DNA from: Obrimoposthia wandeli
Lineage: Eukaryota
Direction of reading: 5' to 3'
Assembly (NCBI GenBank): GCA_977020255.1
Contig: CDROCS010002070.1
Coordinates: 1 to 64,000, forward strand
DNA: 64,000 nt
How positions within the stretch are numbered: the stretch's first letter is position 1; each line of letters begins with the position of its first letter. The notes beneath the pieces were generated by a model. It had not been told where the DNA came from. It saw nothing but the letters and a program-made list of their open reading frames with translations, and ran no database searches. The position numbers were made by a program, and so were the translations under genes. This document shows, piece by piece, positions 1-64,000 of the stretch.

Positions 1-1
1 G

Positions 2-499
2 TTAGGTATTAATACCGTGTTTGATATCGATGCATGTGATGTTACACCCCCCGTTATTATTGGTAGTGGTTGTGATATTAGACCTGGCTGCACCATCGTT
101 GGTCCTGCAGTGATAGGGGCCAATTGTACCATCGAGACAGAGGCAGTGGTTAAACATAGTTTATTACGTGATTACATTCATATCGCGAGTGCCGCATACA
201 TAGAGAATAAAACCGTGTTTGGTGATTACTTTATTAGCCATGATGGATTCTCGCAATCGTTACTCGAAATGGGGGCGATTAACATCGTTAAAGATCGCCG
301 TGTAACGCAACACCCGATCCCTATTCGTAGTGACGTTGCCTTGTATATACCTCAGATCCGTGAGCAAATTAAGCAAGAAGCGCAGGAAAAGAATGAATCG
401 AATAATGCGCATGCCAATAGCGATGACTTAAACAGTAATAGCCAAAGTAAGGATAAATATAAGGAACTTATTGATGACGAACACTCAGCAGCTTTTTAA
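2..499 (+). CDS. C-terminal part of NDP-sugar pyrophosphorylase/nucleotidyltransferase-like protein with left-handed beta-helix repeats (5' end outside window)
   Basis: Frame open from base 2; hexapeptide-like repeats VIIGSG-CDIRPG-CTIVGP-AVIGAN-CTIETE; heads a glycan operon. Confidence 0.6.
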   Translation, partial: LGINTVFDIDACDVTPPVIIGSGCDIRPGCTIVGPAVIGANCTIETEAVVKHSLLRDYIHIASAAYIENKTVFGDYFISHDGFSQSLLEMGAINIVKDRRVTQHPIPIRSDVALYIPQIREQIKQEAQEKNESNNAHANSDDLNSNSQSKDKYKELIDDEHSAAF

Positions 500-930
500 G
501 CAAAACTATCAAAGCTCGGATGATGTCGCGAGAGTGATAGCGGAAGATATAAATGCTTTTGCTCTCGAAAATGACATCGAAGAAACTATCATGGGGCAGG
601 TTGAATTATGTATTGCAGAGTTAGTTAATAATGCTTACGAACATGCATATGAACTAACTGATGGTTGCCCAATTGAAGTTATCTGTTACTTAAAAGAGGA
701 TGCTGAATTAGTGATTGAGATTTCTGATTTTGGTCAACGCAGGATCGCAGTGCATTGCCAGCAGTGAATCCGAGTTTGCTAGGTCTGATCCGGATGGATG
801 GAGTCAACCCGGACCTACGATTCCAAGTGTGATTCTATTTATTATTGTTCAGCTAACCGATAGCCTTATTTATACTTGTGAAGATAATAAAAATACTTTT
901 GAATTTCACAAGAAATTGTGGACGCAGTAA
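471..930 (+). pseudogene. RsbW-like anti-sigma factor/Ser kinase (HATPase_c), frameshifted (probably sequence error)
   Basis: N-box ELCIAELVNNAYEHAY and G1-like IEISDFG in 471..767; C-terminal LFIIVQLTDSLIY..NTFEFHK in another frame (715..930). Confidence 0.7.
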
Positions 931-940
931 GAGGAACATC

Positions 941-3278
941 GTGAGCATAAAACTGCATTTTTTGTTTTTATTATTTAAACTATCTGAGCTTAGTTTACTT
1001 GGGTATGGCTGATTCTAAAATTATAGTAATGATGGTATCCTGAATGAGTTTAACTCACTTAACGGATTAAGTGAGTTCGAAATCAATCCTCGGATCGCCA
1101 TCAAATCCTCAACAACTCCTAATTCCTGATAATTGATGCGAACTCTAAATTGAATTCATCAACTCTGAAAAATTGACGCAAGCTCTGACAATAATCAATC
1201 TCGGTGGAAGCTTTCGGCGTGGCTCGCTGCCATTTCAGTACCAAATAATTGGTACAATGAAGGCGTCGACTATGCCGGTAAAGCTATTTATCGCCGCCAA
1301 TTCACACTGCCTAATGTGGCTCTATCGTCATCATTAACATCAGATCTAGTTAAACGTTATTGGCTGGATTTTACCGCGGTCGATTACGCGGCGACAGTGC
1401 GTTTAAATAATATCGATGTGGGTTCTCATCAAGGTTACTTTGCGCCATTTTCGTTAAACGTATCGAATGCGATTAATGGCGGAGATAATCAACTAGAAGT
1501 ATTAGTGGATAGCCCGAATGAAACACTAACCGAAGATTGGTCTTTAAATAAAACCTTAATTAAAGGCGTGCTTAATCATCATGACACTCGCCCGGGTGGC
1601 GCATGGTCTGACCGCGGTCAAGATCGTAATTCTGGTGGTATCTGGGGCGATGTTGCATTACGTACAACTGGCTTAATCGCGATTGATAATATTAAGGTAA
1701 AGGCGGAAGTGCTTGATGTGGATCTCCAGAAAACAGCGGGGCAGGTCGCTATTACGTTAGATAGCCTGTATGCGGGTGATGTGAGATTAGAATTTAAGTT
1801 AATTCGAATTCAGAGTAATAGCAGTGATTACCTTGATCACAATGATAAAAAGCAGGTGCTTGGTGATGAGCTTGAAACCTATAAATTGAGCACACAAGTA
1901 GTGACTGGCAAACAGGTTATTGATTGGCAGTTACCACAAGCGGGCGTTGCGGCCGTGGATTGGGGTAATCCGAATTTATACCAGCTTTCAGTACAAGTAA
2001 GCATGAATAAGGAAACATCCGATGGAAGTAAGCAAAATATCGGTTTTAGAAAAGTAGCTTTTGATGAAGGCCAAGGGGTTTTCTATATCAATGATCGTGC
2101 TTATTTTATTCGTGGTACTAATTATATTAGTCAATGGTTGGGCGGGGTAAGTGAACCTCCGATTATGCCAATGATATAAAGCCACGCGCAAGGCTAACAT
2201 CAACAGTATTCGCGTACATGCGCATGTAGCTGGAAAAGCATTTTATCAGCAAGCGGATAAACTTGGCATGATCGTGGCAAGATTTCCACTGCAATGGGGC
2301 TATATGATAGCGCTGAGCGAGCTGAAGCGGCATCACAAGTTAAAGATATGACAGACATGTTATATAACCATGCCTCTATTATGTTTTTTGGTGCAGTCAA
2401 ATGAACCGCCTTGGGATGCAACTTGATGCAATACAAATACCCGAGTTATAAACAGATAAAAATGTCGCGTTAACAGAGGCTGCCCACCAGCAGTTGCTTA
2501 CTGTGGGGCACGATGACAGGATCAGTGAAAGGCATCTTATACCGCTGAACACCCTTGGCTCGGCTGGTACTCTGGGCATTATAGTGATTATAGCCAGAAA
2601 CCGAAAACGGCGATTGTCAGTGAATTTGGTGCGCAAGCAATGCCAAGTTATAGCGCTGTGATCGAGATTTTGGGTGAAGTACCGACATGGCCGCTTTCAG
2701 CTAAGGTTATTGAGCAACTCAACTACCACAATTACCAACCTCGTGAAACCCTACAAATAGCCAAAATTGATGAAGGTGAATCTCTGTCACAATTCGTGAG
2801 TAATAGTCAGGAATATCAACGATTAATAACCAAGTCGGCAATCGAACAACTAAGATTAAATAAAGGGTCAGGATTGGCTGCAATTTATCAATTTATGTTT
2901 AACGATAGTTGGAATGCAATCACTTGGTCGGTACTTGATGTAGACCGTATTGCAAAACCTGGTTTTGTCGCTATGCAAACTGCTTATCAGCCGCTATTGG
3001 CAGTGTTAGAACGTGAAAATAGCAGCGCGAGTAAGTCGATAACTATCACTGTTATCAATGATAGTTTACGTGCTTATCAAGATGTAAAAATGCTGATTAG
3101 AGATAATGAAGATGGTGATACTTGGAGCATGCAGAGCATCGATATCGACGCAAATACCGCAAGTATTATTTTAAATAAACAGTTATTAGCAGGTTTATCT
3201 GATGCAGTGACGATAATTTTATATGACCAGCAAGATAATGAAGTAAGTAGAAATGACTATTTACCCCAAGACCGTTAG
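941..3278 (+). pseudogene. Glycoside hydrolase family 2 (beta-mannosidase/glucuronidase-like), multiply frameshifted
   Basis: GTG at 941 after GAGGA; fragments VPNNWYNEGVDYAGKAIYRRQF (from 1238), FYINDRAYFIRGTNY, DFPLQWGY (~2280), NHASIM/WCSQNEPPW (~2365-2415), IVSEFGAQ (~2613-2636) in different frames. Confidence 0.8.
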
Positions 3279-3287
3279 GAGATAGCT

Positions 3288-4951
3288 ATGGCAAGGATTG
3301 TCGTTGTTACATTATTAAGTTTAGCTTTTTCTAGTACCGCTATGAGCGAGCAGGACAGTAATCAACTCGTTGTTAATCAACTTGGCTATCTACCTAGCGG
3401 CGATAAAAAAGCCTATTGGTTAAACCCTTCTGAAGAATTAGTCAATTTAGTCACCATGGATACGGGAGGTGCAGAACGACTTGCAGGCAATGATACAAAA
3501 GAAAGTGAGGCAGGTGTTTTCAGTGTGACGATTGAATCTGGCTCTAAAGAAATTAATTTTTCTAATGTTAGCCAGCCTGGTTGGTATCAACTACAAAGTA
3601 AGTCGACGACCTCTGCACCGTTTCAAATCGCCGATAATGTTTATCAGGGACTGGCAGCTCGCCTTGTTAAAGCATTGTATTTACAACGTTCAGGCAGCGC
3701 AATTTTCGATCAAACAACAGGTATGAATCGACCACAAAGCCATGTTCAAGATGCAATTATTTTCCGCAGTGATGATTACCATCAAGCGGGAGAGCAATTA
3801 GATATGACGGTGGTTGGTGGCGACGCGGGGGATTACGGTAAATATGTTGCGACGACCACGATCACGGTTGCGCGTTTACTGGAAGCTTATAGTCAATCGC
3901 CAGCGTTATTTATGACGGGCAATCATGCCGACAGTACATTACCAGCCATATTGGAAGAAGCGATGGTGCGTTTGACTGGTTAGGTAAAATGCAGCGAGAA
4001 GATGGCTGTTTATCGCAAAGTATCAGGGCTAAATGGCCGGATGTCCCTTGGCAAGATCAGCAGGTTCGTTATATCTACGGTATTAGGCACGCCTGAAACG
4101 GCCAAATTTGCAGCAACGATGGCATTCGCCTCTCGTGGAAACCTGTGCGCCCAAATTTACGCGTGATTATTAAAGTCTATGATTCATGCTTGGCGCTATT
4201 TAGAGCAAACAGCCAGAACAATATATAGATTGGCAAAAAGGTGACGATAGTGGTTCAGGTCCTATATGTGCAAAATCCAGAAGACAGAAGCATCATTAGA
4301 AACGGATGTGATGACCGTTTATGGGCACTGGCAGAGTTATATTTAAGTACAAAACAAGCGCAAGTATTTAACTGAGTTTGATGATTTATACGATAAAGAC
4401 GGTGGCTATTTTTGAATGGAAAACCCGGCGTTAATGATCTCCATCTTATCGAATCTGTTGATAGCGAACTGACCGCGCAATTACGTAAAGATGTTGGGCA
4501 GGCTGCCAAACGTTATTCAGTATAAGCATTAGCTTTTGCCATTGCTAACCAACGTTTTATTTGGGGGTCAAATAAAATGACCGCTGAGGCTGGCGTGTTA
4601 ATGGCTGGTGCGGATGCCTCGTCACAGACACGTAATTACCGTGGTGTAGTGCAGTCACAGATTGATTATTTATTAGGTGCTAACGCATTTAACATGAGTT
4701 TTGTTACTCATACTGGCACTTATTCGGTGCGTAATCTGCATCATTTGTACCGGATAGCGACAGGTATTAGTCTCCCTGGTTTCTTAGTTGGTGGGCCGAA
4801 CGAAAAAGCACAAGCAGGGATTGCCCCGAAAGATGAAGGGATGATGAGTTATGTGGACAGTGAAAAATCATATGCAGTGAATGAATTTGCTATTGATTAT
4901 AACGCCAGCCTCATTGGTTTACTGGCTGTACACAATAGTTATTTTAATTAA
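3288..4951 (+). pseudogene. Exported glycoside hydrolase family 9 with N-terminal Ig-like domain, frameshifted
   Basis: AGGAG RBS, signal peptide, VVNQLGYLP, DAGDYGKY, and C-terminal GH9 motif YVDSEKSYAVNEFAIDYNASL; the middle is split over frames. Confidence 0.85.
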
Positions 4952-4972
4952 AGTTACTTGGAGCGAAAGAAG

Positions 4973-6823
4973 ATGGATTTTTATTTCAAAGAGTTCGAGC
5001 ATCGTAAGCCGCCAAAACCATCCGAGTATAGTTTTAGCCGAGAACTCGCTTATCAATATTTAGCGACTTGTAATCTGACCCTAGGTGTATGGTATTTGTG
5101 GTGGCGCTGGAGCTTTGCGTTAAATTATGATGCGTTGTGGTTTTCCCTGCCATTAGCTTTCGCTGAGTCTTGTGCATTTATTGGTTCGGTATTATTTACC
5201 TTTAACTTGTGGAAAACCCAAGACGAACCGAAACAATCACCGCCATTTAAACTCGCTGAATGTGTCACGGATACAGAAGAAGACCGACCTATTAGTGTTG
5301 ATGTTTTCTTTCCGACTTATGATGAAGATCCTGAACTGGTGCGCTTGAGTATTCGCGATGCGTTAAAGATTACTTATCCCTTTGAGATTGAAACTAAGAT
5401 ATACATTCTCGATGACGGTCGTCGTCCTGCTATGGCGGCGTTAGCTGCGGAATATAATGTTGAATATATTACCCGTGATAATAATGAAGGTTTTAAAGCC
5501 GGTAACCTTAAAAATGCATTAGAGCAAAGTTATGGCGATTTTATTGTTATTTGTGACGCTGATACTCGCCCATTCTCGACAATACTAGAACACACGCTTG
5601 GTTACTTCCGTGATCCTGATGTGGCCTGGGTACAAACACCACAATGGTTCTTTGACTTGCCTGAAGGACAGCGCTTACCTGATTGGTTACAAGGTAAAAT
5701 GGGCCGCGTAGGCCATGGGTTAGGTCGCTTAGTTGAAAAGTGCTATGGCCCTGTCACATTAGGCGAAGACCCGTTTGTTAACGACCCACAAATGTTTTAT
5801 GACGTGATCCAACGCCGCCGTAACTGGGTGAATGCCTCTTTCTGTTGTGGCGCCGGTTCTATCCACCGTCGTGAAGCCGTGATGGAAGCTGCACTACGAA
5901 GCTATAGCGCGCAGATCAGTCAGTCACAAGCAGATATTGAAAAGCAGATCCGTAAATTAACCAAAGAGAAAGAAGTCGATAAAGATATTTCGGCCAACTT
6001 ACGTCAAGAGATCTTGTTTGATACCGATTTTACCCCGTATAAGTTTCATGTATCAGAAGATATCTATACCTCGATTGTTTTACATTCCGATACCGAGCGT
6101 AATTGGCGTTCAGTACAGCATCCTGAAGTCGAAAGTAAAATGCTATCGCCACAAGATCTACAAACGTGGACAGTGCAGCGTTTCAAATATGCTGGTGGTT
6201 CGATTGATATCTTTATGAATGATAATCCGTTATTGAAAAAAGGCATGTCGTTCAAGCAGAAAACGATGTATTTAGCCAGTTTCTGGTCAAACTTGTCGGC
6301 CGTGTGGAACATTATTTTCCTACTTTGTCCTATCGTTTATTTCCTTACCAGCCTTGCACCAGTAAGTGCTTATGATACGACCTTCTATATGCACTTTTTA
6401 CCGTTTGTGATTACCGCTGAACTTGCGATGATGTTGGGTACTTGGGGAGTTGCAGGCTATAAAGGTAAAACCAATTTCTTGTCTTTCTTTCCGGTCAATC
6501 TACGGGCTTTATGGACAGTACTAAGAGGCCGTAAGATCAGCTTTCCAACGACACCGAAAGAACGTCAAACAGGCACTTTTTGGAAGTTAGTCGCGCCGCA
6601 AATCGGGGTGTTCGTATTAAGTTTATTCAGTATGTGTTTTGCCTGGATTAGCTATGTAACAGGCAGTTTTGGTAATTACTCGTTTGGCGGGTTAGTACTG
6701 AATAGTTTTTGGATCGTGAATAATATGATGGCAATGTGGGGCATGATTGCTGCCGCGTTTTGGACTCCACCAACAGAAAAAAAACAAGAACAAGAATCAG
6801 AGGGATTTGAATATGGCGTTTAA
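4973..6823 (+). CDS. BcsA-like processive GT2 glucan synthase, no C-terminal PilZ
   Basis: LDDG, FKAGN, CDAD, VQTPQ, FCCGAG, SED and QRFKY (QxxRW variant); N- and C-terminal TM helices; GGAG 9 nt before ATG 4973. Confidence 0.9.
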   Translation: MDFYFKEFEHRKPPKPSEYSFSRELAYQYLATCNLTLGVWYLWWRWSFALNYDALWFSLPLAFAESCAFIGSVLFTFNLWKTQDEPKQSPPFKLAECVTDTEEDRPISVDVFFPTYDEDPELVRLSIRDALKITYPFEIETKIYILDDGRRPAMAALAAEYNVEYITRDNNEGFKAGNLKNALEQSYGDFIVICDADTRPFSTILEHTLGYFRDPDVAWVQTPQWFFDLPEGQRLPDWLQGKMGRVGHGLGRLVEKCYGPVTLGEDPFVNDPQMFYDVIQRRRNWVNASFCCGAGSIHRREAVMEAALRSYSAQISQSQADIEKQIRKLTKEKEVDKDISANLRQEILFDTDFTPYKFHVSEDIYTSIVLHSDTERNWRSVQHPEVESKMLSPQDLQTWTVQRFKYAGGSIDIFMNDNPLLKKGMSFKQKTMYLASFWSNLSAVWNIIFLLCPIVYFLTSLAPVSAYDTTFYMHFLPFVITAELAMMLGTWGVAGYKGKTNFLSFFPVNLRALWTVLRGRKISFPTTPKERQTGTFWKLVAPQIGVFVLSLFSMCFAWISYVTGSFGNYSFGGLVLNSFWIVNNMMAMWGMIAAAFWTPPTEKKQEQESEGFEYGV

Positions 6824-8129
6824 ACAAAACTTAATTAAAGCGCGTCACCATTTTGTATTTATTGGTGGTCTAGTGACTGCGTTAGTCATTGCTTTTACAA
6901 TTGAAACTCGTGAGTACACGCAAGTATTAGGCAATCTATCTTTTACGACGAAAGAGCCTATTCCACTGCGTGAAAGCCGTATTTTAACCGCAGAAGAGTA
7001 TGAGTGGGCAAAGACTGCTTGGCGTTATTTTGATAATAATGTGCAGCCGAATACCGGACTGGTAAATTCTGTTGATGGTTATCCTTCGACCACTATGTGG
7101 GATACCGCATCTTATCTCATGGGGCTTATTGGCGCTGAAAAATTAAATATTGTTAGCCAAGCGGAATTTGATTTGAAAATGGAAAAAGTGCTGCACACAT
7201 TGGCTCGATTACCCTTGATCGAAGGCAAGCTACCAAATAAAGCTTATAACACAAAAACCCTTGAAATGGTGGATTATGCCAATAACCCAGTGCCTGATGG
7301 TATAGGCTGGTCTGCGATTGATATTGGCCGTATTTTGGTGCCATTAAATATTCTTATTTGGCAATACCCTGACTATAACAAACAGGTAAATGATGTACTG
7401 AATCACTGGCATGTTGGCAGCTTGATCGACAAAGGTTATTTGTATGGTTCTCGCCCAGCTAAAACAGGTGGTTTAGAGCTGGTGCAAGAAGGGCGAATTG
7501 GCTATGAAGAGTATGCTTCGAAAGCGCTATCGTTAATGGGTCTAGATGTATTTAATGCGATGAAATATATTGATTATTTAGAACTGATTAATATTGATGG
7601 TGTTGATATTCCAACTGATAGACGTGATCCGGCGAAGTACCATGCACATAACTATGTGGTCAGCGAATCATATATTTTAGATAGCTTAGAATTTGGTGCT
7701 GACAGTATTTCAGAAATCTTTGCCTATCGTGTTTATAAAGCACAAGAAAATCGTTACGAGCGCTCTGGTATTTTAACCGCGGTGAGTGAAGATAATGTAG
7801 ATGTCGCGCCTTATTTTGTCTATAACACAGTGTTTTCTGACGGTAAAGCATGGAATGCAATTTCAGATTCAGGGGAAGATGCGTCACATTTAAAAACATT
7901 ATCGACCAAAGCATCATTCGGTTGGTACGCCTTGTACGATACTGAGTATACAAGCCTGTTAATGGGTGATGTTAAAAGCTTGTATTCAGCACAAAAAGGT
8001 TGGTACTCAGGTCGTTACGAAAGTGATGGCCGTCTTAATAAAGCAATCACAGCAAATACCAATGGCATTATTTTAGAGTCTCTAGCTTACGTTCAAAATG
8101 GTACATTATTACGTGTTGGTGCGAGATAG
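6813..8129 (+). CDS. DUF3131-type putative glycoside hydrolase, N-terminal membrane anchor
   Basis: AKTAWRYF..N..TGLVNSV..YPSTTMWD, WSAIDIGR, QEGRIGYEEY, GWYSGRYE, NTNGIILE; ATG overlaps GT2 stop. Confidence 0.75.
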   Translation: MAFKQNLIKARHHFVFIGGLVTALVIAFTIETREYTQVLGNLSFTTKEPIPLRESRILTAEEYEWAKTAWRYFDNNVQPNTGLVNSVDGYPSTTMWDTASYLMGLIGAEKLNIVSQAEFDLKMEKVLHTLARLPLIEGKLPNKAYNTKTLEMVDYANNPVPDGIGWSAIDIGRILVPLNILIWQYPDYNKQVNDVLNHWHVGSLIDKGYLYGSRPAKTGGLELVQEGRIGYEEYASKALSLMGLDVFNAMKYIDYLELINIDGVDIPTDRRDPAKYHAHNYVVSESYILDSLEFGADSISEIFAYRVYKAQENRYERSGILTAVSEDNVDVAPYFVYNTVFSDGKAWNAISDSGEDASHLKTLSTKASFGWYALYDTEYTSLLMGDVKSLYSAQKGWYSGRYESDGRLNKAITANTNGIILESLAYVQNGTLLRVGAR

Positions 8130-8153
8130 TTTGCATATCACAGGGAGTTTTAT

Positions 8154-9540
8154 ATGCGGATAGCGATGGTTTGCCTGGCAGGGTTACTGGTCTCTGGTTG
8201 TGGCAGTAAATATAATAGTTTTTCAGAAGACATCGTTGATAGAAAAAATCATTGGTCAATTCCACCTGCAAGACAAGGCGATTTGACCGAAAAAGAAATG
8301 GACATGGCGCGTATCGCATGGCGATATTTTGAGAATAATTACCAAGAGTCTACGGGTTTGGTGAATGCGGTAAATAATTACCCATCAGTAACATGGTGGG
8401 ATGCGGCTTCCTATTTAGCGGGTATGACGAGCGCACTCGAACTCGGTATTATCAAAAAAGAAGAATATGATCGCCGTCTGATCCGTTTTATTACTACATT
8501 AAATACAATGGATTTATTCCGTAATGAAATGCCAAACAAAGCCTACAATACGCAAAGCGCTGTGAAAGTAGATTATGCCAATCAGCCGGGTGAAATTGGT
8601 TATTCAGCATTGGATTTAGGCCGTTTGTTAATTTGGCTGCATTTAATTAAAAATCGTTATCCTGAATACGCTACGGGTATCGATTCTGCGGTATTACGTT
8701 GGAATTTTTGTAATATTGTTGATGAAGATGGCTTGATGTTTGGTGCATTATTAGAGCCAGGTAAACCTGTTCAGTATTTGCAAGAAGGCCGCTTAGGTTA
8801 TGAAGAATACGCGGCTAAAGGCTTCCAGTTATGGGGCTTTGATACGAAAACAGCGTCAATGCCTGAACCCTATAATACCATTAACTTATTTGGTTATGAC
8901 GTACCTTACGATACCGTGATCCCACGTAACAGCAGCACACAGTTGGGCCGTGGTAACTGAAAGTTATGTGCTTGATGGTATCGAATTAGGTTGGGATTTG
9001 TCGACAGACCATTCCGGACCAGATACCTCCTATTCAAATGGTTGGATGGCTGAATTTGCGCTGCAGATTTATCGTGTTCAAGAAGCCAGATATGAAGCAA
9101 CGGGTATTATTACTGCACGTACCGAACACCAGTTAGCGAGTGCGCCTTATTTTGTCTATGACACGCTTTATACAGATGGTTATGCTTGGAATACGATATC
9201 CGAAAACGGTGAATACTTACCACAATACTCAGCGGTAGCAGTGAAAGGTGCTATGGGTCTTTGGGCATTATGGGATACGGAATATACAGATCTATTGTTT
9301 GATCACACTTCTCATCTTTATGACCGTGAAAAAGGCTTTTATGAAGGTATCTTTGAGAACGGTACTGGTTTAATTAATACTTTCACATCAAATAATAACG
9401 GTATTTTACTGGAAATATTATTGTTTAAAAAACAAGGTAAATTGATGCGTTACCAAAATAAGCCATTACCAAGTTTATGGGATAAAGCATTAGAATCACC
9501 ATTTGGTTATGAGGGAAAGTGCTTACCTCGTAAAATCTAA
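8154..9540 (+). pseudogene. DUF3131-type lipoprotein paralog 2, frameshifted near 8915-8950 (probably sequence error)
   Basis: Lipobox LVSG-C; AWRYF, TWWD, QEGRLGYEEY in 8154..8960; continuation VTESY..GFYEG..NNNGILLE in 8950..9540. Confidence 0.75.
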
Positions 9541-9572
9541 CATATGGTGGCTGACTTAAGGAATGAGTGTCA

Positions 9573-10955
9573 ATGTTGAGCAAACTAATGATGGCATGCT
9601 CTGCAGTATTATTAACCTCATGCGGGGTTGTGTACCAAAGTGTGGAAGAGGGGATCACATCATTTAGTGCATCGCAAGTTATCCGTCAGGGGCGCTTCGG
9701 TGCATTAAGTGAAGACGAGATGCAGTGGGCGCAAACGGCTTGGCTCTACGTAGAGAATAATACCCAACTAAAAACCGGCTTGGTCAATTCTCTGGACAAT
9801 TATCCGAGTACCAATATGAGCGCGATTGCTGATTATTTAATTGCGTTGATGGCTGCTCAAGAGTTCGAATTGATCACCAGTAAAGAGCATGATGAACGCT
9901 TGTCACTGGTCATTAGCTTTTTAGTCGAAATGCCTTTAAGCCAATTATCAGTGCCTAATATCGCCTATTCCACAAGTACGGGACAGATGGTGGATTATGG
10001 CATGCAACCGAATGATATTGGTTGGTCATCTGTGGATGTCGGTCGATTATTAATTGCGTTAGCACTGGTTAAGCAGCGTAATCAAGAATTTTCAGAATAC
10101 GTAGATAAAGCGGTATTACGGTGGAATTTTTGTGAACTGGTAAATGAAGAAGGTTCACTGTTTGGCGGCTCTATTGTTAACGGTCAGCCACAGCGTTTTC
10201 AAGAAGGGCGTTTAGGCGTAGAAGAATATAGTTCATACGGTTATCTCGACTGGCAAATCGTGCCAGCCAAAAGTATGCGAGTAGATCCTTATGATGTCGC
10301 TACTATTAATGGTATTGATTTACTGTTTGATGGCCGCGACCCTCGTCACTACAACGTATTAAGACCGGTGATGAGCACTCCTTATTTACAGCTTGGCTTA
10401 GAGTTTAATTGGGATGGCATTACTGATACCGGTTCTTTGGATAGTTACCATTCTGATGAAGTGCTCTCGGCAATGGCTGATGCTGTTTACCGCGTGCAAG
10501 AGTCACGTTGGGATGAAGAACGTATTTACACGGCGCGTGGTGATCATGTCGTCGAAGGCGAACCTTATTTTGTCTATGACAGTATCTATGCTTTAGGTAC
10601 GCCGTGGTTAACCGTTGCTGAAGACGGCAATGTTTATGATGAACTGGCGTTAGTGTCTACCCGTGTAGCCTTTCAAATGTGGGCATTGTGGAAGACAGAT
10701 TATACCGACCGCCTGATGGTTTTAGTCAGGGAGTTATATGATCCTGCGCGGGGTTGGTATGAAGGTCGTTACGAATTAAACGCGAGTTATGAAAAGAGTA
10801 TTACGCTAAAAACCAATGCCGGTGTACTTGAGGCACTATTGTATAAAGCCAACGGTAAATTATATCAGCCAGGCAAAGCTAAAGAACACCGAGATGTACG
10901 TTTTAGCTCTCGCTTTAATCACCCTGGAAAATGTCATGTGGAGACATTTCAATGA
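9573..10955 (+). CDS. DUF3131-type lipoprotein paralog 3
   Basis: Lipobox LLTS-C; AQTAWLYV, TGLVNS, WSSVDVGR, QEGRLGVEEY, GWYEGRYE, TNAGVLE. Confidence 0.75.
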   Translation: MLSKLMMACSAVLLTSCGVVYQSVEEGITSFSASQVIRQGRFGALSEDEMQWAQTAWLYVENNTQLKTGLVNSLDNYPSTNMSAIADYLIALMAAQEFELITSKEHDERLSLVISFLVEMPLSQLSVPNIAYSTSTGQMVDYGMQPNDIGWSSVDVGRLLIALALVKQRNQEFSEYVDKAVLRWNFCELVNEEGSLFGGSIVNGQPQRFQEGRLGVEEYSSYGYLDWQIVPAKSMRVDPYDVATINGIDLLFDGRDPRHYNVLRPVMSTPYLQLGLEFNWDGITDTGSLDSYHSDEVLSAMADAVYRVQESRWDEERIYTARGDHVVEGEPYFVYDSIYALGTPWLTVAEDGNVYDELALVSTRVAFQMWALWKTDYTDRLMVLVRELYDPARGWYEGRYELNASYEKSITLKTNAGVLEALLYKANGKLYQPGKAKEHRDVRFSSRFNHPGKCHVETFQ

Positions 10956-12049
10956 TAAAAATAAGCTGGCAAGCACTGGTTATATCTTGCTGTTGTTACC
11001 AAGTTAGCGCGTACGCTCAGCCGGTGAATATGGAGTTAAAGTATTACAGTAAAGCCAGTCATTATCTTAGCCAAGGTAAGTATAAGTTGGCGGCGAATCA
11101 GTGGCATCAATTAAGCTTGGTATTTTTACGCTCTGAAGCTAAGTTAGGCAATCGTCATATGTGGCAATACGCAGGATTAGCTGAAGCGCTTGCTGCTATG
11201 TCTGCAGATAAAGCTAATGATGTTATCGCTTATCAGTATTGGGCGGATAGTGGTCGCTATTTAATGACGGGAGGGACGAATTGGCCTTTAGTGCAAAAAC
11301 AGTTGCATCAACGATTTGAAACCACCAATACGCAGTTATCTGCATTTATGCAGGTTAATGATCTTGCCGGCAATGACTCTGATAAATGGCAGCAAGAGTT
11401 GTCTATTTTACAGACTTGGAATGATAAATTGGCGGTTTTCACATTTAGCTCGCCTAAGCTCGGACTCAGTGGCAAGCGCAATGTTGTTGACGTTAACCAG
11501 CAGCAACCTATCGTTAATTATAAAGGCGTATTTCAACCAAATAAGAAATTGTCAGGCTTAGGGACTGCCACGTTTAGGGGCAATCAAATTACCCCTGTAG
11601 TGACTCCGAGTGAAGTCAAAGATCCTATCTCAGAAAATAACAGTGTTAAGACTAAGGCGAGTATTTCAAAGGTCGCTGAGTCAGGTTTATCACAACCCGT
11701 CGATACTAATACTATGAAGCTTAATACACCAAACTCTGACCCGACCGGTTCAGATATACCTGTCGCAGACTTATCGCTACCGATTGATATAAACGTGCCT
11801 GCCGTAGAGCATGATCCGCTCGTTGAGGTTAACGAGATAGAACCTAAAAGTAATGTTAAAGCGGTATTAAAACCGACGCCAAAGGTGGAGGTCGAGAAGG
11901 AGAGAAAAAAGGAGATAGGGAAGGAGATAGTGAAGGAGGCTAATCCTGTGCAGGACAACCCGCTTTTCAGAGGTAATATAGCCCCCATAAAAGATGAAAA
12001 TATTGAATATTTACAACGTCGTAGCTTTGATCCAGTAATTCAAGAATAA
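10952..12049 (+). CDS. Exported hypothetical protein: helical (TPR-like) N-domain and low-complexity Pro/Val/Glu/Lys tail
   Basis: ATGA overlap with upstream stop; signal-like ..VSAYA; long uninterrupted ORF. Confidence 0.6.
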   Translation: MIKISWQALVISCCCYQVSAYAQPVNMELKYYSKASHYLSQGKYKLAANQWHQLSLVFLRSEAKLGNRHMWQYAGLAEALAAMSADKANDVIAYQYWADSGRYLMTGGTNWPLVQKQLHQRFETTNTQLSAFMQVNDLAGNDSDKWQQELSILQTWNDKLAVFTFSSPKLGLSGKRNVVDVNQQQPIVNYKGVFQPNKKLSGLGTATFRGNQITPVVTPSEVKDPISENNSVKTKASISKVAESGLSQPVDTNTMKLNTPNSDPTGSDIPVADLSLPIDINVPAVEHDPLVEVNEIEPKSNVKAVLKPTPKVEVEKERKKEIGKEIVKEANPVQDNPLFRGNIAPIKDENIEYLQRRSFDPVIQE

Positions 12050-12152
12050 AGTCGATGCACTTCAAACTTTGACACTAACCTTGTGTCTGTTCGTTATCCA
12101 AATACTACCTTTATTATGAAACCCAAGGATCTATGATAATAAAGGATTAGCG

Positions 12153-13412
12153 ATGAAAACGTCACATGAACTAGTGCAACAAGTACTGCTAAATTCAAGC
12201 AACGAGTTTGATTTAACCGAAGCTTTACATCAAAAAAGTCTCTTGAGTTTAGCCAATACACTGTATTGTTTAAGAGATATCCCGACTACTTATTATCAAC
12301 AATTAGTAAGAGAGAACGATTGCCCGCTGGAGTTTCGTTTAGCGATTAAGCTGGTGGAATCTAAGCGCTATTTATTGACAGTATCTAAGCCTGTGACGGT
12401 TGGTGTCGTTTTTGCTATGTGGGGCGAACATCACCGTCTGTTACAAAAAAGTAGTGATAACCCTCATGGTGAAGACTCGCTAAATGTCAAAATTAATCAG
12501 CTCAATTGGATCACCAATGGTACGCCTGTAAGCTGGCATCTTTATCCTGTTGACGATGGTTGTCCGCATGCCAGTGCTAGTATTGCCAGCAGTATATTAG
12601 CTGACCATCCTGATAGAAACACTGTGTCAGTATTGCGCTTAGCGGATGTAGTCCCTGCAGCGACAGGACCCCTGCAAAATTTAAAACATGTGGATGATTC
12701 ACGCAAGGGCGGGGCGATTGTTTACGGTTGTCAGCGAGCGCTTGCTAATGACGTTGACTGTGTTGTTTATACCGACGCTGATAATTCAGTACATCTTGGC
12801 CAACTTGGATTGTTGTTAAAGCCATTCTTATCTGAAAATTATGACGTCATATTAGGTAATCGTAAGCACGCAGATTCGATCTTGGTCAAGCAGGAAGAGC
12901 GTTGGGGTGTTGGTATTAAAACCTTACGTCACATGCAGCGCATGATAGGTCAGCAGATATTTAGCCAAGGCATTAAAGATACGCAAGCTGCGTTCAAGCT
13001 TTATAGTCGTGATGTATTAACTCAGATTATGGCGTCGCCGACGGTATATGATTTCTCGTTCGATACCGATTGGATTTTAGCGGCAATGGAGCTGGAAGCA
13101 GAGATTATCACTGTACCATTCGCCTTTATCGACTCCGCGGCTGAATCAGCCTCAATTGTGCAAGGACCTATGACGACTTGGTTTACCTTGCTTGATGGTC
13201 TGATTAAAGCGGTAAGAGTGCGCAATGCAGTACACAATCAAGAGATGGCTGCTGTATTTGAGCAGCAAGTGTTATCGCATGAAGTACTTGAGAGGATAAT
13301 TGATACTTTACCACACGCTTTGGCTGACACGCCTGACTCTCAGTTGGGCGATCCTAATGTTATGTCACCAGCAGAAATTGAAGGGTGGCTAAAAGAGGTG
13401 CAAGCTGCTTAA
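12153..13412 (+). CDS. GT2 glycosyltransferase, polyprenol/dolichol-phosphate glucosyltransferase (ALG5)-like
   Basis: RKGGA, YTDADNS (DxD), DTQAAFKLY, FSFDTDW resemble ALG5-type motifs; AGGA RBS. Confidence 0.72.
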   Translation: MKTSHELVQQVLLNSSNEFDLTEALHQKSLLSLANTLYCLRDIPTTYYQQLVRENDCPLEFRLAIKLVESKRYLLTVSKPVTVGVVFAMWGEHHRLLQKSSDNPHGEDSLNVKINQLNWITNGTPVSWHLYPVDDGCPHASASIASSILADHPDRNTVSVLRLADVVPAATGPLQNLKHVDDSRKGGAIVYGCQRALANDVDCVVYTDADNSVHLGQLGLLLKPFLSENYDVILGNRKHADSILVKQEERWGVGIKTLRHMQRMIGQQIFSQGIKDTQAAFKLYSRDVLTQIMASPTVYDFSFDTDWILAAMELEAEIITVPFAFIDSAAESASIVQGPMTTWFTLLDGLIKAVRVRNAVHNQEMAAVFEQQVLSHEVLERIIDTLPHALADTPDSQLGDPNVMSPAEIEGWLKEVQAA

Positions 13413-13435
13413 CCCATGGTGATATGACTCAGATG

Positions 13436-13479
13436 AAAATCTCATACATGCTTTAGTTAAAAGGGCGTGTTGAGATTTT
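13436..13479. terminator. Long imperfect hairpin between convergent genes (possible bidirectional terminator)
   Basis: AAAATCTCA / TGAGATTTT arms plus inner G-U-containing pairing. Confidence 0.45.
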
Positions 13480-13869
13480 TTAGTTAATGTTCAATGCAAT
13501 CCTTTCGATCAGTTTTATTTCTCGATTAAATGCCACGGCAAGTAATTGATTATCAGGTTCCCAGCGAATCACTGATACAGGGATCACGTCGGTAAAATAA
13601 TTATCAAATTCCAAAATTAGATCCTCACCAATAGTGAATTTACCTTTGGTTGTTACTTTTGCAAGTAACCCTGATTCAGATATATTCTCAACTTCAATTG
13701 TAATCCTGAAAAAGTCAAAAATACCGAGTTTGTTCACATATAATACCGGGTGTTTCTTCCAATAATTAAATCTAGCGTGCTGGCGATTAAGTTTGAAAGA
13801 GAGATCTTTTTTGACACTAAACATCGTATATCCGTATGGTGATTTGAAGTTGTAAACTAGCCTCGACAT
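13480..13869 (-). CDS. Stand-alone PilZ-domain protein (c-di-GMP receptor-like)
   Basis: RQHAR (RxxxR) followed by NISESG ([D/N]xSxxG) and beta-rich C-terminus. Confidence 0.65.
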   Translation of the reverse strand: MSRLVYNFKSPYGYTMFSVKKDLSFKLNRQHARFNYWKKHPVLYVNKLGIFDFFRITIEVENISESGLLAKVTTKGKFTIGEDLILEFDNYFTDVIPVSVIRWEPDNQLLAVAFNREIKLIERIALNIN

Positions 13870-14073
13870 GTCAAGGTTATTCTGTTTGTTACTTATTAAT
13901 TTAGTTTAATAACAATGAAGTAGCAGAACAAACTTTAACTTATATTCGTTGATGTTAGGTTTGTGATCTTGATCTATACCGTGCGTAGTTTCATGTTTAT
14001 TATATCCATTTTGTATTCGGATGTTAACGCTGGTAGATATCATGCAGGTGTATTTAGCATTATCATTGGGTTA

Positions 14074-14217
14074 TGTGGTTTAATTCTATCGGACACTTCT
14101 AAAAGCATCTAAGTATAATGTTAATTAGAGGTGATCATGAATACTAAATTTAAACGTCCGAAATTTACAACTGAGTTCAAACAAGGCGCAGTAAAACTCG
14201 TTAATGAACAAGGATAG
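14074..14217 (+). mobile_element. IS3-family left-end remnant (IRL plus first 26 codons of OrfA)
   Basis: TG-initiated IR-like TGTGGTTTAATTCTATCGGACAC; GAGGTG RBS; ORF 14137..14217 MNTKFKRPKFTTEFKQGAVKLVNEQG* typical of the OrfA HTH start; no OrfB follows. Confidence 0.7.
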
Positions 14218-14423
14218 GGCCTCGCAATTGAAAATCATGAGCTACGTCTATTTTTCATGCGATTTATTACCTTGGAATGCCGAGCTAGAAGCCTGATGTC
14301 GCGTAACTGACAACAGAATTAGAACCACCTTGAAACCAAAGCTGGCTTAGCCTTGGGATTGAATTTCAAGCCTTCATGTCGTCAGCGTATAATGCATAAA
14401 AATAATAGAAATAAGGAAAAAAA

Positions 14424-15653
14424 ATGACATCTGAACTTCTAAAAGGTGGTAATTGCACATTATCACGCTCTAATGGTTTAATTTTAATTAAACATTCTTC
14501 ATCAAGCACAAGGGATATCAATCTAACCGCGTTTTTACTTGATGAAACCGGAAAAGTAAAAAATGACAATGGTATGGTATTTTTTAACCAACCTTGTGAT
14601 GTCGATAAGATCGCACAATTCATATCGCCAATAGAAAGTAACGGTGTTACTACACATCAGATCAACTTTTCTCTTAATTCTGCATCTGATATTGCTAAAA
14701 TAGCGGTCACCCTAACTGAAGATAACGGTATCGGTTTTGAAGGATTAAATCTAACGGCTGAAATTCATTGTGATGGTACTGTAACAAAACTAGCACCGCT
14801 GGCTTTTACTACAGAAAAAGGGATCATCATTTCTGAAATATACAGTCGAAACGGACAAACTAAAGCAAGAGCTGTTTGGCAAGGTTTTGCGACAGGACTT
14901 GCTGGATTGTGTTCGAATTATGGAATTGAAGTGGATGATGAAGTAAAACAAGCACCTAAAACAGTAGTAACACAGATAACTAAACCGGTAGCGAAAGTTA
15001 GTCCAGGTATAAGCTTAGAAAAAGTCAGTGGTAAAGTGGACCTATCTAAAGGTAGAAAGCCCATTCTTATTGAAAAAACTGCAGAAACAACAGTCTCAAT
15101 ATCATGGGACAGTAATACCGATTATGATGTGTATGCACTGGTCTATCTTACCAATGGAGAGCAAGTTGATATAGCAATGTTCGGCGCAAAAGGTGTACCA
15201 GTATTACAAAATTATAAAGGCGCTGTGCGTCATTTGGGTGATGAAGTCGGGACTAAACCAAAGAAGAAAGGATTTTTCCAAACCGCGATTAAAAATACAA
15301 TCTGCAAAGAAGAAATTAAGATCTGTTTGGATGACACGATTAAAGCAGTTGTTCCAGTTGCTTACTCTGCTCAATCCAATGGTTCAGGTTCATTTAATAA
15401 GTACAATGTGTCGATGTTAATTGATAATCATAATGGAACTGAAATTAGTATCTCAGCTAAAAATGCAAGTAAGAATAATAATATCTACACATGCGTTCCC
15501 GGTATCATCACTAATACCCCTGATGGTGTTATTATTGAGGCTCTAGAATCGTATAGCGCCCCAAATTCTGAAAATAGACCTAAGTTAGAAATGGGTGGTG
15601 ATGGTAATATAAAAGTACTAATGGATCGTGGTCCTAAAAATAATTACAAATAA
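14424..15653 (+). CDS. TerD-family stress protein with two TerD-like domains
   Basis: DINLTAFLLDETGKV..GMVFFNQ, IAKIAVTLT, second domain ISWDSNTDYDVYAL..HLGDE. Confidence 0.75.
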   Translation: MTSELLKGGNCTLSRSNGLILIKHSSSSTRDINLTAFLLDETGKVKNDNGMVFFNQPCDVDKIAQFISPIESNGVTTHQINFSLNSASDIAKIAVTLTEDNGIGFEGLNLTAEIHCDGTVTKLAPLAFTTEKGIIISEIYSRNGQTKARAVWQGFATGLAGLCSNYGIEVDDEVKQAPKTVVTQITKPVAKVSPGISLEKVSGKVDLSKGRKPILIEKTAETTVSISWDSNTDYDVYALVYLTNGEQVDIAMFGAKGVPVLQNYKGAVRHLGDEVGTKPKKKGFFQTAIKNTICKEEIKICLDDTIKAVVPVAYSAQSNGSGSFNKYNVSMLIDNHNGTEISISAKNASKNNNIYTCVPGIITNTPDGVIIEALESYSAPNSENRPKLEMGGDGNIKVLMDRGPKNNYK

Positions 15654-15717
15654 CGCGATGCGTACTCAGCTACAAAATTATAGCCAACTATTTCCGTCCG
15701 CTAAGCGGGCGTTAATC
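15648..15717 (+). other. attC-like (integron cassette) hairpin candidate
   Basis: Stop codon lies in AAATAAC; element ends GCTAAGCGGGCGTTAATC; TAACGC/GCGTTA complementarity; 70 bp; L boxes imperfect. Confidence 0.3.
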
Positions 15718-15959
15718 TCAATTTAGCCATACATTTCTGAAATGCGAATCGCATCCTTTAAGGCCCGATTTTTAAGCAACTAATGTCCAAAAACGAGTTA
15801 GCTAACTCACCATTATGTTTGTGAACAATTTACCCATTAAAGAATGTTCAGGTTTAACTGTTCATCAATCCAAGCTGATTACTAGGGTCTTTCTTAGTCG
15901 ATGTTAAAGACGCGCTAAATCGCTTGGGTTGAATCACAGGTGTTTTGCATCAGTCAGTA

Positions 15960-16496
15960 CTAAAAAGCAAATCTTACGCCTATACCAGCGATTGAAGAGT
16001 CCACATCGGTATCAAATACCAGGTATTCTGCATAAATATCAATTGTATCTAAAACATCGATACTGGCACCAATACCGCCGAACACCTCTTCGCCATCAGC
16101 ATCACTTTTTAATGAGCCTTTTTCAATATCAATATTAACAAAAGCGACACCTAATTTTGCATAAACCTCAAAAAATGGACCTATTGGTAAGTAACCAACA
16201 CCTGCTAGCGTAAAGGCTGATGCATCAATGTCATAATTAGTACTTGCTACAGTGCCACTATAACCACCAAGGTCGTAATAACCCAGTTCGGCAGCAACCA
16301 TAAAAACATTCGAGTCGATGAGGGTATATCCGACGAATAAACCAGGTACAACGTCGTCGTCATCGAAGCCACCTTCTTCTACATTGGCCTGATACACACC
16401 AGCACCAATATACAAACCATCTGCATGCGCCAGAGAAGGGCTGTTGGCCGCGAGGATAAAGGTGGTCATTGCTATTAATTGAGGGAATTTGTTCAT
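15960..16496 (-). CDS. Outer-membrane 8-stranded beta-barrel (OmpA-like/porin family)
   Basis: AGGAG RBS before ATG 16496; signal peptide; GLYIGAG, AELGYYDLG, C-terminal GIGVRFAF. Confidence 0.82.
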   Translation of the reverse strand: MNKFPQLIAMTTFILAANSPSLAHADGLYIGAGVYQANVEEGGFDDDDVVPGLFVGYTLIDSNVFMVAAELGYYDLGGYSGTVASTNYDIDASAFTLAGVGYLPIGPFFEVYAKLGVAFVNIDIEKGSLKSDADGEEVFGGIGASIDVLDTIDIYAEYLVFDTDVDSSIAGIGVRFAF

Positions 16497-16804
16497 GTAA
16501 GCTCCTGTCGATATATCGACTTTAATTACGTTAGTCTTCCAAAACCTCTTACAAGCATTACGTGTCGGTACTATTTTAATGACTCGAAATAAGCTATCTA
16601 CCGCCACATACATTACATAAAGCTAGACGCTATATTTATTTGCGCCAACTTTCCTTTCACTTCATTTTAGTGAAAAATGATGGATATAGATTATTTATAT
16701 GTGATTGAATAGGGGGGAGTAGGGTCAGGTATGACGGGATCATCATGCAGCTATTCGCATTACTTAGGGGGATTAAGATGCGTGGTTTAGACTGTGGACA
16801 GAAG

Positions 16805-16834
16805 AGTCCCCTTGCTAGGGGGACTTTTATTTTA
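16805..16834 (+). terminator. Intrinsic terminator-like hairpin
   Basis: AGTCCCC-TTGCTAG-GGGGACT followed by T tract on + strand. Confidence 0.55.
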
Positions 16835-16842
16835 ACTATTGA

Positions 16843-18198
16843 TTAATAAGAGATTTGCATCATTTTATGTAATCGTTCAAAGGCAATCGGGCTCGCTTTA
16901 AGTGTCATGCGGATACCGTCTTGAAGATATTCTTCATCTATTACCTGCATTTTACTGTGGATCTCACCCATGATGCCACTGGCAGTATAAGGGATTTGGA
17001 AACAAGCATTACACATGGTTTTTTCTAGTGCATTTTGAATTTCTCTATGCACTAACGCGACATCAGCTTTGTCACGTGAACTGATTAGTAGCGCGTCAGG
17101 GTATTTCTCTAACAATTCTAATTGCTGATCATCGCTTAAACAATCGACCTTATTCAACAATAATAGTTTGTTACTCAAATCGGTATTTAACTCATGTAAT
17201 ACATGGTTAACAACGGCTAGTTGAGAAGCGAAATTCTCGTCCGATGCATCCACCACATAAAGCAATAAATCCGCATTCTTTGCTTCTTCTAGCGTTGAAT
17301 GGAATGATGCGACCAAATCATGAGGTAATTTTTGGATAAAACCAACGGTGTCCGAGATTAAAATACGCGGTTGTGTCGGTGGAAGTAGGGTACGTACCGT
17401 CGTATCTAACGTAGCAAAGAGTTTATCTTCAACTAAAACTTCGCTGCCTGTTAGGGCGCGCATTAACGATGATTTACCTGCATTGGTATAACCCACTAAC
17501 GCGACAGTTAATTGTTCGATACGACCACTGCTTCGACCTTGCATTTCGCGTTGTAACTTGGTTAGCTCACGTCTTAGCTCGGCGATTTGAGTACGAACAC
17601 GGCGACGACTAATCTCAAACACCGTTTCACTGATTGAACGGCCTTTTTGACGCTCGCGATCGCCACTGCTTTCATCACGTAATCGCGGTGTTAAGTAATT
17701 AAGTCGCGCGATCTCTACTTGCAGCTTCGCGGTACGTGTACGTGCATGCTTACTAAAAATTTCGATAATAACGCGGGTACGATCGTAAACCTCAACCCCT
17801 AATGCCTCTTCAACATTACTTAATTGATTCGGGCTTAATTCACAGTCAAATACCACGACATTAGCTTGTCCTTTAATGCCGGGTGTTGTTAATAATTCGC
17901 TTAACTCGTCTTGGTCAAATTCGATCGGCGGTTCATCTTGTTCTGATGCCGTCGACTCACCTGTTAACGTTGCTAATTCTTCTAGTTTACCAGAGCCTAA
18001 TACGGACAGCTGTTTGGTCGATTTTTGTCGTTGCGTTTTAGTCCCTACCACAGTAAAGCCGAGCGTATTTACTAAACGGCCTAATTCAGATAGTGATTCG
18101 TCCACATCCTCTTGAGTAACACAAGGTGTGCGAATAGAAATTAGTAAAGCGCGGGTAACAGAGTTATCTGTTGTTGAAATCGACATGTAGGTGCTCAT
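16843..18198 (-). CDS. hflX: Ribosome-splitting GTPase HflX (not in the hfq-hflX-hflKC context)
   Basis: DRTRVIIEIF..HART..AKLQVEIARL, GYTNAGKSSL, LFATLDTTVR, DTVGF, NKVD. Confidence 0.92.
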   Translation of the reverse strand: MSTYMSISTTDNSVTRALLISIRTPCVTQEDVDESLSELGRLVNTLGFTVVGTKTQRQKSTKQLSVLGSGKLEELATLTGESTASEQDEPPIEFDQDELSELLTTPGIKGQANVVVFDCELSPNQLSNVEEALGVEVYDRTRVIIEIFSKHARTRTAKLQVEIARLNYLTPRLRDESSGDRERQKGRSISETVFEISRRRVRTQIAELRRELTKLQREMQGRSSGRIEQLTVALVGYTNAGKSSLMRALTGSEVLVEDKLFATLDTTVRTLLPPTQPRILISDTVGFIQKLPHDLVASFHSTLEEAKNADLLLYVVDASDENFASQLAVVNHVLHELNTDLSNKLLLLNKVDCLSDDQQLELLEKYPDALLISSRDKADVALVHREIQNALEKTMCNACFQIPYTASGIMGEIHSKMQVIDEEYLQDGIRMTLKASPIAFERLHKMMQISY

Positions 18199-18351
18199 TG
18201 CTTAAAGTCATATGGGGTGCATCCTACCTGTTTATGCTTTGCTTATATATGCTTTACTTCGATTTATAAAAAATTAGGCTTTATAAAATATTATTTTACT
18301 CTGACCTTGGTTTCTTGCTATAAATATACTTTGCTTACAGGAGTTAGCGTT

Positions 18352-18990
18352 ATGCATATTTTAAATTTTGAAGCTTTTTTGATCGCGATTACTATTTTAA
18401 CGTTAACACCGGGTCTAGATACTGCATTGGTGATCCGTAATAGTAGCCGTTCGGGATACATTGACGGCTGCGTGACCAGCCTCGGGATCTGTTCTGGGTT
18501 GTTTGTACACGCGATGTTTTCTGCGCTTGGGATCTCGGCTATTTTGCTACAATCGGCAGATCTGTTTCAAGTGGTGAAATGGATTGGCGCTGCTTATCTC
18601 ATCTGGTTAGGCCTTGGCAGTCTTCGCGCTATCTACAAAGGGAGTAATAAAGTAGCGATGCTCCAGGAAGATAACGGGGTATCTAGCTCTAGACGTTCAC
18701 TGCGTGAAGGTTTTCTTTCTAACGTGCTGAATCCTAAAACGGCCATTTTCTATCTCGCGTTCTTACCGCAATTTATTGATCTTAATTACTCACCCATTTT
18801 GCAGTCGTTTACGATGGCTAGCATCCACTTTTTAATCGCTATGATCTGGCAATGTAGTTTAGCGTTTGCCATTAACTCAGCTAAAAAATTATTTAAAAGT
18901 AGTGCCATGATGAATTGGATGGAAGGCGTGACGGGCGTGGTGCTCATTGCATTAGGCGCGAAGTTATTACTGTCGGATGACAAGCTTTAG
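18352..18990 (+). CDS. LysE/RhtB-family amino acid exporter
   Basis: LTPGLD, GAAYLIWLG, GFLSNVLNPK; CAGGAG RBS before ATG 18352. Confidence 0.9.
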   Translation: MHILNFEAFLIAITILTLTPGLDTALVIRNSSRSGYIDGCVTSLGICSGLFVHAMFSALGISAILLQSADLFQVVKWIGAAYLIWLGLGSLRAIYKGSNKVAMLQEDNGVSSSRRSLREGFLSNVLNPKTAIFYLAFLPQFIDLNYSPILQSFTMASIHFLIAMIWQCSLAFAINSAKKLFKSSAMMNWMEGVTGVVLIALGAKLLLSDDKL

Positions 18991-19008
18991 TGCTGTGATT
19001 GTTTAGTC

Positions 19009-19045
19009 AAATAGAGATTGCCCAGTTAAGTGGCAATCTCTATTT
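19009..19045. terminator. Intrinsic terminator
   Basis: 14-bp perfect stem AAATAGAGATTGCC / GGCAATCTCTATTT. Confidence 0.8.
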
Positions 19046-19426
19046 CAATTGTAAAACATCCTTGATTGAGACGTTTAAAGAAGTATATAAACACGACAGC
19101 CTTTAATCCCGCAATTACCTTCTAATTAAAATACCGCCATCAAAACGTTGCAATGAGTCGGACGTTATCTCAGATTAATCATATTTTAGCCGAGTACACA
19201 TATATTTTTTATCAACTCATATATTAAACAAGGGATTGGATCACTAATTACGTCTCAATTGTATCTATAACTTCACATTTATAATTAAAATAAAAGGTAA
19301 TTTAAAAAAAACAGAGGCGGTATAATAAATATTTAAACCACTCCTTTATAGTTAGTTCCGTTTAGTGATGTTTTATTTTTAATTAGTTAATTCATAAATA
19401 AAATGGACCTTGTCCAAGGAGTGAAT

Positions 19427-20347
19427 ATGAAAAAAAGCTTAATAATATTTATTATTTCTATATGTGCTGTTATTACACCTGTGTATGCAGGTGACAAAGC
19501 GGCAACTAAGTACCCCATTGTTTTTGTCCACGGCATTTTTGGTTTTAGCGATATATGGGGCGTCGATTATTTTTATGGTGTCCCCCAAGCGCTACGAAAT
19601 GAAGGGGCTAACGTTTATATTGCCAGTCTCTCTCCAGCCAACTCAACGGAGTTAAGAGGGGAGCAATTACGTATTTTTATCCAAGCCGTACTTGTTGATA
19701 GTGGTGCAGAAAAAGTAAATATTATTGGTCATAGTCATGGTGGTCCAACAGCTCGTTATGCTGCGAGTGTGAGTCCTGAACTTGTTGCTTCAGTTACATC
19801 TGTTGGCGGTGTTAATTGGGGGACTAAATTTGCCGATGTTATGCGAGGCGCTGTGAAAGTTGACTCCGTTACGGAAACATTGGTTAAAAAAGGCATGAAT
19901 ACTTTAGCTCATGTTATCACTGGTATTAGTGAAGGTGAGACGCTACCAGAAGACAGCTTACTTATGACTGAGTCATTAACGACTGCGGGGTCATTATTAT
20001 TCAACAGCGCTTATCCTGAAGGTATGCCAACAACTTATTGTGGTGATGCGGATACTGTTGGTAGTAATGGGGTTTATTATTACTCTTGGTCTGGCGCACA
20101 GCCTTTTACGCATGTCTCTGATCCTGTTGATTATGCGTTAGAGTTAACGAGTTTAGTTTTTGATGAAAAAAATGACGGTGTGGTTACTTCTTGTAGCTCT
20201 CACTTAGGGCAAGTTATTAAAGATGATTACTATATGAATCATATGGATGAGGTTAATCAAACGTTTGGTTTGACGAGTTGGTTTGAGACCGATCCGGTGA
20301 CCTTGTATCGTCAGCATGCAGAACGTTTAAAAATCGCTGGTTTATAG
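19427..20347 (+). CDS. lipA: Secreted triacylglycerol lipase (family I.1/I.2-like)
   Basis: Signal peptide, TKYPIVFVHG, GHSHG nucleophile elbow, NDGVV, NHMDEVNQ. Confidence 0.92.
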   Translation: MKKSLIIFIISICAVITPVYAGDKAATKYPIVFVHGIFGFSDIWGVDYFYGVPQALRNEGANVYIASLSPANSTELRGEQLRIFIQAVLVDSGAEKVNIIGHSHGGPTARYAASVSPELVASVTSVGGVNWGTKFADVMRGAVKVDSVTETLVKKGMNTLAHVITGISEGETLPEDSLLMTESLTTAGSLLFNSAYPEGMPTTYCGDADTVGSNGVYYYSWSGAQPFTHVSDPVDYALELTSLVFDEKNDGVVTSCSSHLGQVIKDDYYMNHMDEVNQTFGLTSWFETDPVTLYRQHAERLKIAGL

Positions 20348-20349
20348 AG

Positions 20350-21312
20350 ATGAAAAAATTTATCGCGGCAATTGCCGCGTTATTACTGTTATCAGTATTA
20401 TTGGTTATTCAGTTTTCAGATGCATTAACGGATGATGTGCTTACTGTTAACCAAAAATCGGAACTGACTGATCCGGTAATAATGGTAGAAAAACTACCTT
20501 CAAAACAAGATTCAGATATTTTGGCTATAAAATTAGAAGGTCTTAGTCGTGAGCTGATAGGGAAAGACCTAACCATTGATTTTTATTTACGTAATCATTT
20601 CGATGACATAATTCATCAGCACAAGCAGAAAGATCAATCACTTGAAGTTTTATTAACAAAGCTGTCTGCTGAATTGAACTTACATCAACAAGCAGATAAT
20701 CGATTAAATGACCTATTTGATCGCTATCGACAATACTTATTGGCAATTACTGTTCTGAAAGGTAACGCACCAGCAATTGATGGAGAGATTGATATATCTG
20801 AAAGCCAGATATGGTTGCAACACTTGTATGCACTGCAATATAAATTATTTACTGAAAGTGAAATATTGGCCTTTTTTACCAAAGAAAAAAACTATGATCA
20901 GCAAGTGCTTACTCGCTTGGCTATACGTCAAGATTTAAGCTTAAGTAAAGCACAACGAGAGATTCTTGTTGAACATCAAATTAGTCAGCTCGAACCAGAA
21001 GAGCTGGCAGCACTGAAACCAACGATCTCAGCACAAAGAATTGCTTCTTTATTAACTTATAGCGGAAACAATTACACTGATATTGATTCTGAATTAACGG
21101 TAGATCAGATAGATCGTATTAATATGACCCGAGAAAAAAATGCGTTATGGCAAGATAAAGTACAGGCTTATAGGGAGACTGTTACAGCTAATCCGCAATT
21201 AGATCAAAACGGTATTTTAGAAGACATGCGACTTTATCAGCAGCAAAAATTTAGTGACAATGAGCTGAAACGTTTACAGGTATTCTTAAAGAACCCACAA
21301 TTATCGGATTAA
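20350..21312 (+). CDS. Lipase chaperone (foldase)
   Basis: Directly follows lipase; N-terminal anchor; RNHFDD, LFDRYRQYL, LQYKLF..EI.AFF pattern. Confidence 0.7.
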   Translation: MKKFIAAIAALLLLSVLLVIQFSDALTDDVLTVNQKSELTDPVIMVEKLPSKQDSDILAIKLEGLSRELIGKDLTIDFYLRNHFDDIIHQHKQKDQSLEVLLTKLSAELNLHQQADNRLNDLFDRYRQYLLAITVLKGNAPAIDGEIDISESQIWLQHLYALQYKLFTESEILAFFTKEKNYDQQVLTRLAIRQDLSLSKAQREILVEHQISQLEPEELAALKPTISAQRIASLLTYSGNNYTDIDSELTVDQIDRINMTREKNALWQDKVQAYRETVTANPQLDQNGILEDMRLYQQQKFSDNELKRLQVFLKNPQLSD

Positions 21313-21406
21313 AAAAGATATTAGTTTGGTTTAAAACTGGGAAAATTCGGCTTAGCGCTGTTGTACTAAGCCGGAACTCAATGTGATAAAATTCCGGCTT
21401 AATGCA

Positions 21407-23044
21407 TTAGCTAATACCTAAACTATCTTTATCATTAATCTTGAAAAAAGACAGCTCGTCATTTAATTTTTTAGTTAATTCTGAAATATCTTCATTTGAA
21501 GAACTCGTTTGCTCAATTCCCTTTAAGTTTTCTTGCACAAGTAAATTAATATCTTCGAGCTGTTTCGAAATATCTTGCGTTACAGCACTCTGCTCTTCAG
21601 ATGCTGTAGCGACTAAGGCATTAACATCTGAAATACTTGATACTTTATCTGAAATTGATTTAAAGGCTTCGGTAAGTTCTTGAGAAATAGACAGTGATTC
21701 ATCTATTAGTACAACATTTTTATTCATCGACTCATCGGCCATTAACGACTGATCTTGAAGCTGGGTAATAATATTTTGAATATCAATTGTTGATTGCTGG
21801 GTTTTAGCTGCCAAGGCTCTCACTTCATCCGCAACGACAGCAAAACCTCGCCCATGCTCCCCAGCTCTGGCTGCCTCAATAGCGGCATTTAATGCTAAGA
21901 GGTTTGTTTGCCCTGAGATGTTGTTAATGACTTCAACGACTGAGCTAATTTTTTCTGAGTGGCTTCTTAAATCTTTAACAATAGTCGTAGTACTATGAAC
22001 GGAACTGCTAATTTGTTCTGCAATATCTTCAGAGCGTTTTAATGTCTCAGAGCTTATAGAGATAACTTCCATTGCCGACGTCGCCGCGGTTTCTGCCGCC
22101 GCTGCATTTTGAGCAACACTATCGGCCGTTGAAGATAGTTCAGTTGCTGCTACCGCTACTTGATCGACAAATGAAATTTCGTTCTGAGCATTGGCTTGGC
22201 TAGACCCAATAATCCCCGTTAGTTTTGATTGATTATTACCTAATCCAAGCATTAAAACATGATTATCATTCACAAAACGCTTTAACTTCCCACTAAATAA
22301 AGCAAGAGATGCGGATATTTCATCAAGCTCATTATTTGATTTTGGAATAATATTTTGACTAACTGATCCATTTGATAATTCACTAATCCAGTCAATTATA
22401 TATCTCAGGTACTGCAATTCTCTGCGCATCATGAAACTAGAGAATAAAAAGGCGGCGATACTAGAAATAATAATGACACACCAATTGAAAAATTCAGTAT
22501 CACTTAAATATTCATAACTGAAATCTAACTCACTCTTTGCGACATCCAACTGTAAATCAATTAAATCAGAGAGTTCTTCGCCTAAACTATCAATTAATCG
22601 ATAGAGTTCTATTATCAGTTCAGCATTTGGTATTTCCCCACGTTGATGCAGAGAAAACAGTCTTGGTAAGTTAGTCTCTAGAGATATAATCTTATTATCG
22701 AGTATTACGGCGAGATCTTTTTCATTTGAAGTAAGTTGAGTTTCAAGGTATTCATTATAAATATTACGTGCAATTTCTAGCGATGAATTAGCATTTTTAT
22801 AAAAATCGTCAACTTCTAATATGCCCAAATGAAATTTATTAGCTGAATCAATAATTTGAACAGCATATAAATCAGAAACCGATTTTAGTGAAGAAAGAGG
22901 AATTACTCGATCTACATAAACATGATTAAAAGAGTTCATGATCTTTGCTGATGAAGATAAAGAATTAACTTGAACAAGAACAAGAATAAGACTAAAAAAT
23001 AAAGGCACACTAAGTAATTTCATTGAAATACTTTTCATTATCAC
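21407..23044 (-). CDS. Methyl-accepting chemotaxis protein with four-helix-bundle sensor
   Basis: [37 protein letters not shown]; two TM segments. Confidence 0.93.
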
Positions 23045-23386
23045 TCCATAAATAATTGGGATACGAGTTGTTATATAATCGCCTCGCCTTAATCATCGGT
23101 TCATTTTTAGTCTATCCCATCTCATTAACAAAAATGAATCAAGTTATCTTCATTTGACAAAAACACTCAATACTGGCTAGTTATTTGGCCCGTTATATTA
23201 AATTTTTATTCCTTTAGATATATGCTAAACAATATAATTTGAATTTATTAGATTTTAAGCTCTAATTATTCTGCATATTTTTACTGCTTAGTGACCTGAA
23301 TATGCTTGTATGTGGATATGAAGTGGTAGAGTAAACTTAGCGAGTAGAAATGTTCTCTATTCATAATTATACAGCGCAAGGAAGTT

Positions 23387-24283
23387 TTGATGAATGTAGA
23401 CGTTATACTCGTAAATGCATTTACAGCGAATGGTACAGGTGGCAATCCAGCAGGGGTCGTGCTTAATGCTGACAAGTTATCTGATGCGCAAAAGCTAAGT
23501 ATTGCGCAAGCGGTGGGTTATTCTGAAACTGCTTTTGTATCGAGTGATGAGGAAGTCGATTTTGAAGTTTCCTTCTTTACGACGACAGGTGAAGTTGATT
23601 TCTGTGGTCATGCAACATTAGCCACATTTTCAATCATGCATCAAATGGGGATACTTGCTACTGGTCATTATGTTCAGAGGACAAAGGCTGGGCTGCTGCC
23701 GATTGCGATTGCATCAAACAGCCAAGTCATCATGGACCAACAGTTACCTAAAATGCTCGGTGGTTTTTGTTACCAAGATATCGCAGCTGTCATTGGTATT
23801 GAATGCTCAATTCTAGCAAGTACGAAATTACCCATTGAAGCCATATCAACGGGATTAGCTGATCTTATTATTCCAGTGCCGATAGGGCACCTAGATTTAA
23901 TCGAACCCAACTGCGACATAATTGCTGATTTCTGCAAACAACATGACCTTGTTGGTTTTCATATTTTTGAACTTTGTCCATCAGACAGCGAATTCACCGC
24001 AAGTTGTCGTAACTTCGCACCGTTATTTGGTATCCCTGAGGAATCGGCCACTGGCAGTTCAAGTGGTGCTTTAGCGTGTTATCTCGCAAAGTATGTTCCT
24101 TTAGGCAGTGACAATAAAAATCACAATCACTATGTTTTTGAGCAAGGCAGGGCGATGAATTGTACATCGATTATCACAGCATCTGTCGAGTCAAACGATT
24201 CAACAATAACGCGTGTTAAAGTCGGCGGTTTAGCGAGTGAAATTGGTACTGTGTCAATAAACCCCTTGAACTCTCTCAACTAA
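23387..24283 (+). CDS. PhzF-family isomerase
   Basis: NAFT..GGNPAGVV, SETAF, EVDFCGHAT, EESATGS. Confidence 0.92.
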   Translation: MMNVDVILVNAFTANGTGGNPAGVVLNADKLSDAQKLSIAQAVGYSETAFVSSDEEVDFEVSFFTTTGEVDFCGHATLATFSIMHQMGILATGHYVQRTKAGLLPIAIASNSQVIMDQQLPKMLGGFCYQDIAAVIGIECSILASTKLPIEAISTGLADLIIPVPIGHLDLIEPNCDIIADFCKQHDLVGFHIFELCPSDSEFTASCRNFAPLFGIPEESATGSSSGALACYLAKYVPLGSDNKNHNHYVFEQGRAMNCTSIITASVESNDSTITRVKVGGLASEIGTVSINPLNSLN

Positions 24284-25159
24284 AAAGTCCACCGCAGCCT
24301 TTATCTTAGGCACTTGATAACGCTGTTTCTGATACAACAAAAACACCCCTAAATTTGCCCGCTGCGTTATATCAATGCTTGGCGTAATAGTAAGCTCTGT
24401 CAGTTCACCCGATTCAATATACGGTTTTAACGCCCAGCGTGGCATCAGCAAAATCCCTAATCCCGCGACGGCTTTCTCTACTAGCCATTTGCCATTGTTA
24501 CTGATGAGTACCGGCTCTGCAGAAACATCTTGCCACTGTGTATCTATTTCACAGATCCAAGGGGTAGGGCCATTCGGGGCTTTAAAATACAAGCCTTTGT
24601 GTTGCTTTAACTCCATAGCATTAACGGGCACACCATAGGTTGCTAAATAACTGGGCGCGGCGACGGCGATGAAATTGTTATCCATTAACTTGATAGCCAA
24701 TACGCGTTCATCGGGTGCATAGCCACCACGAATAGCCAGATCAACTTCATCACGCCCTAATGTCGATAAGTCATCACTCAGGCTTATATTCAAGGTGATC
24801 TGCGGGTATAACTCTCTAAATTCGTCTAACAGCGGTAATAATATGCGCTCACCAAACCCCACCATCGAGCTGATATTCAATACGCCCATGGGGGTCGATT
24901 GATAGTTTCTTACTGTCTCATCACTGTGTGCTAATAAAGACAGTACTTCGCTGACTTGCTGATAATAGATTTGACCGATTTCAGTTAAGCTCACCGCTCT
25001 TGTCGTACGTTTTAATAATGTAGCGCCAAGGCTTTTCTCTAGGTCTGCAACCCTGCGCGACAGCGATGAAGGCGGCACCGAAAACAACTCAGCGGCTTTA
25101 CTAAAACTGCCATGTTCTACCACTTTTACAAAATACTTTAATGCTCTTAATTGATCCAT
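24254..25159 (-). CDS. LysR-family regulator
   Basis: N-terminal HTH FVKVVEHGSFSKAAE..SSLSRRVADLE..LLKRTTR. Confidence 0.95.
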   Translation of the reverse strand: MDQLRALKYFVKVVEHGSFSKAAELFSVPPSSLSRRVADLEKSLGATLLKRTTRAVSLTEIGQIYYQQVSEVLSLLAHSDETVRNYQSTPMGVLNISSMVGFGERILLPLLDEFRELYPQITLNISLSDDLSTLGRDEVDLAIRGGYAPDERVLAIKLMDNNFIAVAAPSYLATYGVPVNAMELKQHKGLYFKAPNGPTPWICEIDTQWQDVSAEPVLISNNGKWLVEKAVAGLGILLMPRWALKPYIESGELTELTITPSIDITQRANLGVFLLYQKQRYQVPKIKAAVDFLVERVQGVY

Positions 25160-25178
25160 GATTCACTCTCATCGCTAT

Positions 25179-25197
25179 TATTGTCTTTAAGACAATA
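25179..25197. promoter_or_regulatory. Probable LysR recognition site in the divergent promoter
   Basis: TATTGTCT-T-TAAGACAATA dyad; a second AAGACAATA half-site lies about 45 nt downstream. Confidence 0.6.
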
Positions 25198-25297
25198 AAC
25201 ATTCGCTAATTAGTCTCTATATCTTACATTAAAATAAGACAATAATGAGGCATAGTTAATTATCTTTCAGACATTATCATTCACAGGAAGCAAGCAC

Positions 25298-26296
25298 ATG
25301 ACAACATATACAGCGATCAATCTTATTAAACGTCCAACTGGCGGTCCAATCAATGCAGATCTATTTGAAGTAGTGCAAAAACCAATGCCGACTGTGGGCG
25401 AGGGCGAGTTTTTAGTTAAGCAAAGTCATATGTCACTTGATCCTGCTATGTTTGGTTGGATGAGCCCTGATACCAACAGCTACATTCCACCAGTAGGCTT
25501 AGGTGATGTGATGCGTAGTTCTGGCATCGGTGAAATTGTCGAAAGTAACCACCCAGATTTTAACGTGGGCGACCGCATGATGGGTATGATGGGTTGGCAG
25601 GAATACTTCCTAAGTAACGGCCAAGGCTTGAATAAAGTAACTGCGCCATTACCAGATGAAGCAATATTATCTGTGTTTGCTTTACCTGGATTAACCGCGA
25701 CTCAAGGTCTATTTAATGTAGGTAAACCGAAGAAGGGCGAAACTATTATTGTCACGGGCGCTGCGGGTTCGGTTGGCTCTATTGTTGGTCAGTTAGCAAA
25801 AGCGGATGGCTTGAAAGTAATTGGTGTTGTTGGCAGTGACGAAAAAGCCGATTGGATTGTTAACGAATTAGGTTTTGATGCTGCAATCAATTACAAGAGT
25901 GACGATTTAGACGCACAACTTGCAGAGCATGCTGCTGATGGTATTGATTTGTATTTTGAAAATACCGGTGGTGCGATCCAGAGTTTAATTGTTGATCGTA
26001 TGAATCCACATGGCCGTGTGATGGTATGTGGTCTGATCGCGGATTACGCAAACGAAGTACCAACACCTGGTCCAAGCTGGTTGAACGTGATTAAACGTCG
26101 CCTGACTATTCAAGGTTTCACTATGCCGGATCATTTCCATGAAGTACCTGCATTGCTTGAAAAACTAACGCCTTATGTAATGGCTGGTAAAATCAAACAC
26201 AGATCGCATGTATTAGAAGGCTTAGAATCATCTATTGGTGGTTTAAACTTATTCTTTACCGGTGAGAACAAAGGTAAGTTGATTGTAAAACTTTAA
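25298..26296 (+). CDS. NADP-dependent alkenal/prostaglandin reductase-like MDR oxidoreductase
   Basis: SLDPAM, GLTATQGL, VTGAAGSVGSIVGQLAK, YFENTGG, GKLIVKL. Confidence 0.9.
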   Translation: MTTYTAINLIKRPTGGPINADLFEVVQKPMPTVGEGEFLVKQSHMSLDPAMFGWMSPDTNSYIPPVGLGDVMRSSGIGEIVESNHPDFNVGDRMMGMMGWQEYFLSNGQGLNKVTAPLPDEAILSVFALPGLTATQGLFNVGKPKKGETIIVTGAAGSVGSIVGQLAKADGLKVIGVVGSDEKADWIVNELGFDAAINYKSDDLDAQLAEHAADGIDLYFENTGGAIQSLIVDRMNPHGRVMVCGLIADYANEVPTPGPSWLNVIKRRLTIQGFTMPDHFHEVPALLEKLTPYVMAGKIKHRSHVLEGLESSIGGLNLFFTGENKGKLIVKL

Positions 26297-26370
26297 TTAC
26301 CAATGTAGTGACTGCTTTATGAAGTAAGTGGCTAATCGTCACTTACTTTTTGCTTTATTAAACGAGATTG

Positions 26371-26414
26371 AATTTAACATGGGTCAATTTAACATGAGTC
26401 AATTTAACATGAGT
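26371..26414 (+). repeat. Three tandem 15-bp repeats, each with an in-frame ATG
   Basis: AATTTAACATGGGTC AATTTAACATGAGTC AATTTAACATGAGT. Confidence 0.9.
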
Positions 26415-27053
26415 AAATTACAAATCGATATTGTGTCTGATGTGATGTGTCCTTGGTGCATTGTCGGATACAAAGGCTTAGAGTCGGCGCTTGAACAACT
26501 TGCGCCGGGTATTGAAGCGACAATCAACTGGCTTCCTTTTGAATTGAATCCGCAGATGCCGAGTGCAGGTCAAGACATGCAAGAACACTTGGTTGAGAAG
26601 TACGGTATCAGCGAGCAACAAAGTGTGCAGAACAGAGAGATGATTAGCCAACGCGGTAAAGATGTTGGTTTTGATTTTAACTTTGCCCCAAATATGCGCA
26701 TGATCAACAGCTTTGATTTACACCGATTATTAGCGTGGGCTAACGAGCAGGGCAAGCAACATGCATTGCAAATGGCCTTGTTTAGTGCGCACTTTACTGA
26801 CAATGTATCTTTGAGTGATGATGCAACACTTATCAAGGTTGTTGATTCAGTTGGTCTTGATGTTGTAGTCGCTAAAAGCATCCTCGAGTCTGATGAGTAT
26901 GCTGCGCAAGTACGCGCAGAGCAAAAGCTGAGTATGGACAAGGGCATAAGTTCGGTGCCGACTTTCATTATTAATAATCAGTATTCTATTGCTGGTGGCC
27001 AAACTGCAGATACTTTTAAGCAGGTTTTAACGGAAATCACGCAGGAAGCATAA
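26409..27053 (+). CDS. DsbA/FrnE-family oxidoreductase
   Basis: IDIVSDVMCPWC, PFELNP, GISSVPTF; start could also be 26379 or 26394. Confidence 0.88.
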   Translation: MSKLQIDIVSDVMCPWCIVGYKGLESALEQLAPGIEATINWLPFELNPQMPSAGQDMQEHLVEKYGISEQQSVQNREMISQRGKDVGFDFNFAPNMRMINSFDLHRLLAWANEQGKQHALQMALFSAHFTDNVSLSDDATLIKVVDSVGLDVVVAKSILESDEYAAQVRAEQKLSMDKGISSVPTFIINNQYSIAGGQTADTFKQVLTEITQEA

Positions 27054-27066
27054 AAGCAGCCCGTGA

Positions 27067-27092
27067 GCAGGTAGTTATTGTTAACTGCCTGC
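27067..27092. terminator. Hairpin between convergent genes
   Basis: GCAGGTAGTTA-TTGT-TAACTGCCTGC. Confidence 0.55.
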
Positions 27093-27102
27093 CCGTTTAG
27101 AC

Positions 27103-27924
27103 CTAAGTATCTTTGATTTTTTTACTTTGTTTTTTCATTATGTACATCGCTTTGTCCGACCGTGCTAAAGCGTCATTGAACGTATCTTTTGACGCTCGTT
27201 CAACACCATACGAAAAATAAATAGCTTCATTGTCTAATAACACATTCAGTTGATTAATGTATGCATCGGCTCGTTCAGGTTCTACTGTAACGACAAATTC
27301 ATCACCACCCACTCTAAATGCCATTTCATTTTCTAAACAAGCTTGTTTCAATACCTGAGAGAAACGAATAAGCATGAGATCTCCTACTGGATGACCTTTT
27401 TTATCGTTGATAGACTTTAAGCCGTTTAGGTCAAAATAAATGAGTTCAAAAAATGCTAGACGAATTTCGGGAAATTTCTTACGGTTATACAGGCCTGTTA
27501 ACTCATCTTTGGTGGTTTGTGTGACGAGATGTTGAGTCATTCGAGTAATACCGATGGCGATGAGTATCACCGACACAAGCAGCGAACCATCATCGAAAAT
27601 AGTATCCATGGTTTCAAAACTGTCAGCGTAAATTTCAATGGCAGGGATTTCTGTTATTAAATCGTAAATTTTATTAAACAGTAACGATAAAGCGCCGAGC
27701 CATAAATAAATGTAGGACTTGATGACTTGAAATGCAGTGAGGTAGATGTAACACAGCACAACAAACGTGCAGCTTTCAAAATATAGATCGGCTAGTGAGT
27801 GAAAGCCACAAGGTTGATACAAATTAATCAGGGTTAATAAGCACAACAATATAATGGAGGAAATAATAAAGGGCGATTTTTTATAAAATTCGTTATAAAT
27901 ATTATTAAACATAGGGAAAGCCAA
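27103..27924 (-). CDS. Membrane-bound diguanylate cyclase (GGDEF)
   Basis: DELTGLYNR, DLNGLKSIND..GH..GD, FRVGGDEF; no RxxD I-site; several N-terminal TM helices. Confidence 0.9.
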   Translation of the reverse strand: MAFPMFNNIYNEFYKKSPFIISSIILLCLLTLINLYQPCGFHSLADLYFESCTFVVLCYIYLTAFQVIKSYIYLWLGALSLLFNKIYDLITEIPAIEIYADSFETMDTIFDDGSLLVSVILIAIGITRMTQHLVTQTTKDELTGLYNRKKFPEIRLAFFELIYFDLNGLKSINDKKGHPVGDLMLIRFSQVLKQACLENEMAFRVGGDEFVVTVEPERADAYINQLNVLLDNEAIYFSYGVERASKDTFNDALARSDKAMYIMKKQSKKIKDT

Positions 27925-28170
27925 TTCACAATATGGGAATTAGCTTATCACATAGGTATCGAAAGGTACTCTGAATGCCAGTATTTACGCGTTGATATTT
28001 CATTTTATATCAATTCATTCGACTTAGTATTCGTATTTATTATTATCCTGTAAATCATAATTTATTTAGTATGTATTACGAAAATAGAGTTCAAACCCTA
28101 GTTTATTGTCAATCTATTCCAGCATAGTTACATCGTTAGGATTAGCGTTTCGCTTTAGCATCTGAATCAC

Positions 28171-28218
28171 TGCACTATTTTGGTGTAACGCGATAATAAA
28201 TTGCACTAATTTGGTTAT
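28171..28218. promoter_or_regulatory. Two NtrC enhancer sites
   Basis: TGCACTATTTTGGTGTA (28171) and TGCACTAATTTGGTTAT (28202) versus consensus TGCACC-N5-GGTGCA. Confidence 0.75.
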
Positions 28219-28280
28219 ATTAACTCTTCAACACTGTTTGTTTTCAAGGTAAGCCTTTGAATTTTAGTTGTTATATTTGT

Positions 28281-28296
28281 TGGCACAGAGATTGAA
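28281..28296 (+). promoter_or_regulatory. Sigma54 promoter of glnK-amtB
   Basis: TGGCAC-AGAGA-TTGAA (the -12 is GA rather than GC), downstream of the NtrC sites. Confidence 0.65.
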
Positions 28297-28343
28297 TTAA
28301 CTTTAAACATATAAATGTTAAAAGTTGATACTTGAGGATCTCT

Positions 28344-28682
28344 ATGAAATTAATAAGCGCAATTATTAAACCATTTAAACTCGATGATGTTCGTAAAGCA
28401 GTCGCCGATATCGGAGTGGAAGGATTAACAGCGACTGAGGTTAAAGGTTTAGGTCGCCAAAAAGGTCACACCGAGCTATATCGTGGCGCTGAATACCAAG
28501 TTGATTTCTTACCAAAAGTGAAATTAGAGATCGCAACTCAAAGTGACAATGTTGAACAAGTCATTGAAGCGATCAAAAATGCGGCTTACACAGGGAAAAT
28601 TGGTGACGGTAAGATCTTTGTTTACGACTTATTACAGGTAGTGCGTATCCGTACCGGTGAAATGGATTCAGAAGCGATTTAA
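28344..28682 (+). CDS. glnK: PII nitrogen regulatory protein GlnK
   Basis: IIKPFKLDDV, GRQKGHTELYRGAEY, GKIGDGKIF; directly upstream of amt. Confidence 0.95.
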   Translation: MKLISAIIKPFKLDDVRKAVADIGVEGLTATEVKGLGRQKGHTELYRGAEYQVDFLPKVKLEIATQSDNVEQVIEAIKNAAYTGKIGDGKIFVYDLLQVVRIRTGEMDSEAI

Positions 28683-28696
28683 AGGGAATTATATAT

Positions 28697-29929
28697 ATGC
28701 AAGAATTAACAACGACAGTGACGGAGCTGCGCTTTGCACTCGATACGTTTTACTTTTTAATGTCTGGTGTGCTGGTGATGTGGATGGCGGCAGGTTTTGC
28801 CATGCTAGAAGCAGGCTTGGTTCGCTCTAAGAATACCACCGAAATTTTGACTAAGAACATCGTGCTCTATTCAATTGCATGCATCATGTTCTTACTCGTA
28901 GGTTATAACATTATGTACGTCGATAATGTTGAGGGCGGTATTATCCCGTCATTTGGTTCGTTAATTGGAACACAGGCTGAAGGCGCTGACCATTCACTTG
29001 AATCAGACTTCTTTTTCCAAGTTGTATTTGTAGCAACTGCAATGTCTATCGTGTCTGGTGCTGTGGCTGAGCGCATGAAGTTATGGGCCTTCCTTGCTTT
29101 TGCTGTCGTACTCACCGCGGTTATTTATCCGGTTGAAGGCTATTGGACTTGGGGCGGTGGTTTCTTATCTGAAGCGGGTTTCTCTGATTTTGCTGGTTCT
29201 GGTATTGTTCACATGGCGGGTGCATCGGCTGCATTAGCGGGTGTGTTATTACTCGGTGCACGTAAGGGTAAATACGGTAAGAATGGTGAGGTACACCCAA
29301 TTCCGGGTTCAAATATGCCACTCGCGACATTAGGTACATTTATTCTATGGATGGGTTGGTTTGGTTTTAACGGTGGTTCACAGTTATTAATTTCTGATGC
29401 CGAAAATGCAACGGCTGTTGGTCTTATCTTCCTGAATACCAATGCTGCGGCAGCGGGTGGTGCGGTTTCTGCGTTGATTGTGACTAAGTTCATGTGGGGT
29501 AAAGTAGATTTAACCATGGTACTTAATGGTGCATTAGCGGGTCTTGTTACTATTACTGCTGACCCTCTGAGTCCAGCGCCAGCATTTGCAACATTACTAG
29601 GCGCTTTAGGCGGAGTATTAGTTGTGATGAGTATTGTGGCCCTGGATAAAGTGAAGATTGATGATCCAGTTGGTGCTATCTCTGTACACGGTGTGTGTGG
29701 GTTATTTGGTTTAATGGTTGTTCCATTTAGTAATGGCGAGGCAACATTCTCTGCTCAATTATTTGGTGCTGCGATTATCTTTGCTTGGGTGTTTGGCGCA
29801 AGTATCCTTGTATGGACAGTGCTTAAAGCAACCATGGGTATTCGAGTGACTGAAGAAGATGAAATGATCGGTATGGATATGGCTGATTGTGGTATTGATG
29901 CTTACCCTGAGTTTATTACGACTAAATAA
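28697..29929 (+). CDS. amtB: Ammonium transporter
   Basis: DFAGSGIVH, WMGWFGFNGGS, NGALAGLV, DDPVGAISVHG. Confidence 0.97.
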   Translation: MQELTTTVTELRFALDTFYFLMSGVLVMWMAAGFAMLEAGLVRSKNTTEILTKNIVLYSIACIMFLLVGYNIMYVDNVEGGIIPSFGSLIGTQAEGADHSLESDFFFQVVFVATAMSIVSGAVAERMKLWAFLAFAVVLTAVIYPVEGYWTWGGGFLSEAGFSDFAGSGIVHMAGASAALAGVLLLGARKGKYGKNGEVHPIPGSNMPLATLGTFILWMGWFGFNGGSQLLISDAENATAVGLIFLNTNAAAAGGAVSALIVTKFMWGKVDLTMVLNGALAGLVTITADPLSPAPAFATLLGALGGVLVVMSIVALDKVKIDDPVGAISVHGVCGLFGLMVVPFSNGEATFSAQLFGAAIIFAWVFGASILVWTVLKATMGIRVTEEDEMIGMDMADCGIDAYPEFITTK

Positions 29930-29948
29930 ATCGATGTAATACTTGGAC

Positions 29949-29980
29949 AAGAAAGCTCAGCATTTGCTGGGCTTTCTTTT
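29949..29980 (+). terminator. Intrinsic terminator of glnK-amtB
   Basis: AAGAAAGCTCAGC..GCTGGGCTTTCTTTT. Confidence 0.8.
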
Positions 29981-30076
29981 TATTAGAAATCATTTATAAG
30001 AAATAATTCATAAGAAATAATTTATAATAATCGCTTTTATTAAGTAGATATAACAATAACTTATTATATCTCTTGT

Positions 30077-30838
30077 TTATAAGTTTTGTGTGTCACAGAG
30101 TAATTCGGCATAACGTACCATCGGAATATTCATTTCCGCTTGCAACAATGTCCCTTTCGCCAGCAATGCTTCTCTGCTTATCAACGGAATGTCGTTTTTG
30201 AATGCGAGTATAATCGTGTTGCCACCTTTTACGTCGAGACTAAGAAGTTGGTTGTCAAATTCCAGCGCCAGTAATTCATCTAACGCTTCTCGTAATTCAG
30301 GCGTCGTATTGCAGATATTGAGGACCAGGACACCCTGTTGGTTGAGTGCATTATTACAATCACGTAAGTAGGTTGCCTGTACTTGCTTCGGTTCCATGCC
30401 TTGTGAATTGTATAGATCTGAAAAGATAATATCGCTTTTTATGTCGGTATTTTTCATGTAATTCACCGCATCATCGATATGAATGCTGAGGCGTTCTGTG
30501 TCGGGTAAGTAAAAATATTCTTTTGCGGCTGTCGCCACTGCTTCGCGGTATTCAATTGCGTGCACGTTCAAGGTTGCAAAACTACTGAGCAAGTTCTTTG
30601 CCATTGAGCCCGCGCCCAGCCCCATGACGGTAGCCGTTTTGACTGTGGGGATAAAAAATAAACCCGCCATCATCGCTTGGGTATAACCAAGATGTAAGCC
30701 ATTAATGTTATTTAGTTTCATGCAACTTTGATAGATCTTGCCATCAAAACTGAGGATCCGACTGTTCTTGGTTTCGTAAACATAAACTGGGCCGTGTTCA
30801 TCTTCTGTTGATGAGATGCAGGTTCCTTTAATATCCAT
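30077..30838 (-). CDS. Spermidine synthase-like SAM-dependent methyltransferase
   Basis: VMGLGAGSM, AIEYR..V...AKEYF, IDDA, DIIFSDLY. Confidence 0.8.
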   Translation of the reverse strand: MDIKGTCISSTEDEHGPVYVYETKNSRILSFDGKIYQSCMKLNNINGLHLGYTQAMMAGLFFIPTVKTATVMGLGAGSMAKNLLSSFATLNVHAIEYREAVATAAKEYFYLPDTERLSIHIDDAVNYMKNTDIKSDIIFSDLYNSQGMEPKQVQATYLRDCNNALNQQGVLVLNICNTTPELREALDELLALEFDNQLLSLDVKGGNTIILAFKNDIPLISREALLAKGTLLQAEMNIPMVRYAELLCDTQNL

Positions 30839-31061
30839 GGTCTTTTTAATATCTCTTCAATACGTGAATATAACTGATAGGTCATTATAACGGAAAACGA
30901 GGTAATAGAAGTAATATCGCCATATTTCAATGAATTTAGCTCGAAGGGTGAAGATTAGGTGTTATTTTGTGAGGTGTGTAAAGAGTTGGTGACTTTAAAA
31001 GGCATGAATATAAATGAGTACCTACAATATGTCTATGTAACTCTAATGGGATAGGAATATC

Positions 31062-31163
31062 ATGAGAAAATTGTTATTAAACATATTTAAGAAAAAACGA
31101 CAATCAGTGTGTTTAAATGAAAGACTGAAATATGCCATGATTGAAAACCCAAAGAGGTCATAA
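31062..31163 (+). CDS. Candidate 33-aa basic small protein
   Basis: AGGA 7 nt before ATG; MRKLLLNIFKKKRQSVCLNERLKYAMIENPKRS*; fills an otherwise empty intergenic gap. Confidence 0.35.
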   Translation: MRKLLLNIFKKKRQSVCLNERLKYAMIENPKRS

Positions 31164-31248
31164 CCACTATTAACCGGCACGATTCACTTTTATTATTAAT
31201 TGGCATTACTCACCTTAACGGTGACAGCATTACCGACTGTCACAGCGA

Positions 31249-31872
31249 TTAAATAATACGTCTAAACGTCAAGTTAATACGCGGGGTATCAACCTTAAGC
31301 CTTTTTGGTAAAGCATGATGCCAATGCTGCTGGCAGTATCGCATTAACAATAAATCACCCTGTTCCAGTTCGACGGATACTTGTTCTTTTGTGGCTTTAT
31401 GGCGGAATTTGAAACTGCGTGTCGCACCAACACTGACCGATGCGATACAACTTTGGTCCATGTTCGTTTCATCATCACTGTGCCAACCCACGTAATCAGT
31501 ACCGTCACGGTATAAATTACATAACACCGCATTAAACTTTTCGTTATGTATTGCTGTTATTTTATCGGCTAATTGCAAAAGTGAATGAGGCCAGTCTAAG
31601 ACTTTATGTGTGACAGCGTTATAGCGATGTTCTTTGTCCGTATACAGACATACCAAGCGTTTTGGTTCTACCCATTGGCCATACATAAACAGTTGCTGCG
31701 TTTCCCAATGAATAAGAGACTGAAGCTCAGATAGATCAAGATCTGTAAAAAAATTAGGATAAAGCCAAGCTTCGCCATCTCGCGGTAGAACTTGTTCTGG
31801 TTCTCGCGTAAATAAGTCTAAATTCATGGGTAATGTCATGTGGGATGCTTGCATATAAGAACATCCCATCAT
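31249..31872 (-). CDS. AlkB-family 2OG-Fe(II) dioxygenase (ALKBH2/3-like)
   Basis: NLYRDG.DYVGWHSDDE (HxD), WHHALPK, RINLTFR. Confidence 0.9.
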   Translation of the reverse strand: MMGCSYMQASHMTLPMNLDLFTREPEQVLPRDGEAWLYPNFFTDLDLSELQSLIHWETQQLFMYGQWVEPKRLVCLYTDKEHRYNAVTHKVLDWPHSLLQLADKITAIHNEKFNAVLCNLYRDGTDYVGWHSDDETNMDQSCIASVSVGATRSFKFRHKATKEQVSVELEQGDLLLMRYCQQHWHHALPKRLKVDTPRINLTFRRII

Positions 31873-31964
31873 ATTAACTAAAATATAATCATGTCACAAT
31901 CTCAATGCTGATTGTTTTACGCCATCATTACTTACCGCTGAAAGAGCCTCTGTCATGTGAAGCA

Positions 31965-32044
31965 TTGACTCATGTCGTCAAGCAATGTCGTCAAACAATG
32001 TCTCAAGCTATGCCATTAACTCATGTCATCAACCAATGTCGTCA
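31965..32044. repeat. Degenerate direct duplication of the last 29 bp of the hydrolase-OsmC gene
   Basis: TTGACTCATGTCGTCAAGCAATGTCGTCA (31965) versus TTAACTCATGTCATCAACCAATGTCGTCA (32016), 26/29 identical. Confidence 0.85.
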
Positions 32045-33227
32045 CCACTTGTGGGTTACTGTGTAATGTTCGATGTACTGGACACCTATCTGCGATCTCC
32101 ATTAATCGTGTTTTTTCGGCATCACTCAAGGGGCCTAACAGCTGCACTTTACGAATTAATAATTCTATTTTTTGATTCGGTTCCGTCACATTACTGGCAT
32201 CTTTTATATAATCACGCTCGTGAGATAAAGATACTTCGACATGCTCGAGGGGGATCTTCTTATGATCCGCATACATACGAATTGTCATCGCAGTACAGGC
32301 ACCTAAAGCAGCCAATAAATGTTCATAGGGATCGGGCCCTGTATTTTGGCCTCCGACTTGTGTTGGTTCGTCGGCATACCAACTGTGGTGGTCACTGAAA
32401 ACGGATTGCTGAAATTTATGGTCGAGTTCCGCTACCGTAATGTGCCCTTTGGTTACTTGGGGACGCGATATTACGGCGACTGGGATATAGCGGCTTGCCC
32501 ATCCGGAAATCGTTTGCGCAACATATTCACTGTCGATTGATTTTGATAACAGATGATCGGCAGTGTCTAAGCTAACAAAGCTTTTAGGATGCTTGGCCGC
32601 TTTATAGATTTTCTCGGCATCTGCAATATCGACAGTTAAATCGATGGGAGAATGCAATACCAGCAACGCCTTATTCAGATGCTGTATATGCTCTGTCGTT
32701 TGGTTACGCAAATCATCTATAAATTGTTTTTTAATCGTGAACTCACGTGGGCCCAAACTCACTTTTGCACAGCCGTTTTTTTCAATAGTATCGAGGTGGG
32801 CATCAAAGTTGTGTATGACATGGCTTGCTTCAAACGGTGCCGCAATGGTCACCACTGCTTTTACTTTTGGCAGTTTACCTGCCATCGCTAACACGGCAGC
32901 GCCACCGAGACTATGTCCGATTAATAGTTGTGGTGCATCATAATGCTGTTCAAGAAATTCTGCCGCTGCAAGCAAGTCTTCGGTATTGGATGAAAAATTG
33001 GTATTGGCAAAGTCACCGTCACTGTTACCCAAGCCGGTGAAGTCAAATCGAAACACAGCAAAGCCATGTTGCACTAAAAACCGGCTAATTCGCGAGGCGG
33101 CTGCCACATCTTTACCACAGGTAAAACAATGAGCAAATAATACATAGGCTCGTATCGCTTGGTCAGGTGTTTCAAGCAAGCCTGCTAGGTTTTGTCCTTG
33201 ACTCGGAAATTCTACTTTTGTTCTCAT
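32016..33227 (-). CDS. Bifunctional alpha/beta hydrolase-OsmC family protein
   Basis: [26 protein letters not shown]; OsmC part [24 protein letters not shown]. Confidence 0.92.
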
Positions 33228-33502
33228 CGATTTGATCCTAGGTTTATAATAAACACCTTGGAACTAAATGCATCTCACGGTGTTATTACGTAATTAAAAA
33301 GCAATTAACGGTAGTAATTGTATCTGGGATCTTATGAGTATAGTTGTAGTTGCATCGCTAATTTGAACATTAGCTAAAAGACATCATGTATGTAGAAGGT
33401 AAAGTACGGTACAAGAAAGGCGGTGGTGGCATTCTATTAAAGAAAGCGACCAAGCTATAACTTATTTCATTACAGCTTGGTCACGAGCGATATTATTAAA
33501 AA

Positions 33503-34198
33503 TTAGTCACATTTAATACGATATTCTTTATGACTTTTCTTGGTATGTTGCTTGATTGCCTTAAGCACTGTTTTAACTTCTTTTTTGCCGTCTGCTGTTT
33601 GTAATTGCTTAAACAGACCCGTCAATTTTTCAATGCCTTGCTGATAGCCCTGATGCTGCATGTGAGTTTGGTGGTCCATGCCGGGCATATTTTCCATTTG
33701 GCTATGATCCATCGCTGGCATATCTTTATTCATGGCTGACATGTCATGATCCATACCAGGCATATCTTTATTCATCGCGGACATGTCGTGATTCATAGCA
33801 GGCATGTCTTTATTCATGGCAGACATGTCATGATCCATACCAGGCATGTCTTTATTCATTGCGGACATGTCATGATCCATAGCAGGCATGTCGTGATTCA
33901 TAGCAGGCATGTCATGATTCATCGCAGGCATGTCATGATTCTTCAGCTTTACCGGAATCTCATTTCTTGCCTTCATTGAGTTGGCAAGTAACTTCGTTAC
34001 CTGAGCTTGCATGGCCGTGGCATCATTACGTTTAAATGCCGCGACATAGGATTTTAAGTCGTCATTCATCTCTTTCATCATGCCGCTTAGCGCGGTATCT
34101 TCGCAGTGTGTTTCGCCATCATGAGCGAACACCGGCAGACTGAGTGCGGCAGACAGTACTAGCGATCCTGCTATCGTTTTTGTCATTTTGTTTAACAT
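33503..34198 (-). CDS. Periplasmic cytochrome b562-like four-helix bundle with large Met/His-rich loop insertion
   Basis: Signal peptide ..PVFA; LSGMMKEMNDDLK ~ LEDNMETLNDNLK, IPVKL ~ TPPKL, YQQGIEKL ~ FRHGFDIL, SHKEYR ~ YHQKYR of E. coli b562 (alignment from memory). Confidence 0.75.
   Translation of the reverse strand: MLNKMTKTIAGSLVLSAALSLPVFAHDGETHCEDTALSGMMKEMNDDLKSYVAAFKRNDATAMQAQVTKLLANSMKARNEIPVKLKNHDMPAMNHDMPAMNHDMPAMDHDMSAMNKDMPGMDHDMSAMNKDMPAMNHDMSAMNKDMPGMDHDMSAMNKDMPAMDHSQMENMPGMDHQTHMQHQGYQQGIEKLTGLFKQLQTADGKKEVKTVLKAIKQHTKKSHKEYRIKCD
33710..33940 (-). repeat. Eleven coding 21-bp tandem repeats ([N/D][H/K]DM[P/S][A/G]M) with 42-bp higher-order period
   Basis: NHDMPAM x3, then alternating [D/N]HDMSAM and NKDMP[G/A]M x8. 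Confidence 0.95.
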
Positions 34199-34220
34199 GG
34201 TATATTCCTTTTTTTAATTG

Positions 34221-37200
34221 TTAATTGTCTGTTGTTAATTTTTTATTAGAGGCTGCGGTACTGTCATCATCCTCGGTCATGATCGATTTCAAGCTGAACT
34301 GTTTCCACAGGTAGAACATGGCCGGTAGTACCAACAAGGTTAGCATTAACGCTGAAGCCATACCGCCAATCATTGGCGCGGCAATACGCTGCATCACTTG
34401 TGAGCCAGTTCCTTCACCAAACATAATGGGCACAAGGCCGATGATAACAGTGGCGACGGTCATCATGACGGGACGTACTCGTAAACCAGCACCTTCCATT
34501 ATTGCCTGACGTAATTTGGCTTTAGTTAGCTGGCCAGCTGCAATAGCGGCATCGAGTGATTGATTTAAATAAACCAACATGATGACACCAATCTCAACGG
34601 CAACACCAGCGAGGGCGATGAAACCAACACCGACGGCAATCGAAAAATTATAGTTGAGCAAGTAAAGTAACCAGATGCCACCGATCATCGCCAGCGGTAA
34701 AGTACCCAAAATCAGTAATACTTCACCGACACGTCTAAATGCCAGGTAGAGTAATAACACGATAATAGCGAGTGTGGCAGGGATCACCACCGTTAAGGTT
34801 TCCTTCGCGCGCTGCATATATTCGTATTGACCAGACCAGGTAATAGAATAACCAGCAGGCAAGACGAGTTGTTCCGCCACAGCTTTTTGCGCGTCCAGTA
34901 CATAAGAGCCAAGATCACGGCCTGCGATATCAACATAGATCCAGCCATTAGGACGGGCATTTTCAGTTTTTATCATCGGCGCACCATCTTCAACATAGAC
35001 GTTAGCCACGTCGCTTAAGGCTATACGAGCGCCTTGCGGTGTGATTATCGGCAGTAATTTCATTTGCTCGATGCTGTCGCGGTAGGTTTGTGGATAACGC
35101 ACATTAACCGGATAACGCTCTAATCCTTCAATGGTTTGGGTTACATTCATCCCGCCAACTGCGGTGGATACGACGGCTTGTACATCAGCAATGTTAAGAC
35201 CATAACGTGCAGCTTTTGCCCGCTGTATATCAACCTTAACATAACGGCCTCCGGCGACTCGCTCAGCATAAGCAGAGGTTGTACCTTCAACGTTAAGCAA
35301 TATTTTTTCTATGTCTTTACCAATTTTTTCTATTTCAGCCAGTTTCTCACCCGCTACCTTGATACCAATGGGGGTTTTGATACCTGTGGCTAACATATCG
35401 GTACGTGTTTTGATTGGCATTACCCAGGCGTTGGTGACACCAGGGAACTTGATCAACGAGTCTAATTCTTCGCGTAAACCTGCTGATGTCATGCCGTCTC
35501 GCCACTGATCTTTGGGTTTTAAACTGATGAAGGTTTCTATCATCGTTAATGGCGCGGCGTCTGTTGCTGTTTCTGCACGTCCAGCTTTGCCCCAAACGCG
35601 TTCCACTTCAGGCACGGTTTTGATCAATTTATTGGTTTGTTGCAGCAATTCTCTGGCTTTACCGATACTGATCCCCGGATAGGTAGTCGGCATGTACATT
35701 AGATCACCTTCATCTAGAGGTGGAATAAATTCACTGCCGATCTTGTTTACCGGATAAAAGCCGACGACAAGTAAACCCGCAACCACAAATAACAGCAGTA
35801 AAGGTGCTTTTAAGCTGAATGTTAGTAGCGGTCGATACAGGGCAATAAGACCACGATTAATCGGATTTTTGTGTTCTGGTAGTACCTTACCGCGAATGAA
35901 GTAACCCATCAGGATAGGCACTAAAGTCACCGCGAGTCCGGCTGCTGCTGCCATCGAATAGGTCTTCGTAAAGGCGAGGGGAGAAAACATCTTGCCTTCT
36001 TGTCCTTGCAGTGCAAATACTGGCACGAAACTAAAGGTAATGATCAGTAGGGAAAAGAACAGTGCTGGACCGACTTCGGATGCAGCTTTGCTGATCACCT
36101 GCCAACGATTTTCATCCGTCAACGGTGTTTTTTCCATGTGTTTATGCACATTTTCAACCATCACGATAGCACCGTCGACCATAGCACCAATGGCGATAGC
36201 GATACCGCCTAATGACATGATGTTGGCATTAATACCCTGCCAAGACATGACGATAAAAGCCACCAAAATACCGACGGGTAAACTGATTAAGACCACCAGT
36301 GAGCTGCGGATGTGGAACAGGAATACCGCGCACACGACAACGACCACTAGAAACTCTTCAAATAGCTTTTCGTAGAGGTTTTCTACTGCATTATCGATCA
36401 GGGTAGAGCGATCGTAAGTCGGAACAATTTCAACACCTTCCGGTAAAGATCCCTGCAACGTTTTAAGTTTAGCTTTGACGGCTGCAATGACATCACGGGC
36501 ATTTTCGCTGTAACGCATGACGATGATACCGCCAACAACTTCACCTTCACCATTAAGCTCCGATACACCACGGCGCATTTGCGGCCCGATAACGATGTCG
36601 GCCACATCACCGAGTAATAACGGCGTGCCAGTTGCGCTCAGTTTTAACGGGATGTTTTTCAGATCTTCAATAGAACTGATATAACCATTGGCGCGCACCA
36701 TATATTCCGCTTCAGCCATTTCAATCACACTGGCGCCTGCTTCTTGGTTGCCCTGTTTTATGGCGTTGCTAATGGCAGACAGTGGAATTTGATAACTGCT
36801 TAATTTATCTGGGTCAACGCTGATCTGGTATTGTTTAACCATACCGCCGACCGTCGCCACTTCCGATACACCCGGTACGGTTTGCAGTTCATACTTTAAG
36901 AACCAATCTTGTAGACTGCGTAATTGGCTAAGATCATGATTACCGCTGGTATCGATTAACGCATAGGAATAGACCCAGCCAACGCCTGTTGCATCGGGTC
37001 CTAATGCTGGTTTGGCTGTGCTAGGCAAATTCGGTGTTACCTGAGAAAGGTATTCAAGCACCCGAGACCGAGCCCAGTACATATCTGTGCCATCTTCAAA
37101 AATGACATAAACATAAGAGTCGCCAAAGAAGGAGAAACCACGCACTGTTTTTGCACCTGGTACGGATAACATCGCGGTGGTTAGCGGGTAAGTGACTTGG

Positions 37201-37388
37201 TCTTCAACTACTTGTGGCGCTTGTCCTGGATAACTGGTTTTAATGATCACCTGTACATCGGAGAGATCTGGGATCGCGTCGATCGGGGTATTTTTGACTA
37301 CAAAGCTACCGTAGACAATAATAATAAAGGTCGCTAACAAGACTAGCATCCGATTGTGGATCGACCATTCAATAATGCGTTTGATCAT
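34221..37388 (-). CDS. cusA: CusA-family Cu/Ag heavy-metal RND efflux pump
   Basis: [73 protein letters not shown]. Confidence 0.95.
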
Positions 37389-38914
37389 TACATGTCACCT
37401 TCTACGTCGTCATCATCAAAGTCTAACCAATCCAAAGCGTCATCACTATCAATTTCAGTCTCTGAATTAGTGCTAGTTTCAGCCTCCGTTTTTTGCTGCT
37501 CCATGCCGGAGTGATCCATTGTCGAGTGGTCCATCGCTGCATGGTTCATGGCCGAATGATCCATCGCCATTGCAGGTTGTTGTGGTGATTGTTGTTGCGA
37601 AGAGACTGGATCGATGCGACTAAAGTCTGCTGTTAAGCTAGATTCAGAATCTATCAGGAACTGAGCACTGGTCACGACCTTATTCCCGGCGGCTAACCCA
37701 GCCATAACTTCAACATAACCCGCTGATTCTCGTCCTATCGTAACCCTGACAGATTGATATTGACCGTCGCCTTTGGCCAGTACTACCCGATCAAAATTGC
37801 CAGCACGGATCACGGCTTCGCGAGGTACCTGTAAGCTGGTGGACTGAGTTTGGCTGAGCAATTTCAGCTTGGCGAACATATTAGGTTTTAACTGTTTATC
37901 TTCATTACTAAATTTAACGCGGACTTTCAGTGTTCGAGTCGCTGCGTTTAATTCTGGATAGATGTAATCAATCTCGCCATGCCAAGTTCTGCCTGGGAAG
38001 CTATCAAGTTGCATTTCACCCTTATCGCCGACTTGTACTAAACCTGCTTGCGATTCAAATACTTCAGCTTGCAGCCAGATCTCATCTAACTGTCCCGCTT
38101 CGATGATCTGTGACGCCGGCGTAATGTATGCACCTTCACGTACGCCTAACTTGGTAATAAAACCTGACTCAGGGGCGAAAATAGTTACATTCTGTTGGGC
38201 TTTTCGCTTGCTGCTAATCTGACTGATTTGTGCTTTGTTAATACCGAGTGCAGACAAACGATTTTTTGATGATGAAATTAAGGTTTTATTACCGATACGT
38301 AAGGCATTGAGCAACTCTTCTTGGGCTTTAATTAATTCAGGAGAATAAAGGGACAGGAGCTTTTGGCCTTTGCTTACTTGCTCTCCTGTTTCCTTGATGT
38401 AGAGCTGTTCTATCCAGCCGGATACGCGACTATTAATCTGCCACAGACTGTGTTGATCAAACTCTAGTCGCCCCACTGTATTAATTTGTGGGATAAAAGG
38501 ACGCTGACTCACGGTTTGCGTGCGCACGCCGAGGTTATTTTCTACGCGCGGAGAAATGGTGACTAAACCGGCATCACTGGCTGTTGCTGCATTACCGTAC
38601 ACAGGGACAAGATCCATCCCCATCGGTGATTTACCTGGTTGGTCGCGACGATAACTGGCGTCCATCGGTGCTACCCAGTAAAGCGGTTCTTTTACTACTG
38701 ACGCTGGCACATCGGGATAAACGGGCACCAGATCCATGCCCATTGGTGATTTACCCGGTTGATCACGGCGATAGTTGGCGTCCATTGGTGCTACCCAATA
38801 AAGCGGTGTAGCTTCGGCACTATTAGCAAAACTATCAGCTTGATAAGTTGTAAACCAAACGCCTGCGGCCAACCCGAGGGCAAGCGTAATTGAACTGGCG
38901 ATAATTGTTTTCAT
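37388..38914 (-). CDS. cusB: CusB-family periplasmic adaptor with two N-terminal heavy-metal-binding repeats and Met/His plus acidic tail
   Basis: [27 protein letters not shown] x2; [40 protein letters not shown]; TAATG coupling to cusA. Confidence 0.92.
38597..38806 (-). repeat. Duplicated 90-bp metal-binding module in cusB (120-bp period)
   Basis: Copies at 38597..38686 and 38717..38806. Confidence 0.9.
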
Positions 38915-38922
38915 GAAAACCT

Positions 38923-40179
38923 CTATAATGCTTGAAAGTAACGAATGCGGGCTAATGTTTTTAGACTCTGAAAATGCAGTTGCTGGTACTCCAGCTCTAG
39001 CGCTTGCTCATCCATAAATGCTTTGATTACCTGTTCAAAGTTATTGGTATTGAGCTGATAACCTTGTAAGGATGCTTCGGTATTGCGCTTGGCATGAGGA
39101 AGTAGCGTATCCTGATAGCGTTGCATTCGAGATTCGGTATTCAGAAAATTGGCGATAGCACCGTTTAAAATGCCATTGAATTTAATCAATAGCAGATCTT
39201 TTTCAGCTTTTTTGATGCCCTTGCCCTGAGTGGCCGCGATGACAACTTGGTCTTGGCGATTACCGGTAAATAAGGGGATATTCATGGTTACTGAACCGCT
39301 GAGTAAATCACTGCGCGCCGATCCTGTTGCCATATCTAACGCTTCTCGGTGGCCGTCGCCCACATCGACTTTAAAAGCTGGTTTATAGGATTCATTCGCT
39401 ATTTCGATGGTGTTTTCAGCTACATCAATAGCTTGCTGCGCGGCCAGTACCTGAGGATGGCTTGCTAGAAGTTGATAGTGCACAACCTTACCTTGCTTGG
39501 CATAATCACGGCTTGCTTGCCATTGAGGAATTTGCGAGTCGAGTTGTTCGAAAGCTTGTGAACCAATCCACGCCAGTAGCTGGCCACGTAATGCCTGCTC
39601 TTGTTGGGCGAAGGCCGCAATTTTGTCGTCGAATTTAGCCAGCTCTAGTTCGGCATTGATAAGGTCTTGATTTTGCTTATAACCGAGCTCAAATTGACGG
39701 TAGAGGTTGTCTACATTCAATTTAAATAAGGCTTGGTTTTTTTGCAAAATTTCTTGAGCAAGTTTGGTAAAGCGAATATCAAACCAAAGTTCTCTGATCT
39801 TTAGTTTTAGCTCTGCTTGACGGTTAGCTGACAGCTGTACGCTTTGCAGTGCTTGCAGGTTGAAATTGTTGGCGTTTAACGCGAGTGTATCGCCGCGAGA
39901 AAATTGTTGTGACATACCAATACTAAACTGCGTCATGGGATCGTCAGTTAACGAGAAGCTGTCTATTGGTACATTCGCTAAACCGAGTTTTATCATCGGA
40001 TCAGTCAGTTGTGATGAACTGATCGCTTGCGCTTTAAAACGGGTCTGCTGAGCAGTGTAGATCTGGGCTGTTGGATCGCTTTGCAGGGCGAAGTTTTCCG
40101 CTGCAGATAGCGTTAACAGCTGAGCATTAACATTAAATGTAAATAACGTTAATAGCCCAAAATAAATTTTGGATGGCAT
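38923..40179 (-). CDS. TolC/CusC-family outer-membrane efflux channel
   Basis: Signal peptide; DPMIKLG..NVP, DPMTQFSIGMSQQFSRG, HPQV, SVTMNIPLF; first structural gene before cusBA. Confidence 0.87.
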   Translation of the reverse strand: MPSKIYFGLLTLFTFNVNAQLLTLSAAENFALQSDPTAQIYTAQQTRFKAQAISSSQLTDPMIKLGLANVPIDSFSLTDDPMTQFSIGMSQQFSRGDTLALNANNFNLQALQSVQLSANRQAELKLKIRELWFDIRFTKLAQEILQKNQALFKLNVDNLYRQFELGYKQNQDLINAELELAKFDDKIAAFAQQEQALRGQLLAWIGSQAFEQLDSQIPQWQASRDYAKQGKVVHYQLLASHPQVLAAQQAIDVAENTIEIANESYKPAFKVDVGDGHREALDMATGSARSDLLSGSVTMNIPLFTGNRQDQVVIAATQGKGIKKAEKDLLLIKFNGILNGAIANFLNTESRMQRYQDTLLPHAKRNTEASLQGYQLNTNNFEQVIKAFMDEQALELEYQQLHFQSLKTLARIRYFQAL

Positions 40180-40187
40180 TTTTATTC

Positions 40188-40229
40188 CTTATTAATTGAT
40201 TTTTAAAATAATTAAAATCAACCAATAAG
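40188..40229 (-). promoter_or_regulatory. 16-bp hairpin sequestering the cusC Shine-Dalgarno
   Basis: mRNA CUUAUUGGUUGAUUUU (40229..40214) pairs with AAAAUCAAUUAAUAAG (40203..40188) using two G-U pairs; SD AAGGA at 40190..40186. Confidence 0.7.
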
Positions 40230-40613
40230 AGGGGGACGATATAAGCTTTCTGGATGTTGTTCAGGGAGAGGGGCAGGGAAATACAATACAGTCGTTGTTT
40301 GATCTTGACTGGCAACGATTAATAGATTGGTGCTGATAAAAGGCAGTGAACTGGCGGTGCTACAATCACCATAATTGCACATGTCACAATTACTTTCGCT
40401 CATCGCGGTAAGATGATTGCTGGTTGACGTATCATCCATGTGACAAAGATTGTCTGTGTTCTCGTCTAAATTGCCTCGCATCATTCCCGGCATCATTTGC
40501 ATGTCACACGGAATATTTGCAGACATAACGTGGCTGTTCATTGCCTGAAGAGGTAATGAAAATGAGTTTATTAATAATAATAAAACCAAAGCCAAAGCGC
40601 GCATGAAAGACAT
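40218..40613 (-). CDS. Exported Cys/Met-rich leader protein ending YRPPLIG (DUF2946/CutF-like)
   Basis: Signal peptide, CDMQMMPGMM, CDMCNYGDC, Pro-rich C-terminus PAPLPEQHPESLYRPP. Confidence 0.7.
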   Translation of the reverse strand: MSFMRALALVLLLLINSFSLPLQAMNSHVMSANIPCDMQMMPGMMRGNLDENTDNLCHMDDTSTSNHLTAMSESNCDMCNYGDCSTASSLPFISTNLLIVASQDQTTTVLYFPAPLPEQHPESLYRPPLIG

Positions 40614-40633
40614 CTTTTAATGAAAGTACATGT

Positions 40634-40664
40634 AATTTAAGCATTACCCCTATGGTAAGGTCAA
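40634..40664 (-). promoter_or_regulatory. MerR/CueR-type promoter for leader-cusCBA-b562 operon
   Basis: -35 TTGACC, 19-bp spacer, -10 TAAATT; dyad ACCTTAC-N7-GTAATGC versus CueR box ACCTTCC-N7-GGAAGGT. Confidence 0.7.
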
Positions 40665-40711
40665 GAAGGTAAGGCAAATTTTTGCGGCGCTGTTTATTTA
40701 TACACCGCATA

Positions 40712-40740
40712 TTGACAATATAGCAGGTCTTATAGATAAT
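40712..40740 (+). promoter_or_regulatory. Near-consensus sigma70 promoter for the rightward leader/DUF411 unit
   Basis: TTGACA-17 bp-GATAAT. Confidence 0.6.
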
Positions 40741-40766
40741 TCGTCGTAATTAAGTAAGAAGAGTTT

Positions 40767-41138
40767 GTGATGCTAATACCAAGGCGTGTAATTAAGGTGA
40801 TCTGTCTGTTGCTAGTGAGTATTGTACTCTCGAGCCAGCTTGCCTATGCGCCACTTTCTGCCCATGAACGGTCAAATAACATTGCAGCCATCGATAATGC
40901 GATGCATTGTGATGCCGGGCAGATGATGGCTAACAACGCAAAAGATAACTGCTGTGATTCTTTGGAAAGTAATATTGAAAATAAATGTTGTTTCTCCAGT
41001 GCGACCACAAGTTATGCCATTATTTCATTATCCTCTTTGAATGCACGTCAGCCTTACACACTAAGCCTGATTAATCGTGATCCATCTAAAGCTAGTTTTA
41101 CTATCCCTGCTCTCTTGTATCGACCTCCCATCGTTTAA
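40767..41138 (+). CDS. Second exported Cys-rich leader protein ending YRPPIV (DUF2946/CutF-like)
   Basis: Hydrophobic signal, MHCDAGQMM, NCC..KCC, C-terminal PALLYRPPIV. Confidence 0.7.
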   Translation: MMLIPRRVIKVICLLLVSIVLSSQLAYAPLSAHERSNNIAAIDNAMHCDAGQMMANNAKDNCCDSLESNIENKCCFSSATTSYAIISLSSLNARQPYTLSLINRDPSKASFTIPALLYRPPIV

Positions 41139-41336
41139 TATTCCTTGTACTACACCACACATACGTTTGTTGCTTAATCTATTAATTTCGATATCAATAT
41201 TGATATCGACATAGATGAGGGAACATAGATTAAAAATGTGCAATCGATGTCAAAAATAGACCGATTGAACTAATCTATAAACAAAGTGTGCTGGCTATCC
41301 AAATTAAGTAATACTTCGAAATTTAAGGAATTTAAG
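41134..41336 (+). promoter_or_regulatory. Structured intercistronic RNA with anti-SD/SD long-range pairing
   Basis: UUUAA(U)AUUCCUUG (41134..41147) pairs with UAAGGAAUUUAAG (41324..41336); nested CACAC..TTTGT/ACAAAGTGTG, TTAATCTAT/ATAGATTAA and perfect 22-bp palindrome 41188..41209. Confidence 0.5.
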
Positions 41337-41777
41337 ATGAAAACGATTATCCAATTGATTGCCATATTATCACTCACATTTAGTGCAGTTGCATTCGCCA
41401 AACCGACGATTGAATTATACAAGTCACCGTCATGTGGTTGCTGTGTAGCATGGGCAGATATCATGGAAGAAAAAGGCTATAAAGTGAATGTGCATCATCA
41501 ACGTGATTGGTCAGCGGTGCAGAAGAAGTTCGGCATGCCGAATAATTTACAGTCTTGCCACACGGCGGTTGTTGACGGTTATATGATTGAAGGGCATGTG
41601 CCAGAAAAGGACGTAGCACGTTTACTTAGCGAACGACCGAGTGATATTACCGGTCTTTCTGCTCCAGGTATGCCGCAGCATTCCCCTGGTATGGCTGCAC
41701 CAGGCCAGGACTATAAAGACTTTAACGTTGTTGCGTTTGATAAAAATGGCAACTTGAGCTTATATAAAAAGTATTAA
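41337..41777 (+). CDS. DUF411/CopG-like periplasmic metal-binding protein
   Basis: YKSPSCGCC..W, SCHTA..GY.IEGHVP, APGMPQHSPGM. Confidence 0.88.
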   Translation: MKTIIQLIAILSLTFSAVAFAKPTIELYKSPSCGCCVAWADIMEEKGYKVNVHHQRDWSAVQKKFGMPNNLQSCHTAVVDGYMIEGHVPEKDVARLLSERPSDITGLSAPGMPQHSPGMAAPGQDYKDFNVVAFDKNGNLSLYKKY

Positions 41778-41783
41778 GATAAT

Positions 41784-41818
41784 AAGTCGATAGGGTAGAA
41801 GTGCTGGCCTATCGACTT
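41784..41818. terminator. Bidirectional terminator-like hairpin
   Basis: AAGTCGATAGG / CCTATCGACTT. Confidence 0.7.
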
Positions 41819-41860
41819 CAAGAAAAGTAAACCGCGTTTATCTAAGTAATAATGGCTTAT

Positions 41861-42769
41861 TTACTGTGCCACTTCTTGGTAAACTTTTAAGTCAGTGTGC
41901 AATTCATCTTTCAGCGCACTGAGTTTAAGTGTGCGTATTTTTTTGAATTGATAGACAAACACACCAATGTTAAAGAGAATGCTGATAATACTGATCGTCC
42001 ACATCGCCGCTGGATTATCTGATGATTTAACCGCAAACATCGTGGTATCAACAAATGCAGGAAACGTCATCACAAACATCATCCAGAAACCCAATGTGTG
42101 GGCTCGATGTTGTAACCAAGCGCCTTTTTTGATGAAGAAGGCTGGGATCGTACAAGACAGTAATAAGCATAAACCGGCGTAGAATGAATGGTCTGGTACA
42201 CAGTTATAAACGTAAGCGAAGTTCCAAAGATCATAAGCGATGATCCAGAACCAAAGCATATCTGGCCACACCATATCTTGGTATTTGTCTTTACTAATAT
42301 AAATGCCCACCCAACCACAAATTGTCACGATATTCAAAATACCGGCGATGGCATTCAGGTAATTCCATTGGCCACCAATGATCTCCATACCATCATGCAT
42401 ACCATTGAAACCAGCCGTTTGGAATTCACGCATAACCGCTTCAAAAATATTAAAACCTAAGATGAAGGCAGGGAAAAATAGCAGGTATTTATTCTTTGCA
42501 GCGCCTTTAATGTAACGTAACGCCATAAAGCCAAGGCAACCCGCTAATGCAGAATACGCTTTAACCCATGCAAACCAACTGCCTACCGTTGTGCCTTTAG
42601 CAGCTGTTGTTGGCCATACAAAGAGGGTTAACAGTATTGGTAACACTAAGAAACAAAATCCCGCCGCCCATTTACTACGTCTTGAAATTTCATTAAGCAG
42701 AATTAATGCCAGCGTTACCGTTATCCCAGCTACGACACTATACCAAGGGATTGATTCGAAAAAAAACAT
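41861..42769 (-). CDS. Polytopic membrane protein, DUF5692-like
   Basis: FESIPWYS, WFAWVKAYSALAGC, NIFEAV..EF, DMVWPDMLWFWIIAYDLWNFAYVYNC, WLQHRAHTL; family name from memory; AAGGA RBS. Confidence 0.65.
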   Translation of the reverse strand: MFFFESIPWYSVVAGITVTLALILLNEISRRSKWAAGFCFLVLPILLTLFVWPTTAAKGTTVGSWFAWVKAYSALAGCLGFMALRYIKGAAKNKYLLFFPAFILGFNIFEAVMREFQTAGFNGMHDGMEIIGGQWNYLNAIAGILNIVTICGWVGIYISKDKYQDMVWPDMLWFWIIAYDLWNFAYVYNCVPDHSFYAGLCLLLSCTIPAFFIKKGAWLQHRAHTLGFWMMFVMTFPAFVDTTMFAVKSSDNPAAMWTISIISILFNIGVFVYQFKKIRTLKLSALKDELHTDLKVYQEVAQ

Positions 42770-42866
42770 ACACATTTCCTTTGTTTACCTGAATATAAAA
42801 TGCATCAATTAATGCAAATGAGGGAGCCTACACTGCGGTATTTGTAATCAATTATTAACTTTTACA

Positions 42867-42939
42867 AAACGTGAGTTGGACTCATGTTTATACTACCCCT
42901 TTAGAGGTTGCTGTCAAAATGTAAGGTGGCCTCATGTTT
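42867..42939. promoter_or_regulatory. Two TetR-operator-like dyads 50 bp apart
   Basis: AAACGTGAG-N5-CTCATGTTT (42867) and AAATGTAAG-N5-CTCATGTTT (42917) between divergent DUF5692 and tetR. Confidence 0.55.
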
Positions 42940-43060
42940 TGATTTGTGGTTAATATCACGTAATTACTTGGATCCAGTAACAAGTTAAGCCCTTTAAAAT
43001 GCGGAGATGGATCTAAAGGATCGATGTGTTATTATTTCCCATTAATATATTTACAAGCAC

Positions 43061-43699
43061 ATGGGTTCAGCACTGATGGATTTAAAACAAGCAACAAATC
43101 GTCGAAAGCCAAGTCAGAATCGTAGTAAGGAACGTGTTGCGGTTATTTTAGAAGCTGTGAAGGCGTTGATCGAAGAAAAGGGGATTGCTAACCTAAAAAT
43201 TTCAGAAATCGCGAAACGGGCAAACAGCTCTGAAGGCTCTATTTATCAATATTTTTCAGATAAAGAAACAATCATCCTCTCTTTAGCTGAACACTTTATG
43301 AAAAAGATACATGTTATTGTTGATAAACATATTGATAAGTTAGATAGCTTAGATGACCTCGATATGGTCATGAGCTGTAATTTTGACGATATTTATGCAT
43401 TACATAAAAATGAGTCGGCACTGCGCCAGATTTGGTTTGAATCTGTCGATATCAAATTAATCCATCTGGCGACAGTCGATAGTGAGATGAAAGCCGATAG
43501 GATTTACCAAAGCGTACTTAAATTTGCCACGCCTAAAGATCCTGTACAATTGAAACAATTTATCCTGCTAATGAGTATTCAATTTAGCTCCGTGATCCGC
43601 TTATGTTTTTCCAGTAATGTCGGCACACCCGAACAGCTCAAAAAAATATATGTCGACACAGTGGTTGGCAGTATTACCAAGTACATTGATTTGAATTAA
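43061..43699 (+). CDS. TetR/AcrR-family regulator
   Basis: RRKPSQNRSKER..ILEA..LIEEKG..ISEIAKRA..GSIYQYF.DK; start may be 43076. Confidence 0.92.
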   Translation: MGSALMDLKQATNRRKPSQNRSKERVAVILEAVKALIEEKGIANLKISEIAKRANSSEGSIYQYFSDKETIILSLAEHFMKKIHVIVDKHIDKLDSLDDLDMVMSCNFDDIYALHKNESALRQIWFESVDIKLIHLATVDSEMKADRIYQSVLKFATPKDPVQLKQFILLMSIQFSSVIRLCFSSNVGTPEQLKKIYVDTVVGSITKYIDLN

Positions 43700-43744
43700 C
43701 GATTGGTTGACCTGAATTAACGCTAGATAGCGCACGGTTCGATA

Positions 43745-44374
43745 CTACTCATTAAAACAGATCACTCTATCGCAAACGGCATTGAGCAGATCATCATCAT
43801 GAGAAATGACCAGTAGACCGAGTTGCCGTTGGCCAACTTCCTCGCACAATGCCAGCCAAATATCTCGCTGGGTTAATGGATCTAGCTGCGCAGTGATCTC
43901 ATCACACAGTAAATACTTAGTGGTAGGAGCTAAAGCTCTGACCAAATTGAGTCTTTGTAATTCGCCTCCAGAAAGTTCGCTCGGAAAGCGCTTTAGCCAA
44001 CTGGGATCAATTTTATAGCGTGCTAATTGTTTAGTATCAATAGGATGGCTTTCAGTTAATGATCGCTCTAATGACCAGCGGGGATTAAAGGCAAATTCAG
44101 GCTGTTGGCAGATCCACTGCACACTGTTTGGGCTATGTTTCGTTATTATAGGTTCTATTGCAGGTTCTATCGTTGCTAATTTTAGCTTACATTGTGACTG
44201 TGTCAGCGAGCCTGAATGCAAAGGGTGCATACCCGCAAGTACCATTGCTAGCGTTGATTTTCCACAACCGCTAGGGCCTGTTAGACCGAGTATTTCACCA
44301 CTATGTAATATTAATTTAGGTAACGTAATTAATTGCTTGTCTCTTTTGGCTGTGCCATTAACTAGCTTTAGCAT
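43745..44374 (-). CDS. ABC ATPase (NikE/YntE/DppF-like)
   Basis: GPSGCGKST, LSGGELQR, LLCDE, ISHD; AAGGAG RBS before ATG 44374. Confidence 0.92.
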   Translation of the reverse strand: MLKLVNGTAKRDKQLITLPKLILHSGEILGLTGPSGCGKSTLAMVLAGMHPLHSGSLTQSQCKLKLATIEPAIEPIITKHSPNSVQWICQQPEFAFNPRWSLERSLTESHPIDTKQLARYKIDPSWLKRFPSELSGGELQRLNLVRALAPTTKYLLCDEITAQLDPLTQRDIWLALCEEVGQRQLGLLVISHDDDLLNAVCDRVICFNE

Positions 44375-45098
44375 TACAGCTCCTTGTCCAGTTCGCAGGA
44401 CTCGCATCCCAGAGTGCTTGAGTATAGGCATTGGCGATACCCAGTCTAATCGCTGTGGGGGTGGTATTGTCGACGATATGACCATCCTTTAGCACCAGTA
44501 TTCGATGTGCGACTTGGGTAATGCCTGGCAAATCATGGCTGATGATCATGACGCCTTTTGCTGGATGTATTTTGTCTGGCTGACATAACGCGGCCAGTTC
44601 ACTAAAAACTTTGTTGGAACGGCTTAATTCAAGTCCACAAGTCGGCTCGTCGGCAATGATAAAATCGGTATTTTGTATTAACGCCATTGCCGTGAGCACG
44701 CGTTTAGCCATACCTCCTGAGAGTTGGCTAGGGTAAAGGGTTAATATACTGTCATCTAAACCGACCTTTTGTAACGTAGCGGTTAGCTCTGCTGGTGTAT
44801 TCTGAGATGCATTTGCTTGCTGGATTAATTGTGCACCGACACGTGTACTTGGGTTTAGCGCAGTTGCCGCTTGCGCAACAATGGCAATACTGTTTTTGTT
44901 AGCTGATTTAAATTTAACCGTGCCCTGTAGGTTAAATCCCTGAGGACATGCTCCCAGCAATGCATTTGCAAGAATACTTTTACCACTGCCACTGGCGCCT
45001 ATTATCGCCAAGCATTCACCGCGTTTAACAGTGAAACTGGCATTTTTTAGCAGCTTGTGATGATTATTTTCAATGGTGAGTTGCTCAACGATTAACAT
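44358..45098 (-). CDS. ABC ATPase (NikD/YntD/DppD-like)
   Basis: GASGSGKS, LSGGMAKR, IIADEPT, ISHD. Confidence 0.92.
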   Translation of the reverse strand: MLIVEQLTIENNHHKLLKNASFTVKRGECLAIIGASGSGKSILANALLGACPQGFNLQGTVKFKSANKNSIAIVAQAATALNPSTRVGAQLIQQANASQNTPAELTATLQKVGLDDSILTLYPSQLSGGMAKRVLTAMALIQNTDFIIADEPTCGLELSRSNKVFSELAALCQPDKIHPAKGVMIISHDLPGITQVAHRILVLKDGHIVDNTTPTAIRLGIANAYTQALWDASPANWTRSCNAKAS

Positions 45099-45886
45099 GA
45101 TGATTGGCCCTTTCTAAGTGAGCGAGTGAAGCAAGTTGCATTTTCTGCCAGTAATAATAAGGCCGTGATCAATACCAATCCTGGGAAGAGCGCTAACCAC
45201 CAATTACCGATAATCAAATAGCGACTTGCTTCGGATAATAATATACCCATTGAAGGTTCGTTTGGGTTTAAGCCAAAGCCAAGGAATGTTAATGCCGCTG
45301 CGTGCAGGATCGCGTGAGGTATCAGTAATAACAGACCTGTTAACCATTGTGGTAATAGGTGTGGCACCATGTGCTGTACTAAAACTTGCCAGTAGGGCTT
45401 ACCAAAATTTCTAGCCAATAAGACATAAGGTCGGCGTGTTAGCTGGATCACTTCGGCACGCAATAACCGGGTCAATCGAGGCCAGTGGCTTAACGTAATC
45501 GCAAAAATGACGCCCTGTGAGCTACCTTCTAATGCCAAGGTCAACAAAATCAGTAACAATAAATGTGGTAATGACATCATGGTATCAACCAATAAGTCGA
45601 CAAACCAAGCCAATCGTTGATGCGTACTGGCGATGATTGCGAGGCTAAATGCAATCATCGAACTCATTAATGCGGCAATGCCGCCAACTTGAAGGCTACT
45701 GATAAGTGCTTTCATAGTACGTGAAAATTGGTCTCGTCCAAGCCAGTCAGTACCGAACCAATAAGTGATTGAAGGGGGTTGTAACTTGGCCATTAAATCA
45801 ATATCACTCCCTTGGCTAGGCCAAAAATAAGCGCCAGCAACCAGCAGCAGGAAGCAAATTAAACTTGGGTAGGAGAGATGTTTCAT
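45092..45886 (-). CDS. ABC permease (NikC/YntC/DppC-like)
   Basis: FGTDWLGRD, HWPRLTRLLRAEV, LTFLGFG..PS.G..L. Confidence 0.92.
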   Translation of the reverse strand: MKHLSYPSLICFLLLVAGAYFWPSQGSDIDLMAKLQPPSITYWFGTDWLGRDQFSRTMKALISSLQVGGIAALMSSMIAFSLAIIASTHQRLAWFVDLLVDTMMSLPHLLLLILLTLALEGSSQGVIFAITLSHWPRLTRLLRAEVIQLTRRPYVLLARNFGKPYWQVLVQHMVPHLLPQWLTGLLLLIPHAILHAAALTFLGFGLNPNEPSMGILLSEASRYLIIGNWWLALFPGLVLITALLLLAENATCFTRSLRKGQSSC

Positions 45887-46869
45887 TGCGTTATATCCTG
45901 ACCAGGCAAAAGGGAGTAATGCAGTAAATTAGCGATGCTATTACCCGTAAAAATGAATACCGATGAGATTAAGGTGATGCCCATTAATAAGGCGGTGTCG
46001 CCACTGAGTCCTGCAATCACTAGGGTATTTCCAAGTCCGGGGTAATTAAATACCGTTTCAGCTAATATTGAACCGCCAAATAATTCCGCAAAACTGGCAA
46101 ATTGCAGTACTAAAGCAGGTGTGAGGCTGTTTCTCAATATGTGGTGACGAATAATACCGCAAGTAGATTTACCATGTATGCGGGCATAATTGACATGTTC
46201 ACTGGCTAATACATCCAGTACTTTTTCTTTGGTGTGCAGCACGATGGGCGCTAAACTCGTCGCCGCGAGCGCAATACATGGCAATATCAAGTGCTCTAAA
46301 CGGGTTAACCAAGGTACATTACTTGGATCCATGCCTAATGGAGCAGAACAACAAACAGGTAATACACTCAGCTTGACTGCAAATACATAGATAAGGATTA
46401 AGCCAAGCCAAAAAGAGGGCGTGCTGGCTAATACCCAGGCAAAACGAGTGATCAGCCGATCCCAAATACTGTTTTCTGTTAAGGCTGCAATAAGCCCTAA
46501 AACGTAACCAAAAAACAATGATAATGTCCAACTTGCTGCCATCAATAATAACGATGACGGAAAGCGTTCGATAATAATATTGCTAACGGGTTGTTGAAAT
46601 TTAATCGAAAATCCGAGATCGCCCTGCAGTAAATGTTGACCCCAGATGATGAAGCGTTCAGAAATACTCTGGTCTAAACCTAAATTCTGAGCGAGTAAGA
46701 GCCGTTGTTCATTAGATATTGACATCATTTGATCGCCAATATAATAATTGAGCGGCTCGATAGGTGAAACCGCCAGCAACATGAAGGCGAACAGTGTAAC
46801 CAGTATTAACTGAAGCATCAGTCTCGCTGTCGAGCTGGCAATAATGGTTATTGGCATGTCCATGACCAT
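45883..46869 (-). CDS. ABC permease (NikB/YntB/DppB-like)
   Basis: LGLDQ..QGDLG.S, PSFWLG, HLILP, YARIHG, GSILAETVFNYPGLG. Confidence 0.92.
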   Translation of the reverse strand: MVMDMPITIIASSTARLMLQLILVTLFAFMLLAVSPIEPLNYYIGDQMMSISNEQRLLLAQNLGLDQSISERFIIWGQHLLQGDLGFSIKFQQPVSNIIIERFPSSLLLMAASWTLSLFFGYVLGLIAALTENSIWDRLITRFAWVLASTPSFWLGLILIYVFAVKLSVLPVCCSAPLGMDPSNVPWLTRLEHLILPCIALAATSLAPIVLHTKEKVLDVLASEHVNYARIHGKSTCGIIRHHILRNSLTPALVLQFASFAELFGGSILAETVFNYPGLGNTLVIAGLSGDTALLMGITLISSVFIFTGNSIANLLHYSLLPGQDITQ

Positions 46870-48413
46870 TCAGTAATATTTGCAGTGAGTGGCCAACCAT
46901 GTCCATGAGGTTCTGGTATTGGATCACCAAGATCTAAGCATGAAGACGTAGCGTATAAATGGTCTAAATTGACTAACCAAGTCCAGGGTTGATCTGCCAA
47001 TATTTGCTGTTGAGCCTGTTGCCAAAATGGCAAAGATGCTTCCCAAGACGGGGCATTACTTGCTTGTTCAAGCGCGCGATCAACGAGCTTACTTTTATAG
47101 AAGCCAGTGTTAAAGAAATCGACACCAGCAAAGTCACTGTGATAGACAAAGCGAACTTCTTTTGCTGAGTGGCTACCAAAGCCCATTAATACTGGATTCT
47201 CATGCATTTTTGTCGCAATGAAATCCCAGCTACCAGCAAGTAATTCAATATTAATACCTAAGGGTTTAACCATATCAGCGGCGACAATTGATAATTGTTC
47301 ACGGACGCTATCGCCAGATTTGTATAATAGGGTCATGTTGGCTTCATGGCCATTTTTGTCGATAATGCCATTACCATTGGTATCTGCCCAGCCAGCATCA
47401 CTGAGTATTTTCCGCGCGGCATGAAGGTCTGCACCATTTAGTAAGTTTTGCTCTGCTGGACCCCAAGGCATACCATCAGCAATGGAGTGGGCTGGGCGGC
47501 CATAACCGTTTAATACGCCATTGACCAACAGATCACGATCCATTGCTAGGTTGATTGCTTGTCTAATCGCAAGATCTTGGCTGACGTTGTTGCCATTTAT
47601 TTGTTGATTATCTGTTTTGTTTGGTTTGTTTACTGGCCAAGAAATGCCTCGATTATCAACACTGTCAATTTTCCATAACGCGAGAGGTGGGGTGATCACC
47701 GCTGAAAATCGCTGAGGAATAGCGGCAAGTTGTAATTGACCGGACTTGAGTAAGGCTAACTTGCTGTCTTCATCGGTGAACACAATTAAGATATCTTTAA
47801 ATTGTGGTTTTTGTGCGTAATAGAACGGATTTGCGGTCACGAGTAGTTGCTGACCCTTGTCCCAACGTTTGAAAATATACGGACCAGAACCGATTGGATG
47901 CTGACCATAATTTTCGTCATAACCGTCTTTTGGTACGATACCAAGTGACGTTAGCTCATCGATGAAAGTGATGTCAGGTTGCTTTAGCACAAATTGGATC
48001 TTGCTTGAATCTAGTACTTTAATGTTAACTAGGTTATTTAAATCATGAGTCGTGGCCGCATTCTTTGCGGTCAGATAGGTAAAAGCGATATCTGATGTGG
48101 TGAGATCGACGCCATTACTAAATTTTATATTCGGTTTTAATTCAATGGTCCAGGTTAAGCGGTCGCTTGAAAGTGTCCAGTTTGCAGCAAGGTCTCCACT
48201 GAGTGCTAATTCTTTATTTCGGCGGATCAATGTCGATTGAAATAAAGGATCACCATAACGCCCCCAGCCATAAATAGGATTAAACCCAGCATCCGGCTCA
48301 TTGCCTAAAGATATAATCAACTGTTTCGGTGTGGCCGCGTAAGACTCTGAAACTAAGATTGTCAATGGTGCTGTAATGGCAACCGTTGCTAATAATAAAG
48401 ATGATAATTTCAT
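46848..48413 (-). CDS. Family-5 solute-binding protein, YntA/NikZ-like (probable nickel binding)
   Basis: EPDAGFNP..GW, IGSGPY, R.AIN.A.DR, C-terminal EPHGHGW His motif; divergent from hypB. Confidence 0.8.
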   Translation of the reverse strand: MKLSSLLLATVAITAPLTILVSESYAATPKQLIISLGNEPDAGFNPIYGWGRYGDPLFQSTLIRRNKELALSGDLAANWTLSSDRLTWTIELKPNIKFSNGVDLTTSDIAFTYLTAKNAATTHDLNNLVNIKVLDSSKIQFVLKQPDITFIDELTSLGIVPKDGYDENYGQHPIGSGPYIFKRWDKGQQLLVTANPFYYAQKPQFKDILIVFTDEDSKLALLKSGQLQLAAIPQRFSAVITPPLALWKIDSVDNRGISWPVNKPNKTDNQQINGNNVSQDLAIRQAINLAMDRDLLVNGVLNGYGRPAHSIADGMPWGPAEQNLLNGADLHAARKILSDAGWADTNGNGIIDKNGHEANMTLLYKSGDSVREQLSIVAADMVKPLGINIELLAGSWDFIATKMHENPVLMGFGSHSAKEVRFVYHSDFAGVDFFNTGFYKSKLVDRALEQASNAPSWEASLPFWQQAQQQILADQPWTWLVNLDHLYATSSCLDLGDPIPEPHGHGWPLTANITEWSWTCQ

Positions 48414-48667
48414 TTTTATGATCCTTTATACATTTAGAGTAATCATACTAATATTAAATTCGTGGCCTTCAAAGATAAAAAAGTGTTAAACATCACAGTT
48501 TTATAAAACAGTATTTAAAGGTTAATTTTCATGATCGATGAAACAGCATATTTCACATTTTCCTTACCAAATAAACGTTTTGGTAACATGGGATAGCGTA
48601 TTTGTGACAAGTCGTATCATCCCATGTCTCTGTCATTATCTCCGTTCTTTCTCCTCGTTTAGGTTTC

Positions 48668-48696
48668 ATACATAACAATATTTTAATGTTATGTAT
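48668..48696. promoter_or_regulatory. Perfect 10-bp inverted repeat (operator candidate) between ABC importer and hypB operon
   Basis: ATACATAACA-N9-TGTTATGTAT. Confidence 0.6.
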
Positions 48697-48874
48697 TGAT
48701 TTAAAAATTAAAAAATACGATCAACTTCAAATTAATAGAGTAATTACTCCAAAGTATGACCTACGTCTTAGTAGGTAGTTTGAAGTAAGGGTAATATGGC
48801 CGCATAAAATTTTTAATTATTGATAGGGCAAGAGGAAAAACCTCCCCCGAATTTCATAACAGAGGTGAAAAATC

Positions 48875-49546
48875 ATGAAAAACTTTAAAATTCTTGAGAT
48901 TAAAGAAGGTATATTCGACAACAATAACAAGGAAGCAGACTTGTTAAGAGCTGAATTAAAACAGCAAAATAATTTGTTAATAAATCTGATGTCTTCTCCG
49001 GGTTCAGGTAAGACGACGACGCTGGTAAGCACAATTAATGCGTTAAAAGACGAAATGAAAATCGGTGTTATGGAAGCGGATATCGACTCTGATGTTGATG
49101 CTCACACTATCGCCAATACTGGCACAAAAGTAATCCAACTACATACTGGTGGCATGTGTCATCTTGATGCTGAGATGACGAAACAAGGTCTAGAGGGGTT
49201 AGGTTCAGAAGGTCTTGATTTAACCATTCTTGAAAATGTAGGTAATTTAGTGTGTCCAGCTGAGTTTGATACCGGTGCAGCAAAAAATGTCATGATTTTA
49301 AGTGTGCCAGAAGGTGATGACAAGCCACTTAAATACCCTCTAATGTTCTCTATTTGTGATGTATTACTGATTAATAAAATTGATGCCATGGGGTTCTTTG
49401 ATTTTGATTTAGAAGCCGCGACAACGCGTGTAAAAAAATTAAATCCAAATATTAAAGTTTTTCCTATCTCTGCTAAAACTGGCGAAGGCGTTGAAGCTTG
49501 GACTAACTGGCTTCGTGGTGCAGTGAAAGATTGGCAAGAATCATAA
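48875..49546 (+). CDS. hypB: Nickel-insertion GTPase HypB (short form, no N-terminal His-rich region)
   Basis: SSPGSGKTT, TGGMCHL, ENVGNLVCPAEFDTG, SVPEGDDKPLKYP, NKID. Confidence 0.95.
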   Translation: MKNFKILEIKEGIFDNNNKEADLLRAELKQQNNLLINLMSSPGSGKTTTLVSTINALKDEMKIGVMEADIDSDVDAHTIANTGTKVIQLHTGGMCHLDAEMTKQGLEGLGSEGLDLTILENVGNLVCPAEFDTGAAKNVMILSVPEGDDKPLKYPLMFSICDVLLINKIDAMGFFDFDLEAATTRVKKLNPNIKVFPISAKTGEGVEAWTNWLRGAVKDWQES

Positions 49547-49582
49547 AAATTATAAAAATAGAGTTTTAGCTTTGGAGGCAAT

Positions 49583-52273
49583 GTGGAAAATAAAGATAAG
49601 GTCTTAGATCTTGCGAACAAGATCAGTCGGGTGAAGCGAGGATCAAAAGCAGGCATTACGTTTGATGATCCTGAGTATAAAATTTATAGCCCTTGGATGT
49701 CGGAAGATGTAGCAGAGGTTACCCTTTGCTTGAAACTGCGTGAAAAAATGAGTGCTGCAGAAGTTGCTGCTGTTTGCGGCAGACCTGAAAAAGAAGTTGC
49801 TGAACTGCTATGGGAATCTGCAGTAGGCGGCGCAGCCTTTATCAATAATGTTGACGGTGTGGACCAATACTGGATCGATATCTGGGTGCCAGGCCACATG
49901 GAAATGGTTGTTAACAATAAAGAACTTATTCAAAAGTATCCTGAACTAGGCGCTGCGTTTGATGCATTCGGTAAGAAAAAAGGCCCACTATGCGCAGGTA
50001 ACATCCCTGTTGGTAAAGGCCCTATGCGTGTGATCCCAATCCAAACTGCGATTGATGGTGATACGAGAACGGCTTCTTATGAAGAAGTGTCTAAATACCT
50101 TGATGATAATGAAGTGTTCTCTCTTTCTGATTGTGCTTGCCGTACATCTCGCGAAGCGATGGATGAAGGTTGCGGCCATTTGAAAGAAGATATCTGTATT
50201 CAGATGGGACATGCTGCGGAATACTATATCCGTACCGGTCGTGGTCGCGCTATCAGCCGTGATGAAGCGATGGTCGTGATCCAAAAAGCCGAAGATAACG
50301 GCTTGATGCACAGCATTCCCAACTTAGATGGTTCAGGTAAAACCCATGCGATCTGTAACTGTTGTGGTTGTGGTTGTTTTGCGATGAGACTTGCAGAGCA
50401 GTGGCAAAACCCGGATATGGTTCGTTCGAACTATACGGTTAAAATTGACTTAGATAAATGTGTTGCTTGTGGCGAATGTGTTGAAACATGTCCGACGAAT
50501 GCATTGAAGTTGGGTCAGAAATTATGCAGCAAAGTACCTGAACCAGTAATAGAGCGTGAACTTCCGCATAATACCGAATGGGGCGAAGATAAGTACAACC
50601 CGGATTACCGTGAAAATAAACAAGTTGTTATGGAAGGCGGTACAGCACCTTGTAAAGCGGGCTGTCCGGCACATATCGGTGTTCAAGGTTATATCAAACT
50701 TGCGTCGCAAGGCAATTACGAAGAAGCACTAAAACTGATTAAAATGGAAAATCCATTCCCAGCCGTGTGCGGCCGTATCTGTCCAAAATTCTGTGAAGAT
50801 GACTGTACCCGTTGTGATCTTGATGGTGCGGTTGCTGTCGATGATATTAAAAAATTCATTGCACAAAAAGAAATGGACGCGGATACACGTTTTATCCCGA
50901 CAATTAAATATGATTACGACCAGAAAATTGCGGTTATCGGTGGTGGTCCAGCCGGTCTTTCTTGTGCTTACTATTTGGCTGTTGAAGGCTACAAAGTAAC
51001 GGTATTTGAAAAGCAAACAGCACTGGGTGGTATGTTAACACTCGGTATCCCATCTTATCGACTAGAAAAAGATGTGATTAACGCAGAAATCGATGTGCTA
51101 AGAGAATTGGGCGTTGAGTTTAAAACCGGCATTGAAATCGGTAAAGACATCACACTTGCTGAGCTGAGAAAACAAGATTTCCAAGCTTTCTACATGGCAA
51201 TTGGTGCGCAAGCTGGTCGTCCGTTAGGACTTGAAGGTGAAGATGCGCAAGGTGTTGTGACTGGCGTTGAGTTCTTACGTCAAGTTAACCTGGGTGAAAA
51301 CAGTGAACTTGAAGGCAAAGTAATTGTTATCGGTGGTGGTAATGTTGCCATTGACGTAGCAAGAACGGCAACTCGAGTTGGTGCTGCACAAGTGGACATG
51401 TTCTGTCTTGAAAGCCGCGAAAAAATGCCTGCACACGCAGAGGAAGTTCAAGAAGCGTTAGATGAAGATATCAACGTTAACAATTCTTGGGGTCCAAAAC
51501 GTATCGTGACTGAAGACGGCAAAGTCGTTGGTGTTGAATTCAGAAAATGTCTTTCTGTCATCGATGCAAATGGCAGATTTAACCCGAGCTATGACGAAAA
51601 TAATACTAAGATCGTTGATGCTGACCATGTATTGCTTTCAGTTGGCCAAGCAATTGCTTGGGGCAACATTCTTGAAAACAGTAACATCGAGTTGAATCCT
51701 AACCAAACAATCCCAGCAGACGCAGCAACTTATCAAACTGATGAGCCAGATGTATTTGCCGGCGGTGACGTGGTAACTGGCCCTCGGTTTGCCATTGATG
51801 CGATTGCAGCAGGTAAAGAAGGTGCTATTTCTATTCACCGTTATGTTCAAAATGGTCAAAGTTTGGTACTTGGTCGTATTAAACGCGATTACCGTGCGTT
51901 TGATAAAACCAACATTAATCTTGATGGATATGATAGCGCGCCTAGACAGCAAATTGCCCATGTTGACGGTAAAGCGTCGAAACAAACATTCCGCGATCTA
52001 CGTGAGACATTCACAGAAGAGCAAGTTCGGATAGAAACTCAGCGTTGCCTCGGTTGCGGTGTGGCTGTTGCCGACGAATTTATGTGTATCGGCTGTGGTT
52101 CTTGTACAACGAAATGTAGATTCGATGCTATCTCTCTTGTTAAAACACACAACGCTGAGGGTTCCGACCTGAAAGAAGTGAAGAAGATCATTATCAAGCA
52201 TGCGTTAAAACGTAAATTAAGAATTGCGGTAAACAAACCGATCAAAAAAATTAAATCGTTAATAAAAATATAA
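49583..52273 (+). CDS. Multi-domain Fe-S flavoprotein, paralog 1 (Cys/His-rich N-domain, ferredoxin, GltD-like module, C-terminal ferredoxin)
   Basis: CACR..GCGH..C, HAICNCCGCGC, CVACGECVETCP, APCKAGCP..CGRICPKFCEDDC, GGGPAG, GGGNVA, RCLGCG..CIGCGSCTTKC; GTG start after GGAGG. Confidence 0.85.
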   Translation: MENKDKVLDLANKISRVKRGSKAGITFDDPEYKIYSPWMSEDVAEVTLCLKLREKMSAAEVAAVCGRPEKEVAELLWESAVGGAAFINNVDGVDQYWIDIWVPGHMEMVVNNKELIQKYPELGAAFDAFGKKKGPLCAGNIPVGKGPMRVIPIQTAIDGDTRTASYEEVSKYLDDNEVFSLSDCACRTSREAMDEGCGHLKEDICIQMGHAAEYYIRTGRGRAISRDEAMVVIQKAEDNGLMHSIPNLDGSGKTHAICNCCGCGCFAMRLAEQWQNPDMVRSNYTVKIDLDKCVACGECVETCPTNALKLGQKLCSKVPEPVIERELPHNTEWGEDKYNPDYRENKQVVMEGGTAPCKAGCPAHIGVQGYIKLASQGNYEEALKLIKMENPFPAVCGRICPKFCEDDCTRCDLDGAVAVDDIKKFIAQKEMDADTRFIPTIKYDYDQKIAVIGGGPAGLSCAYYLAVEGYKVTVFEKQTALGGMLTLGIPSYRLEKDVINAEIDVLRELGVEFKTGIEIGKDITLAELRKQDFQAFYMAIGAQAGRPLGLEGEDAQGVVTGVEFLRQVNLGENSELEGKVIVIGGGNVAIDVARTATRVGAAQVDMFCLESREKMPAHAEEVQEALDEDINVNNSWGPKRIVTEDGKVVGVEFRKCLSVIDANGRFNPSYDENNTKIVDADHVLLSVGQAIAWGNILENSNIELNPNQTIPADAATYQTDEPDVFAGGDVVTGPRFAIDAIAAGKEGAISIHRYVQNGQSLVLGRIKRDYRAFDKTNINLDGYDSAPRQQIAHVDGKASKQTFRDLRETFTEEQVRIETQRCLGCGVAVADEFMCIGCGSCTTKCRFDAISLVKTHNAEGSDLKEVKKIIIKHALKRKLRIAVNKPIKKIKSLIKI

Positions 52274-52341
52274 GACATGAAGTGATAATAATATTATAAA
52301 ACAGTTATTTAAATATTTTTTGATTGATTTATAAGTACATC

Positions 52342-52373
52342 AAAAGGCGGGGGATATCAGTTCTTCGCCTTTT
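52342..52373 (+). terminator. Terminator-like hairpin between paralog 1 and hypA
   Basis: AAAAGGCG..CGCCTTTT. Confidence 0.5.
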
Positions 52374-52398
52374 CAATTAAATTAATAAGGAGGTTGTT

Positions 52399-52740
52399 AT
52401 GCATGAATTAGGTGTTGTCTTTGAAGTTATCAAAACCGTTAAAAACTTTGTCGATAAAAATGACTTAACAAAAGTTGATACAATCGTACTACAAATAGGT
52501 GAACTATCATCCATGATCCCGAAATACATTCACGAGTGTTTCCCTGCCGCTATTGATGGTACAGAGTTTGAAGAGACAAAATTGGTGATTGAAATTATAC
52601 CCGCTGCCGCTATCTGTAAAGGGTGTAAGCATGTTTTTAATATCATTAAGCATAAATCTCAATGTCCAGAATGTGAAAGCCTGGAGTGGGGAATGTTAAC
52701 CGGTAAAGAGTTCTCGATAAAAGAAGTTATTGCTTGTTAA
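52399..52740 (+). CDS. hypA: Nickel metallochaperone HypA
   Basis: MHE N-terminus, IGELS, CKGC and CPEC zinc finger, GKEFSIKEV. Confidence 0.95.
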   Translation: MHELGVVFEVIKTVKNFVDKNDLTKVDTIVLQIGELSSMIPKYIHECFPAAIDGTEFEETKLVIEIIPAAAICKGCKHVFNIIKHKSQCPECESLEWGMLTGKEFSIKEVIAC

Positions 52741-53058
52741 TGCGTAACGGCAGTTGATTTATGACTGCCTTGCCTAAAAGTGAATGAATCCTCGCTACAT
52801 TAATGCTGACACTGCATATTACACTGCCAGTATGAAGAGATAATCATCTGTTTCTTTATGCCAAAATCGATCAAATTAACCACGTTTAACCATAAATTCC
52901 GTCCATCTAAACATTCAGAAATTAGCATGTTGGCGCTAACTATTAATACGTAACACATTGTTTTTTTTAGCTTAGCGTGATTCAGATCTGATCATTAATA
53001 CCAAAGATAAGTATAATAACCCTTCATTTTGTAAGTGAATTTTATTTAAAAGAAAAGC

Positions 53059-53156
53059 CTTATTCCTATTGATACCCATGGTCATTTAGCTGAGCTCTTG
53101 ATTAGCACTCTTAATTAGCAGTCTGAATCGCTATGGGTATGAATAGGTGAAATAAG
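53059..53156. ncRNA. Candidate structured RNA (long imperfect hairpin) upstream of paralog 2
   Basis: CTTATT/AATAAG, CCTATT/AATAGG, ATACCCAT/ATGGGTAT nested arms; loop holds tandem CTCTT[G/A]ATTAGCA. Confidence 0.4.
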
Positions 53157-53256
53157 CGCCTCCTTAACTGTGTCTGATGGTTATGCATTGAAAATGCTGT
53201 TAAGTAACTAATTTAAAAAGAATAATAATTAGTATTTAAACTTTGGAGTTAATGTC

Positions 53257-55944
53257 ATGGTAAAACAGAAAGTATTAGATTTGGCCAATTTGATCAGTAA
53301 GACGAAACGTGGTGCTAAAGATGAAATCAGGCCAGAGCATCCGGAATATAAAGTGTTAGAGCCCGTCGTCACCGATGAAATGGCAGAAGTGGCGTTGTGC
53401 CTCAAATTCCGTGAGGGGATGACGGTAGAAGAGGTTGTTCCTCTGTGTGGTAAATCGCCAGAAAGAACCAAAGAACTATTGTGGGAACTGGCTATGGTCG
53501 GAGCCACTGTGATGGGTGAACAAGAGGGTGTCGACAAATTTTGGTACGAGATCTGGGTTCCCGGCCACATGGAGTTACTGGTCAATCATAAAGAGAATGC
53601 GCTTAAATATCCGCAACTGGGTAAAGCATTTGATGATTATGGCAGAAAAAAAGGTCCGCTTGCGGTGGGTAACTTCCCGATAGGCACAGGTCCTATGCGA
53701 GTAATACCAATCGAATCTGCAATTTCGGGTGAATCTAGACGTGTATCGAATGATGAAATTTCTAAATACTTAAATGATAACGATCGATTCTCGGTATCTG
53801 ATTGCTCTTGCCGTGCAGCCCGAGAAGCGCTAAATGAAGGTTGTGGTCACCTTAAAGAAGATATGTGTATTCAATTAGGCCATGCTGCGGAATATTATAT
53901 TCGTACTGGTCGTGGTCGAGAAATCAACCGTGAAGAAGCATTTGAAATTATTCAAAAAGCCGAAGACAACGGTTTAATGCATAACATGCCGAATGTTGAC
54001 GGACCTGGACACACTCACGCGATCTGCAATTGTTGCGGTTGTGGCTGCCTGGCTTTAAGAAACGCCAATATGTTAACCAACCACGATTTTGTGCGTTCTA
54101 ACTATACTGTGAAAATCGATGAAGATAAGTGTGTTGCTTGTGGTGAATGTGTTGAAGTGTGTCCAACTAACGCATTGAAACTAGGGCAAAAGCTGTGTAA
54201 AAATACACCTATCCCTAAGGTTAATCGTGATCTTCCTTTTAATACCGAATGGACGCCAGATCGATGGAATGAAGATTACCGTATCAACAGAGAAGTTGTT
54301 ATGAAAGAGGGGACTGCACCTTGTAAAGCGGGCTGCCCAGCGCATATCGGTGTGCAAGGTTATATCAAGTTGGCGTCGCAAGGTAAGTATGCTGAAGCAC
54401 TAAAACTGATTAAGTTAGAGAATCCATTCCCTGCAGTATGCGGACGTATTTGTCCAAAATTCTGTGAAGATGATTGTACCCGTTGTGATATAGATGGTGC
54501 GGTTGCTGTTGATGATATCAAGAAATTCATTGCACAGCAGGATATGAATGCAGAAACGCGCTATGTGCCAACGATTAAAAATGATTACGATAAAAAAATT
54601 GCCGTTATCGGTGCAGGTCCTGCTGGTTTATCTTGTGCTTATTACTTGGCTGTACAAGGTTACAAAGTCACTGTGTTTGAAAAACAAAAAGTATTGGGCG
54701 GTATGTTAACACTGGGTATTCCTTCTTACCGCCTTGAAAAAGATGTTATCAACGCCGAAATCGATGTATTGAAAGACATGGGTGTTGAATTTAAAACGGG
54801 CGTTGAAATTGGTAAAGATGTCAGCCTTAGTGATCTTAGAACACAGGATTACAAAGCATTCTATATGGCTATCGGTGCTCAGGCTGGTCGTTCGCTTGGA
54901 CTTGAAGGTGAAGATGCTAAAGGTGTTATCACCGGTGTTGAATTTTTACGTCATGTTAATTTAGGCGAACACTCGGAATTTGCAGGTAACGTGATTGTCA
55001 TCGGTGGTGGTAATGTTGCTATTGATGTAGCAAGAACCGCAACCCGAGTTGGCGCTGCACAAGTGGATATGTATTGCCTTGAAAGTCGTAAAAAAATGCC
55101 TGCACACGCAGAGGAAGTTGAAGAAGCGTTAGATGAAGATATAAACATTAATAATTCTTGGGGGCCAAAACGCATCGTCGCTGAAAATGGTAAAGTCGTG
55201 GGTGTAGAATTCAGGAAATGTATTGCTGTATTTGACGCAGATGGCAAATTTAACCCGAGCTATGACGAGAACGATACTAAGATTGTTCTTGCTGACCATG
55301 TATTACTTTCAGTGGGCCAAGCGATGGATTGGGGTAGTATTCTTGCAGACAGCAACGTTGTATTGAATCCTAACCAGACTATTCAAGCTGATGCTGATAC
55401 TTTCCAGACGGGTGAACCGGATATTTTCGCTGGCGGTGACGCATTAACAGGTCCTCGTTTTGCCATTGACGCGATTGCGCACGGTAAAGAAGGGTCTATT
55501 TCTATTCATCGTTTTGTTCAGCGTGGTCAAAGTTTGGTGTTAGGTCGCCTAAAACGTGATTACCGTGCATTTGATAAAGCCAATGTTAATCTTGCTGGTT
55601 ATGATACTGCACCAAGACAACAAACGGAGCATGTCGATGGTAAAAAATCAAAACAAACCTTTAAGGATCTTCGTGAAACATTTACCGAAGAACAAGTTAA
55701 GAAAGAGTCGGAACGTTGCCTAGGTTGTGGTGTAGTCATTGCCGATGAATACACGTGTATTGGTTGTGGTGCCTGTACTACCAAGTGTAAATTTGATGCA
55801 ATAACCCTAATCAGAACCTACGATGCTGATGCGGTAGAGTTTAAAGATCTGAGATCTACGGTCATTAAACACGCGCTAAAACGTAAGGTGCGAGTTGCGG
55901 TCAATAAACCAATTAAAAAGATTAAAGCAATTTTTTCCAACTAA
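53257..55944 (+). CDS. Multi-domain Fe-S flavoprotein, paralog 2
   Basis: Colinear with 49583..52273 and shares all Cys motifs; GAGPAG, GGGNVA. Confidence 0.87.
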   Translation: MVKQKVLDLANLISKTKRGAKDEIRPEHPEYKVLEPVVTDEMAEVALCLKFREGMTVEEVVPLCGKSPERTKELLWELAMVGATVMGEQEGVDKFWYEIWVPGHMELLVNHKENALKYPQLGKAFDDYGRKKGPLAVGNFPIGTGPMRVIPIESAISGESRRVSNDEISKYLNDNDRFSVSDCSCRAAREALNEGCGHLKEDMCIQLGHAAEYYIRTGRGREINREEAFEIIQKAEDNGLMHNMPNVDGPGHTHAICNCCGCGCLALRNANMLTNHDFVRSNYTVKIDEDKCVACGECVEVCPTNALKLGQKLCKNTPIPKVNRDLPFNTEWTPDRWNEDYRINREVVMKEGTAPCKAGCPAHIGVQGYIKLASQGKYAEALKLIKLENPFPAVCGRICPKFCEDDCTRCDIDGAVAVDDIKKFIAQQDMNAETRYVPTIKNDYDKKIAVIGAGPAGLSCAYYLAVQGYKVTVFEKQKVLGGMLTLGIPSYRLEKDVINAEIDVLKDMGVEFKTGVEIGKDVSLSDLRTQDYKAFYMAIGAQAGRSLGLEGEDAKGVITGVEFLRHVNLGEHSEFAGNVIVIGGGNVAIDVARTATRVGAAQVDMYCLESRKKMPAHAEEVEEALDEDININNSWGPKRIVAENGKVVGVEFRKCIAVFDADGKFNPSYDENDTKIVLADHVLLSVGQAMDWGSILADSNVVLNPNQTIQADADTFQTGEPDIFAGGDALTGPRFAIDAIAHGKEGSISIHRFVQRGQSLVLGRLKRDYRAFDKANVNLAGYDTAPRQQTEHVDGKKSKQTFKDLRETFTEEQVKKESERCLGCGVVIADEYTCIGCGACTTKCKFDAITLIRTYDADAVEFKDLRSTVIKHALKRKVRVAVNKPIKKIKAIFSN

Positions 55945-55980
55945 GCCGTAAAGTCGATACTATAAAAAAACTATGATATG

Positions 55981-56017
55981 AAAAGGGCTGGGAATATAAA
56001 TTCTCAGCCTCTTTTTT
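55981..56017 (+). terminator. Intrinsic terminator
   Basis: AAAAGGGCTGGGAA..TTCTCAGCCTCTTTTTT. Confidence 0.75.
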
Positions 56018-56250
56018 ACCATTATCACTTATACCTATAAAGAGGTGATTGAAAGAGGTTGTGGACAGACTCTTTACAGAGCGGTATCTTATCTAATACA
56101 AAGAAATCACAAAATAAGTGATAAAAGGATGAAGCCAAGGTTTTTAACCACAGGCTTTACAAGAATGACAGACGACTTAATAACCGGGTGATTGTTCGAA
56201 AAAATACCCTGCTTATAATTTTGGGTAAGAATTTAAAGGGAAGTTTATAT

Positions 56251-59200
56251 ATGATGAGCAGAAATACTAAGCATCACGGTCTCTATCGTTCAGAGTTTGA
56301 ACACGATAGCTGTGGTATCGGCTTTGTTACCAATCTAAAAGGTAAAAAGTCGCACGATATTATTCAGAATGCACTTACTATGCTGGAATGCATGGAACAC
56401 CGAGGCGGTACTGGCTTTGATGTTAAAAGTGGTGATGGTGCAGGAATATTGATCCAGATCCCGCATGATTTTTTCAAAGCAGAAGCCAGTGAACTTGGCT
56501 TCCAGTTACCTTCTGAAGGCGAATACGGCGTTGGGATGATCTTTTTCCCTAACGATCCCGAGCAAGCGGAGAAAAGCCGTGAGGTTTTTAATGCTGCTAT
56601 TGAAGAACTGGGTTTAAGCATACTGGCTTATCGTTCGGTACCAACGGATAATTCGATGTTGGGGGTAGCCTCGTTTGACTCTGAGCCTCAGATTGAACAG
56701 GTATTTATCCAAAAACCAACTGATCTTACCCAGCAGGTTTTTGAACGTAAGTTATTTGTGTTACGTAAATACACGTCACACAAGCTTAACAGAACCATCG
56801 CTAAAGAAACCGATGAGTTTTATATCGCTTCTATGTCCTCGCGTACCATAGTGTATAAAGGGCAATTCACCACCGCGCAGGTGAAACAATACTACCTCGA
56901 TTTGCAAAATGAACGCGTGACGACTGGCCTCGCCATGTTCCACTCCCGCTTTTCAACCAATACATTCCCGGCATGGCGTCGAGCACAACCGTTCCGCTAT
57001 TTATCTCACAACGGTGAAATTAATACCGTTCAGGGCAATGTCAATTGGATGAACGCGCGCGAAGCGATGTTTAAATCGATAAACTTCAGTGACGCCGAAC
57101 TGAAAATGATCAACCCGGTATGTAACCGTGGTAATTCAGATTCTGCAAACCTTGATATGGCGATTGAGCTGCTTGTGCTCAGCGGACGTCCACTGGCTCA
57201 GGTCATGATGATGATGGTGCCGGAAGCATGGCAATCTCAGGAAGACATGGATCCGGTTAAGCGTGCTTTTTATGAGTATTACGCCTGCATCATGGAACCA
57301 TGGGATGGCCCGGCTTCTATTTCGTTCACCGATGGCAAAATGATTGGCGCCACACTCGACCGTAACGGTTTACGTCCTTCGCGTTACTTGCTCACCAATG
57401 ATGGCACGTTGATCATGGGTTCTGAAACGGGCACCATCTGTATCGATCAATCGACTGTCGTAGAAAAAGGTCGCTTGCAACCGGGCAAGATCTTTATTGC
57501 CGATTTGGAACAAGGCCGCATTATCAGTGATGATGAGGTTAAAAATGGTATTTGCTCTGCACAACCGTATGAACGATGGCTGAGCGAAAACAAAATACTG
57601 TTGAACGAACTGCCAACGCCAGCAGCATCTGTCACTCAAGCTGAGTTGCCAAACCTGAGAAAAATTCAAAAAGCGTTTGGCTACAGCAGTGAAGATCTTA
57701 ACCTGATTTTGGCGCAAATGGTCGACAGCAGCAAAGAGCCGCTTGGTGCTATGGGTACAGATACACCGTTAGCGGTACTTTCCGATCGCCCGCAGCAGCT
57801 ATCTCACTATTTTAAACAGTTGTTTGCTCAGGTAACTAATCCGCCGATAGATCCGATCCGAGAAGAGTTGGTGATGTCTTTGCGTGGTTATGTCGGTAAC
57901 TCGCACAACTTATTGACAGAGACGCCTGCGCATTGTCACAAGATTGAAATTGACCAGCCAGTGCTGACCAATGAAGAATTTAAAAAACTGCAGCAAATTG
58001 ACCATAATCATCTGCAGTCTAAAACGATTGATATTACCTTTAGAGCGACAGGCAAAGAAGGGGCACTGAAGGCCGCACTTGATCGTATCTGTTTGTATGC
58101 CAAAGATGCGGTTAACAATGGTTATGCGTTGTTGCTATTGAGTGACCGTAATATCGACACCGATCATGCGGCGATACCGTCGGTACTGGCGACTGCAGCG
58201 ATCCATCATTATTTGATCCGCGAAGGTTTACGTGCCAAAGCTGACCTTATCCTCGAAGTTGCCGATATTCGTGAAACGCATCACTTTGCTACTGTGTTAG
58301 GTTTTGGCGCTGCAGCGGTTAACCCTTATTTGGCGCTTGAAAGTTTGTATAGTTTGCGTGATGACGGCGTTATTAATCCTAAATTCAGTAATGACGTTGT
58401 TGTTGCTAAGTATATCAAAGCCGTTGGTAGTGGTTTGTTGAAGATCTTCTCGAAAATGGGGATTTCAACATTACAGTCTTACCAGGGTGCTCAGATATTT
58501 GAAGCGCTGGGTATTAACAGTGATGTTATTGATAATTACTTCACCGGTACGGTAAGCCGCATCGAAGGTATTGGCCTAGATCAAATCGCAACAGAGGCGT
58601 TAATGCGCCACCGTGACGGTTTCTTGCCTGAAGACCGTATTGCCGCTGATGATCTGTTGAAGACTGGTGGCGAATACGCTTGGCGTCATGATGGGGAAAA
58701 ACACCTGTTTAACCCAACTACTATTCGCTTGCTGCAGCATTCTACAGCGAGTAACAATACTGAACAGTTTAAAGAATATGCGAAAGTCGTTGATACACAG
58801 AGTAAAGATGCATTTACTTTACGTGGTTTGCTCGAATTTAGTGCGGACCACAAATCTATCCCATTAGATGAAGTAGAGCCGATCGAAAATATTTTCAAAC
58901 GTTTTGCTTCTGGTGCTATGTCCTTTGGTTCTATTTCTTGGGAAGCGCACACTACGCTCGCCATTGCTATGAATCGTATTGGCGGTAGAAGTAACAGTGG
59001 TGAGGGCGGTGAAGATCCGATTCGCTTTAAGCCGATGGAAAATGGCGATTCGATGAAGTCGCGGATCAAGCAGGTTGCTTCTGGTCGTTTTGGGGTAACC
59101 AGTCATTACCTGACGAATGCAGACGAATTACAAATTAAAATGGCGCAAGGTGCCAAGCCGGGCGAGGGTGGCCAATTACCTGGACATAAGGTTGATGCCT

Positions 59201-60858
59201 GGATTGGTCGTACACGTGGCTCTACGCCTGGTGTAGGACTCATTTCACCGCCGCCGCATCATGACATCTATTCTATCGAAGATTTGTCACAGCTCATATT
59301 TGACCTTAAAAACGCCAACCGTGAAGCGCGGGTAAATGTGAAACTGGTATCTGAAGCGGGTGTTGGTACTATCGCATCGGGTGTGTGTAAAGGTTATGCC
59401 GACGTGGTTCTGATTGCTGGCCATGATGGCGGTACCGGTGCTTCACCTCTGAGCTCGATCAAGCATGCGGGTCTGCCTTGGGAACTTGGCCTAGCTGAAA
59501 CCCATCAAACACTGGTGCGTAATCATTTACGTAGCCGTATTACGGTGCAAACCGATGGGCAGTTAAAAACACCACGCGATCTGGCGATAGCGACCTTGTT
59601 GGGTGCGGAAGAATACGGTATGGCGACAACTGCGTTAGTGGTTGAAGGCTGTATCATGATGCGTAAATGTCACTTAAATACTTGTCCTGTCGGCATCGCG
59701 ACACAAGACCGAGAGTTGCGTGGTCGTTTTAGTGGTCAGGCTGATATTTTAGTTAACTTCTTTACCATGATGGCTGAAGGCTTACGCGAAATCATGGCTG
59801 AGCTAGGCTTTAAAACTATTAATGACATGGTTGGACAAACCCAGTACTTGAGAACGCGTACCGATGTCGATCATTGGAAATACAAGGGTGTTGATCTCTC
59901 GCCGTTGTTGCACAAAGAACAATGTGCCGCCGACGAAACGCTATACTGCTCTAAAGAACAGAAACACCTGATTGACGATATTATTGACCGTCGCATGATG
60001 GAAGACGCCAAGGATGCACTGGAAAATCAAACGTCAGTTAATCTTGAGTACGATGTAGTGAATACCGATCGTACTATTGGTGCCATGCTGTCTAACGAGA
60101 TCTCGAAGAAATATGAGGCTGACGGTCTGCCGGAAAATACCATCAAGGTTAAGTTTAACGGTTCGGCAGGTCAGAGTTTTGGTTGCTTCTCAGCTAAGGG
60201 TCTTCGCTTTGAGCTTGAGGGTGATGCGAATGACTATTTTGGTAAGGGATTATCCGGTGCCAATTTGGTTGTTTACCCACCTAAAGTGGCCACTTTTGAA
60301 GCCAGTAAAAATATCGTCATTGGTAACGTTGCCTTGTTTGGTGCCACTTCAGGTAAAGCCTTTATTCGCGGTATTGCGGGTGAACGTTTCTGCGTACGTA
60401 ACTCAGGTGCTACCACGGTTGTTGAAGGTGTGGGCGATCACGGTTGTGAATATATGACGGGTGGTAAGGCTGTTATTCTTGGTCAGACCGGGCGTAATTT
60501 CGCTGCGGGTATGTCAGGTGGTATTGCTTATGTCCTAGATGACAACAATGATTTAGCCAGCAAATGCAACATGGAAATGGTGCAGCTTGAGATGCTTGAA
60601 AACGTTAATGATATTGCTGAACTAAAAGCCCTCATTACCGAGCACAAAGACAATACTCAATCGGATGTGGCAGAAGCCTTGCTCGCCGACTGGGACAGTG
60701 CCGTTAAACGTTTTGTAAAAGTCATGCCTGTTGATTTCAAAAAAATGCAACAGTATATGGACCAAGCACGTAGCACGGGTAAATTTGAAACTGAATATGA
60801 TGTGGCAGTCGAAGCATTCGACATGCATCTTGCAAATCTGGCAGCTCAAAGCGCCTGA
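56251..60858 (+). CDS. gltB: Glutamate synthase large subunit
   Basis: EHDSCGIGF, HSRFSTNTFP, HNGEINT, EPWDGPA, QIKMAQGAKPGEGGQLPG, CIMMRKCHLNTCPVGIATQ. Confidence 0.98.
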   Translation: MMSRNTKHHGLYRSEFEHDSCGIGFVTNLKGKKSHDIIQNALTMLECMEHRGGTGFDVKSGDGAGILIQIPHDFFKAEASELGFQLPSEGEYGVGMIFFPNDPEQAEKSREVFNAAIEELGLSILAYRSVPTDNSMLGVASFDSEPQIEQVFIQKPTDLTQQVFERKLFVLRKYTSHKLNRTIAKETDEFYIASMSSRTIVYKGQFTTAQVKQYYLDLQNERVTTGLAMFHSRFSTNTFPAWRRAQPFRYLSHNGEINTVQGNVNWMNAREAMFKSINFSDAELKMINPVCNRGNSDSANLDMAIELLVLSGRPLAQVMMMMVPEAWQSQEDMDPVKRAFYEYYACIMEPWDGPASISFTDGKMIGATLDRNGLRPSRYLLTNDGTLIMGSETGTICIDQSTVVEKGRLQPGKIFIADLEQGRIISDDEVKNGICSAQPYERWLSENKILLNELPTPAASVTQAELPNLRKIQKAFGYSSEDLNLILAQMVDSSKEPLGAMGTDTPLAVLSDRPQQLSHYFKQLFAQVTNPPIDPIREELVMSLRGYVGNSHNLLTETPAHCHKIEIDQPVLTNEEFKKLQQIDHNHLQSKTIDITFRATGKEGALKAALDRICLYAKDAVNNGYALLLLSDRNIDTDHAAIPSVLATAAIHHYLIREGLRAKADLILEVADIRETHHFATVLGFGAAAVNPYLALESLYSLRDDGVINPKFSNDVVVAKYIKAVGSGLLKIFSKMGISTLQSYQGAQIFEALGINSDVIDNYFTGTVSRIEGIGLDQIATEALMRHRDGFLPEDRIAADDLLKTGGEYAWRHDGEKHLFNPTTIRLLQHSTASNNTEQFKEYAKVVDTQSKDAFTLRGLLEFSADHKSIPLDEVEPIENIFKRFASGAMSFGSISWEAHTTLAIAMNRIGGRSNSGEGGEDPIRFKPMENGDSMKSRIKQVASGRFGVTSHYLTNADELQIKMAQGAKPGEGGQLPGHKVDAWIGRTRGSTPGVGLISPPPHHDIYSIEDLSQLIFDLKNANREARVNVKLVSEAGVGTIASGVCKGYADVVLIAGHDGGTGASPLSSIKHAGLPWELGLAETHQTLVRNHLRSRITVQTDGQLKTPRDLAIATLLGAEEYGMATTALVVEGCIMMRKCHLNTCPVGIATQDRELRGRFSGQADILVNFFTMMAEGLREIMAELGFKTINDMVGQTQYLRTRTDVDHWKYKGVDLSPLLHKEQCAADETLYCSKEQKHLIDDIIDRRMMEDAKDALENQTSVNLEYDVVNTDRTIGAMLSNEISKKYEADGLPENTIKVKFNGSAGQSFGCFSAKGLRFELEGDANDYFGKGLSGANLVVYPPKVATFEASKNIVIGNVALFGATSGKAFIRGIAGERFCVRNSGATTVVEGVGDHGCEYMTGGKAVILGQTGRNFAAGMSGGIAYVLDDNNDLASKCNMEMVQLEMLENVNDIAELKALITEHKDNTQSDVAEALLADWDSAVKRFVKVMPVDFKKMQQYMDQARSTGKFETEYDVAVEAFDMHLANLAAQSA

Positions 60859-60878
60859 GCTGAATAGGAGACAATATT

Positions 60879-62369
60879 ATGGGAAATCCAACCGGATTTA
60901 TGAAAGTAGCAAGAGCCTTACCAGAAGATCGCGATCCGAAGACGCGTTTGATTGACTGGCAAGAAGTCCACCATCATATGGAAACGGCTGATATCGAAAA
61001 ACAGGCATCACGCTGCATGGATTGTGGTGTGCCGTTTTGTCAATCGGCAGTATCACAATACGCCCCAGCGGTTGCTGGTTGCCCGGTTAACAATATCATT
61101 CCTGAGTGGAATGATCTGATCTATCACGGCCGTTGGAAAGAAGCGGTGCAGTTGCTGCACAAAACCAATAACTTTCCAGAGTTTACAGGTCGTGTTTGTC
61201 CGGCTCCTTGTGAAGGAGCTTGTGTACTGGGGATCAATGCTGAACCCGTCACAATTAAACTTCACGAGTATGCGATTATCGAAAAAGCCTTCAAAGAGGG
61301 CTGGGTTGTCGCTAACATTCCAAGCAAGCGTACGGGTAAAACGGTAGCGGTTATCGGTTCTGGCCCTGCTGGCATGGCTGCGGCTGCGCAGCTTAACTCC
61401 GCAGGCCATAGGGTGACTGTCTATGAACGCGCCGACCGTATCGGTGGTTTGTTGATGTACGGTATTCCTAATATGAAACTGCAAAAGGAGATCGTTCAGC
61501 GTCGTGTGGATCTACTTGCTGAAGAAGGTATTGTGTTTGTAACCAATACTGAAGTGGGTAAAGATATTTCTGCAAAGCAGCTTGAACAGGATTTTGATGC
61601 GGTGGTGCTGTGCGTCGGTGCTACGGTCCCTCGCGACCTGATGGTTGAAGAAGGCCGTGAACTTAATGGTATCCACTTTGCCATGGACTTTCTAAAAGCG
61701 AATACCAAGAGCTTGTTAGACAGTGATCACGCAGATGGCAACTACATTAATGCTAAAGGTAAAAATGTGGTTATTATCGGTGGTGGTGATACCGGTACTG
61801 ACTGTGTAGGTACATCGTTACGCCATCAGTGTGAAAGTGTTGCTCAGTTAGAGATCATGCCGCAACCGCCGGCATCACGACAGGACAATAATCCTTGGCC
61901 AGAGTGGCCGAAGCAACTTTTGGTTGATTACGGTCAAGCAGAATCGATAGCGGTGCAAGGACAGGATCCACGCCAATACCTGGTGATGACCACTAAAATT
62001 GAAGGCGATGACAACGGCAATGTTAAAGCCGTTCATACGGTGAATGTTGAGTGGCAACGTCAGCCTAATGGCGCAATGGTGCCGAATAAGATCCCTGGTA
62101 GTGAGAAAGTACTGCCTGCCGATATAGTCTTGTTAGCAATGGGCTTTATGGGACCGGAAGGTGGCTTGATTGAGCAGTTTAATCTTGAAAAAGATGGGCG
62201 TTCTAACATCAAGGCCGAGTACGACAAGTTTGCGACAAGCAAGCCGGGCGTATTCGCCGCCGGAGACGGACGTCGTGGTCAAAGCCTGATTGTTTGGGCT
62301 ATTGACGAAGGCCGTCGTGCTGCCCGTGAAGTAGATGCTTACTTGATGGGAAAAAGTTACTTACCTTAA
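60879..62369 (+). CDS. gltD: Glutamate synthase small subunit (MGNPTGF type)
   Basis: [58 protein letters not shown]. Confidence 0.97.
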
Positions 62370-62380
62370 CGCTCGTTGAA

Positions 62381-62422
62381 ATATAAAAAAGGCGAATCAT
62401 TTATGATTCGCCTTTTTTATAT
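62381..62422. terminator. Bidirectional intrinsic terminator
   Basis: ATATAAAAAAGGCGAATCAT-TT-ATGATTCGCCTTTTTTATAT. Confidence 0.9.
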
Positions 62423-62457
62423 CAATATTTATGGTGTGAAGCAGTTAGTGCTTGGGA

Positions 62458-63900
62458 CTAGGGTCGCATGCATCTAAATATCACTTCAAACGTATTGCCT
62501 TTTGAGCTCGGATTTTCAAGTAAGGTTAATGAACCCTGATGTAACTTAGTTATATCATTCGCAATCGACATACCTAACCCTGCGCCATCGCCTTTCTCTG
62601 TATGAGCGCGGAAAAAACTTTCAAATATTTTGGCTGATATCTCGGTGGGAATCGCTTTGCCATTGTCTGAAATGAGGATCGTAATGTCATTACAGCCTGC
62701 TGTTGGCGTCACTAATTGCACTTCAATCTTCGAATTATTACCTGAATAACGGATGGCATTATCAATCAAGTTACTGAATAAGATCGACAGTAACATCGGG
62801 TTGCCTTGCACATCGCAATGCTTGGGTGCATCAAGCGAGATGTCTTGTTGTTGTTTTAAGGCGAGGGGGACGAGGGCGCCAATCGTTTCTTGTAAACACT
62901 TCACCATATCCATTTTTTGAAATTTAATGTTATGAAGTGATTGTGCTTCAATACGCGATAACATCAGCAATTGTTGTATCAGCCGATCAAGACGATCAAT
63001 ACCAGACAATATGTTGTTAAGGTCATTTGTTAATTGTGCTTCATTTTCACTGTGTAAGGCGTTTTCTGCATTTAATTTGAGGATGGCTAATGGGGTCTTT
63101 AATTCATGCGCCGCGGTACGTGTTAAGCGTTTTTCCCGTTGCCATGCATTGTCTAACTCTACAAAAAGGTAGTTTAATTGACTGATTAATGGCATGAGTT
63201 CGGTCGTGGCGGTAGGCACTTTTATCTCATCTAAGCAATCAATACCACGTTGCGATATGACTAATCGAAGTTCATCTATTGGGCGTAAAAAAGTATTAAT
63301 TAAGAAGATGAAAATGACCATGAACGCTGGAATTAAAACGAGTTGCGGCACGCCTGTCGAAACGGCTATTTCATTCACGATTTCATCTCTAATTTGCCGT
63401 TTTTCGGCGACGATAAAGATGGCTTTGTCGTTTATTTTAAACGGAATTGTAAGTTGGAAATAGCGCCATTCCTCGTTATTTTCAATGCTTGTACCAAACC
63501 CATCCAGACCCGCTTTACCAAGCAGTGTTGTTGGAGAACTGGGTGAATTGAACAGCATTTCATTGTTAGCATAAAATTGGAAAATGATGTTCTGTTCATA
63601 CGGATGACCATACTGAGTGGGGTCGTCACTGTCTCCTTCGGAAGCCTGTAATAATTGTTTAAACCATGTTTTATAGTGCGCGATAGAGTCGTTATTATCT
63701 TCAGTAACTAAACTCGGTATACTCAAGGCAATGATCTTGGCAGATTGACCAAGCCGCGCATCATAAACCTCATCAATTTCATGTTTGGTTTCATTATAGA
63801 TCATCACCCAAGACAGTAATATCAGGATCATCGTCGCTGAGACGGTCGATACAATCAAGCGCTTACGAATAGAAAAAATAGCTGTATTAGTCTTTTTCAA
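62458..63900 (-). CDS. Sensor histidine kinase, QseC/PmrB-like
   Basis: HEIDEVYDARL, AAHELKTPL, NLIDNAIRY, DNGKAIP, FFRA..GAGLGMSI; TTG start overlaps the regulator. Confidence 0.92.
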   Translation of the reverse strand: MKKTNTAIFSIRKRLIVSTVSATMILILLSWVMIYNETKHEIDEVYDARLGQSAKIIALSIPSLVTEDNNDSIAHYKTWFKQLLQASEGDSDDPTQYGHPYEQNIIFQFYANNEMLFNSPSSPTTLLGKAGLDGFGTSIENNEEWRYFQLTIPFKINDKAIFIVAEKRQIRDEIVNEIAVSTGVPQLVLIPAFMVIFIFLINTFLRPIDELRLVISQRGIDCLDEIKVPTATTELMPLISQLNYLFVELDNAWQREKRLTRTAAHELKTPLAILKLNAENALHSENEAQLTNDLNNILSGIDRLDRLIQQLLMLSRIEAQSLHNIKFQKMDMVKCLQETIGALVPLALKQQQDISLDAPKHCDVQGNPMLLSILFSNLIDNAIRYSGNNSKIEVQLVTPTAGCNDITILISDNGKAIPTEISAKIFESFFRAHTEKGDGAGLGMSIANDITKLHQGSLTLLENPSSKGNTFEVIFRCMRP

Positions 63901-64000
63901 TGATATACCCCACACCACGAATGTTCTTGATCAGTTTACTGTCTATTTTCTTTCTTAAATTATGAATATGCACTTCAATGGCATTATCACTGGCCGCTTC
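63887..64000 (-). CDS. OmpR-family response regulator C-terminus (partial, QseB-like)
   Basis: SDNAIEVHIHNLRKKIDSKLIKNIRGVGYIIEKD*. Confidence 0.92.
   Translation of the reverse strand, partial: EAASDNAIEVHIHNLRKKIDSKLIKNIRGVGYIIEKD

What the first reader, a model, noticed from the sequence alone, without database searches (positions are those of the whole stretch)
40767..41339. Second, divergent YRPP leader controls the DUF411 gene through a 200-nt long-range anti-SD fold
Seen: the back-to-back ORF also has a signal peptide and Cys pairs and ends LYRPPIV. A 13-bp anti-SD (one bulge) starts 4 nt after the second Pro codon and complements the DUF411 SD 180 nt away. Nested stems and a perfect 22-bp palindrome (41188..41209) fill the gap. 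The two leaders share little sequence except the C-terminal motif and this geometry. Inference: twin arrest-peptide switches gate both arms of one copper island.
Basis: partly seen in the sequence, partly recalled or inferred. Interest (0 to 1): 0.7.

Follow-up and report, generated by a model that had tools for sequence, protein, structure and literature searches.

The report
Copper-sensing leader peptide upstream of copG
A small exported, cysteine-rich gene ending in LYRPPIV is a Moritella member of the published CutF/CopL class of copper-sensing leader peptides; in this strain a deletion has placed it directly before the copper-resistance gene copG (DUF411), and its end can base-pair with the copG ribosome-binding site 180 bases away, a layout that recurs in many other bacteria.

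Summary
The mechanism is a known kind, published for CutF (2023, 2025) and CruR (2022).

- **The leader.** ORF 40767-41138 is conserved in 7 other Moritella genomes (dN/dS 0.2-0.4). It has a signal peptide, an HC/CC/CC cluster 43-56 residues before an invariant LYRPPI end, and an invariant near-consensus promoter.
- **The operon.** It was ancestrally leader, then a cytochrome c-like gene, then DUF411 (CopG). That form survives in 4 Moritella genomes and in 8 genomes of a second family.
- **The gap.** The 198-nt gap in the window is a deletion scar. 41213-41311 is the decayed 3' end of the cytochrome gene. The palindrome lies on the deletion junction and varies between near-identical strains.
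- **The anti-SD pairing in Moritella.** It is predicted firmly (shuffle P about 0.003-0.03), but only here and in M. dasanensis. Two other deletion-bearing Moritella and all 12 leader-cytochrome modules lack it.
- **The same geometry elsewhere.** Of 120 DUF411 loci surveyed, 48 have a PP-tailed leader directly upstream. A 15-sequence clade keeps a long-range helix with compensatory changes.

Verdict: a new variant of a known kind, of moderate interest. The scan had already filed the neighbouring leader upstream of cusC under the same class.

The parts
40712..40740 (+). Promoter of the leader: TTGACA, 17-nt spacer, GATAAT
   Evidence: It matches 11 of 12 consensus positions. About 35 nt around it are invariant in all 8 Moritella copies, while everything further upstream differs.
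40767..41138 (+). Leader ORF (123 aa; probable start ATG 40770), a CutF/CopL-type exported Cys-rich peptide
   Evidence: 8 orthologues, 63-98% identity. dN/dS is 0.21-0.44. The hit to CopL_fam is weak (E=0.0033). hhalign against the LYRPPI family gives 96.7% probability, but over the C-terminal 28 columns only.
40767..40850 (+). Signal peptide (residues 1-28, cleavage after AYA)
   Evidence: Read from the sequence by inspection. Residues 1-33 are almost invariant across Moritella although dS is 0.4-0.7.
40905..40991 (+). Metal-binding candidate cluster: H47-C48, M53-M54, C62-C63, C74-C75
   Evidence: These residues are invariant in 8 orthologues. The Cys lie 43-70 residues before R119, the CC pairs 43-56 residues.
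41118..41138 (+). Codons for Y-R-P-P-I-V and the stop (Pro codons 41124-41129, TAA 41136-41138): the arrest-like motif
   Evidence: LYRPPI is invariant. The same motif ends more than 40 CopL-like leaders of other bacteria.
41129..41147 (+). 5' arm of the predicted long-range helix (anti-SD core 41140-41146)
   Evidence: It is present only in the window and L010.
41010..41185 (+). C-rich, G-poor tract (C>G bubble) straddling the stop codon
   Evidence: Its peak is 32% C against 9% G. That is the top 0.06-2.3% of 78-nt windows in all 8 orthologues. Leaders of the cusC type also have it, so it is a family-wide feature.
41139..41190 (+). Remnant of the ancestral leader-cytochrome intergenic region
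   Evidence: It is collinear with L012-L015 as far as the ATCTATTA.TTTCG stretch.
41188..41209 (.). Perfect 22-bp palindrome on the deletion junction
   Evidence: L010 has extra bases here, L011 has (GAGATT)n, and a contig of run X1 has an ATATCA insertion after 41190.
41213..41311 (+). Decayed 3' end of a deleted 182-aa cytochrome c-like gene (ancestral stop TAA 41309-41311)
   Evidence: blastn against L012 gives 77.5% identity over 129 nt, E=3e-25. The intact gene is present in L012-L015.
41324..41339 (+). SD (AAGGA, 41325-41329) and start codon (41337-41339) of DUF411: the 3' arm of the helix
   Evidence: The SD AAGGAATTTA is conserved in 7 of the 8 Moritella copies; L011 reads AGGGAATTTA. 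Pairing.
41337..41777 (+). copG (DUF411), an exported protein with a CGCC motif
   Evidence: Pfam PF04214, E=1e-25. PDB 6WIS, a DUF411 protein, E=3e-27.

Best explanation
ORF 40767-41138 is a Moritella-specific member of the CutF/CruR/CopL class. These are small Sec-exported peptides with a Cys cluster about 45 residues before a C-terminal R-P-P arrest-like motif, and they act in cis on the gene downstream.

The leader is transcribed from a conserved, constitutive-looking promoter (40712-40740) as the first gene of an operon. That operon was ancestrally leader, cytochrome c-like protein, CopG (DUF411). In this strain a deletion of about 520 bp removed the cytochrome gene. What remains is a 198-nt scar and copG as the next gene.

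In the scar-bearing mRNA, the segment just after the Pro-Pro codons (41129-41147) is predicted to pair with the SD and AUG of copG (41324-41339). A ribosome pausing at or terminating on the end of the leader would cover that arm and free the copG ribosome-binding site.

By analogy with CutF, copper bound by the nascent Cys cluster during export would prolong the pause and raise CopG synthesis.

Shown here: the conservation, the architecture, the deletion, the predicted pairing, and its recurrence elsewhere.
Inferred: arrest, copper sensing, folding in vivo and the direction of regulation.

I put about 0.65 on 'cis-acting leader for copG' and about 0.45 on 'this particular long-range helix works in this strain'.
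For: Architecture:
- Signal peptide, invariant HC/CC/CC cluster and LYRPPI end.
- The last Cys-to-Arg spacing is 43-44 residues, close to the 45 +/- 2 reported for CruR (PMC9426467).
- The stop codon comes 2 residues after PP.
- dN/dS is 0.21-0.44.
- All four rule-based CutF-like criteria of PMC9973294 are met.

Family:
- The LYRPPI end is shared with CopL_fam-like leaders next to cusC-like, TonB-receptor, MerR, heavy-metal-binding-domain (HMBD) and DUF411 genes.
- hhalign gives 96.7% probability.

Operon:
- Leader followed by DUF411 on the same strand in 8 of 8 Moritella copies.
- Leader, cytochrome c-like gene and DUF411 in 4 Moritella genomes and in 8 genomes of a second family.
- No promoter-like or terminator-like site in the gap and no Rfam family.
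- A metatranscriptome contig covers 41254-41404 and others cover 40829-41150. This evidence is weak.

Pairing in the window:
- -11.8 kcal/mol, P=0.003-0.03.
- Core pair probability 0.44-1.0; SD opening from 0.02-0.26 to 0.49 when the arm is removed.

The same design elsewhere:
- L003 has a 10-bp helix between the RPPI codons and the DUF411 SD across 152 nt, with fold z=-4.5.
- 48 of 120 DUF411 loci have a PP-tailed leader directly upstream.
- 25% of 53 pairs reach P<=0.05 in the pairing test.
- Cognate pairs are 2 kcal/mol more stable than non-cognate pairs even without the Pro codons; 0 of 5000 permutations reach this.
- In a 15-sequence clade the long-range helix is 83% paired against 34-56% when slid. 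Four of 8 pairs change on both sides, and 0 of 500 shuffles reach the covariation score.

The neighbouring cusC leader has the short-range version of this design.
Against: - The anti-SD is confined to the window and L010, which are one lineage.
- L011 and L016 also have DUF411 next to the leader. They read ATTTGTT and ATTGCCT in place of the anti-SD, and their SD is predicted open.
- None of the 12 leader-cytochrome modules pairs the stop-proximal region with the next SD (z >= -1). The ancestral module must therefore work in some other way.
- The helix lies in a recent deletion scar, is AU-rich and spans 180 nt. Two substitutions could create its core by chance (P about 0.01).
- YRPP does not fit the RAPP-like consensus (R/Q/H)(A/G/D)(P/G/S)(P/G), and most RAPP-containing proteins tested in that study did not stall (PMC10987492).
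- Pfam DUF2946 gives no hit, and CopL_fam is far below its cut-off.
- I drew the helix in alignment A6 after looking at the sequences, and related loci are not independent.
- The RNA evidence is 151-nt contigs that may be DNA.
Confidence: 0.55

Rival explanations
1. The leader is a true cis-regulator, but it works at the level of transcription, as CruR does. A ribosome held on the RPP motif masks a C-rich Rho-loading tract that straddles the stop codon. When the ribosome leaves, Rho terminates in the long intergenic region. On this reading the anti-SD pairing in this strain is a chance product of an AT-rich deletion scar.
For: - A C>G bubble at 41010-41185 ranks in the top 0.06-2.3% of 78-nt windows in all 8 orthologues. 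Ordinary ORF 3' ends average 5.5 +/- 6 on the same measure.
- In this leader type the bubble runs about 50 nt into the intergenic region: 13-18 C against 5-8 G in 7 of 8 copies.
- The ancestral intergenic regions are long (83-175 nt) and show no SD sequestering. The cruR-bfrG region is 162 nt.
- The promoter looks constitutive.
- The anti-SD is absent from L011 and L016.
Against: - Short-intergenic cusC-type leaders have the same C>G bubble, so it may only reflect the amino-acid composition of the linker.
- No Rho-dependent terminator can be demonstrated by computation.
- The pairing in the window is better than chance, and the same geometry is conserved elsewhere.
- The two mechanisms do not exclude each other.
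Confidence: 0.25
2. The ORF only encodes a small periplasmic copper-binding protein, the LYRPPI end has a role in the mature protein, and copG is expressed by plain read-through from the leader promoter with no switch.
For: - NCBIfam names the family a metal-binding regulatory protein.
- The protein is under purifying selection throughout.
- L011 and L016 do without any SD sequestering.
Against: - The last 6 residues and the signal peptide are the most conserved parts. The stop always follows PP by 2-4 residues, and the Cys-to-R spacing is fixed across very divergent sequences. That fits a nascent-chain function.
- Covariation links the last codons to the next gene's SD in relatives.
Confidence: 0.13
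3. copG has its own regulated promoter in the gap, and the 22-bp palindrome is the operator of a transcription factor.
For: A perfect palindrome is the classic shape of an operator. The gap is AT-rich (30% GC), so weak promoters cannot be excluded.
Against: - No promoter-like site on the + strand in the gap.
- The palindrome lies on a deletion junction.
- It is altered in L010, replaced by a hexamer repeat in L011, absent elsewhere, and carries a 6-nt insertion in another sample.
- It occurs once in the assembly.
- In the ancestral form this DNA was inside or upstream of a coding gene, and copG followed that gene by 25 nt.
Confidence: 0.05

Closest known systems
CutF of Rhodobacter capsulatus (cutFOG operon; PMC9973294 and bioRxiv 10.1101/2025.02.05.636593)
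   Same: A small Sec-exported peptide with a Cys motif and a C-terminal proline motif. It is the first gene of a copper-detoxification operon. A helix shields the SD of the next gene, and a ribosome held at the proline motif would melt that helix.
   Different: - No detectable sequence similarity outside the motif logic.
- The motif is YRPP, not CutF's PPP-containing end.
- The target is CopG, not a multicopper oxidase.
- The helix spans 180 nt, whereas the paper expected stem-loop unfolding to be limited to short intergenic regions.
- Nothing has been tested experimentally here.
CruR (Bp2923) of Bordetella pertussis, DUF2946 family (PMC9426467)
   Same: An upstream ORF with a Cys motif about 45 residues before an R-x-P-P end close to the stop codon. 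It has a long intergenic region and a C>G bubble running from the 3' part of the ORF into the intergenic region.
   Different: - CruR represses an uptake operon when copper is present, through Rho. Here the target is a resistance gene, so the opposite polarity is expected.
- The motif is RAPP there and YRPP here.
- No Pfam DUF2946 hit.
CopL of Xanthomonas / NCBIfam CopL_fam NF033807
   Same: Best family hit, end to end, with the LYRPPI end aligned to the end of the profile. copL is needed in cis for copper-induced expression of the gene downstream, as stated in PMC9973294.
   Different: The score is 18 bits against a cut-off of 40. The downstream gene is copG, not copA/copB.
SecM-secA (and VemP, MifM) arrest-peptide switches
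   Same: An exported arrest peptide whose stalled ribosome opens a structure that hides the SD of the next gene.
   Different: Those sense export activity, not a metal. Their motifs are of the RAGP/RAPP type.

Membership tests
CutF-like proteins (rule-based definition of PMC9973294) | Shorter than 150 aa | tested here: met
   123 aa.
CutF-like proteins (rule-based definition of PMC9973294) | [quoted passage not shown] | tested here: met
   P120-P121 of 123; invariant in 8 orthologues.
CutF-like proteins (rule-based definition of PMC9973294) | N-terminal Sec signal peptide | tested here: met
   By inspection only, because no SignalP is available: RR..K n-region, 11-residue hydrophobic core, AYA before P29. 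Residues 1-33 are nearly invariant.
CutF-like proteins (rule-based definition of PMC9973294) | [quoted passage not shown] | tested here: met
   DUF411 follows 198 nt downstream on the same strand.
CutF-like proteins (mechanism) | mRNA structure that shields the SD of the next gene and lies within reach of a ribosome at the proline motif | tested here: inconclusive
   Predicted firmly in the window and L010. Absent in L011, L016 and 12 leader-cytochrome modules. Conserved with covariation in other leader-DUF411 clades.
CutF-like proteins (mechanism) | Copper-dependent ribosome stalling, acting in cis only | not testable with these tools
   Needs reporter, toeprint or pulse-labelling experiments.
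Pfam DUF2946 (PF11162) | Match to the family HMM above the gathering score | tested here: not met
   No hit at E<=1 for either leader.
NCBIfam CopL_fam (NF033807) | Score at or above the 40-bit cut-off | tested here: not met
   18.1 bits, E=0.0033, covering profile positions 32-128 of 129. Four of 8 orthologues give a weak hit.
LYRPPI-ending CopL-like leaders (alignment A4, built here) | Profile-profile homology | tested here: inconclusive
   hhalign gives 96.7% probability and E=4e-10, but only over the last 28 columns.
CruR-type upstream ORFs (PMC9426467) | Cys motif at a fixed distance (45 +/- 2 residues) from the arrest motif | tested here: met
   43-44 residues from C74/C75 to R119 in all 8 orthologues. 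In 12 other LYRPPI leaders the cluster lies mostly 38-58 residues before R.
CruR-type upstream ORFs (PMC9426467) | RAPP motif | tested here: not met
   The motif is Y-R-P-P. It does not fit (R/Q/H)(A/G/D)(P/G/S)(P/G).
CruR-type upstream ORFs (PMC9426467) | Rho-dependent termination between the upstream ORF and the next gene | not testable with these tools
   Only a C>G bubble can be shown. It is also present in short-intergenic leaders.
CopG / DUF411 (downstream gene) | PF04214 match and similarity to the solved DUF411 structure, with a C-x-C-C motif | tested here: met
   PF04214, E=1e-25. 6WIS, E=3e-27. SCGCC at residues 31-35.

The most novel reading that the evidence does not exclude
Closing a long intergenic region (60-200 nt) with a helix between the codons just after the Pro-Pro arrest site and the SD of copG is a selected, general design of LYRPPI leaders. 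The published view is that such switches need short intergenic regions. On this reading, the window's Moritella lineage rebuilt the design from scratch, by about two substitutions, after a deletion removed the original first target gene. Arrest-peptide switches could then be re-aimed at a new gene very quickly.
Probability: 0.3. Interest if true: 0.6.

Novelty: new variant of a known kind. Interest (0 to 1): 0.42.

Why it matters
Copper-sensing nascent peptides (CutF, CruR) were described only in 2022-2025, in two organisms, and their wider modes of action are open. Four results here bear on that.

1. LYRPPI-type leaders are the commonest upstream neighbour of copG/DUF411 in a 301-genome sample of the GTDB order that holds Moritella.
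2. Many of them close intergenic regions of 60-170 nt with an anti-SD helix anchored at the arrest site. This gets round the 'short intergenic region' limit assumed in the literature.
3. A conserved three-gene module links CopG to a dedicated cytochrome c-like protein. That hints at a redox partner for CopG.
4. Moritella offers natural variants for direct tests: strains with the cytochrome gene, strains with the scar plus the anti-SD, and strains with the scar but no anti-SD.

For this window alone, the leader is one more member of a known class.

Tried and rejected
- **Rfam scan of 40100-41900:** nothing at E<=1.
- **Palindrome as a repeated element or operator:** a single exact copy in the assembly, and not conserved.
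- **Promoter and terminator scan of the gap:** nothing on the + strand.
- **Pairing between the leader's end and the cytochrome gene's SD in 12 intact modules:** none. RNAalifold on the four Moritella intergenic regions gave only invariant local helices and a covariation term of zero.
- **Sensitive search for leader orthologues in 301 genomes of the order:** only Moritella, plus weak hits.
- **Class-wide sample of 401 genomes for the cytochrome c-like protein:** no hit, so uninformative.
- **RNA evidence:** only 151-217-nt contigs from metatranscriptomes, which cannot show starts, ends or co-transcription.
- **Supplementary files of PMC9973294:** no mention of DUF411, PF04214 or Moritella in the text that is held.
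- **C>G bubble as a marker specific to a Rho mechanism:** weakened by the control, because cusC-type leaders have it too.
- **Not used, because the family question was settled by cheaper means:** the large protein searches and structure prediction.
Full report
**1. What is there**

The window is a Moritella contig that sits inside a 1.35-Gb assembly. It is 98-99% identical at this locus to M. dasanensis ArB 0140.

- ORF 40767-41138 (+) encodes 123 aa with a signal peptide, Cys at 48, 62-63 and 74-75, and the end LLYRPPIV.
- After a 198-nt gap comes a DUF411 gene at 41337-41777. It matches Pfam PF04214 at E=1e-25 and the solved DUF411 protein 6WIS at E=3e-27.
- On the other strand, a second small ORF ends LYRPPLIG. 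It precedes a cusC-like gene and a cusCBA-type efflux operon.
- The two small ORFs share only their last 10 residues by BLASTP. Both give weak, end-to-end hits to NCBIfam CopL_fam (E=0.0033 and 4e-6, both below the cut-off). Neither hits Pfam DUF2946.

**2.

The segment 41129-41147 can pair with 41324-41339, which contains the SD (AAGGA) and the AUG of DUF411.

- The core is 7 bp (41140-41146 with 41325-41331). After a one-base bulge come 4 bp, and then 4 more that cover the AUG.
- The duplex energy is -11.8 kcal/mol. Dinucleotide shuffles reach it in 0.3% of trials within the first 45 nt and in 3% anywhere in the gap.
- In partition-function folds of four different contexts, the core forms with probability 0.44-1.0. 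The SD is unpaired with probability 0.02-0.26. It rises to 0.49 when the 5' arm is left out, as it would be under a ribosome.
- The palindrome at 41188-41209 is perfect. The whole 233-nt fold has z=-3.4.

**3. The kind of element is already published**

- CutF of Rhodobacter capsulatus is a Sec-exported peptide with a Cys motif and a C-terminal proline motif. Copper-dependent stalling on it melts a stem-loop that hides the SD of the next gene. CutF-like proteins were catalogued in thousands of genomes, most often upstream of cusC-type genes.
- CruR of Bordetella pertussis has a CXXC motif 45 +/- 2 residues before RAPP. It controls Rho-dependent termination in a 162-nt intergenic region.
- CopL of Xanthomonas is placed in the same network.
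- The leader here meets all four rule-based CutF-like criteria. Its CC-to-R spacing is 43-44 residues. Its motif, YRPP, is not of the RAPP type.

**4. The leader is a real, conserved gene**

- Seven of 13 genomes of the Moritella family carry an orthologue at 63-98% identity.
- Invariant features are almost the whole signal peptide, H47-C48, M53-M54, C62-C63, C74-C75 and LYRPPI.
- dN/dS is 0.21-0.44, with dS up to 0.68.
- Upstream similarity begins abruptly at a near-consensus promoter (TTGACA, 17 nt, GATAAT; 40712-40740), which is invariant in all eight copies. No operator is evident. That fits control after transcription initiation.
- In a 301-genome sample of the order, no other genus has a close homologue.

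**5. The gap is a deletion scar**

- In four Moritella genomes (L012-L015), a 182-aa gene with a signal peptide and a CxxCH motif lies between the leader and DUF411. Its hits to cytochrome c families are weak. The leader-to-cytochrome gap is 142-151 nt, and DUF411 starts 25 nt after the cytochrome stop.
- The same three-gene module, with a YRPPI-ending leader, occurs in 8 of 17 genomes of a second family.
- In the window, 41139 to about 41190 is homologous to the start of the ancestral intergenic region. 41213-41339 is homologous to the last 100 nt of the cytochrome gene plus the spacer (77.5% identity, E=3e-25). About 520 nt are missing.
- The palindrome lies exactly on the junction. It has extra bases in L010, is replaced by (GAGATT)n in L011, and carries an ATATCA insertion in a contig from another sample.
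- L016 lost the gene through two different deletions. The cytochrome gene has therefore been lost at least twice.
- The 'nested stems' are thus remnants, not a conserved scaffold.

**6. Conservation of the anti-SD within Moritella**

- The 7-nt core reads ATTCCTT only in the window and L010. L011 has ATTTGTT, L016 has ATTGCCT, and the four intact operons have ATCAGCCT.
- Duplex energies in L011 and L016 are -5.2 and -5.1 to -7.1 kcal/mol (depending on the SD segment used), close to the shuffle mean of -5.3. Their SD is predicted open.
- None of the 12 leader-cytochrome modules pairs the stop-proximal region with the next SD (z >= -1).
- The back-to-back arrangement with the cus operon is seen only in the window, L010 and L011.

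**7. The same geometry recurs elsewhere**

- Another bacterium in the same assembly (L003) has an LYRPPILS leader followed, after 152 nt, directly by a DUF411 gene. A 10-bp helix joins the R-P-P-I codons to the G-rich SD and closes a nest of hairpins (fold z=-4.5).
- I then surveyed DUF411 genes in the 301-genome sample of the order. 124 genomes have one. Of 120 loci examined, 48 have a PP-tailed ORF under 200 aa that ends within 320 nt upstream on the same strand.
- These leaders are of two types: ..LERPPR.. with intergenic regions mostly of 47-56 nt, and ..SL(Y/F)RPPI.. with regions of about 60-170 nt.
- In 53 leader-DUF411 pairs, the post-arrest segment pairs with the SD segment better than shuffles do. 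Median z is -0.83, and 25% reach P<=0.05.
- With the Pro codons excluded, cognate pairs are 2 kcal/mol more stable than non-cognate pairs, and 0 of 5000 permutations match this. The window is at the 8th percentile and L010 at the 4th.
- In a 15-sequence clade with intergenic regions of 102-139 nt, the last leader codons pair with the GGC-AAAAA part of the SD and spacer. This helix, scored together with a local hairpin on the 5' half of the SD, is 83% paired (34-56% when the partner is slid). Four of its 8 pairs change on both sides, and 0 of 500 shuffles reach the covariation score.
- A second Moritella DUF411 locus (L148, L149) shows the same logic with different sequences.
- Caveats: I drew the helix after seeing the sequences, related loci are not independent, and start codons were chosen by rule.

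**8. Rival or complementary mechanism**

- A C-rich, G-poor tract straddles the leader's stop codon. It ranks in the top 0.06-2.3% of 78-nt windows in all 8 orthologues and extends about 50 nt into the intergenic region. CruR has the same feature.
- The short-intergenic cusC-type leaders have it too, whereas ordinary ORF ends do not. It is therefore a family trait and not a discriminator.
- Rho-dependent attenuation may be how the ancestral leader-cytochrome module works. It may also act alongside SD masking.

**9. Transcription**

- No promoter-like or terminator-like site lies in the gap on the + strand.
- Metatranscriptome contigs cover 40829-41150 and 41254-41558. They are read-length pieces and could be DNA.
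- Co-transcription is likely from the ancestral operon structure, but it is not shown.

**10. Verdict**

- The leader is a new, divergent member of a known class.
- The long-range anti-SD is a plausible working element in this strain (about 0.45). It matches a recurring and apparently unreported variant of the CutF design, but within Moritella it is young and specific to one lineage.
- The palindrome and nested stems are scar tissue.
- The scan had already classed the neighbouring cusC leader in the same way. I re-folded that hairpin (z=-3.3) and agree.

Noticed in passing
window 40634-40664 (- strand): The promoter of the other leader (upstream of cusC) looks like a MerR/CueR-type promoter. 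It has TTGACC (40659-40664), a 19-nt spacer carrying the dyad CTTACC..GGTAAT, and TAAATT (40634-40639). That arm may therefore have a transcriptional copper sensor as well as a leader. The leader studied here has an ordinary 17-nt spacer instead. The resemblance to the E. coli copA promoter is from memory.
   Followed up: partly
L012:798-1346 (-), L021:813-1394 (-), L029-L036: A conserved three-gene module: a YRPPI-ending leader, a 182-199-aa exported CxxCH protein, and DUF411/CopG. It is present in 4 Moritella genomes and in 8 of 17 genomes of a second family. The cytochrome-like protein has no Pfam family above threshold. It may be a dedicated redox partner of CopG. In Vibrio parahaemolyticus, copG and a cytochrome c are both copper-induced members of the CueR regulon (PMC12341060).
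   Followed up: partly
L016 and L011 versus window 41139-41336: The cytochrome c-like gene was lost at least twice in Moritella by different deletions. L016 keeps two internal pieces, while the window and L010 keep only the last 100 nt.
   Followed up: partly
L148 (G008:C1:1845310-1847050), L149 (G003:C102:2035-3775): Some Moritella genomes carry a second DUF411 gene with its own leader, ending ..IPRPPLLSL or ..IPRPPSLSI. The intergenic region is 110-168 nt. The last leader codons are complementary to the GAGATA SD region, with different flanking sequence in the two genomes.
   Followed up: partly
L072-L076, L084, L086, L093-L095, L100, L063: A separate leader type ending ..LERPPR.. sits 47-56 nt upstream of a 143-144-aa DUF411 gene in about a dozen genomes of the sampled order (in L074 and L076 the chosen start gives 138 nt). 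The SD pairs with the codons just after PP in several of them.
   Followed up: partly
window 41150: One metatranscriptome contig (run X5) ends at 41150, 12 nt after the leader's stop codon, and then continues with eight C that are not in the genome. This could be an RNA end or a library artefact. It is a single contig at depth 3.
   Followed up: no
window 40709-40721: The -35 hexamer of the leader promoter lies inside a 13-nt palindrome, ATATTG-A-CAATAT, that is invariant in 8 Moritella genomes. It shares the CAATAT/ATATTG half-sites with the palindrome in the gap. This is probably trivial.
   Followed up: no
G000 contigs C253, C4567, C506, C1802, C6384 (L001-L008): The assembly holds contigs of several other bacteria with 27-41% GC, apparently marine. 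Each carries LYRPPI-ending leaders next to cusC-like, porin-like, MerR, heavy-metal-binding-domain or DUF411 genes. The assembly is therefore a host plus a bacterial community.
   Followed up: partly
window 41346-41373 (- strand): A weak promoter-like site (9 of 12) inside the start of copG points back into the gap. No evidence of use.
   Followed up: no

What the first reader, a model, noticed from the sequence alone, without database searches (positions are those of the whole stretch)
45883..55944. Orphan nickel-maturation system: HypB/HypA and a Ni-type ABC importer serving two large Fe-S flavoproteins, no hydrogenase
Seen: the order is hypB - flavoprotein 1 - hypA - flavoprotein 2 on one strand, divergent from a five-gene family-5 ABC importer whose binding protein ends in EPHGHGW. 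No [NiFe]-hydrogenase subunit, hypCDEF, urease or CODH gene occurs in the 64 kb. Known: HypA/HypB insert Ni into client enzymes and usually sit next to them, and Ynt/NikZ-type binding proteins import Ni. Inference: the interleaved ~895-aa flavoproteins are the clients, a class of Ni-dependent (or Ni-Fe-S) NAD(P)H-linked oxidoreductase that I do not recognise as characterised.
Basis: partly seen in the sequence, partly recalled or inferred. Interest (0 to 1): 0.88.

Follow-up and report, generated by a model that had tools for sequence, protein, structure and literature searches.

The report
HypAB nickel cassette around IsrA-like flavoproteins
A Moritella contig carries nickel-chaperone genes (hypB, hypA) and a nickel importer wrapped around two large iron-sulfur flavoproteins of the putative isoprene-reductase (IsrA) family, a suspected but still unproven new class of nickel enzyme proposed in 2023.

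Summary
On the + strand lie hypB, flavoprotein 1, hypA and flavoprotein 2, divergent from a five-gene YntABCDE-type nickel ABC importer. A DUF5692 membrane protein and a TetR regulator belong to the same neighbourhood.

- Of 80 homologous loci from six phyla, 71 keep both hypB and hypA beside the flavoprotein gene.
- Of 39 genomes carrying the cassette, 18 have neither a [NiFe]-hydrogenase large subunit nor HypD. Seventeen of those 18 have the cassette HypA as their only HypA.
- Ten to twelve of the 39 also lack urease and CODH.
- The window's organism is about 99% identical to Moritella dasanensis ArB 0140. It has no hydrogenase. It does have a urease, with its own ureJ and ureDEFG.

The idea is not new. 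Kronen et al. 2023 (PMC10134865) described this family as "clade 9" homologues of the putative isoprene reductase IsrA. They reported the HypA, HypB, TetR and DUF5692 neighbourhood and proposed nickel at an N-terminal Cys6 site. No biochemistry exists yet.

New here are a gammaproteobacterial member with tandem paralogues, a physically linked Ynt nickel importer, and a Cys-rich domain without any solved structural relative. The scan had not reported this before on other DNA.

The parts
41861..42775 (-). DUF5692 polytopic membrane protein (304 aa, at least 6 hydrophobic segments). Role unknown; candidate substrate or metal permease.
   Evidence: PF18948, E 2e-133. Hydropathy. The same family lies beside or inside the cassette in 31 of 80 loci. 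Kronen 2023 gives a co-occurrence of 0.4.
43061..43699 (+). TetR-family regulator (212 aa), the likely ligand-responsive repressor of the cluster.
   Evidence: PF00440 TetR_N, E 1.6e-12. TetR is a recurrent neighbour of the family (Kronen 2023 co-occurrence 0.21).
43745..44485 (-). yntE/nikE-like ABC ATPase. The ORF start is probably downstream of the listed one, because it overlaps the previous gene by 128 nt.
   Evidence: PF00005; best NCBIfam match is NikE, below cut-off.
44358..45098 (-). yntD/nikD-like ABC ATPase.
   Evidence: PF00005; best NCBIfam match is NikD, below cut-off.
45092..45886 (-). yntC/nikC-like permease.
   Evidence: PF00528; best NCBIfam matches are Opp2C and NikC nickel permeases, below cut-off.
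45883..46869 (-). yntB/nikB-like permease.
   Evidence: PF00528 and PF19300; best NCBIfam match is the Opp2B nickel permease, below cut-off.
46848..48413 (-). YntA-type periplasmic nickel-binding protein (521 aa, signal peptide-like N-terminus).
   Evidence: Full-length alignment to the Y. pestis extracytoplasmic nickel-binding protein YntA, PDB 4OFL/3RY3, E 1.5e-119 to 3e-121. PF00496.
48414..48874 (.). Divergent 461-bp control region between yntA and hypB. It holds a 13-nt-arm palindrome (48668-48696) and one copy of the motif TATAAAACAGTATTTAAA (48502-48520). The second copy of that motif is at 52295-52313, upstream of hypA.
   Evidence: No Rfam family matched. Function not tested.
48875..49546 (+). 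HypB nickel GTPase (223 aa). It is the short type, without an N-terminal CxxCGC or His-rich site.
   Evidence: TIGR00073, 246 bits against a cut-off of 121. P-loop GSGKT, GMCHLD and NVGNLVCP motifs are present and conserved in 62-66 of 66 cassette HypBs.
49583..52273 (+). Flavoprotein 1 (896 aa), IsrA-family Fe-S flavoprotein. Domains: winged-helix-like 5-132, Cys-rich 165-285, Fer4 286-309, Fer4_20 353-432, FAD/NAD(P) 448-744, C-terminal Fer4 around 822-850.
   Evidence: 99% identical to M. dasanensis L013. It falls in a gammaproteobacterial clade with the Vibrio, Shewanella, Ferrimonas and Hahella copies.
52399..52740 (+). HypA nickel metallochaperone (113 aa).
   Evidence: PF01155, 101 bits. 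N-terminal M-H-E nickel motif and two CxxC zinc motifs are present and conserved in 65 of 65 cassette HypAs. It is the only HypA in G001.
53257..55944 (+). Flavoprotein 2 (895 aa), paralogue of flavoprotein 1 (73% identity) with the same domains and all nine N-domain cysteines.
   Evidence: It forms a separate Moritella-only clade, shared by two other Moritella genomes.
55985..56010 (+). Terminator-like hairpin (11-bp stem followed by a T-run) that closes the cluster before gltB.

Best explanation
This is a member of the IsrA ('clade 9') family of about 900-residue Fe-S flavoproteins, together with its dedicated maturation and supply genes.

Proposed mechanism:
1. The YntABCDE-type ABC importer brings Ni(II) into the cell.
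2. HypB, a GTPase with a Cys-His...Cys metal site, passes the nickel to HypA, which binds it at its N-terminal Met-His-Glu motif.
3. HypA loads it into the Cys-rich part of the flavoprotein's N-terminal domain. The six invariant cysteines are C184, C186, C205, C258, C260 and C265. C197, C261 and C263 are additional in this subfamily.
4. That site is probably a nickel-containing iron-sulfur centre.
5. In catalysis, NAD(P)H reduces the FAD of the GltD/NfnB-like core. Electrons then pass along four [4Fe-4S] clusters to the N-terminal centre.
6. There a small, probably hydrophobic unsaturated substrate is reduced, by analogy with isoprene to methylbutene in Acetobacterium wieringae.
7. The TetR regulator and the DUF5692 membrane protein would sense and handle that compound.

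Shown: gene content, motifs, and the conserved, hydrogenase-independent linkage. Inferred: nickel as the metal, the site of insertion, the direction of electron flow and the substrate.
For: Linkage:
- hypB lies immediately upstream and hypA immediately downstream of the flavoprotein gene in most of 80 loci. These come from Bacillota, Pseudomonadota, Spirochaetota, Thermodesulfobacteriota, Bdellovibrionota and Bacteroidota. HypB is present in 73, HypA in 73 and both in 71.

Independence from known clients:
- 18 of 39 cassette genomes lack both the [NiFe] large subunit and HypD. The same 21 genomes are positive for both.
- 17 of those 18 have a single HypA above cut-off, which is the cassette copy.
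- 17 of the 21 hydrogenase-positive genomes carry a second HypA, next to their hydrogenase or HypD where checked. An example is G002: C4:47111 beside HypD, and C4:81168 in the cassette.
- Only 2 of the 18 have a full urease and 4 have a CODH.
- M. dasanensis urease has its own ureJ and ureDEFG.

Chaperone competence:
- Nickel and zinc ligand motifs are conserved in all cassette HypAs and nearly all cassette HypBs.

Nickel supply:
- The adjacent importer's binding protein is a full-length YntA homologue.

The candidate site:
- Six cysteines are invariant in 46 N-domains down to about 25% identity.

Literature:
- IsrA, HypA and HypB are co-induced by isoprene. A. wieringae has no hydrogenase or hypCDEF. 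A neighbourhood network of 988 homologues gives HypA 0.73, HypB 0.56, DUF5692 0.4 and TetR 0.21 (PMC10134865).
- hypA and hypB are induced roughly 370- to 585-fold by isoprene in Pelotomaculum (bioRxiv 10.64898/2026.02.25.708027).
Against: - No member of the family has been purified or had its metals measured, so nickel is inferred only from the chaperones.
- The HypB G-domain sites can also bind zinc.
- The Ynt importer is linked to the cassette only in M. dasanensis among the 80 loci, and it could equally feed the urease.
- Four loci with full flanks have the flavoprotein without hypAB (L030, L040, L070, L081).
- Four hydrogenase-positive genomes have only the cassette HypA, so there it may serve both clients.
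- The three extra cysteines of this subfamily do not track the HypA linkage. P0155 and P0216 lack them but have HypA adjacent.
- This subfamily is only about 33-43% identical in the N-domain to the more distant full-length relatives. Its identity to IsrA itself could not be measured, so the substrate analogy is weak.
- The complex prediction for HypA with the N-domain was not run by the tool.
Confidence: 0.65

Rival explanations
1. HypA, HypB and the Ynt importer serve a conventional nickel enzyme elsewhere in the genome (here the urease, as in Helicobacter). The flavoproteins would then be unrelated neighbours.
For: M. dasanensis (G001) has a complete urease. Ynt importers supply urease in Yersinia (established knowledge). 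Four hydrogenase-positive genomes have only the cassette HypA.
Against: The urease locus has its own nickel permease UreJ and UreD, UreE, UreF and UreG. The hypB-flavoprotein-hypA order is kept in 71 of 80 loci across six phyla. It also occurs in 10-12 genomes with no hydrogenase, urease or CODH at all. Genomes with hydrogenases mostly keep a separate HypA.
Confidence: 0.08
2. The cassette HypA and HypB mature the flavoprotein but deliver a metal other than nickel, such as zinc or iron. Alternatively they act as assembly or scaffold factors for an unusual all-iron cluster at the Cys6 site, for example a double-cubane or non-cubane cluster.
For: The HypB G-domain site binds zinc as well as nickel (established knowledge). 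The cassette HypB lacks the high-affinity N-terminal nickel site and His stretch. Six cysteines would suit an Fe-S cluster alone; Kronen 2023 notes a resemblance to P-type or double-cubane sites. The nickel importer linkage is seen in one species only.
Against: The HypA Met-His-Glu nickel motif is conserved in 65 of 65 copies. HypB scores well above the HypB equivalog cut-off. A YntA-type nickel importer sits divergently next to hypB here. No non-nickel role of HypA/HypB is established.
Confidence: 0.17
3. The enzyme works in the opposite direction. The N-terminal metal centre would oxidise a small molecule (H2, CO, formate or similar) and the GltD-like core would reduce NAD(P)+. That would make it a new kind of nickel-dependent dehydrogenase or hydrogenase-like enzyme rather than an ene-reductase.
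For: The NfnB/GltD-like modules are reversible electron wires (established knowledge). The subfamily is 65-75% identical across phyla, which suggests a universal small substrate rather than a niche hydrocarbon. No substrate is known for any member except the inferred isoprene.
Against: IsrA is induced by the electron acceptor isoprene. TetR, MerR and ABC-2 exporter neighbours fit a response to a hydrophobic or toxic compound. There is no sequence or fold similarity to hydrogenase, CODH or ACS.
Confidence: 0.1

Closest known systems
IsrA, putative isoprene reductase of Acetobacterium wieringae ISORED-2, and its 'clade 9' homologues (Kronen et al. 2023, mSystems, PMC10134865)
   Same: - Length of about 900 aa.
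- An unassigned N-terminal domain of about 270 residues with two CxC motifs 74 residues apart and a six-cysteine site.
- Then Fer4, Fer4_20, the FAD/NAD(P) domain and a C-terminal Fer4.
- hypA and hypB adjacent, with TetR and DUF5692 as recurrent neighbours.
- Occurrence in genomes without [NiFe]-hydrogenase or hypCDEF.

   Different: - The host is a facultative, psychrophilic marine gammaproteobacterium rather than a strict anaerobe.
- The gene order is hypB-flavoprotein-hypA-flavoprotein, with two paralogues, one HypA and no 350-aa ferredoxin gene.
- A Ynt nickel importer is physically linked.
- The protein belongs to a very tight subfamily, 65-75% identical across six phyla.
- It carries three extra conserved cysteines (CNCCGCGC).
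- Identity to IsrA itself was not measured, and the substrate is unknown.
HypA/HypB nickel delivery to [NiFe]-hydrogenase (and to urease in Helicobacter)
   Same: Bona fide HypB (TIGR00073 above cut-off) and HypA (PF01155), with the nickel, zinc and GTP motifs intact.
   Different: No hydrogenase large subunit or HypD in the organism. The urease has its own accessory set. The adjacent conserved gene is a flavoprotein.
NfnB / GltD / DsrL-type Fe-S flavoproteins (glutamate synthase small-subunit family)
   Same: The core at residues about 345-760 (Fer4_20 plus Pyr_redox_2) matches these families at E 1e-65 to 1e-139.
   Different: All equivalog scores are below cut-off (for example TIGR01317: 228 against 447). 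About 345 extra N-terminal and 130 extra C-terminal residues are present. The window's true gltD lies at 60879-62369, next to gltB.
YntABCDE nickel ABC importer of Yersinia
   Same: The binding protein aligns over its full length with YpYntA (4OFL, E 1.5e-119). The five-gene layout is the same.
   Different: In Yersinia it lies beside the urease genes. Here it lies beside hypB and the flavoprotein, and the urease locus is elsewhere with UreJ.

Membership tests
IsrA 'clade 9' FAD-dependent oxidoreductases (Kronen 2023) | About 900-aa architecture: unassigned N-terminal domain of about 270 aa, Fer4, Fer4_20, FAD/NAD(P)-binding domain and C-terminal Fer4. | tested here: met
   Pfam on both paralogues. 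Nothing is assigned to residues 1-285.
IsrA 'clade 9' FAD-dependent oxidoreductases (Kronen 2023) | Two CxC motifs and a six-cysteine environment in the N-terminal domain. | tested here: met
   C184/C186 and C258/C260 have the same 74-residue spacing as IsrA C180/C182 and C254/C256. C205 and C265 complete the six. All six are invariant in 46 sequences.
IsrA 'clade 9' FAD-dependent oxidoreductases (Kronen 2023) | Gene neighbourhood of HypA, HypB, TetR and DUF5692. | tested here: met
   All four are present in the window and recur in the 80 loci.
IsrA 'clade 9' FAD-dependent oxidoreductases (Kronen 2023) | Full-length alignment and placement with IsrA (VUZ27132.1) in a tree. | not tested
   The IsrA sequence could not be retrieved. 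The cluster look-up returned no names.
IsrA 'clade 9' FAD-dependent oxidoreductases (Kronen 2023) | Isoprene (or other alkene) reduction, and nickel content. | not testable with these tools
   No biochemistry exists for any member in the searched literature.
HypB (TIGR00073) | Equivalog score above cut-off; P-loop and Cys-His...Cys metal site. | tested here: met
   246 bits against 121. GSGKT, GMCHLD and NVGNLVCP motifs are present.
HypA (PF01155 / TIGR00100) | Family score; N-terminal Met-His-Glu nickel site; two CxxC zinc motifs. | tested here: met
   PF01155: 101 bits against 28.9. TIGR00100: 75.2 bits, below its 88.1 cut-off. Motifs are present.
[NiFe]-hydrogenase maturation system | Hydrogenase large subunit and HypC/D/E/F in the same genome. 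| tested here: not met
   No PF00374 and no PF01924 match in G001, and none on contig C2070. HypC, HypE and HypF were not searched separately.
E. coli-type NikABCDE | NikA equivalog score; NikR regulator. | tested here: not met
   TIGR02294: 117 bits against a cut-off of 393. No NikR_C in G001.
YntABCDE nickel importer | Binding protein homologous over its full length to YpYntA; two permeases and two ATPases. | tested here: met
   4OFL, E 1.5e-119, residues 31-520 against 5-499. Gene content. Nickel binding itself was not tested.
Glutamate synthase small subunit (GltD) | Equivalog score; pairing with GltB. | tested here: not met
   TIGR01317: 228 and 222 bits against a cut-off of 447.7. The real gltB-gltD pair is at 56188-62369, behind a terminator.

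The most novel reading that the evidence does not exclude
The very tightly conserved subfamily represented here is 65-75% identical from Clostridia to Moritella. On this reading it is a distinct nickel-iron-sulfur enzyme whose catalytic centre sits on a Cys-rich fold with no solved relative. Its substrate would be a common small molecule other than isoprene. HypA/HypB would then have a third natural client class besides hydrogenase and urease. Moritella, Shewanella and Vibrio would offer cultivable hosts in which to prove it.
Probability: 0.5. Interest if true: 0.8.

Novelty: new member of a known kind. Interest (0 to 1): 0.5.

Why it matters
Only a handful of nickel enzyme classes are known, and HypA/HypB are textbook hydrogenase (and Helicobacter urease) factors. 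A widespread flavoprotein family that keeps its own HypAB in genomes without any hydrogenase would add a new nickel-dependent redox enzyme, and probably a new type of metal cluster.

The hypothesis was published in 2023 for strictly anaerobic acetogens, but it is still untested biochemically. This window adds independent support through a nickel importer placed divergently beside hypB.

It also shows that the cassette occurs in cultivable marine Gammaproteobacteria (Moritella, Shewanella, Vibrio, Ferrimonas). Knock-outs, nickel-limitation experiments and protein purification should be more feasible there than in the original enrichment cultures. That feasibility is my expectation and was not tested here.

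Tried and rejected
1. Whole-'genome' search of the window's own assembly. G000 is a 1.35 Gb, 6912-contig mixture. Its hydrogenase, CODH and urease hits lie on other contigs and cannot be assigned to this organism. I used the near-identical isolate genome G001 instead.

2. [quoted passage not shown] This is not supported. P0155 and P0216 lack them yet have HypA immediately downstream. A third contig, L094, was too short to judge.

3. Fold assignment of the N-terminal domain.
- Residues 5-132 give only generic winged-helix matches (best Z 8.0).
- The Cys-rich part modelled alone (mean pLDDT 69) has no PDB match: VIA best Z 3.4 and Foldseek nothing at E <= 0.001.
- A profile against PDB hits only the ferredoxin segment.
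- AlphaFold DB and the ESM Atlas return only uncharacterised homologues.

4. Complex prediction for HypA with the N-domain.

5. Riboswitch or RNA search of 41000-56500: no Rfam match.

6. NikR: absent from G001.

7. Linkage of nickel importers to the cassette in other lineages. None was found. The other neighbours are ABC-2 exporters, FecCD/Peripla_BP_2 importers, and TetR, MerR and GntR regulators.

8. Retrieval of the IsrA sequence through cluster names: no names were returned.

9. Literature search for biochemical characterisation of the family: none beyond Kronen 2023 and two 2026 Pelotomaculum preprints.

Full report
**What is there**

On the + strand lie:
- hypB (48875-49546; TIGR00073, 246 bits against a cut-off of 121);
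- an 896-aa flavoprotein (49583-52273);
- hypA (52399-52740; PF01155, 101 bits);
- an 895-aa paralogue (53257-55944; 73% identical).

Divergently on the - strand lies a five-gene family-5 ABC importer (43745-48413). Its binding protein aligns over its whole length with the Yersinia pestis nickel-binding protein YntA (PDB 4OFL, E 1.5e-119). It does not reach the E. coli NikA equivalog cut-off. The motif PEPHGHGW is near, not at, the C-terminus.

Two further genes belong to the unit. These are a DUF5692 polytopic membrane protein (41861-42775, -) and a TetR regulator (43061-43699, +). A strong terminator-like hairpin (55985-56010) separates flavoprotein 2 from the ordinary gltB-gltD pair.

**Whose DNA it is**

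The window is the first 64 kb of a 97.9-kb contig inside a 1.35 Gb, 6912-contig assembly. That assembly is clearly a mixture. Its hydrogenase, CODH and urease hits are on other contigs and cannot be attributed to this organism.

The proteins are 99-100% identical to those of Moritella dasanensis ArB 0140 (L013). I used that draft genome (G001) as the organism's proxy.

**The flavoproteins**

Each has a GltD/NfnB-like core (Fer4_20 plus Pyr_redox_2), which scores below every equivalog cut-off. A ferredoxin motif flanks the core on each side. Residues 1-285 form an N-terminal domain that no Pfam or NCBIfam model covers.

The family is very large: 7898 hits among 8000 scored candidates. This subfamily is strikingly conserved, at 65-75% identity between Moritella and Clostridia, Spirochaetes, Bacteroidales and Desulfobacterota.

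An exhaustive search with the N-domain alone found 1633 cluster representatives. They include about 900-aa flavoproteins and about 350-aa ferredoxin-type proteins.

Across 46 diverse N-domains, six cysteines are invariant: C184, C186, C205, C258, C260 and C265. C197, C261, C263 and H243 are present in 63-85%.

AlphaFold models gave the following.
- Residues 5-132 are a winged-helix-like module (best Z 8.0, generic).
- The Cys-rich alpha/beta part has no match among solved structures. VIA gave a best Z of 3.4 and Foldseek found nothing at E <= 0.001.
- A sequence profile against PDB hits only the ferredoxin segment.
- AlphaFold DB and ESM Atlas matches are all uncharacterised homologues.

**Is HypAB tied to the flavoprotein?**

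A scan of one genome per species returned at least 592 relatives, and I kept the best 80 loci with 10-kb flanks. By tblastn with the window's proteins, 73 loci have hypB, 73 have hypA and 71 have both. Nearly always hypB ends within about 100 bp upstream and hypA starts within about 130 bp downstream. Where DUF5692 is inserted between them, hypA starts about 1 kb downstream.

Of the nine exceptions, two are contigs cut off where the gene would lie (L015, L075). In L061 the roughly 2 kb of upstream flank holds another gene and no hypB.

The loci come from Bacillota (56 rows in the tree), Pseudomonadota (12), Spirochaetota (7), Thermodesulfobacteriota (5), Bdellovibrionota (2) and Bacteroidota (1).

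Other recurrent neighbours are:
- DUF5692 in 31 loci;
- a 420-aa amine-oxidase/phytoene-desaturase-like flavoprotein in 19 loci;
- a 355-aa HTH protein in 18 loci;
- TetR, GntR and MerR regulators, a small methyltransferase, an ECF S-component and ABC-2 exporters.

**Are there conventional clients?**

I searched 39 cassette-bearing genomes.
- The [NiFe]-hydrogenase large subunit is present in 21, and HypD in exactly the same 21.
- All 39 have HypA. Seventeen of the 18 hydrogenase-less genomes have one HypA above cut-off, the cassette copy. G013 has two, together with extra flavoprotein copies.
- Seventeen of the 21 hydrogenase-positive genomes have an additional HypA. In Shewanella atlantica one HypA sits beside HypD and the hydrogenase and another sits in the cassette, 34 kb away on the same contig.
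- Among the 18 hydrogenase-less genomes, only G001 and G011 have a full urease. Weak partial hits in G013, G016 and G028 cover 35-51 residues.
- Only four of the 18 have a CODH above cut-off.

So 10 to 12 of the 39 genomes have no classical nickel-chaperone client at all. CODH in any case uses CooC-type factors (established knowledge).

In M. dasanensis the urease locus carries its own nickel permease UreJ and UreD, UreE, UreF and UreG.

The cassette chaperones look fully competent.
- All 65 HypAs have start-His-Glu and two CxxC motifs.
- In the 66 HypBs, the P-loop is present in all 66, GMCHLD in 65 and N[VI]GNLVCP in 63.
- None of the HypBs has an N-terminal CxxCGC or His stretch.

**Literature**

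The association is published. Kronen et al. 2023 (mSystems, PMC10134865) identified a 901-aa FAD-dependent oxidoreductase, IsrA, in isoprene-reducing Acetobacterium wieringae. It is co-induced with HypB and one of the two HypA copies (the second hypA lies in the same RT-PCR-confirmed operon), in a genome without [NiFe]-hydrogenase or hypCDEF.

[quoted passage not shown] Among 988 homologues they found HypA (0.73), HypB (0.56), DUF5692 (0.4) and TetR (0.21) as neighbours.

They also modelled four [4Fe-4S] clusters plus a fifth site in a Cys6 environment with two CxC motifs, and proposed that site as the nickel site.

The window's proteins match every stated feature, including the 74-residue spacing of the CxC motifs. 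I could not retrieve the IsrA sequence to measure identity.

Two 2026 preprints on Pelotomaculum report hypA and hypB induced roughly 370- to 585-fold by isoprene, and still treat the IsrA-like enzyme as uncharacterised. DUF5692 appears in no other paper. I found no purification or metal analysis of any member.

**What this window adds**

1. A YntA-type nickel importer lies divergently adjacent to hypB. This is independent circumstantial support for nickel. It is seen only in M. dasanensis among the 80 loci and could also feed the urease.
2. There are tandem paralogues. Flavoprotein 1 groups with the single copies of Vibrio, Shewanella, Ferrimonas and Hahella. Flavoprotein 2 forms a separate Moritella-only clade, shared by two other Moritella genomes. 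The whole proteobacterial set is nested among Bacillota sequences, which suggests acquisition by transfer. This rests on a FastTree topology with a weak backbone.
3. A quantitative test against hydrogenase, HypD, urease and CODH content.
4. The Cys-rich domain has no solved structural relative.

**Mechanism, with status of each step**

Shown: gene content, motifs and the conserved hydrogenase-independent linkage.

Inferred: Ynt imports Ni(II). HypB passes it to HypA with GTP hydrolysis. HypA loads the N-terminal Cys-rich site. NAD(P)H reduces FAD, electrons pass through the four cubanes to the nickel-containing centre, and an unsaturated, probably hydrophobic small molecule is reduced there. 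TetR and DUF5692 would sense and handle that compound.

I put 0.65 on the client relationship with nickel. Much less rests on any particular substrate.

**Rivals**

- Service to the urease or another distant enzyme (0.08).
- Maturation with a metal other than nickel, or of an all-iron cluster (0.17).
- Reverse operation as an oxidising enzyme (0.10).

**Things that led nowhere**

- The extra cysteines do not track the HypA linkage.
- There is no Rfam element and no NikR.

**Verdict**

This is a new, well-equipped gammaproteobacterial member of a known but biochemically untested kind.

Noticed in passing
whole assembly G000 (window = C2070:1-64000): The window's 'genome' is a 1.35 Gb assembly of 6912 contigs. 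It carries several different [NiFe]-hydrogenases, HCP/CODH-like genes and a urease on other contigs. It is therefore a mixed or host-plus-microbe assembly, and this contig is a Moritella dasanensis-like bacterium (99-100% protein identity to NZ_AKXQ01000014).
   Followed up: partly
window 48502-48520 and 52295-52313: A near-identical 19-nt AT-rich motif (TATAAAACAGT[T]ATTTAAA) occurs upstream of yntA/hypB and again between flavoprotein 1 and hypA. There are 2 matches against 0.19 expected, and 4 of 100 shuffles reach 2. It could be a shared operator or chance in AT-rich spacers.
   Followed up: partly
window 48668-48696 and 42914-42942: Two different 13-nt-arm palindromes with 3-nt spacers lie in the yntA-hypB and DUF5692-TetR intergenic regions. 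They are candidate regulator sites and were not tested.
   Followed up: no
loci L029, L032, L034, L036, L044, L045, L050, L059, L060, L063, L064, L072, L074, L080, L086, L088, L091 (upstream of hypB); L087 (downstream of hypA): In many Clostridia the cassette is preceded by a conserved pair. One is a 355-aa HTH protein with weak IS481-transposase likeness. The other is a 420-aa amine-oxidase/phytoene-desaturase-like flavoprotein. An ECF S-component and a small SAM methyltransferase often follow hypA. These may hint at the pathway or substrate of the subfamily.
   Followed up: partly
G002 (Shewanella atlantica) contig C4: 47111-57854 and 81168-81497: A conventional hydrogenase/hypD/hypA cluster and the hypB-flavoprotein-hypA cassette lie about 25-34 kb apart on one contig, each with its own hypA. 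This is a natural case for testing chaperone specificity.
   Followed up: no
L097 (G001:C21:72000-85619): The Moritella dasanensis urease locus comprises a urea ABC transporter, ureABC, ureJ (HupE/UreJ nickel permease), ureD, ureE, ureF and ureG. It is a second, self-contained nickel system in the same organism.
   Followed up: yes
window 33503-41777: A Cus-type copper/silver efflux cluster (the outer-membrane factor and CusB-like fusion protein were scanned; the 1055-aa pump-sized ORF at 34221-37388 was not) and a DUF411 protein lie just upstream of the nickel cluster. This part of the contig is a metal-handling neighbourhood. Other first-stage notes cover it.
   Followed up: no
L055 3759-7204 and L092 13354-16294: In Caloramator and Clostridium cavendishii a FecCD/Peripla_BP_2-type ABC importer sits beside the cassette. 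In Caloramator it comes with an FmdE-like zinc-finger protein. It may be a metal-chelate uptake system, but its specificity is unknown.
   Followed up: no

Follow-up and report, generated by a model that had tools for sequence, protein, structure and literature searches.

The window, by which we mean the whole stretch of 64 kb (64,000 nucleotides) that was analysed, encodes two large Fe-S flavoproteins in tandem, here called paralogs A and B, together with the nickel maturation genes hypB and hypA (Table 1). The paralogs share 74% identity; paralog A is 95% identical to a protein from a Moritella dasanensis MAG, and in a FastTree phylogeny the Moritella A clade is the sister group of paralog B. 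The end of hypB and the start of A are separated by 37 nt. Reading of the sequences identified the P-loop and the GGMCH and VCP metal motifs of HypB, and the MHE N-terminus and two CxxC zinc motifs of HypA. Judged by their Pfam and NCBIfam scores, the products of these genes are true HypB and HypA, with the nickel/zinc motifs kept.

A five-gene ABC importer is transcribed divergently from hypB. Its best NCBIfam matches were nickel NikA, Opp2B, Opp2C, NikD, and NikE, all far below the equivalog cutoffs, and a comparable transporter was found upstream of hypB in a Clostridium minihomine locus. The gene for a DUF5692 membrane protein belongs to a type found in 43 of the 81 compared loci, where it was the commonest neighbor after hypA and hypB. 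A search for a PDB sequence relative of DUF5692 found none, and the literature on DUF5692 consisted of Kronen et al. (2023; PMC10134865). Both the DUF5692 protein and the TetR regulator probably belong to one system with the paralogs, and a palindrome at 48668-48696 is a candidate binding site for TetR. No hydrogenase, urease domain, or hypCDEF gene was found within the 64-kb window, and an Rfam scan of positions 48300-56300 gave no credible riboswitch or RNA element. A canonical gltB-gltD pair lies shortly downstream (56188-62369). Contigs of one marine-sediment metatranscriptome matched hypB and the greater part of A at 90-99%; we take these as a hint of expression only, because they come from a related strain and may reflect DNA carry-over.

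Table 1. Genes, domains, and motifs of the locus, with positions in the window. Residues are those of paralog A unless indicated.
Feature	Position	Strand	Residues	Basis or remark
DUF5692 membrane protein	41861..42775	-		Pfam E 2e-133; ~6 hydrophobic segments (hydropathy)
TetR-family regulator	43061..43699	+		Pfam TetR_N; recurrent neighbor of IsrA-like family
Five-gene Nik/Opp-type ABC importer, divergent from hypB	43745..48413	-		NCBIfam best matches
hypB, Ni-inserting GTPase, directly 5' of A	48875..49546	+		TIGR00073 246 bits, cutoff 121
Paralog A, IsrA-like Fe-S flavoprotein	49583..52273	+	896 aa	ORF; Pfam and NCBIfam domains
Winged-helix subdomain of A	49592..49882	+	~4-100	AlphaFold2 pLDDT 92-99; VIA-align; Foldseek
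Cys-rich alpha/beta core of A, candidate Ni/Fe-S site	49883..50440	+	101-286	No family/PDB match
SDCACR motif	50126..50143	+	C184, C186, R187	Superfamily-invariant CxC
GCGHLKEDICIQ	50168..50203	+	C197, H199, C205	C197 and H199 accessory, co-varying; C205 superfamily-invariant
H243	50309..50311	+	H243	Sole superfamily-conserved His
ICNCCGCGC run	50351..50377	+	C258, C260, C261, C263, C265	C258, C260, C265 superfamily-invariant; C261, C263 accessory
Sole complete CxxCxxCxxxCP ferredoxin motif	50459..50494	+	C293, C296, C299, C303	
Fer4_20 (GltD/DPD-type two-cluster), PF14691	50639..50878	+		Pfam E 2.6e-21
FAD/NAD(P)H-binding Pyr_redox_2, PF07992	50924..51814	+		Pfam E 3.2e-30
C-terminal CxxC and CxxCxxCxxxC	52046..52117	+	822, 825; 835-845	All Cys invariant
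hypA, Ni metallochaperone, between A and B	52399..52740	+		Pfam HypA E 3.8e-29
Paralog B	53257..55944	+	895 aa	ORF; Pfam; identity; motifs as in A
N-domain of paralog B	53257-54111	+		
WVPGHME			A 101; B 100	Start residue
RVIP			A 149; B 148	Start residue
SDC[A/S]CR			A 182; B 181	Start residue
GCGHLKED[I/M]CIQ.GHAAEYY			A 196; B 195	Start residue
H..PN.DG.G.THAICNCCGCGC			A 243; B 242	Start residue

The paralogs are IsrA-like clade 9 oxidoreductases

Paralogs A and B are members of the IsrA-like "clade 9" oxidoreductases of ~900 residues described by Kronen et al. (2023; PMC10134865). All 120 of the best matches listed for the paralogs were 891-935 aa long and had the same Pfam set. The six cysteines that mark the clade, described as topologically close by Kronen et al., were identified in the sequence as two CxC pairs (C184/C186 and C258/C260) plus C205 and C265; the CxC motifs of IsrA are C180/C182 and C254/C256 (PMC10134865). 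Paralog A shared 60% identity over 881 residues with a clade 9 homolog from an Acetobacterium woodii MAG, the clade member used for this comparison. The locus of that homolog contains genes for TetR and MCRA (oleate hydratase family) and the series hypB-X-hypA, X being the family gene, and fits the description by Kronen et al.

Much of what can be proposed for the N-terminal domain (N-domain) was anticipated in that report. The sequence-only reading had offered a metal site there as a novel proposal, and Kronen et al. (2023; PMC10134865) put forward the same Cys6 site earlier: they described the N-terminus as unannotated, suggested that nickel is bound at a Cys6 "cluster V" supplied by four [4Fe-4S] clusters, and modelled a tunnel that terminates at it. 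Isoprene induced IsrA, two HypA, and HypB in an organism that has neither [NiFe]-hydrogenase nor hypCDEF, and among 988 homologs co-occurrence was 73% for HypA, 56% for HypB, and 0.21 for TetR (PMC10134865). The link between IsrA and isoprene consists of proteomics and RT-PCR in another organism, and the activity is putative (PMC10134865); IsrA is merely 47-49% identical to its own Acetobacterium homologs and is still termed putative in 2026 preprints. The idea of a metal center in the N-domain is thus sound but not new, since the N-terminus, cluster V, and the co-occurrence with hypA and hypB had already been reported. Added here are tiers of ligand conservation, an assessment of the fold, the linkage of the chaperones to the N-domain, and a count of the other cysteines.

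Electron-transfer modules account for the cysteines outside the N-domain

Pfam and NCBIfam assigned to both paralogs the order N-domain, Fer4, Fer4_20, FAD/NAD(P) module, and C-terminal Fer4, in agreement with the ferredoxin and GltD modules that had been placed after the N-domain from the sequence. The GltD/NfnB-type module comprises Fer4_20, with six invariant cysteines (357, 361, 396, 400, 404, and 408), and Pyr_redox_2, with two dinucleotide-binding glycine motifs of the GxGxxG type (GGGPAG and GGGNVA). Exactly one full CxxCxxCxxxCP motif was found in the central region (residues 293-304), as had been claimed. Together with the C-terminal motifs, the protein has 16 invariant cysteines outside the N-domain, the exact number for four ordinary [4Fe-4S] clusters. 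With these assigned to four standard clusters, the N-domain is the sole place left for a non-canonical site.

We also considered whether the GltD module had been inserted into a dicluster ferredoxin and had split it. This idea was rejected: in BLAST, the C-terminal CxxC and CxxCxxCxxxC span the entire dicluster ferredoxin domain of a standalone relative, with part of it deleted, and the C-terminal tail is included in the existing PRK12771 model. We therefore limit the claim to the sufficiency of the 16 cysteines for four clusters.

The N-domain joins a winged helix to a core of unmatched fold

The AlphaFold2 model had a pLDDT of 81.8, with most of the N-domain above 90; details of cluster sites are unreliable in apo AlphaFold models. 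A helix-turn-helix-like segment suspected from the sequence proved to be part of a genuine winged-helix subdomain in this model (residues ~4-100). It matched TFE-alpha (1q1h) with a VIA-align Z of 7.1 and an rmsd of 2.7 A over 78 residues, dozens of other winged-helix structures matched residues 4-100 at Z 5.6-7, and the top Foldseek matches were of the same kind. Weak N-terminal Pfam matches in homologs were to TrmB, DUF7342, and HTH_20.

The remainder of the domain gave a different picture. Neither Pfam nor NCBIfam had a family match for N-domain residues 1-285, PDB sequence and profile searches with the core were empty, and searches of the whole N-domain with Foldseek and VIA-align returned winged-helix matches only, to residues 4-140. 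Against solved folds, core residues 100-290 reached a best VIA Z of 2.5 and had no Foldseek match at E<=0.001. The core is an alpha/beta domain of ~190 residues without CxxCxxCxxxCP, whereas a bacterial 2x[4Fe-4S] ferredoxin has two such motifs and folds as (beta-alpha-beta)2 over ~55 residues; Foldseek and VIA-align gave no ferredoxin match to it. No Pfam, NCBIfam, PDB sequence, or fold match was found to the [NiFe]-hydrogenase large subunit, Ni-CODH, or ACS. Because the core lacks any structural or PDB sequence match, we conclude that it differs from ordinary ferredoxins and zinc fingers.

Ligand conservation falls into tiers

Re-translation of the coordinates located all of the N-domain motifs reported from the sequence in both paralogs (Table 1). 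At least nine cysteines and five histidines had been counted there; the paralogs have in common 11 Cys (49, 65, 184, 186, 197, 205, 258, 260, 261, 263, and 265 in A numbering) and five His (105, 199, 210, 243, and 255). Nine of these cysteines are packed into 84 residues, and cysteine makes up 3.7% of the whole protein. In an alignment of 242 homologs spanning 38-95% identity, C184, C186, C197, C205, C258, C260, C261, C263, C265, H199, and H243 were at least 98% conserved. The conservation expected of the listed ligands was thus found for nine cysteines and two histidines and did not extend to H105, H210, and H255 or to the shared C49 and C65, which were 64-80% conserved and are substituted in divergent members.

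A more distant comparison separated these ligands further. Among 90 full-coverage representatives, drawn from a profile search that yielded 2,479 clusters, the invariant core was C184, C186, C205, C258, C260, and C265 with H243, and R187, E237, and N259 were invariant alongside it. H243 was conserved in 98% of the 242 homologs, 100% of the long members, and 83-87% of the standalone members. C197, H199, C261, and C263 instead co-vary as a block, reading CHCC in some proteins and CDNN, SEAG, SDAG, or other combinations elsewhere; residues 262 and 264 of the ICNCCGCGC run are G/S/A. Whether fused or standalone, the N-domain is always trailed by ferredoxin motifs.

The sequence-only reading had named two outcomes that would count against it, an ordinary ferredoxin or zinc-structural fold and ligands that vary across homologs. 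We found conserved ligands and a domain distinct from ferredoxins and from known zinc folds.

Linkage of hypA and hypB follows the N-domain

In 68 well-flanked genome loci, hypA and hypB were both present in 51 and the order hypB-X-hypA was found in 44. This order is conserved in Clostridium and Spirochaetes. The accessory block was not supported as the feature that governs the linkage. Divergent fused members without C261, C263, and H199 had hypA adjoining in all cases (3/3); P0282 (SEAG), P0273 (TDND), and P0305 (YDQR) are without the block and have hypA adjoining, with one case among them of two directly adjoining cobW/HypB-like genes. For this reason we rejected the idea that the accessory block decides which members have linked chaperones. 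Nor did we find N-domain residues peculiar to the fused form that might explain the linkage, the same conserved set being present in the standalone form.

At least four standalone proteins consisting of N-domain and ferredoxin lie directly beside hypA and/or hypB. These share 33-55% identity with one another, have no flavoprotein module, and carry A, Y, or Q at residue 199. No hydrogenase gene was found among the ORFs scanned within ~4 kb of one of them, in the one long locus (L095). With hypA beside accessory-less members and beside standalone proteins, the nickel link therefore follows the N-domain. Around most standalone relatives with the Cys6/His core, hypA and hypB were missing (75 of 80 loci), so the core may work without nickel in these proteins, or their chaperones may be encoded elsewhere in the genome.

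A candidate nickel-containing reductase

From the observed domain architecture, ligand conservation, lack of a known fold, and gene linkage we infer the metal, cluster type, electron path, and substrate of a candidate enzyme. We estimate a probability of roughly 60% that the N-domain core of A and B is the nickel-containing, substrate-reducing center of an IsrA-like NAD(P)H-dependent reductase. The N-terminal module (residues 1-286) would comprise the winged helix followed by the unclassified, Cys-rich alpha/beta core. Electrons would pass from NAD(P)H to FAD and the two [4Fe-4S] clusters of the GltD-type Fer4_20, then through two [4Fe-4S] clusters formed by the Cys motifs at 293-303 and 822-845 to the N-domain site. 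This site may be an Fe-S-based cluster that also holds nickel, with C184, C186, C205, C258, C260, C265, and H243 as putative ligands and C197, H199, C261, and C263 as a clade-specific extension. The adjoining Nik-type ABC transporter would bring in nickel, and the dedicated HypB GTPase and HypA chaperone would then insert it. By analogy to IsrA of Acetobacterium wieringae ISORED-2, the sole member with a physiological link, the chemistry could be hydrogenation of an unactivated C=C bond in a small hydrophobic molecule.

The broader part of the proposal, that the N-domain is a special metal center ending the NAD(P)H/FAD/Fe-S relay, is the best-supported interpretation, with a putative catalytic role. 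It had been drawn from the sequence, and the invariant ligands, the unusual fold, and the linkage to hyp genes agree with it, leaving out the three non-conserved histidines.

Other explanations of the N-domain differ mainly in what they make of its cysteines. Its cofactor might be Fe-S only, either a [4Fe-4S] cluster with extra ligands or a six-Cys double-cubane or P-cluster-like [8Fe-xS] cluster, acting as catalyst or as last relay, with HypA and HypB serving another client or metal. Double-cubane and P-type clusters likewise take six cysteine ligands, a match to the six invariant ones here that was noted by Kronen et al. (2023; PMC10134865), and the many same-core standalone relatives without nearby hypA or hypB would also be consistent with such a cofactor. 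We nevertheless consider it rather unlikely. The genes hypB-X-hypA form a tight three-gene cassette across phyla, standalone forms too have hypA and hypB alongside, and the induction of IsrA was accompanied by that of hypA and hypB in a host without [NiFe]-hydrogenase and hypCDEF (PMC10134865); the absence of hydrogenase and urease genes from the window, and of hydrogenase genes from the ORFs scanned around L095, also argues against another client. Nickel might alternatively be held by the accessory C197, H199, C261, and C263 as a Cys3His site with a Cys-Gly-Cys motif similar to that which binds the distal nickel in acetyl-CoA synthase, and an ordinary Fe-S cluster would then be bound by the six universal cysteines. 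The four residues change together as a block, are fixed among close relatives, and with G/S/A at 262 include a Cys-small-Cys motif, yet hypA adjoins P0282, P0273, and P0305, which are without the block, and residue 199 is not histidine in the hyp-linked standalone proteins, so that we regard this site as very improbable.

The N-domain could also be a regulatory or docking module that joins the winged helix to a redox- or metal-sensing Cys cluster. The chemistry would then take place at FAD, and the whole protein would act, in the manner of NfnB/GltD, as an oxidoreductase between NAD(P)H and ferredoxin or a partner protein, perhaps an electron-bifurcating one. The first 100 residues form a winged helix as in many metal-sensing repressors, one source annotates the homolog P0220 as an Lrp-type regulator, the remainder of the protein is close to GltD/NfnB-type modules, and bifurcation was raised as a possibility by Kronen et al. 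(2023; PMC10134865). The six cysteines, the histidine, R187, E237, and N259, invariant across ~2,500 clusters within a 190-residue alpha/beta core, are instead typical of a cofactor or active site, ferredoxin motifs always follow the N-domain and wire it into the electron chain, and dedicated metal chaperones would be unusual for a mere sensor; such a role therefore seems improbable to us.

Significance

The nickel-containing reductase can be extended to a wider proposal, which we hold tentatively and at somewhat less than even odds: a new class of nickel-iron-sulfur site and nickel enzyme, matured by HypA/HypB without HypCDEF, that would draw electrons from NAD(P)H to hydrogenate unactivated C=C bonds and occur both fused to a GltD-like reductase and as a standalone, ferredoxin-tailed catalytic unit, the importer, DUF5692, and two diverged paralogs of Moritella perhaps being dedicated to the reduction of unsaturated lipids or hydrocarbons in cold marine sediments. 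To our knowledge there are only about nine known nickel enzyme classes, and the family, if confirmed, would be an additional and widespread one: its close homologs number over 6,000, and the N-domain occurs in ~2,500 representative clusters at 50% identity. Biological hydrogenation of unactivated alkenes is a poorly understood chemistry. The Moritella locus is a handy test case, bringing together importer, both chaperones, regulator, and two paralogs in a culturable, facultatively anaerobic gammaproteobacterial host. Residues for mutation can be ranked, the core C184, C186, C205, H243, C258, C260, and C265 ahead of the accessory C197, H199, C261, and C263, and for spectroscopy a standalone hypA/hypB-linked protein of ~360 residues could serve as a minimal construct.

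Comparison with known systems

Fe-S flavoproteins of the NfnB, GltD, and DPD domain II type have no counterpart of the 286-residue module of winged helix and Cys-rich core, nor any linkage to nickel chaperones. Among nickel-containing clusters, the A-cluster of acetyl-CoA synthase is bound by six Cys, some of them in a Cys-Gly-Cys motif, and the C-cluster of Ni-CO dehydrogenase by five Cys and one His; both enzymes employ ATPases of the CooC/AcsF type and are not known to use HypA and HypB. The N-domain, with six Cys and one His in CxC and C-C-[G/S/A]-C arrangements, is like these clusters in ligand count only and has no sequence or fold similarity to either enzyme. The A-cluster resemblance of the Cys6 site was pointed out by Kronen et al. 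(2023; PMC10134865).

Double-cubane [8Fe-9S] proteins and the nitrogenase P-cluster have six-Cys coordination as in the N-domain, and Kronen et al. (2023; PMC10134865) cite the reduction by such systems of acetylene and other small unsaturated molecules. These proteins show no fold or sequence match to the N-domain, and their systems use an ATP-dependent reductase and no nickel chaperones, whereas the Moritella proteins would use NAD(P)H and FAD. [NiFe]-hydrogenase and urease are the classical HypA/HypB clients. The arrangement of dedicated hypA and hypB beside the gene of a presumed client is alike, but here this client is an Fe-S flavoprotein and hypCDEF are absent.

The closest known system is IsrA and clade 9, which shares the unannotated N-terminus of ~270-285 residues with CxC motifs, the subsequent Fer4, Fer4_20, FAD/NAD(P), and C-terminal Fer4 modules, adjoining hypA and hypB, and TetR and DUF5692 as recurrent neighbors. 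The Moritella locus lacks the extra N-domain ferredoxin gene and second hypA of the isr operon. Its host is a marine gammaproteobacterium, whereas that of IsrA is a strict anaerobe of the Firmicutes, and its tandem paralogs use one hypB and one hypA, with a Nik-type ABC importer attached.

Two tandem IsrA-like flavoproteins

The Moritella locus in the window encodes two tandem Fe-S flavoprotein paralogs, A and B, which are 74% identical over 891 aligned residues; their features are listed in the table, with residues numbered as in A. The best whole-protein model for A was PRK12771, spanning residues 335-859. Residues 1-285 had no match in Pfam or NCBIfam, nor among PDB sequences. All motifs that the sequence-only reading had quoted were recovered at equivalent positions of A and B, as was its single full ferredoxin motif in the central region. 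In residues 1-286 (the N-domain), 11 Cys and 5 His are common to the two proteins; nine of the Cys are packed into 84 residues, and Cys makes up 3.7% of the whole protein.

B groups as sister to the Moritella-type A clade, a placement that indicates a lineage-specific duplication. Tandem enzyme copies also occur in Clostridium sp. Marseille-P2415 (L064 8001-17026, three copies and two hypA) and in a Clostridium MAG (L011 4250-10646, two copies); thus, paralog expansion around one chaperone set recurs.

Features of the Moritella locus, protein A, and standalone relatives with adjacent hyp genes
Feature	Position	Strand	Annotation
DUF5692 membrane protein	41861-42775	-	E 2e-133, ~6 hydrophobic segments
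TetR regulator	43061-43699
Five-gene ABC importer	43745-48413		divergent from hypB; best matches NikA, Opp2B, Opp2C, NikD and NikE nickel models, all below equivalog cutoffs, so nickel assignment is below curated thresholds
hypB (true HypB)	48875-49546		directly upstream of A; TIGR00073, 246 bits vs cutoff 121
A	49583-52273	+	ORF, 896 aa, coordinates confirmed by re-translation
hypA	52399-52740		between A and B; Pfam E 3.8e-29
B	53257-55944	+	ORF, 895 aa
Fer4	A residues 286-309		Pfam/NCBIfam
CxxCxxCxxxCP	residues 293-304		one full copy in central region
Fer4_20	A residues 353-432		GltD/DPD two-cluster domain; Pfam/NCBIfam
Pyr_redox_2	A residues 448-744		Pfam/NCBIfam
CxxC	residues 822, 825		C-terminal
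Fer4_7, weak	A residues 835-861		Pfam/NCBIfam
CxxCxxCxxxC	residues 835-845		C-terminal
hyp-linked standalone	L095 6956-8410
hyp-linked standalone	L113
hyp-linked standalone	L123 16-3674
hyp-linked standalone	L128 240-2615

Conserved ligands and fold of the N-domain

Over 6,000 proteins matched in a word search with residues 1-290. The top 120 were all 891-935 aa long with an identical Pfam set, were 67-95% identical to A in the N-domain, and came from Moritella, Shewanella, Vibrio, Clostridia, Spirochaetes, Bacteroidales, and Mycoplasmatota. Among 242 homologs of the close family, nine Cys (C184, C186, C197, C205, C258, C260, C261, C263, C265) along with H199 and H243 were at least 98% conserved, and a 75-row alignment gave the identical invariant set. 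C49, C65, H105, H210, and H255 (64-80%) did not belong to the conserved set.

We also searched 1.84 billion representatives with a core profile (alignment A2, residues 100-290), which matched 2,479 clusters at E<=1e-3, of which 1,373 passed E<=1e-10. The core occurs in two architectures, a fused form of ~900 aa with the flavoprotein module and a standalone form of ~330-390 aa in which winged helix and core are followed by a complete dicluster ferredoxin. Seven ligands were invariant across this superfamily (C184, C186, C205, H243, C258, C260, C265), with R187, E237, G240, and N259 also well conserved. Positions 197, 199, 261, and 263 co-vary as an accessory block. The A/B clade has CHCC there; standalone proteins mostly have C[KRAY]CC, and other lineages of the fused form show CDNN, SEAG, SDAG, or TDND. 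The remaining invariant Cys of fused proteins number 16 (293, 296, 299, 303, 357, 361, 396, 400, 404, 408, 822, 825, 835, 838, 841, 845), a number that suffices for four standard [4Fe-4S] clusters, so that the N-domain is the only non-canonical site left.

From 75 aligned sequences, AlphaFold2 gave a model of residues 1-345 with a mean pLDDT of 81.8 and a pTM of 0.80, with residues 1-285 mostly above 90. Residues 291-315 were poorly predicted, as expected if another part of the protein has to supply a partner for this ferredoxin motif. The suspected HTH-like segment proved to lie in a predicted winged helix (residues ~4-100; VIA-align Z 7.1, rmsd 2.7 A over 78 aa against TFE-alpha, with many matches at Z 5.6-7), and the top Foldseek matches of the N-domain were weak and likewise winged-helix proteins. 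Modelled alone, the core was an alpha/beta domain (pLDDT 76.8) with the conserved Cys placed at strand ends. It had no VIA-align match at Z>=5 among 48,161 chains (best 2.5), no Foldseek match at E<=0.001, and none in a profile search of PDB sequences. An ordinary ferredoxin or zinc-structural fold, which the sequence-only reading had set against a catalytic metal centre, was thus not found; missing matches alone do not prove that the predicted fold is novel.

Gene neighbourhood and nickel-chaperone linkage

On sequence reading, HypB of the window keeps its P-loop and the GGMCH and VCP metal motifs, and HypA keeps the MHE N-terminus and two CxxC pairs. No hydrogenase or urease genes were found in the window. 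A strong terminator-like hairpin lies 3' of B (55985-56010), followed by a canonical gltB-gltD pair. The nikA-like gene and hypB are divergent, and the 460 bp that separate them hold a near-perfect palindrome (48668-48696; 13-nt arms ATACATAACAATA / TAATGTTATGTAT, 3-nt spacer), a candidate operator for TetR or a nickel-responsive regulator. As listed, the ORFs for both ATPases of the Nik-like transporter (43745-44485 and 44358-45098, minus strand) overlap by 128 nt, and the downstream ORF probably begins further inside than listed.

The same hypB-X-hypA layout, where X is the enzyme gene, is present in loci of Clostridium and Spirochaetes. Moritella HypB is 73-77% identical to its counterparts in Clostridia, Spirochaetes, or Hahella (L001, L005-L008), and the enzyme 67-71%; because these values are unusually high across phyla, they suggest that the whole cassette (48875-52740) moves horizontally. 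DNA nearly identical to this interval was seen in food, ice, seawater, and marine metagenomes, and the evidence for expression is one marine-sediment metatranscriptome run (X20), a hint from contigs of a related strain that match hypB and most of A at 90-99%.

Both hypA and hypB were found at 51 of the 68 fused-family loci with enough flank (44 in canonical order, nine with neither gene), and one locus (L080) has a Nik-like transporter upstream of hypB. All-against-all clustering of neighbours at 81 loci identified DUF5692 as the commonest after hypA/hypB (43 loci), then GntR/FCD regulators (FadR_C-like; 20 loci, all other than L072, the locus of an A. woodii MAG) and a flavin amine-oxidase-like gene (11). 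DUF5692 has no PDB relative, appears in the literature only in Kronen et al. (2023), and may be a substrate channel or transporter.

The link extends to proteins of ~350-370 aa that have no flavoprotein module. Two standalone proteins looked up singly had no hyp genes nearby, and 5 of 80 standalone-type metagenome loci (L095, L096, L113, L123, L128) had hypA and/or hypB immediately beside the gene, which is in two tandem copies at L123. No hydrogenase was found among ORFs scanned within ~4 kb of the gene at L095. These five proteins represent at least three or four lineages (33-55% identity) and all keep the six Cys and H243. Since they consist only of winged helix, core, and ordinary ferredoxin, the chaperone link follows the N-domain, not the flavoprotein module, and they are candidates for a minimal nickel client.

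Proposed mechanism and alternatives

Alongside the observed architecture, ligand set, absence of a known fold, and linkage to nickel import and insertion genes, we propose that NAD(P)H would reduce FAD, from which electrons would reach a complex centre in the N-domain by way of two Fer4_20 clusters and then two clusters of ferredoxin type. Its ligands would be the six Cys and probably H243, and it would hold nickel delivered by HypB and HypA and reduce a small hydrophobic unsaturated substrate. The TetR, GntR-FCD, MCRA, and DUF5692 neighbours invite speculation that lipids or other hydrophobic molecules are the substrates, and MCRA at L072 with GntR/FCD elsewhere hints at unsaturated fatty acids for some members.

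The nickel could instead be placed in the accessory Cys3His block. This is disfavoured: divergent fused members of ~910-945 aa (L085 6001-10469, L087, L088) have C261, C263, and H199 replaced (SEAG, TDND, YDQR), hypA directly adjoins three of three fused members without the block (P0282, P0273, P0305), with two cobW/HypB-like genes in succession before hypA at L085, and position 199 varies in the hyp-linked standalone proteins. It is possible that the centre is Fe-S only, of double-cubane or P-cluster type, as most standalone relatives have no hyp genes nearby and nickel in the family is putative. A regulatory or docking role for the winged-helix and Cys module, with chemistry at FAD, is less likely given that the core is deeply conserved and wired to ferredoxin motifs.

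Relation to the published IsrA family

The nickel-centre reading restates the central hypothesis of Kronen et al. (2023; PMC10134865). In that report, the 901-aa IsrA of Acetobacterium wieringae, a putative isoprene reductase, was induced by isoprene along with two HypA and HypB. Its ~270 N-terminal residues have no predictable domain, and four canonical [4Fe-4S] clusters are accompanied by a "cluster V" of six cysteines that include two CxC motifs, proposed as the nickel site at the end of a predicted tunnel; tunnel and cluster-chain spacing come from their model of IsrA. Full-length homologs across many phyla form clade 9, and neighbour co-occurrence among 988 homologs was 0.73 for HypA, 0.56 for HypB, 0.4 for DUF5692, and 0.21 for TetR (PMC10134865). 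IsrA is still called putative in 2026 preprints.

We placed A and B through the A. woodii MAG homolog and the paper's description of IsrA. The homolog is 60% identical to A over 881 residues, and its locus (L072 3549-11303; TetR, MCRA/oleate hydratase family, hypB, X, hypA) matches the published clade-9 description. On these grounds, A and B are further members of an already published family that is biochemically still putative. Beyond Kronen et al. (PMC10134865), our analysis adds the tiered ligand map, the co-variation of the accessory block, the hypA/hypB-linked proteins of standalone form, and fold searches that found no match. It also adds the Moritella locus, where a culturable gammaproteobacterium combines two paralogs and a single pair of chaperones with an importer, TetR, and DUF5692.
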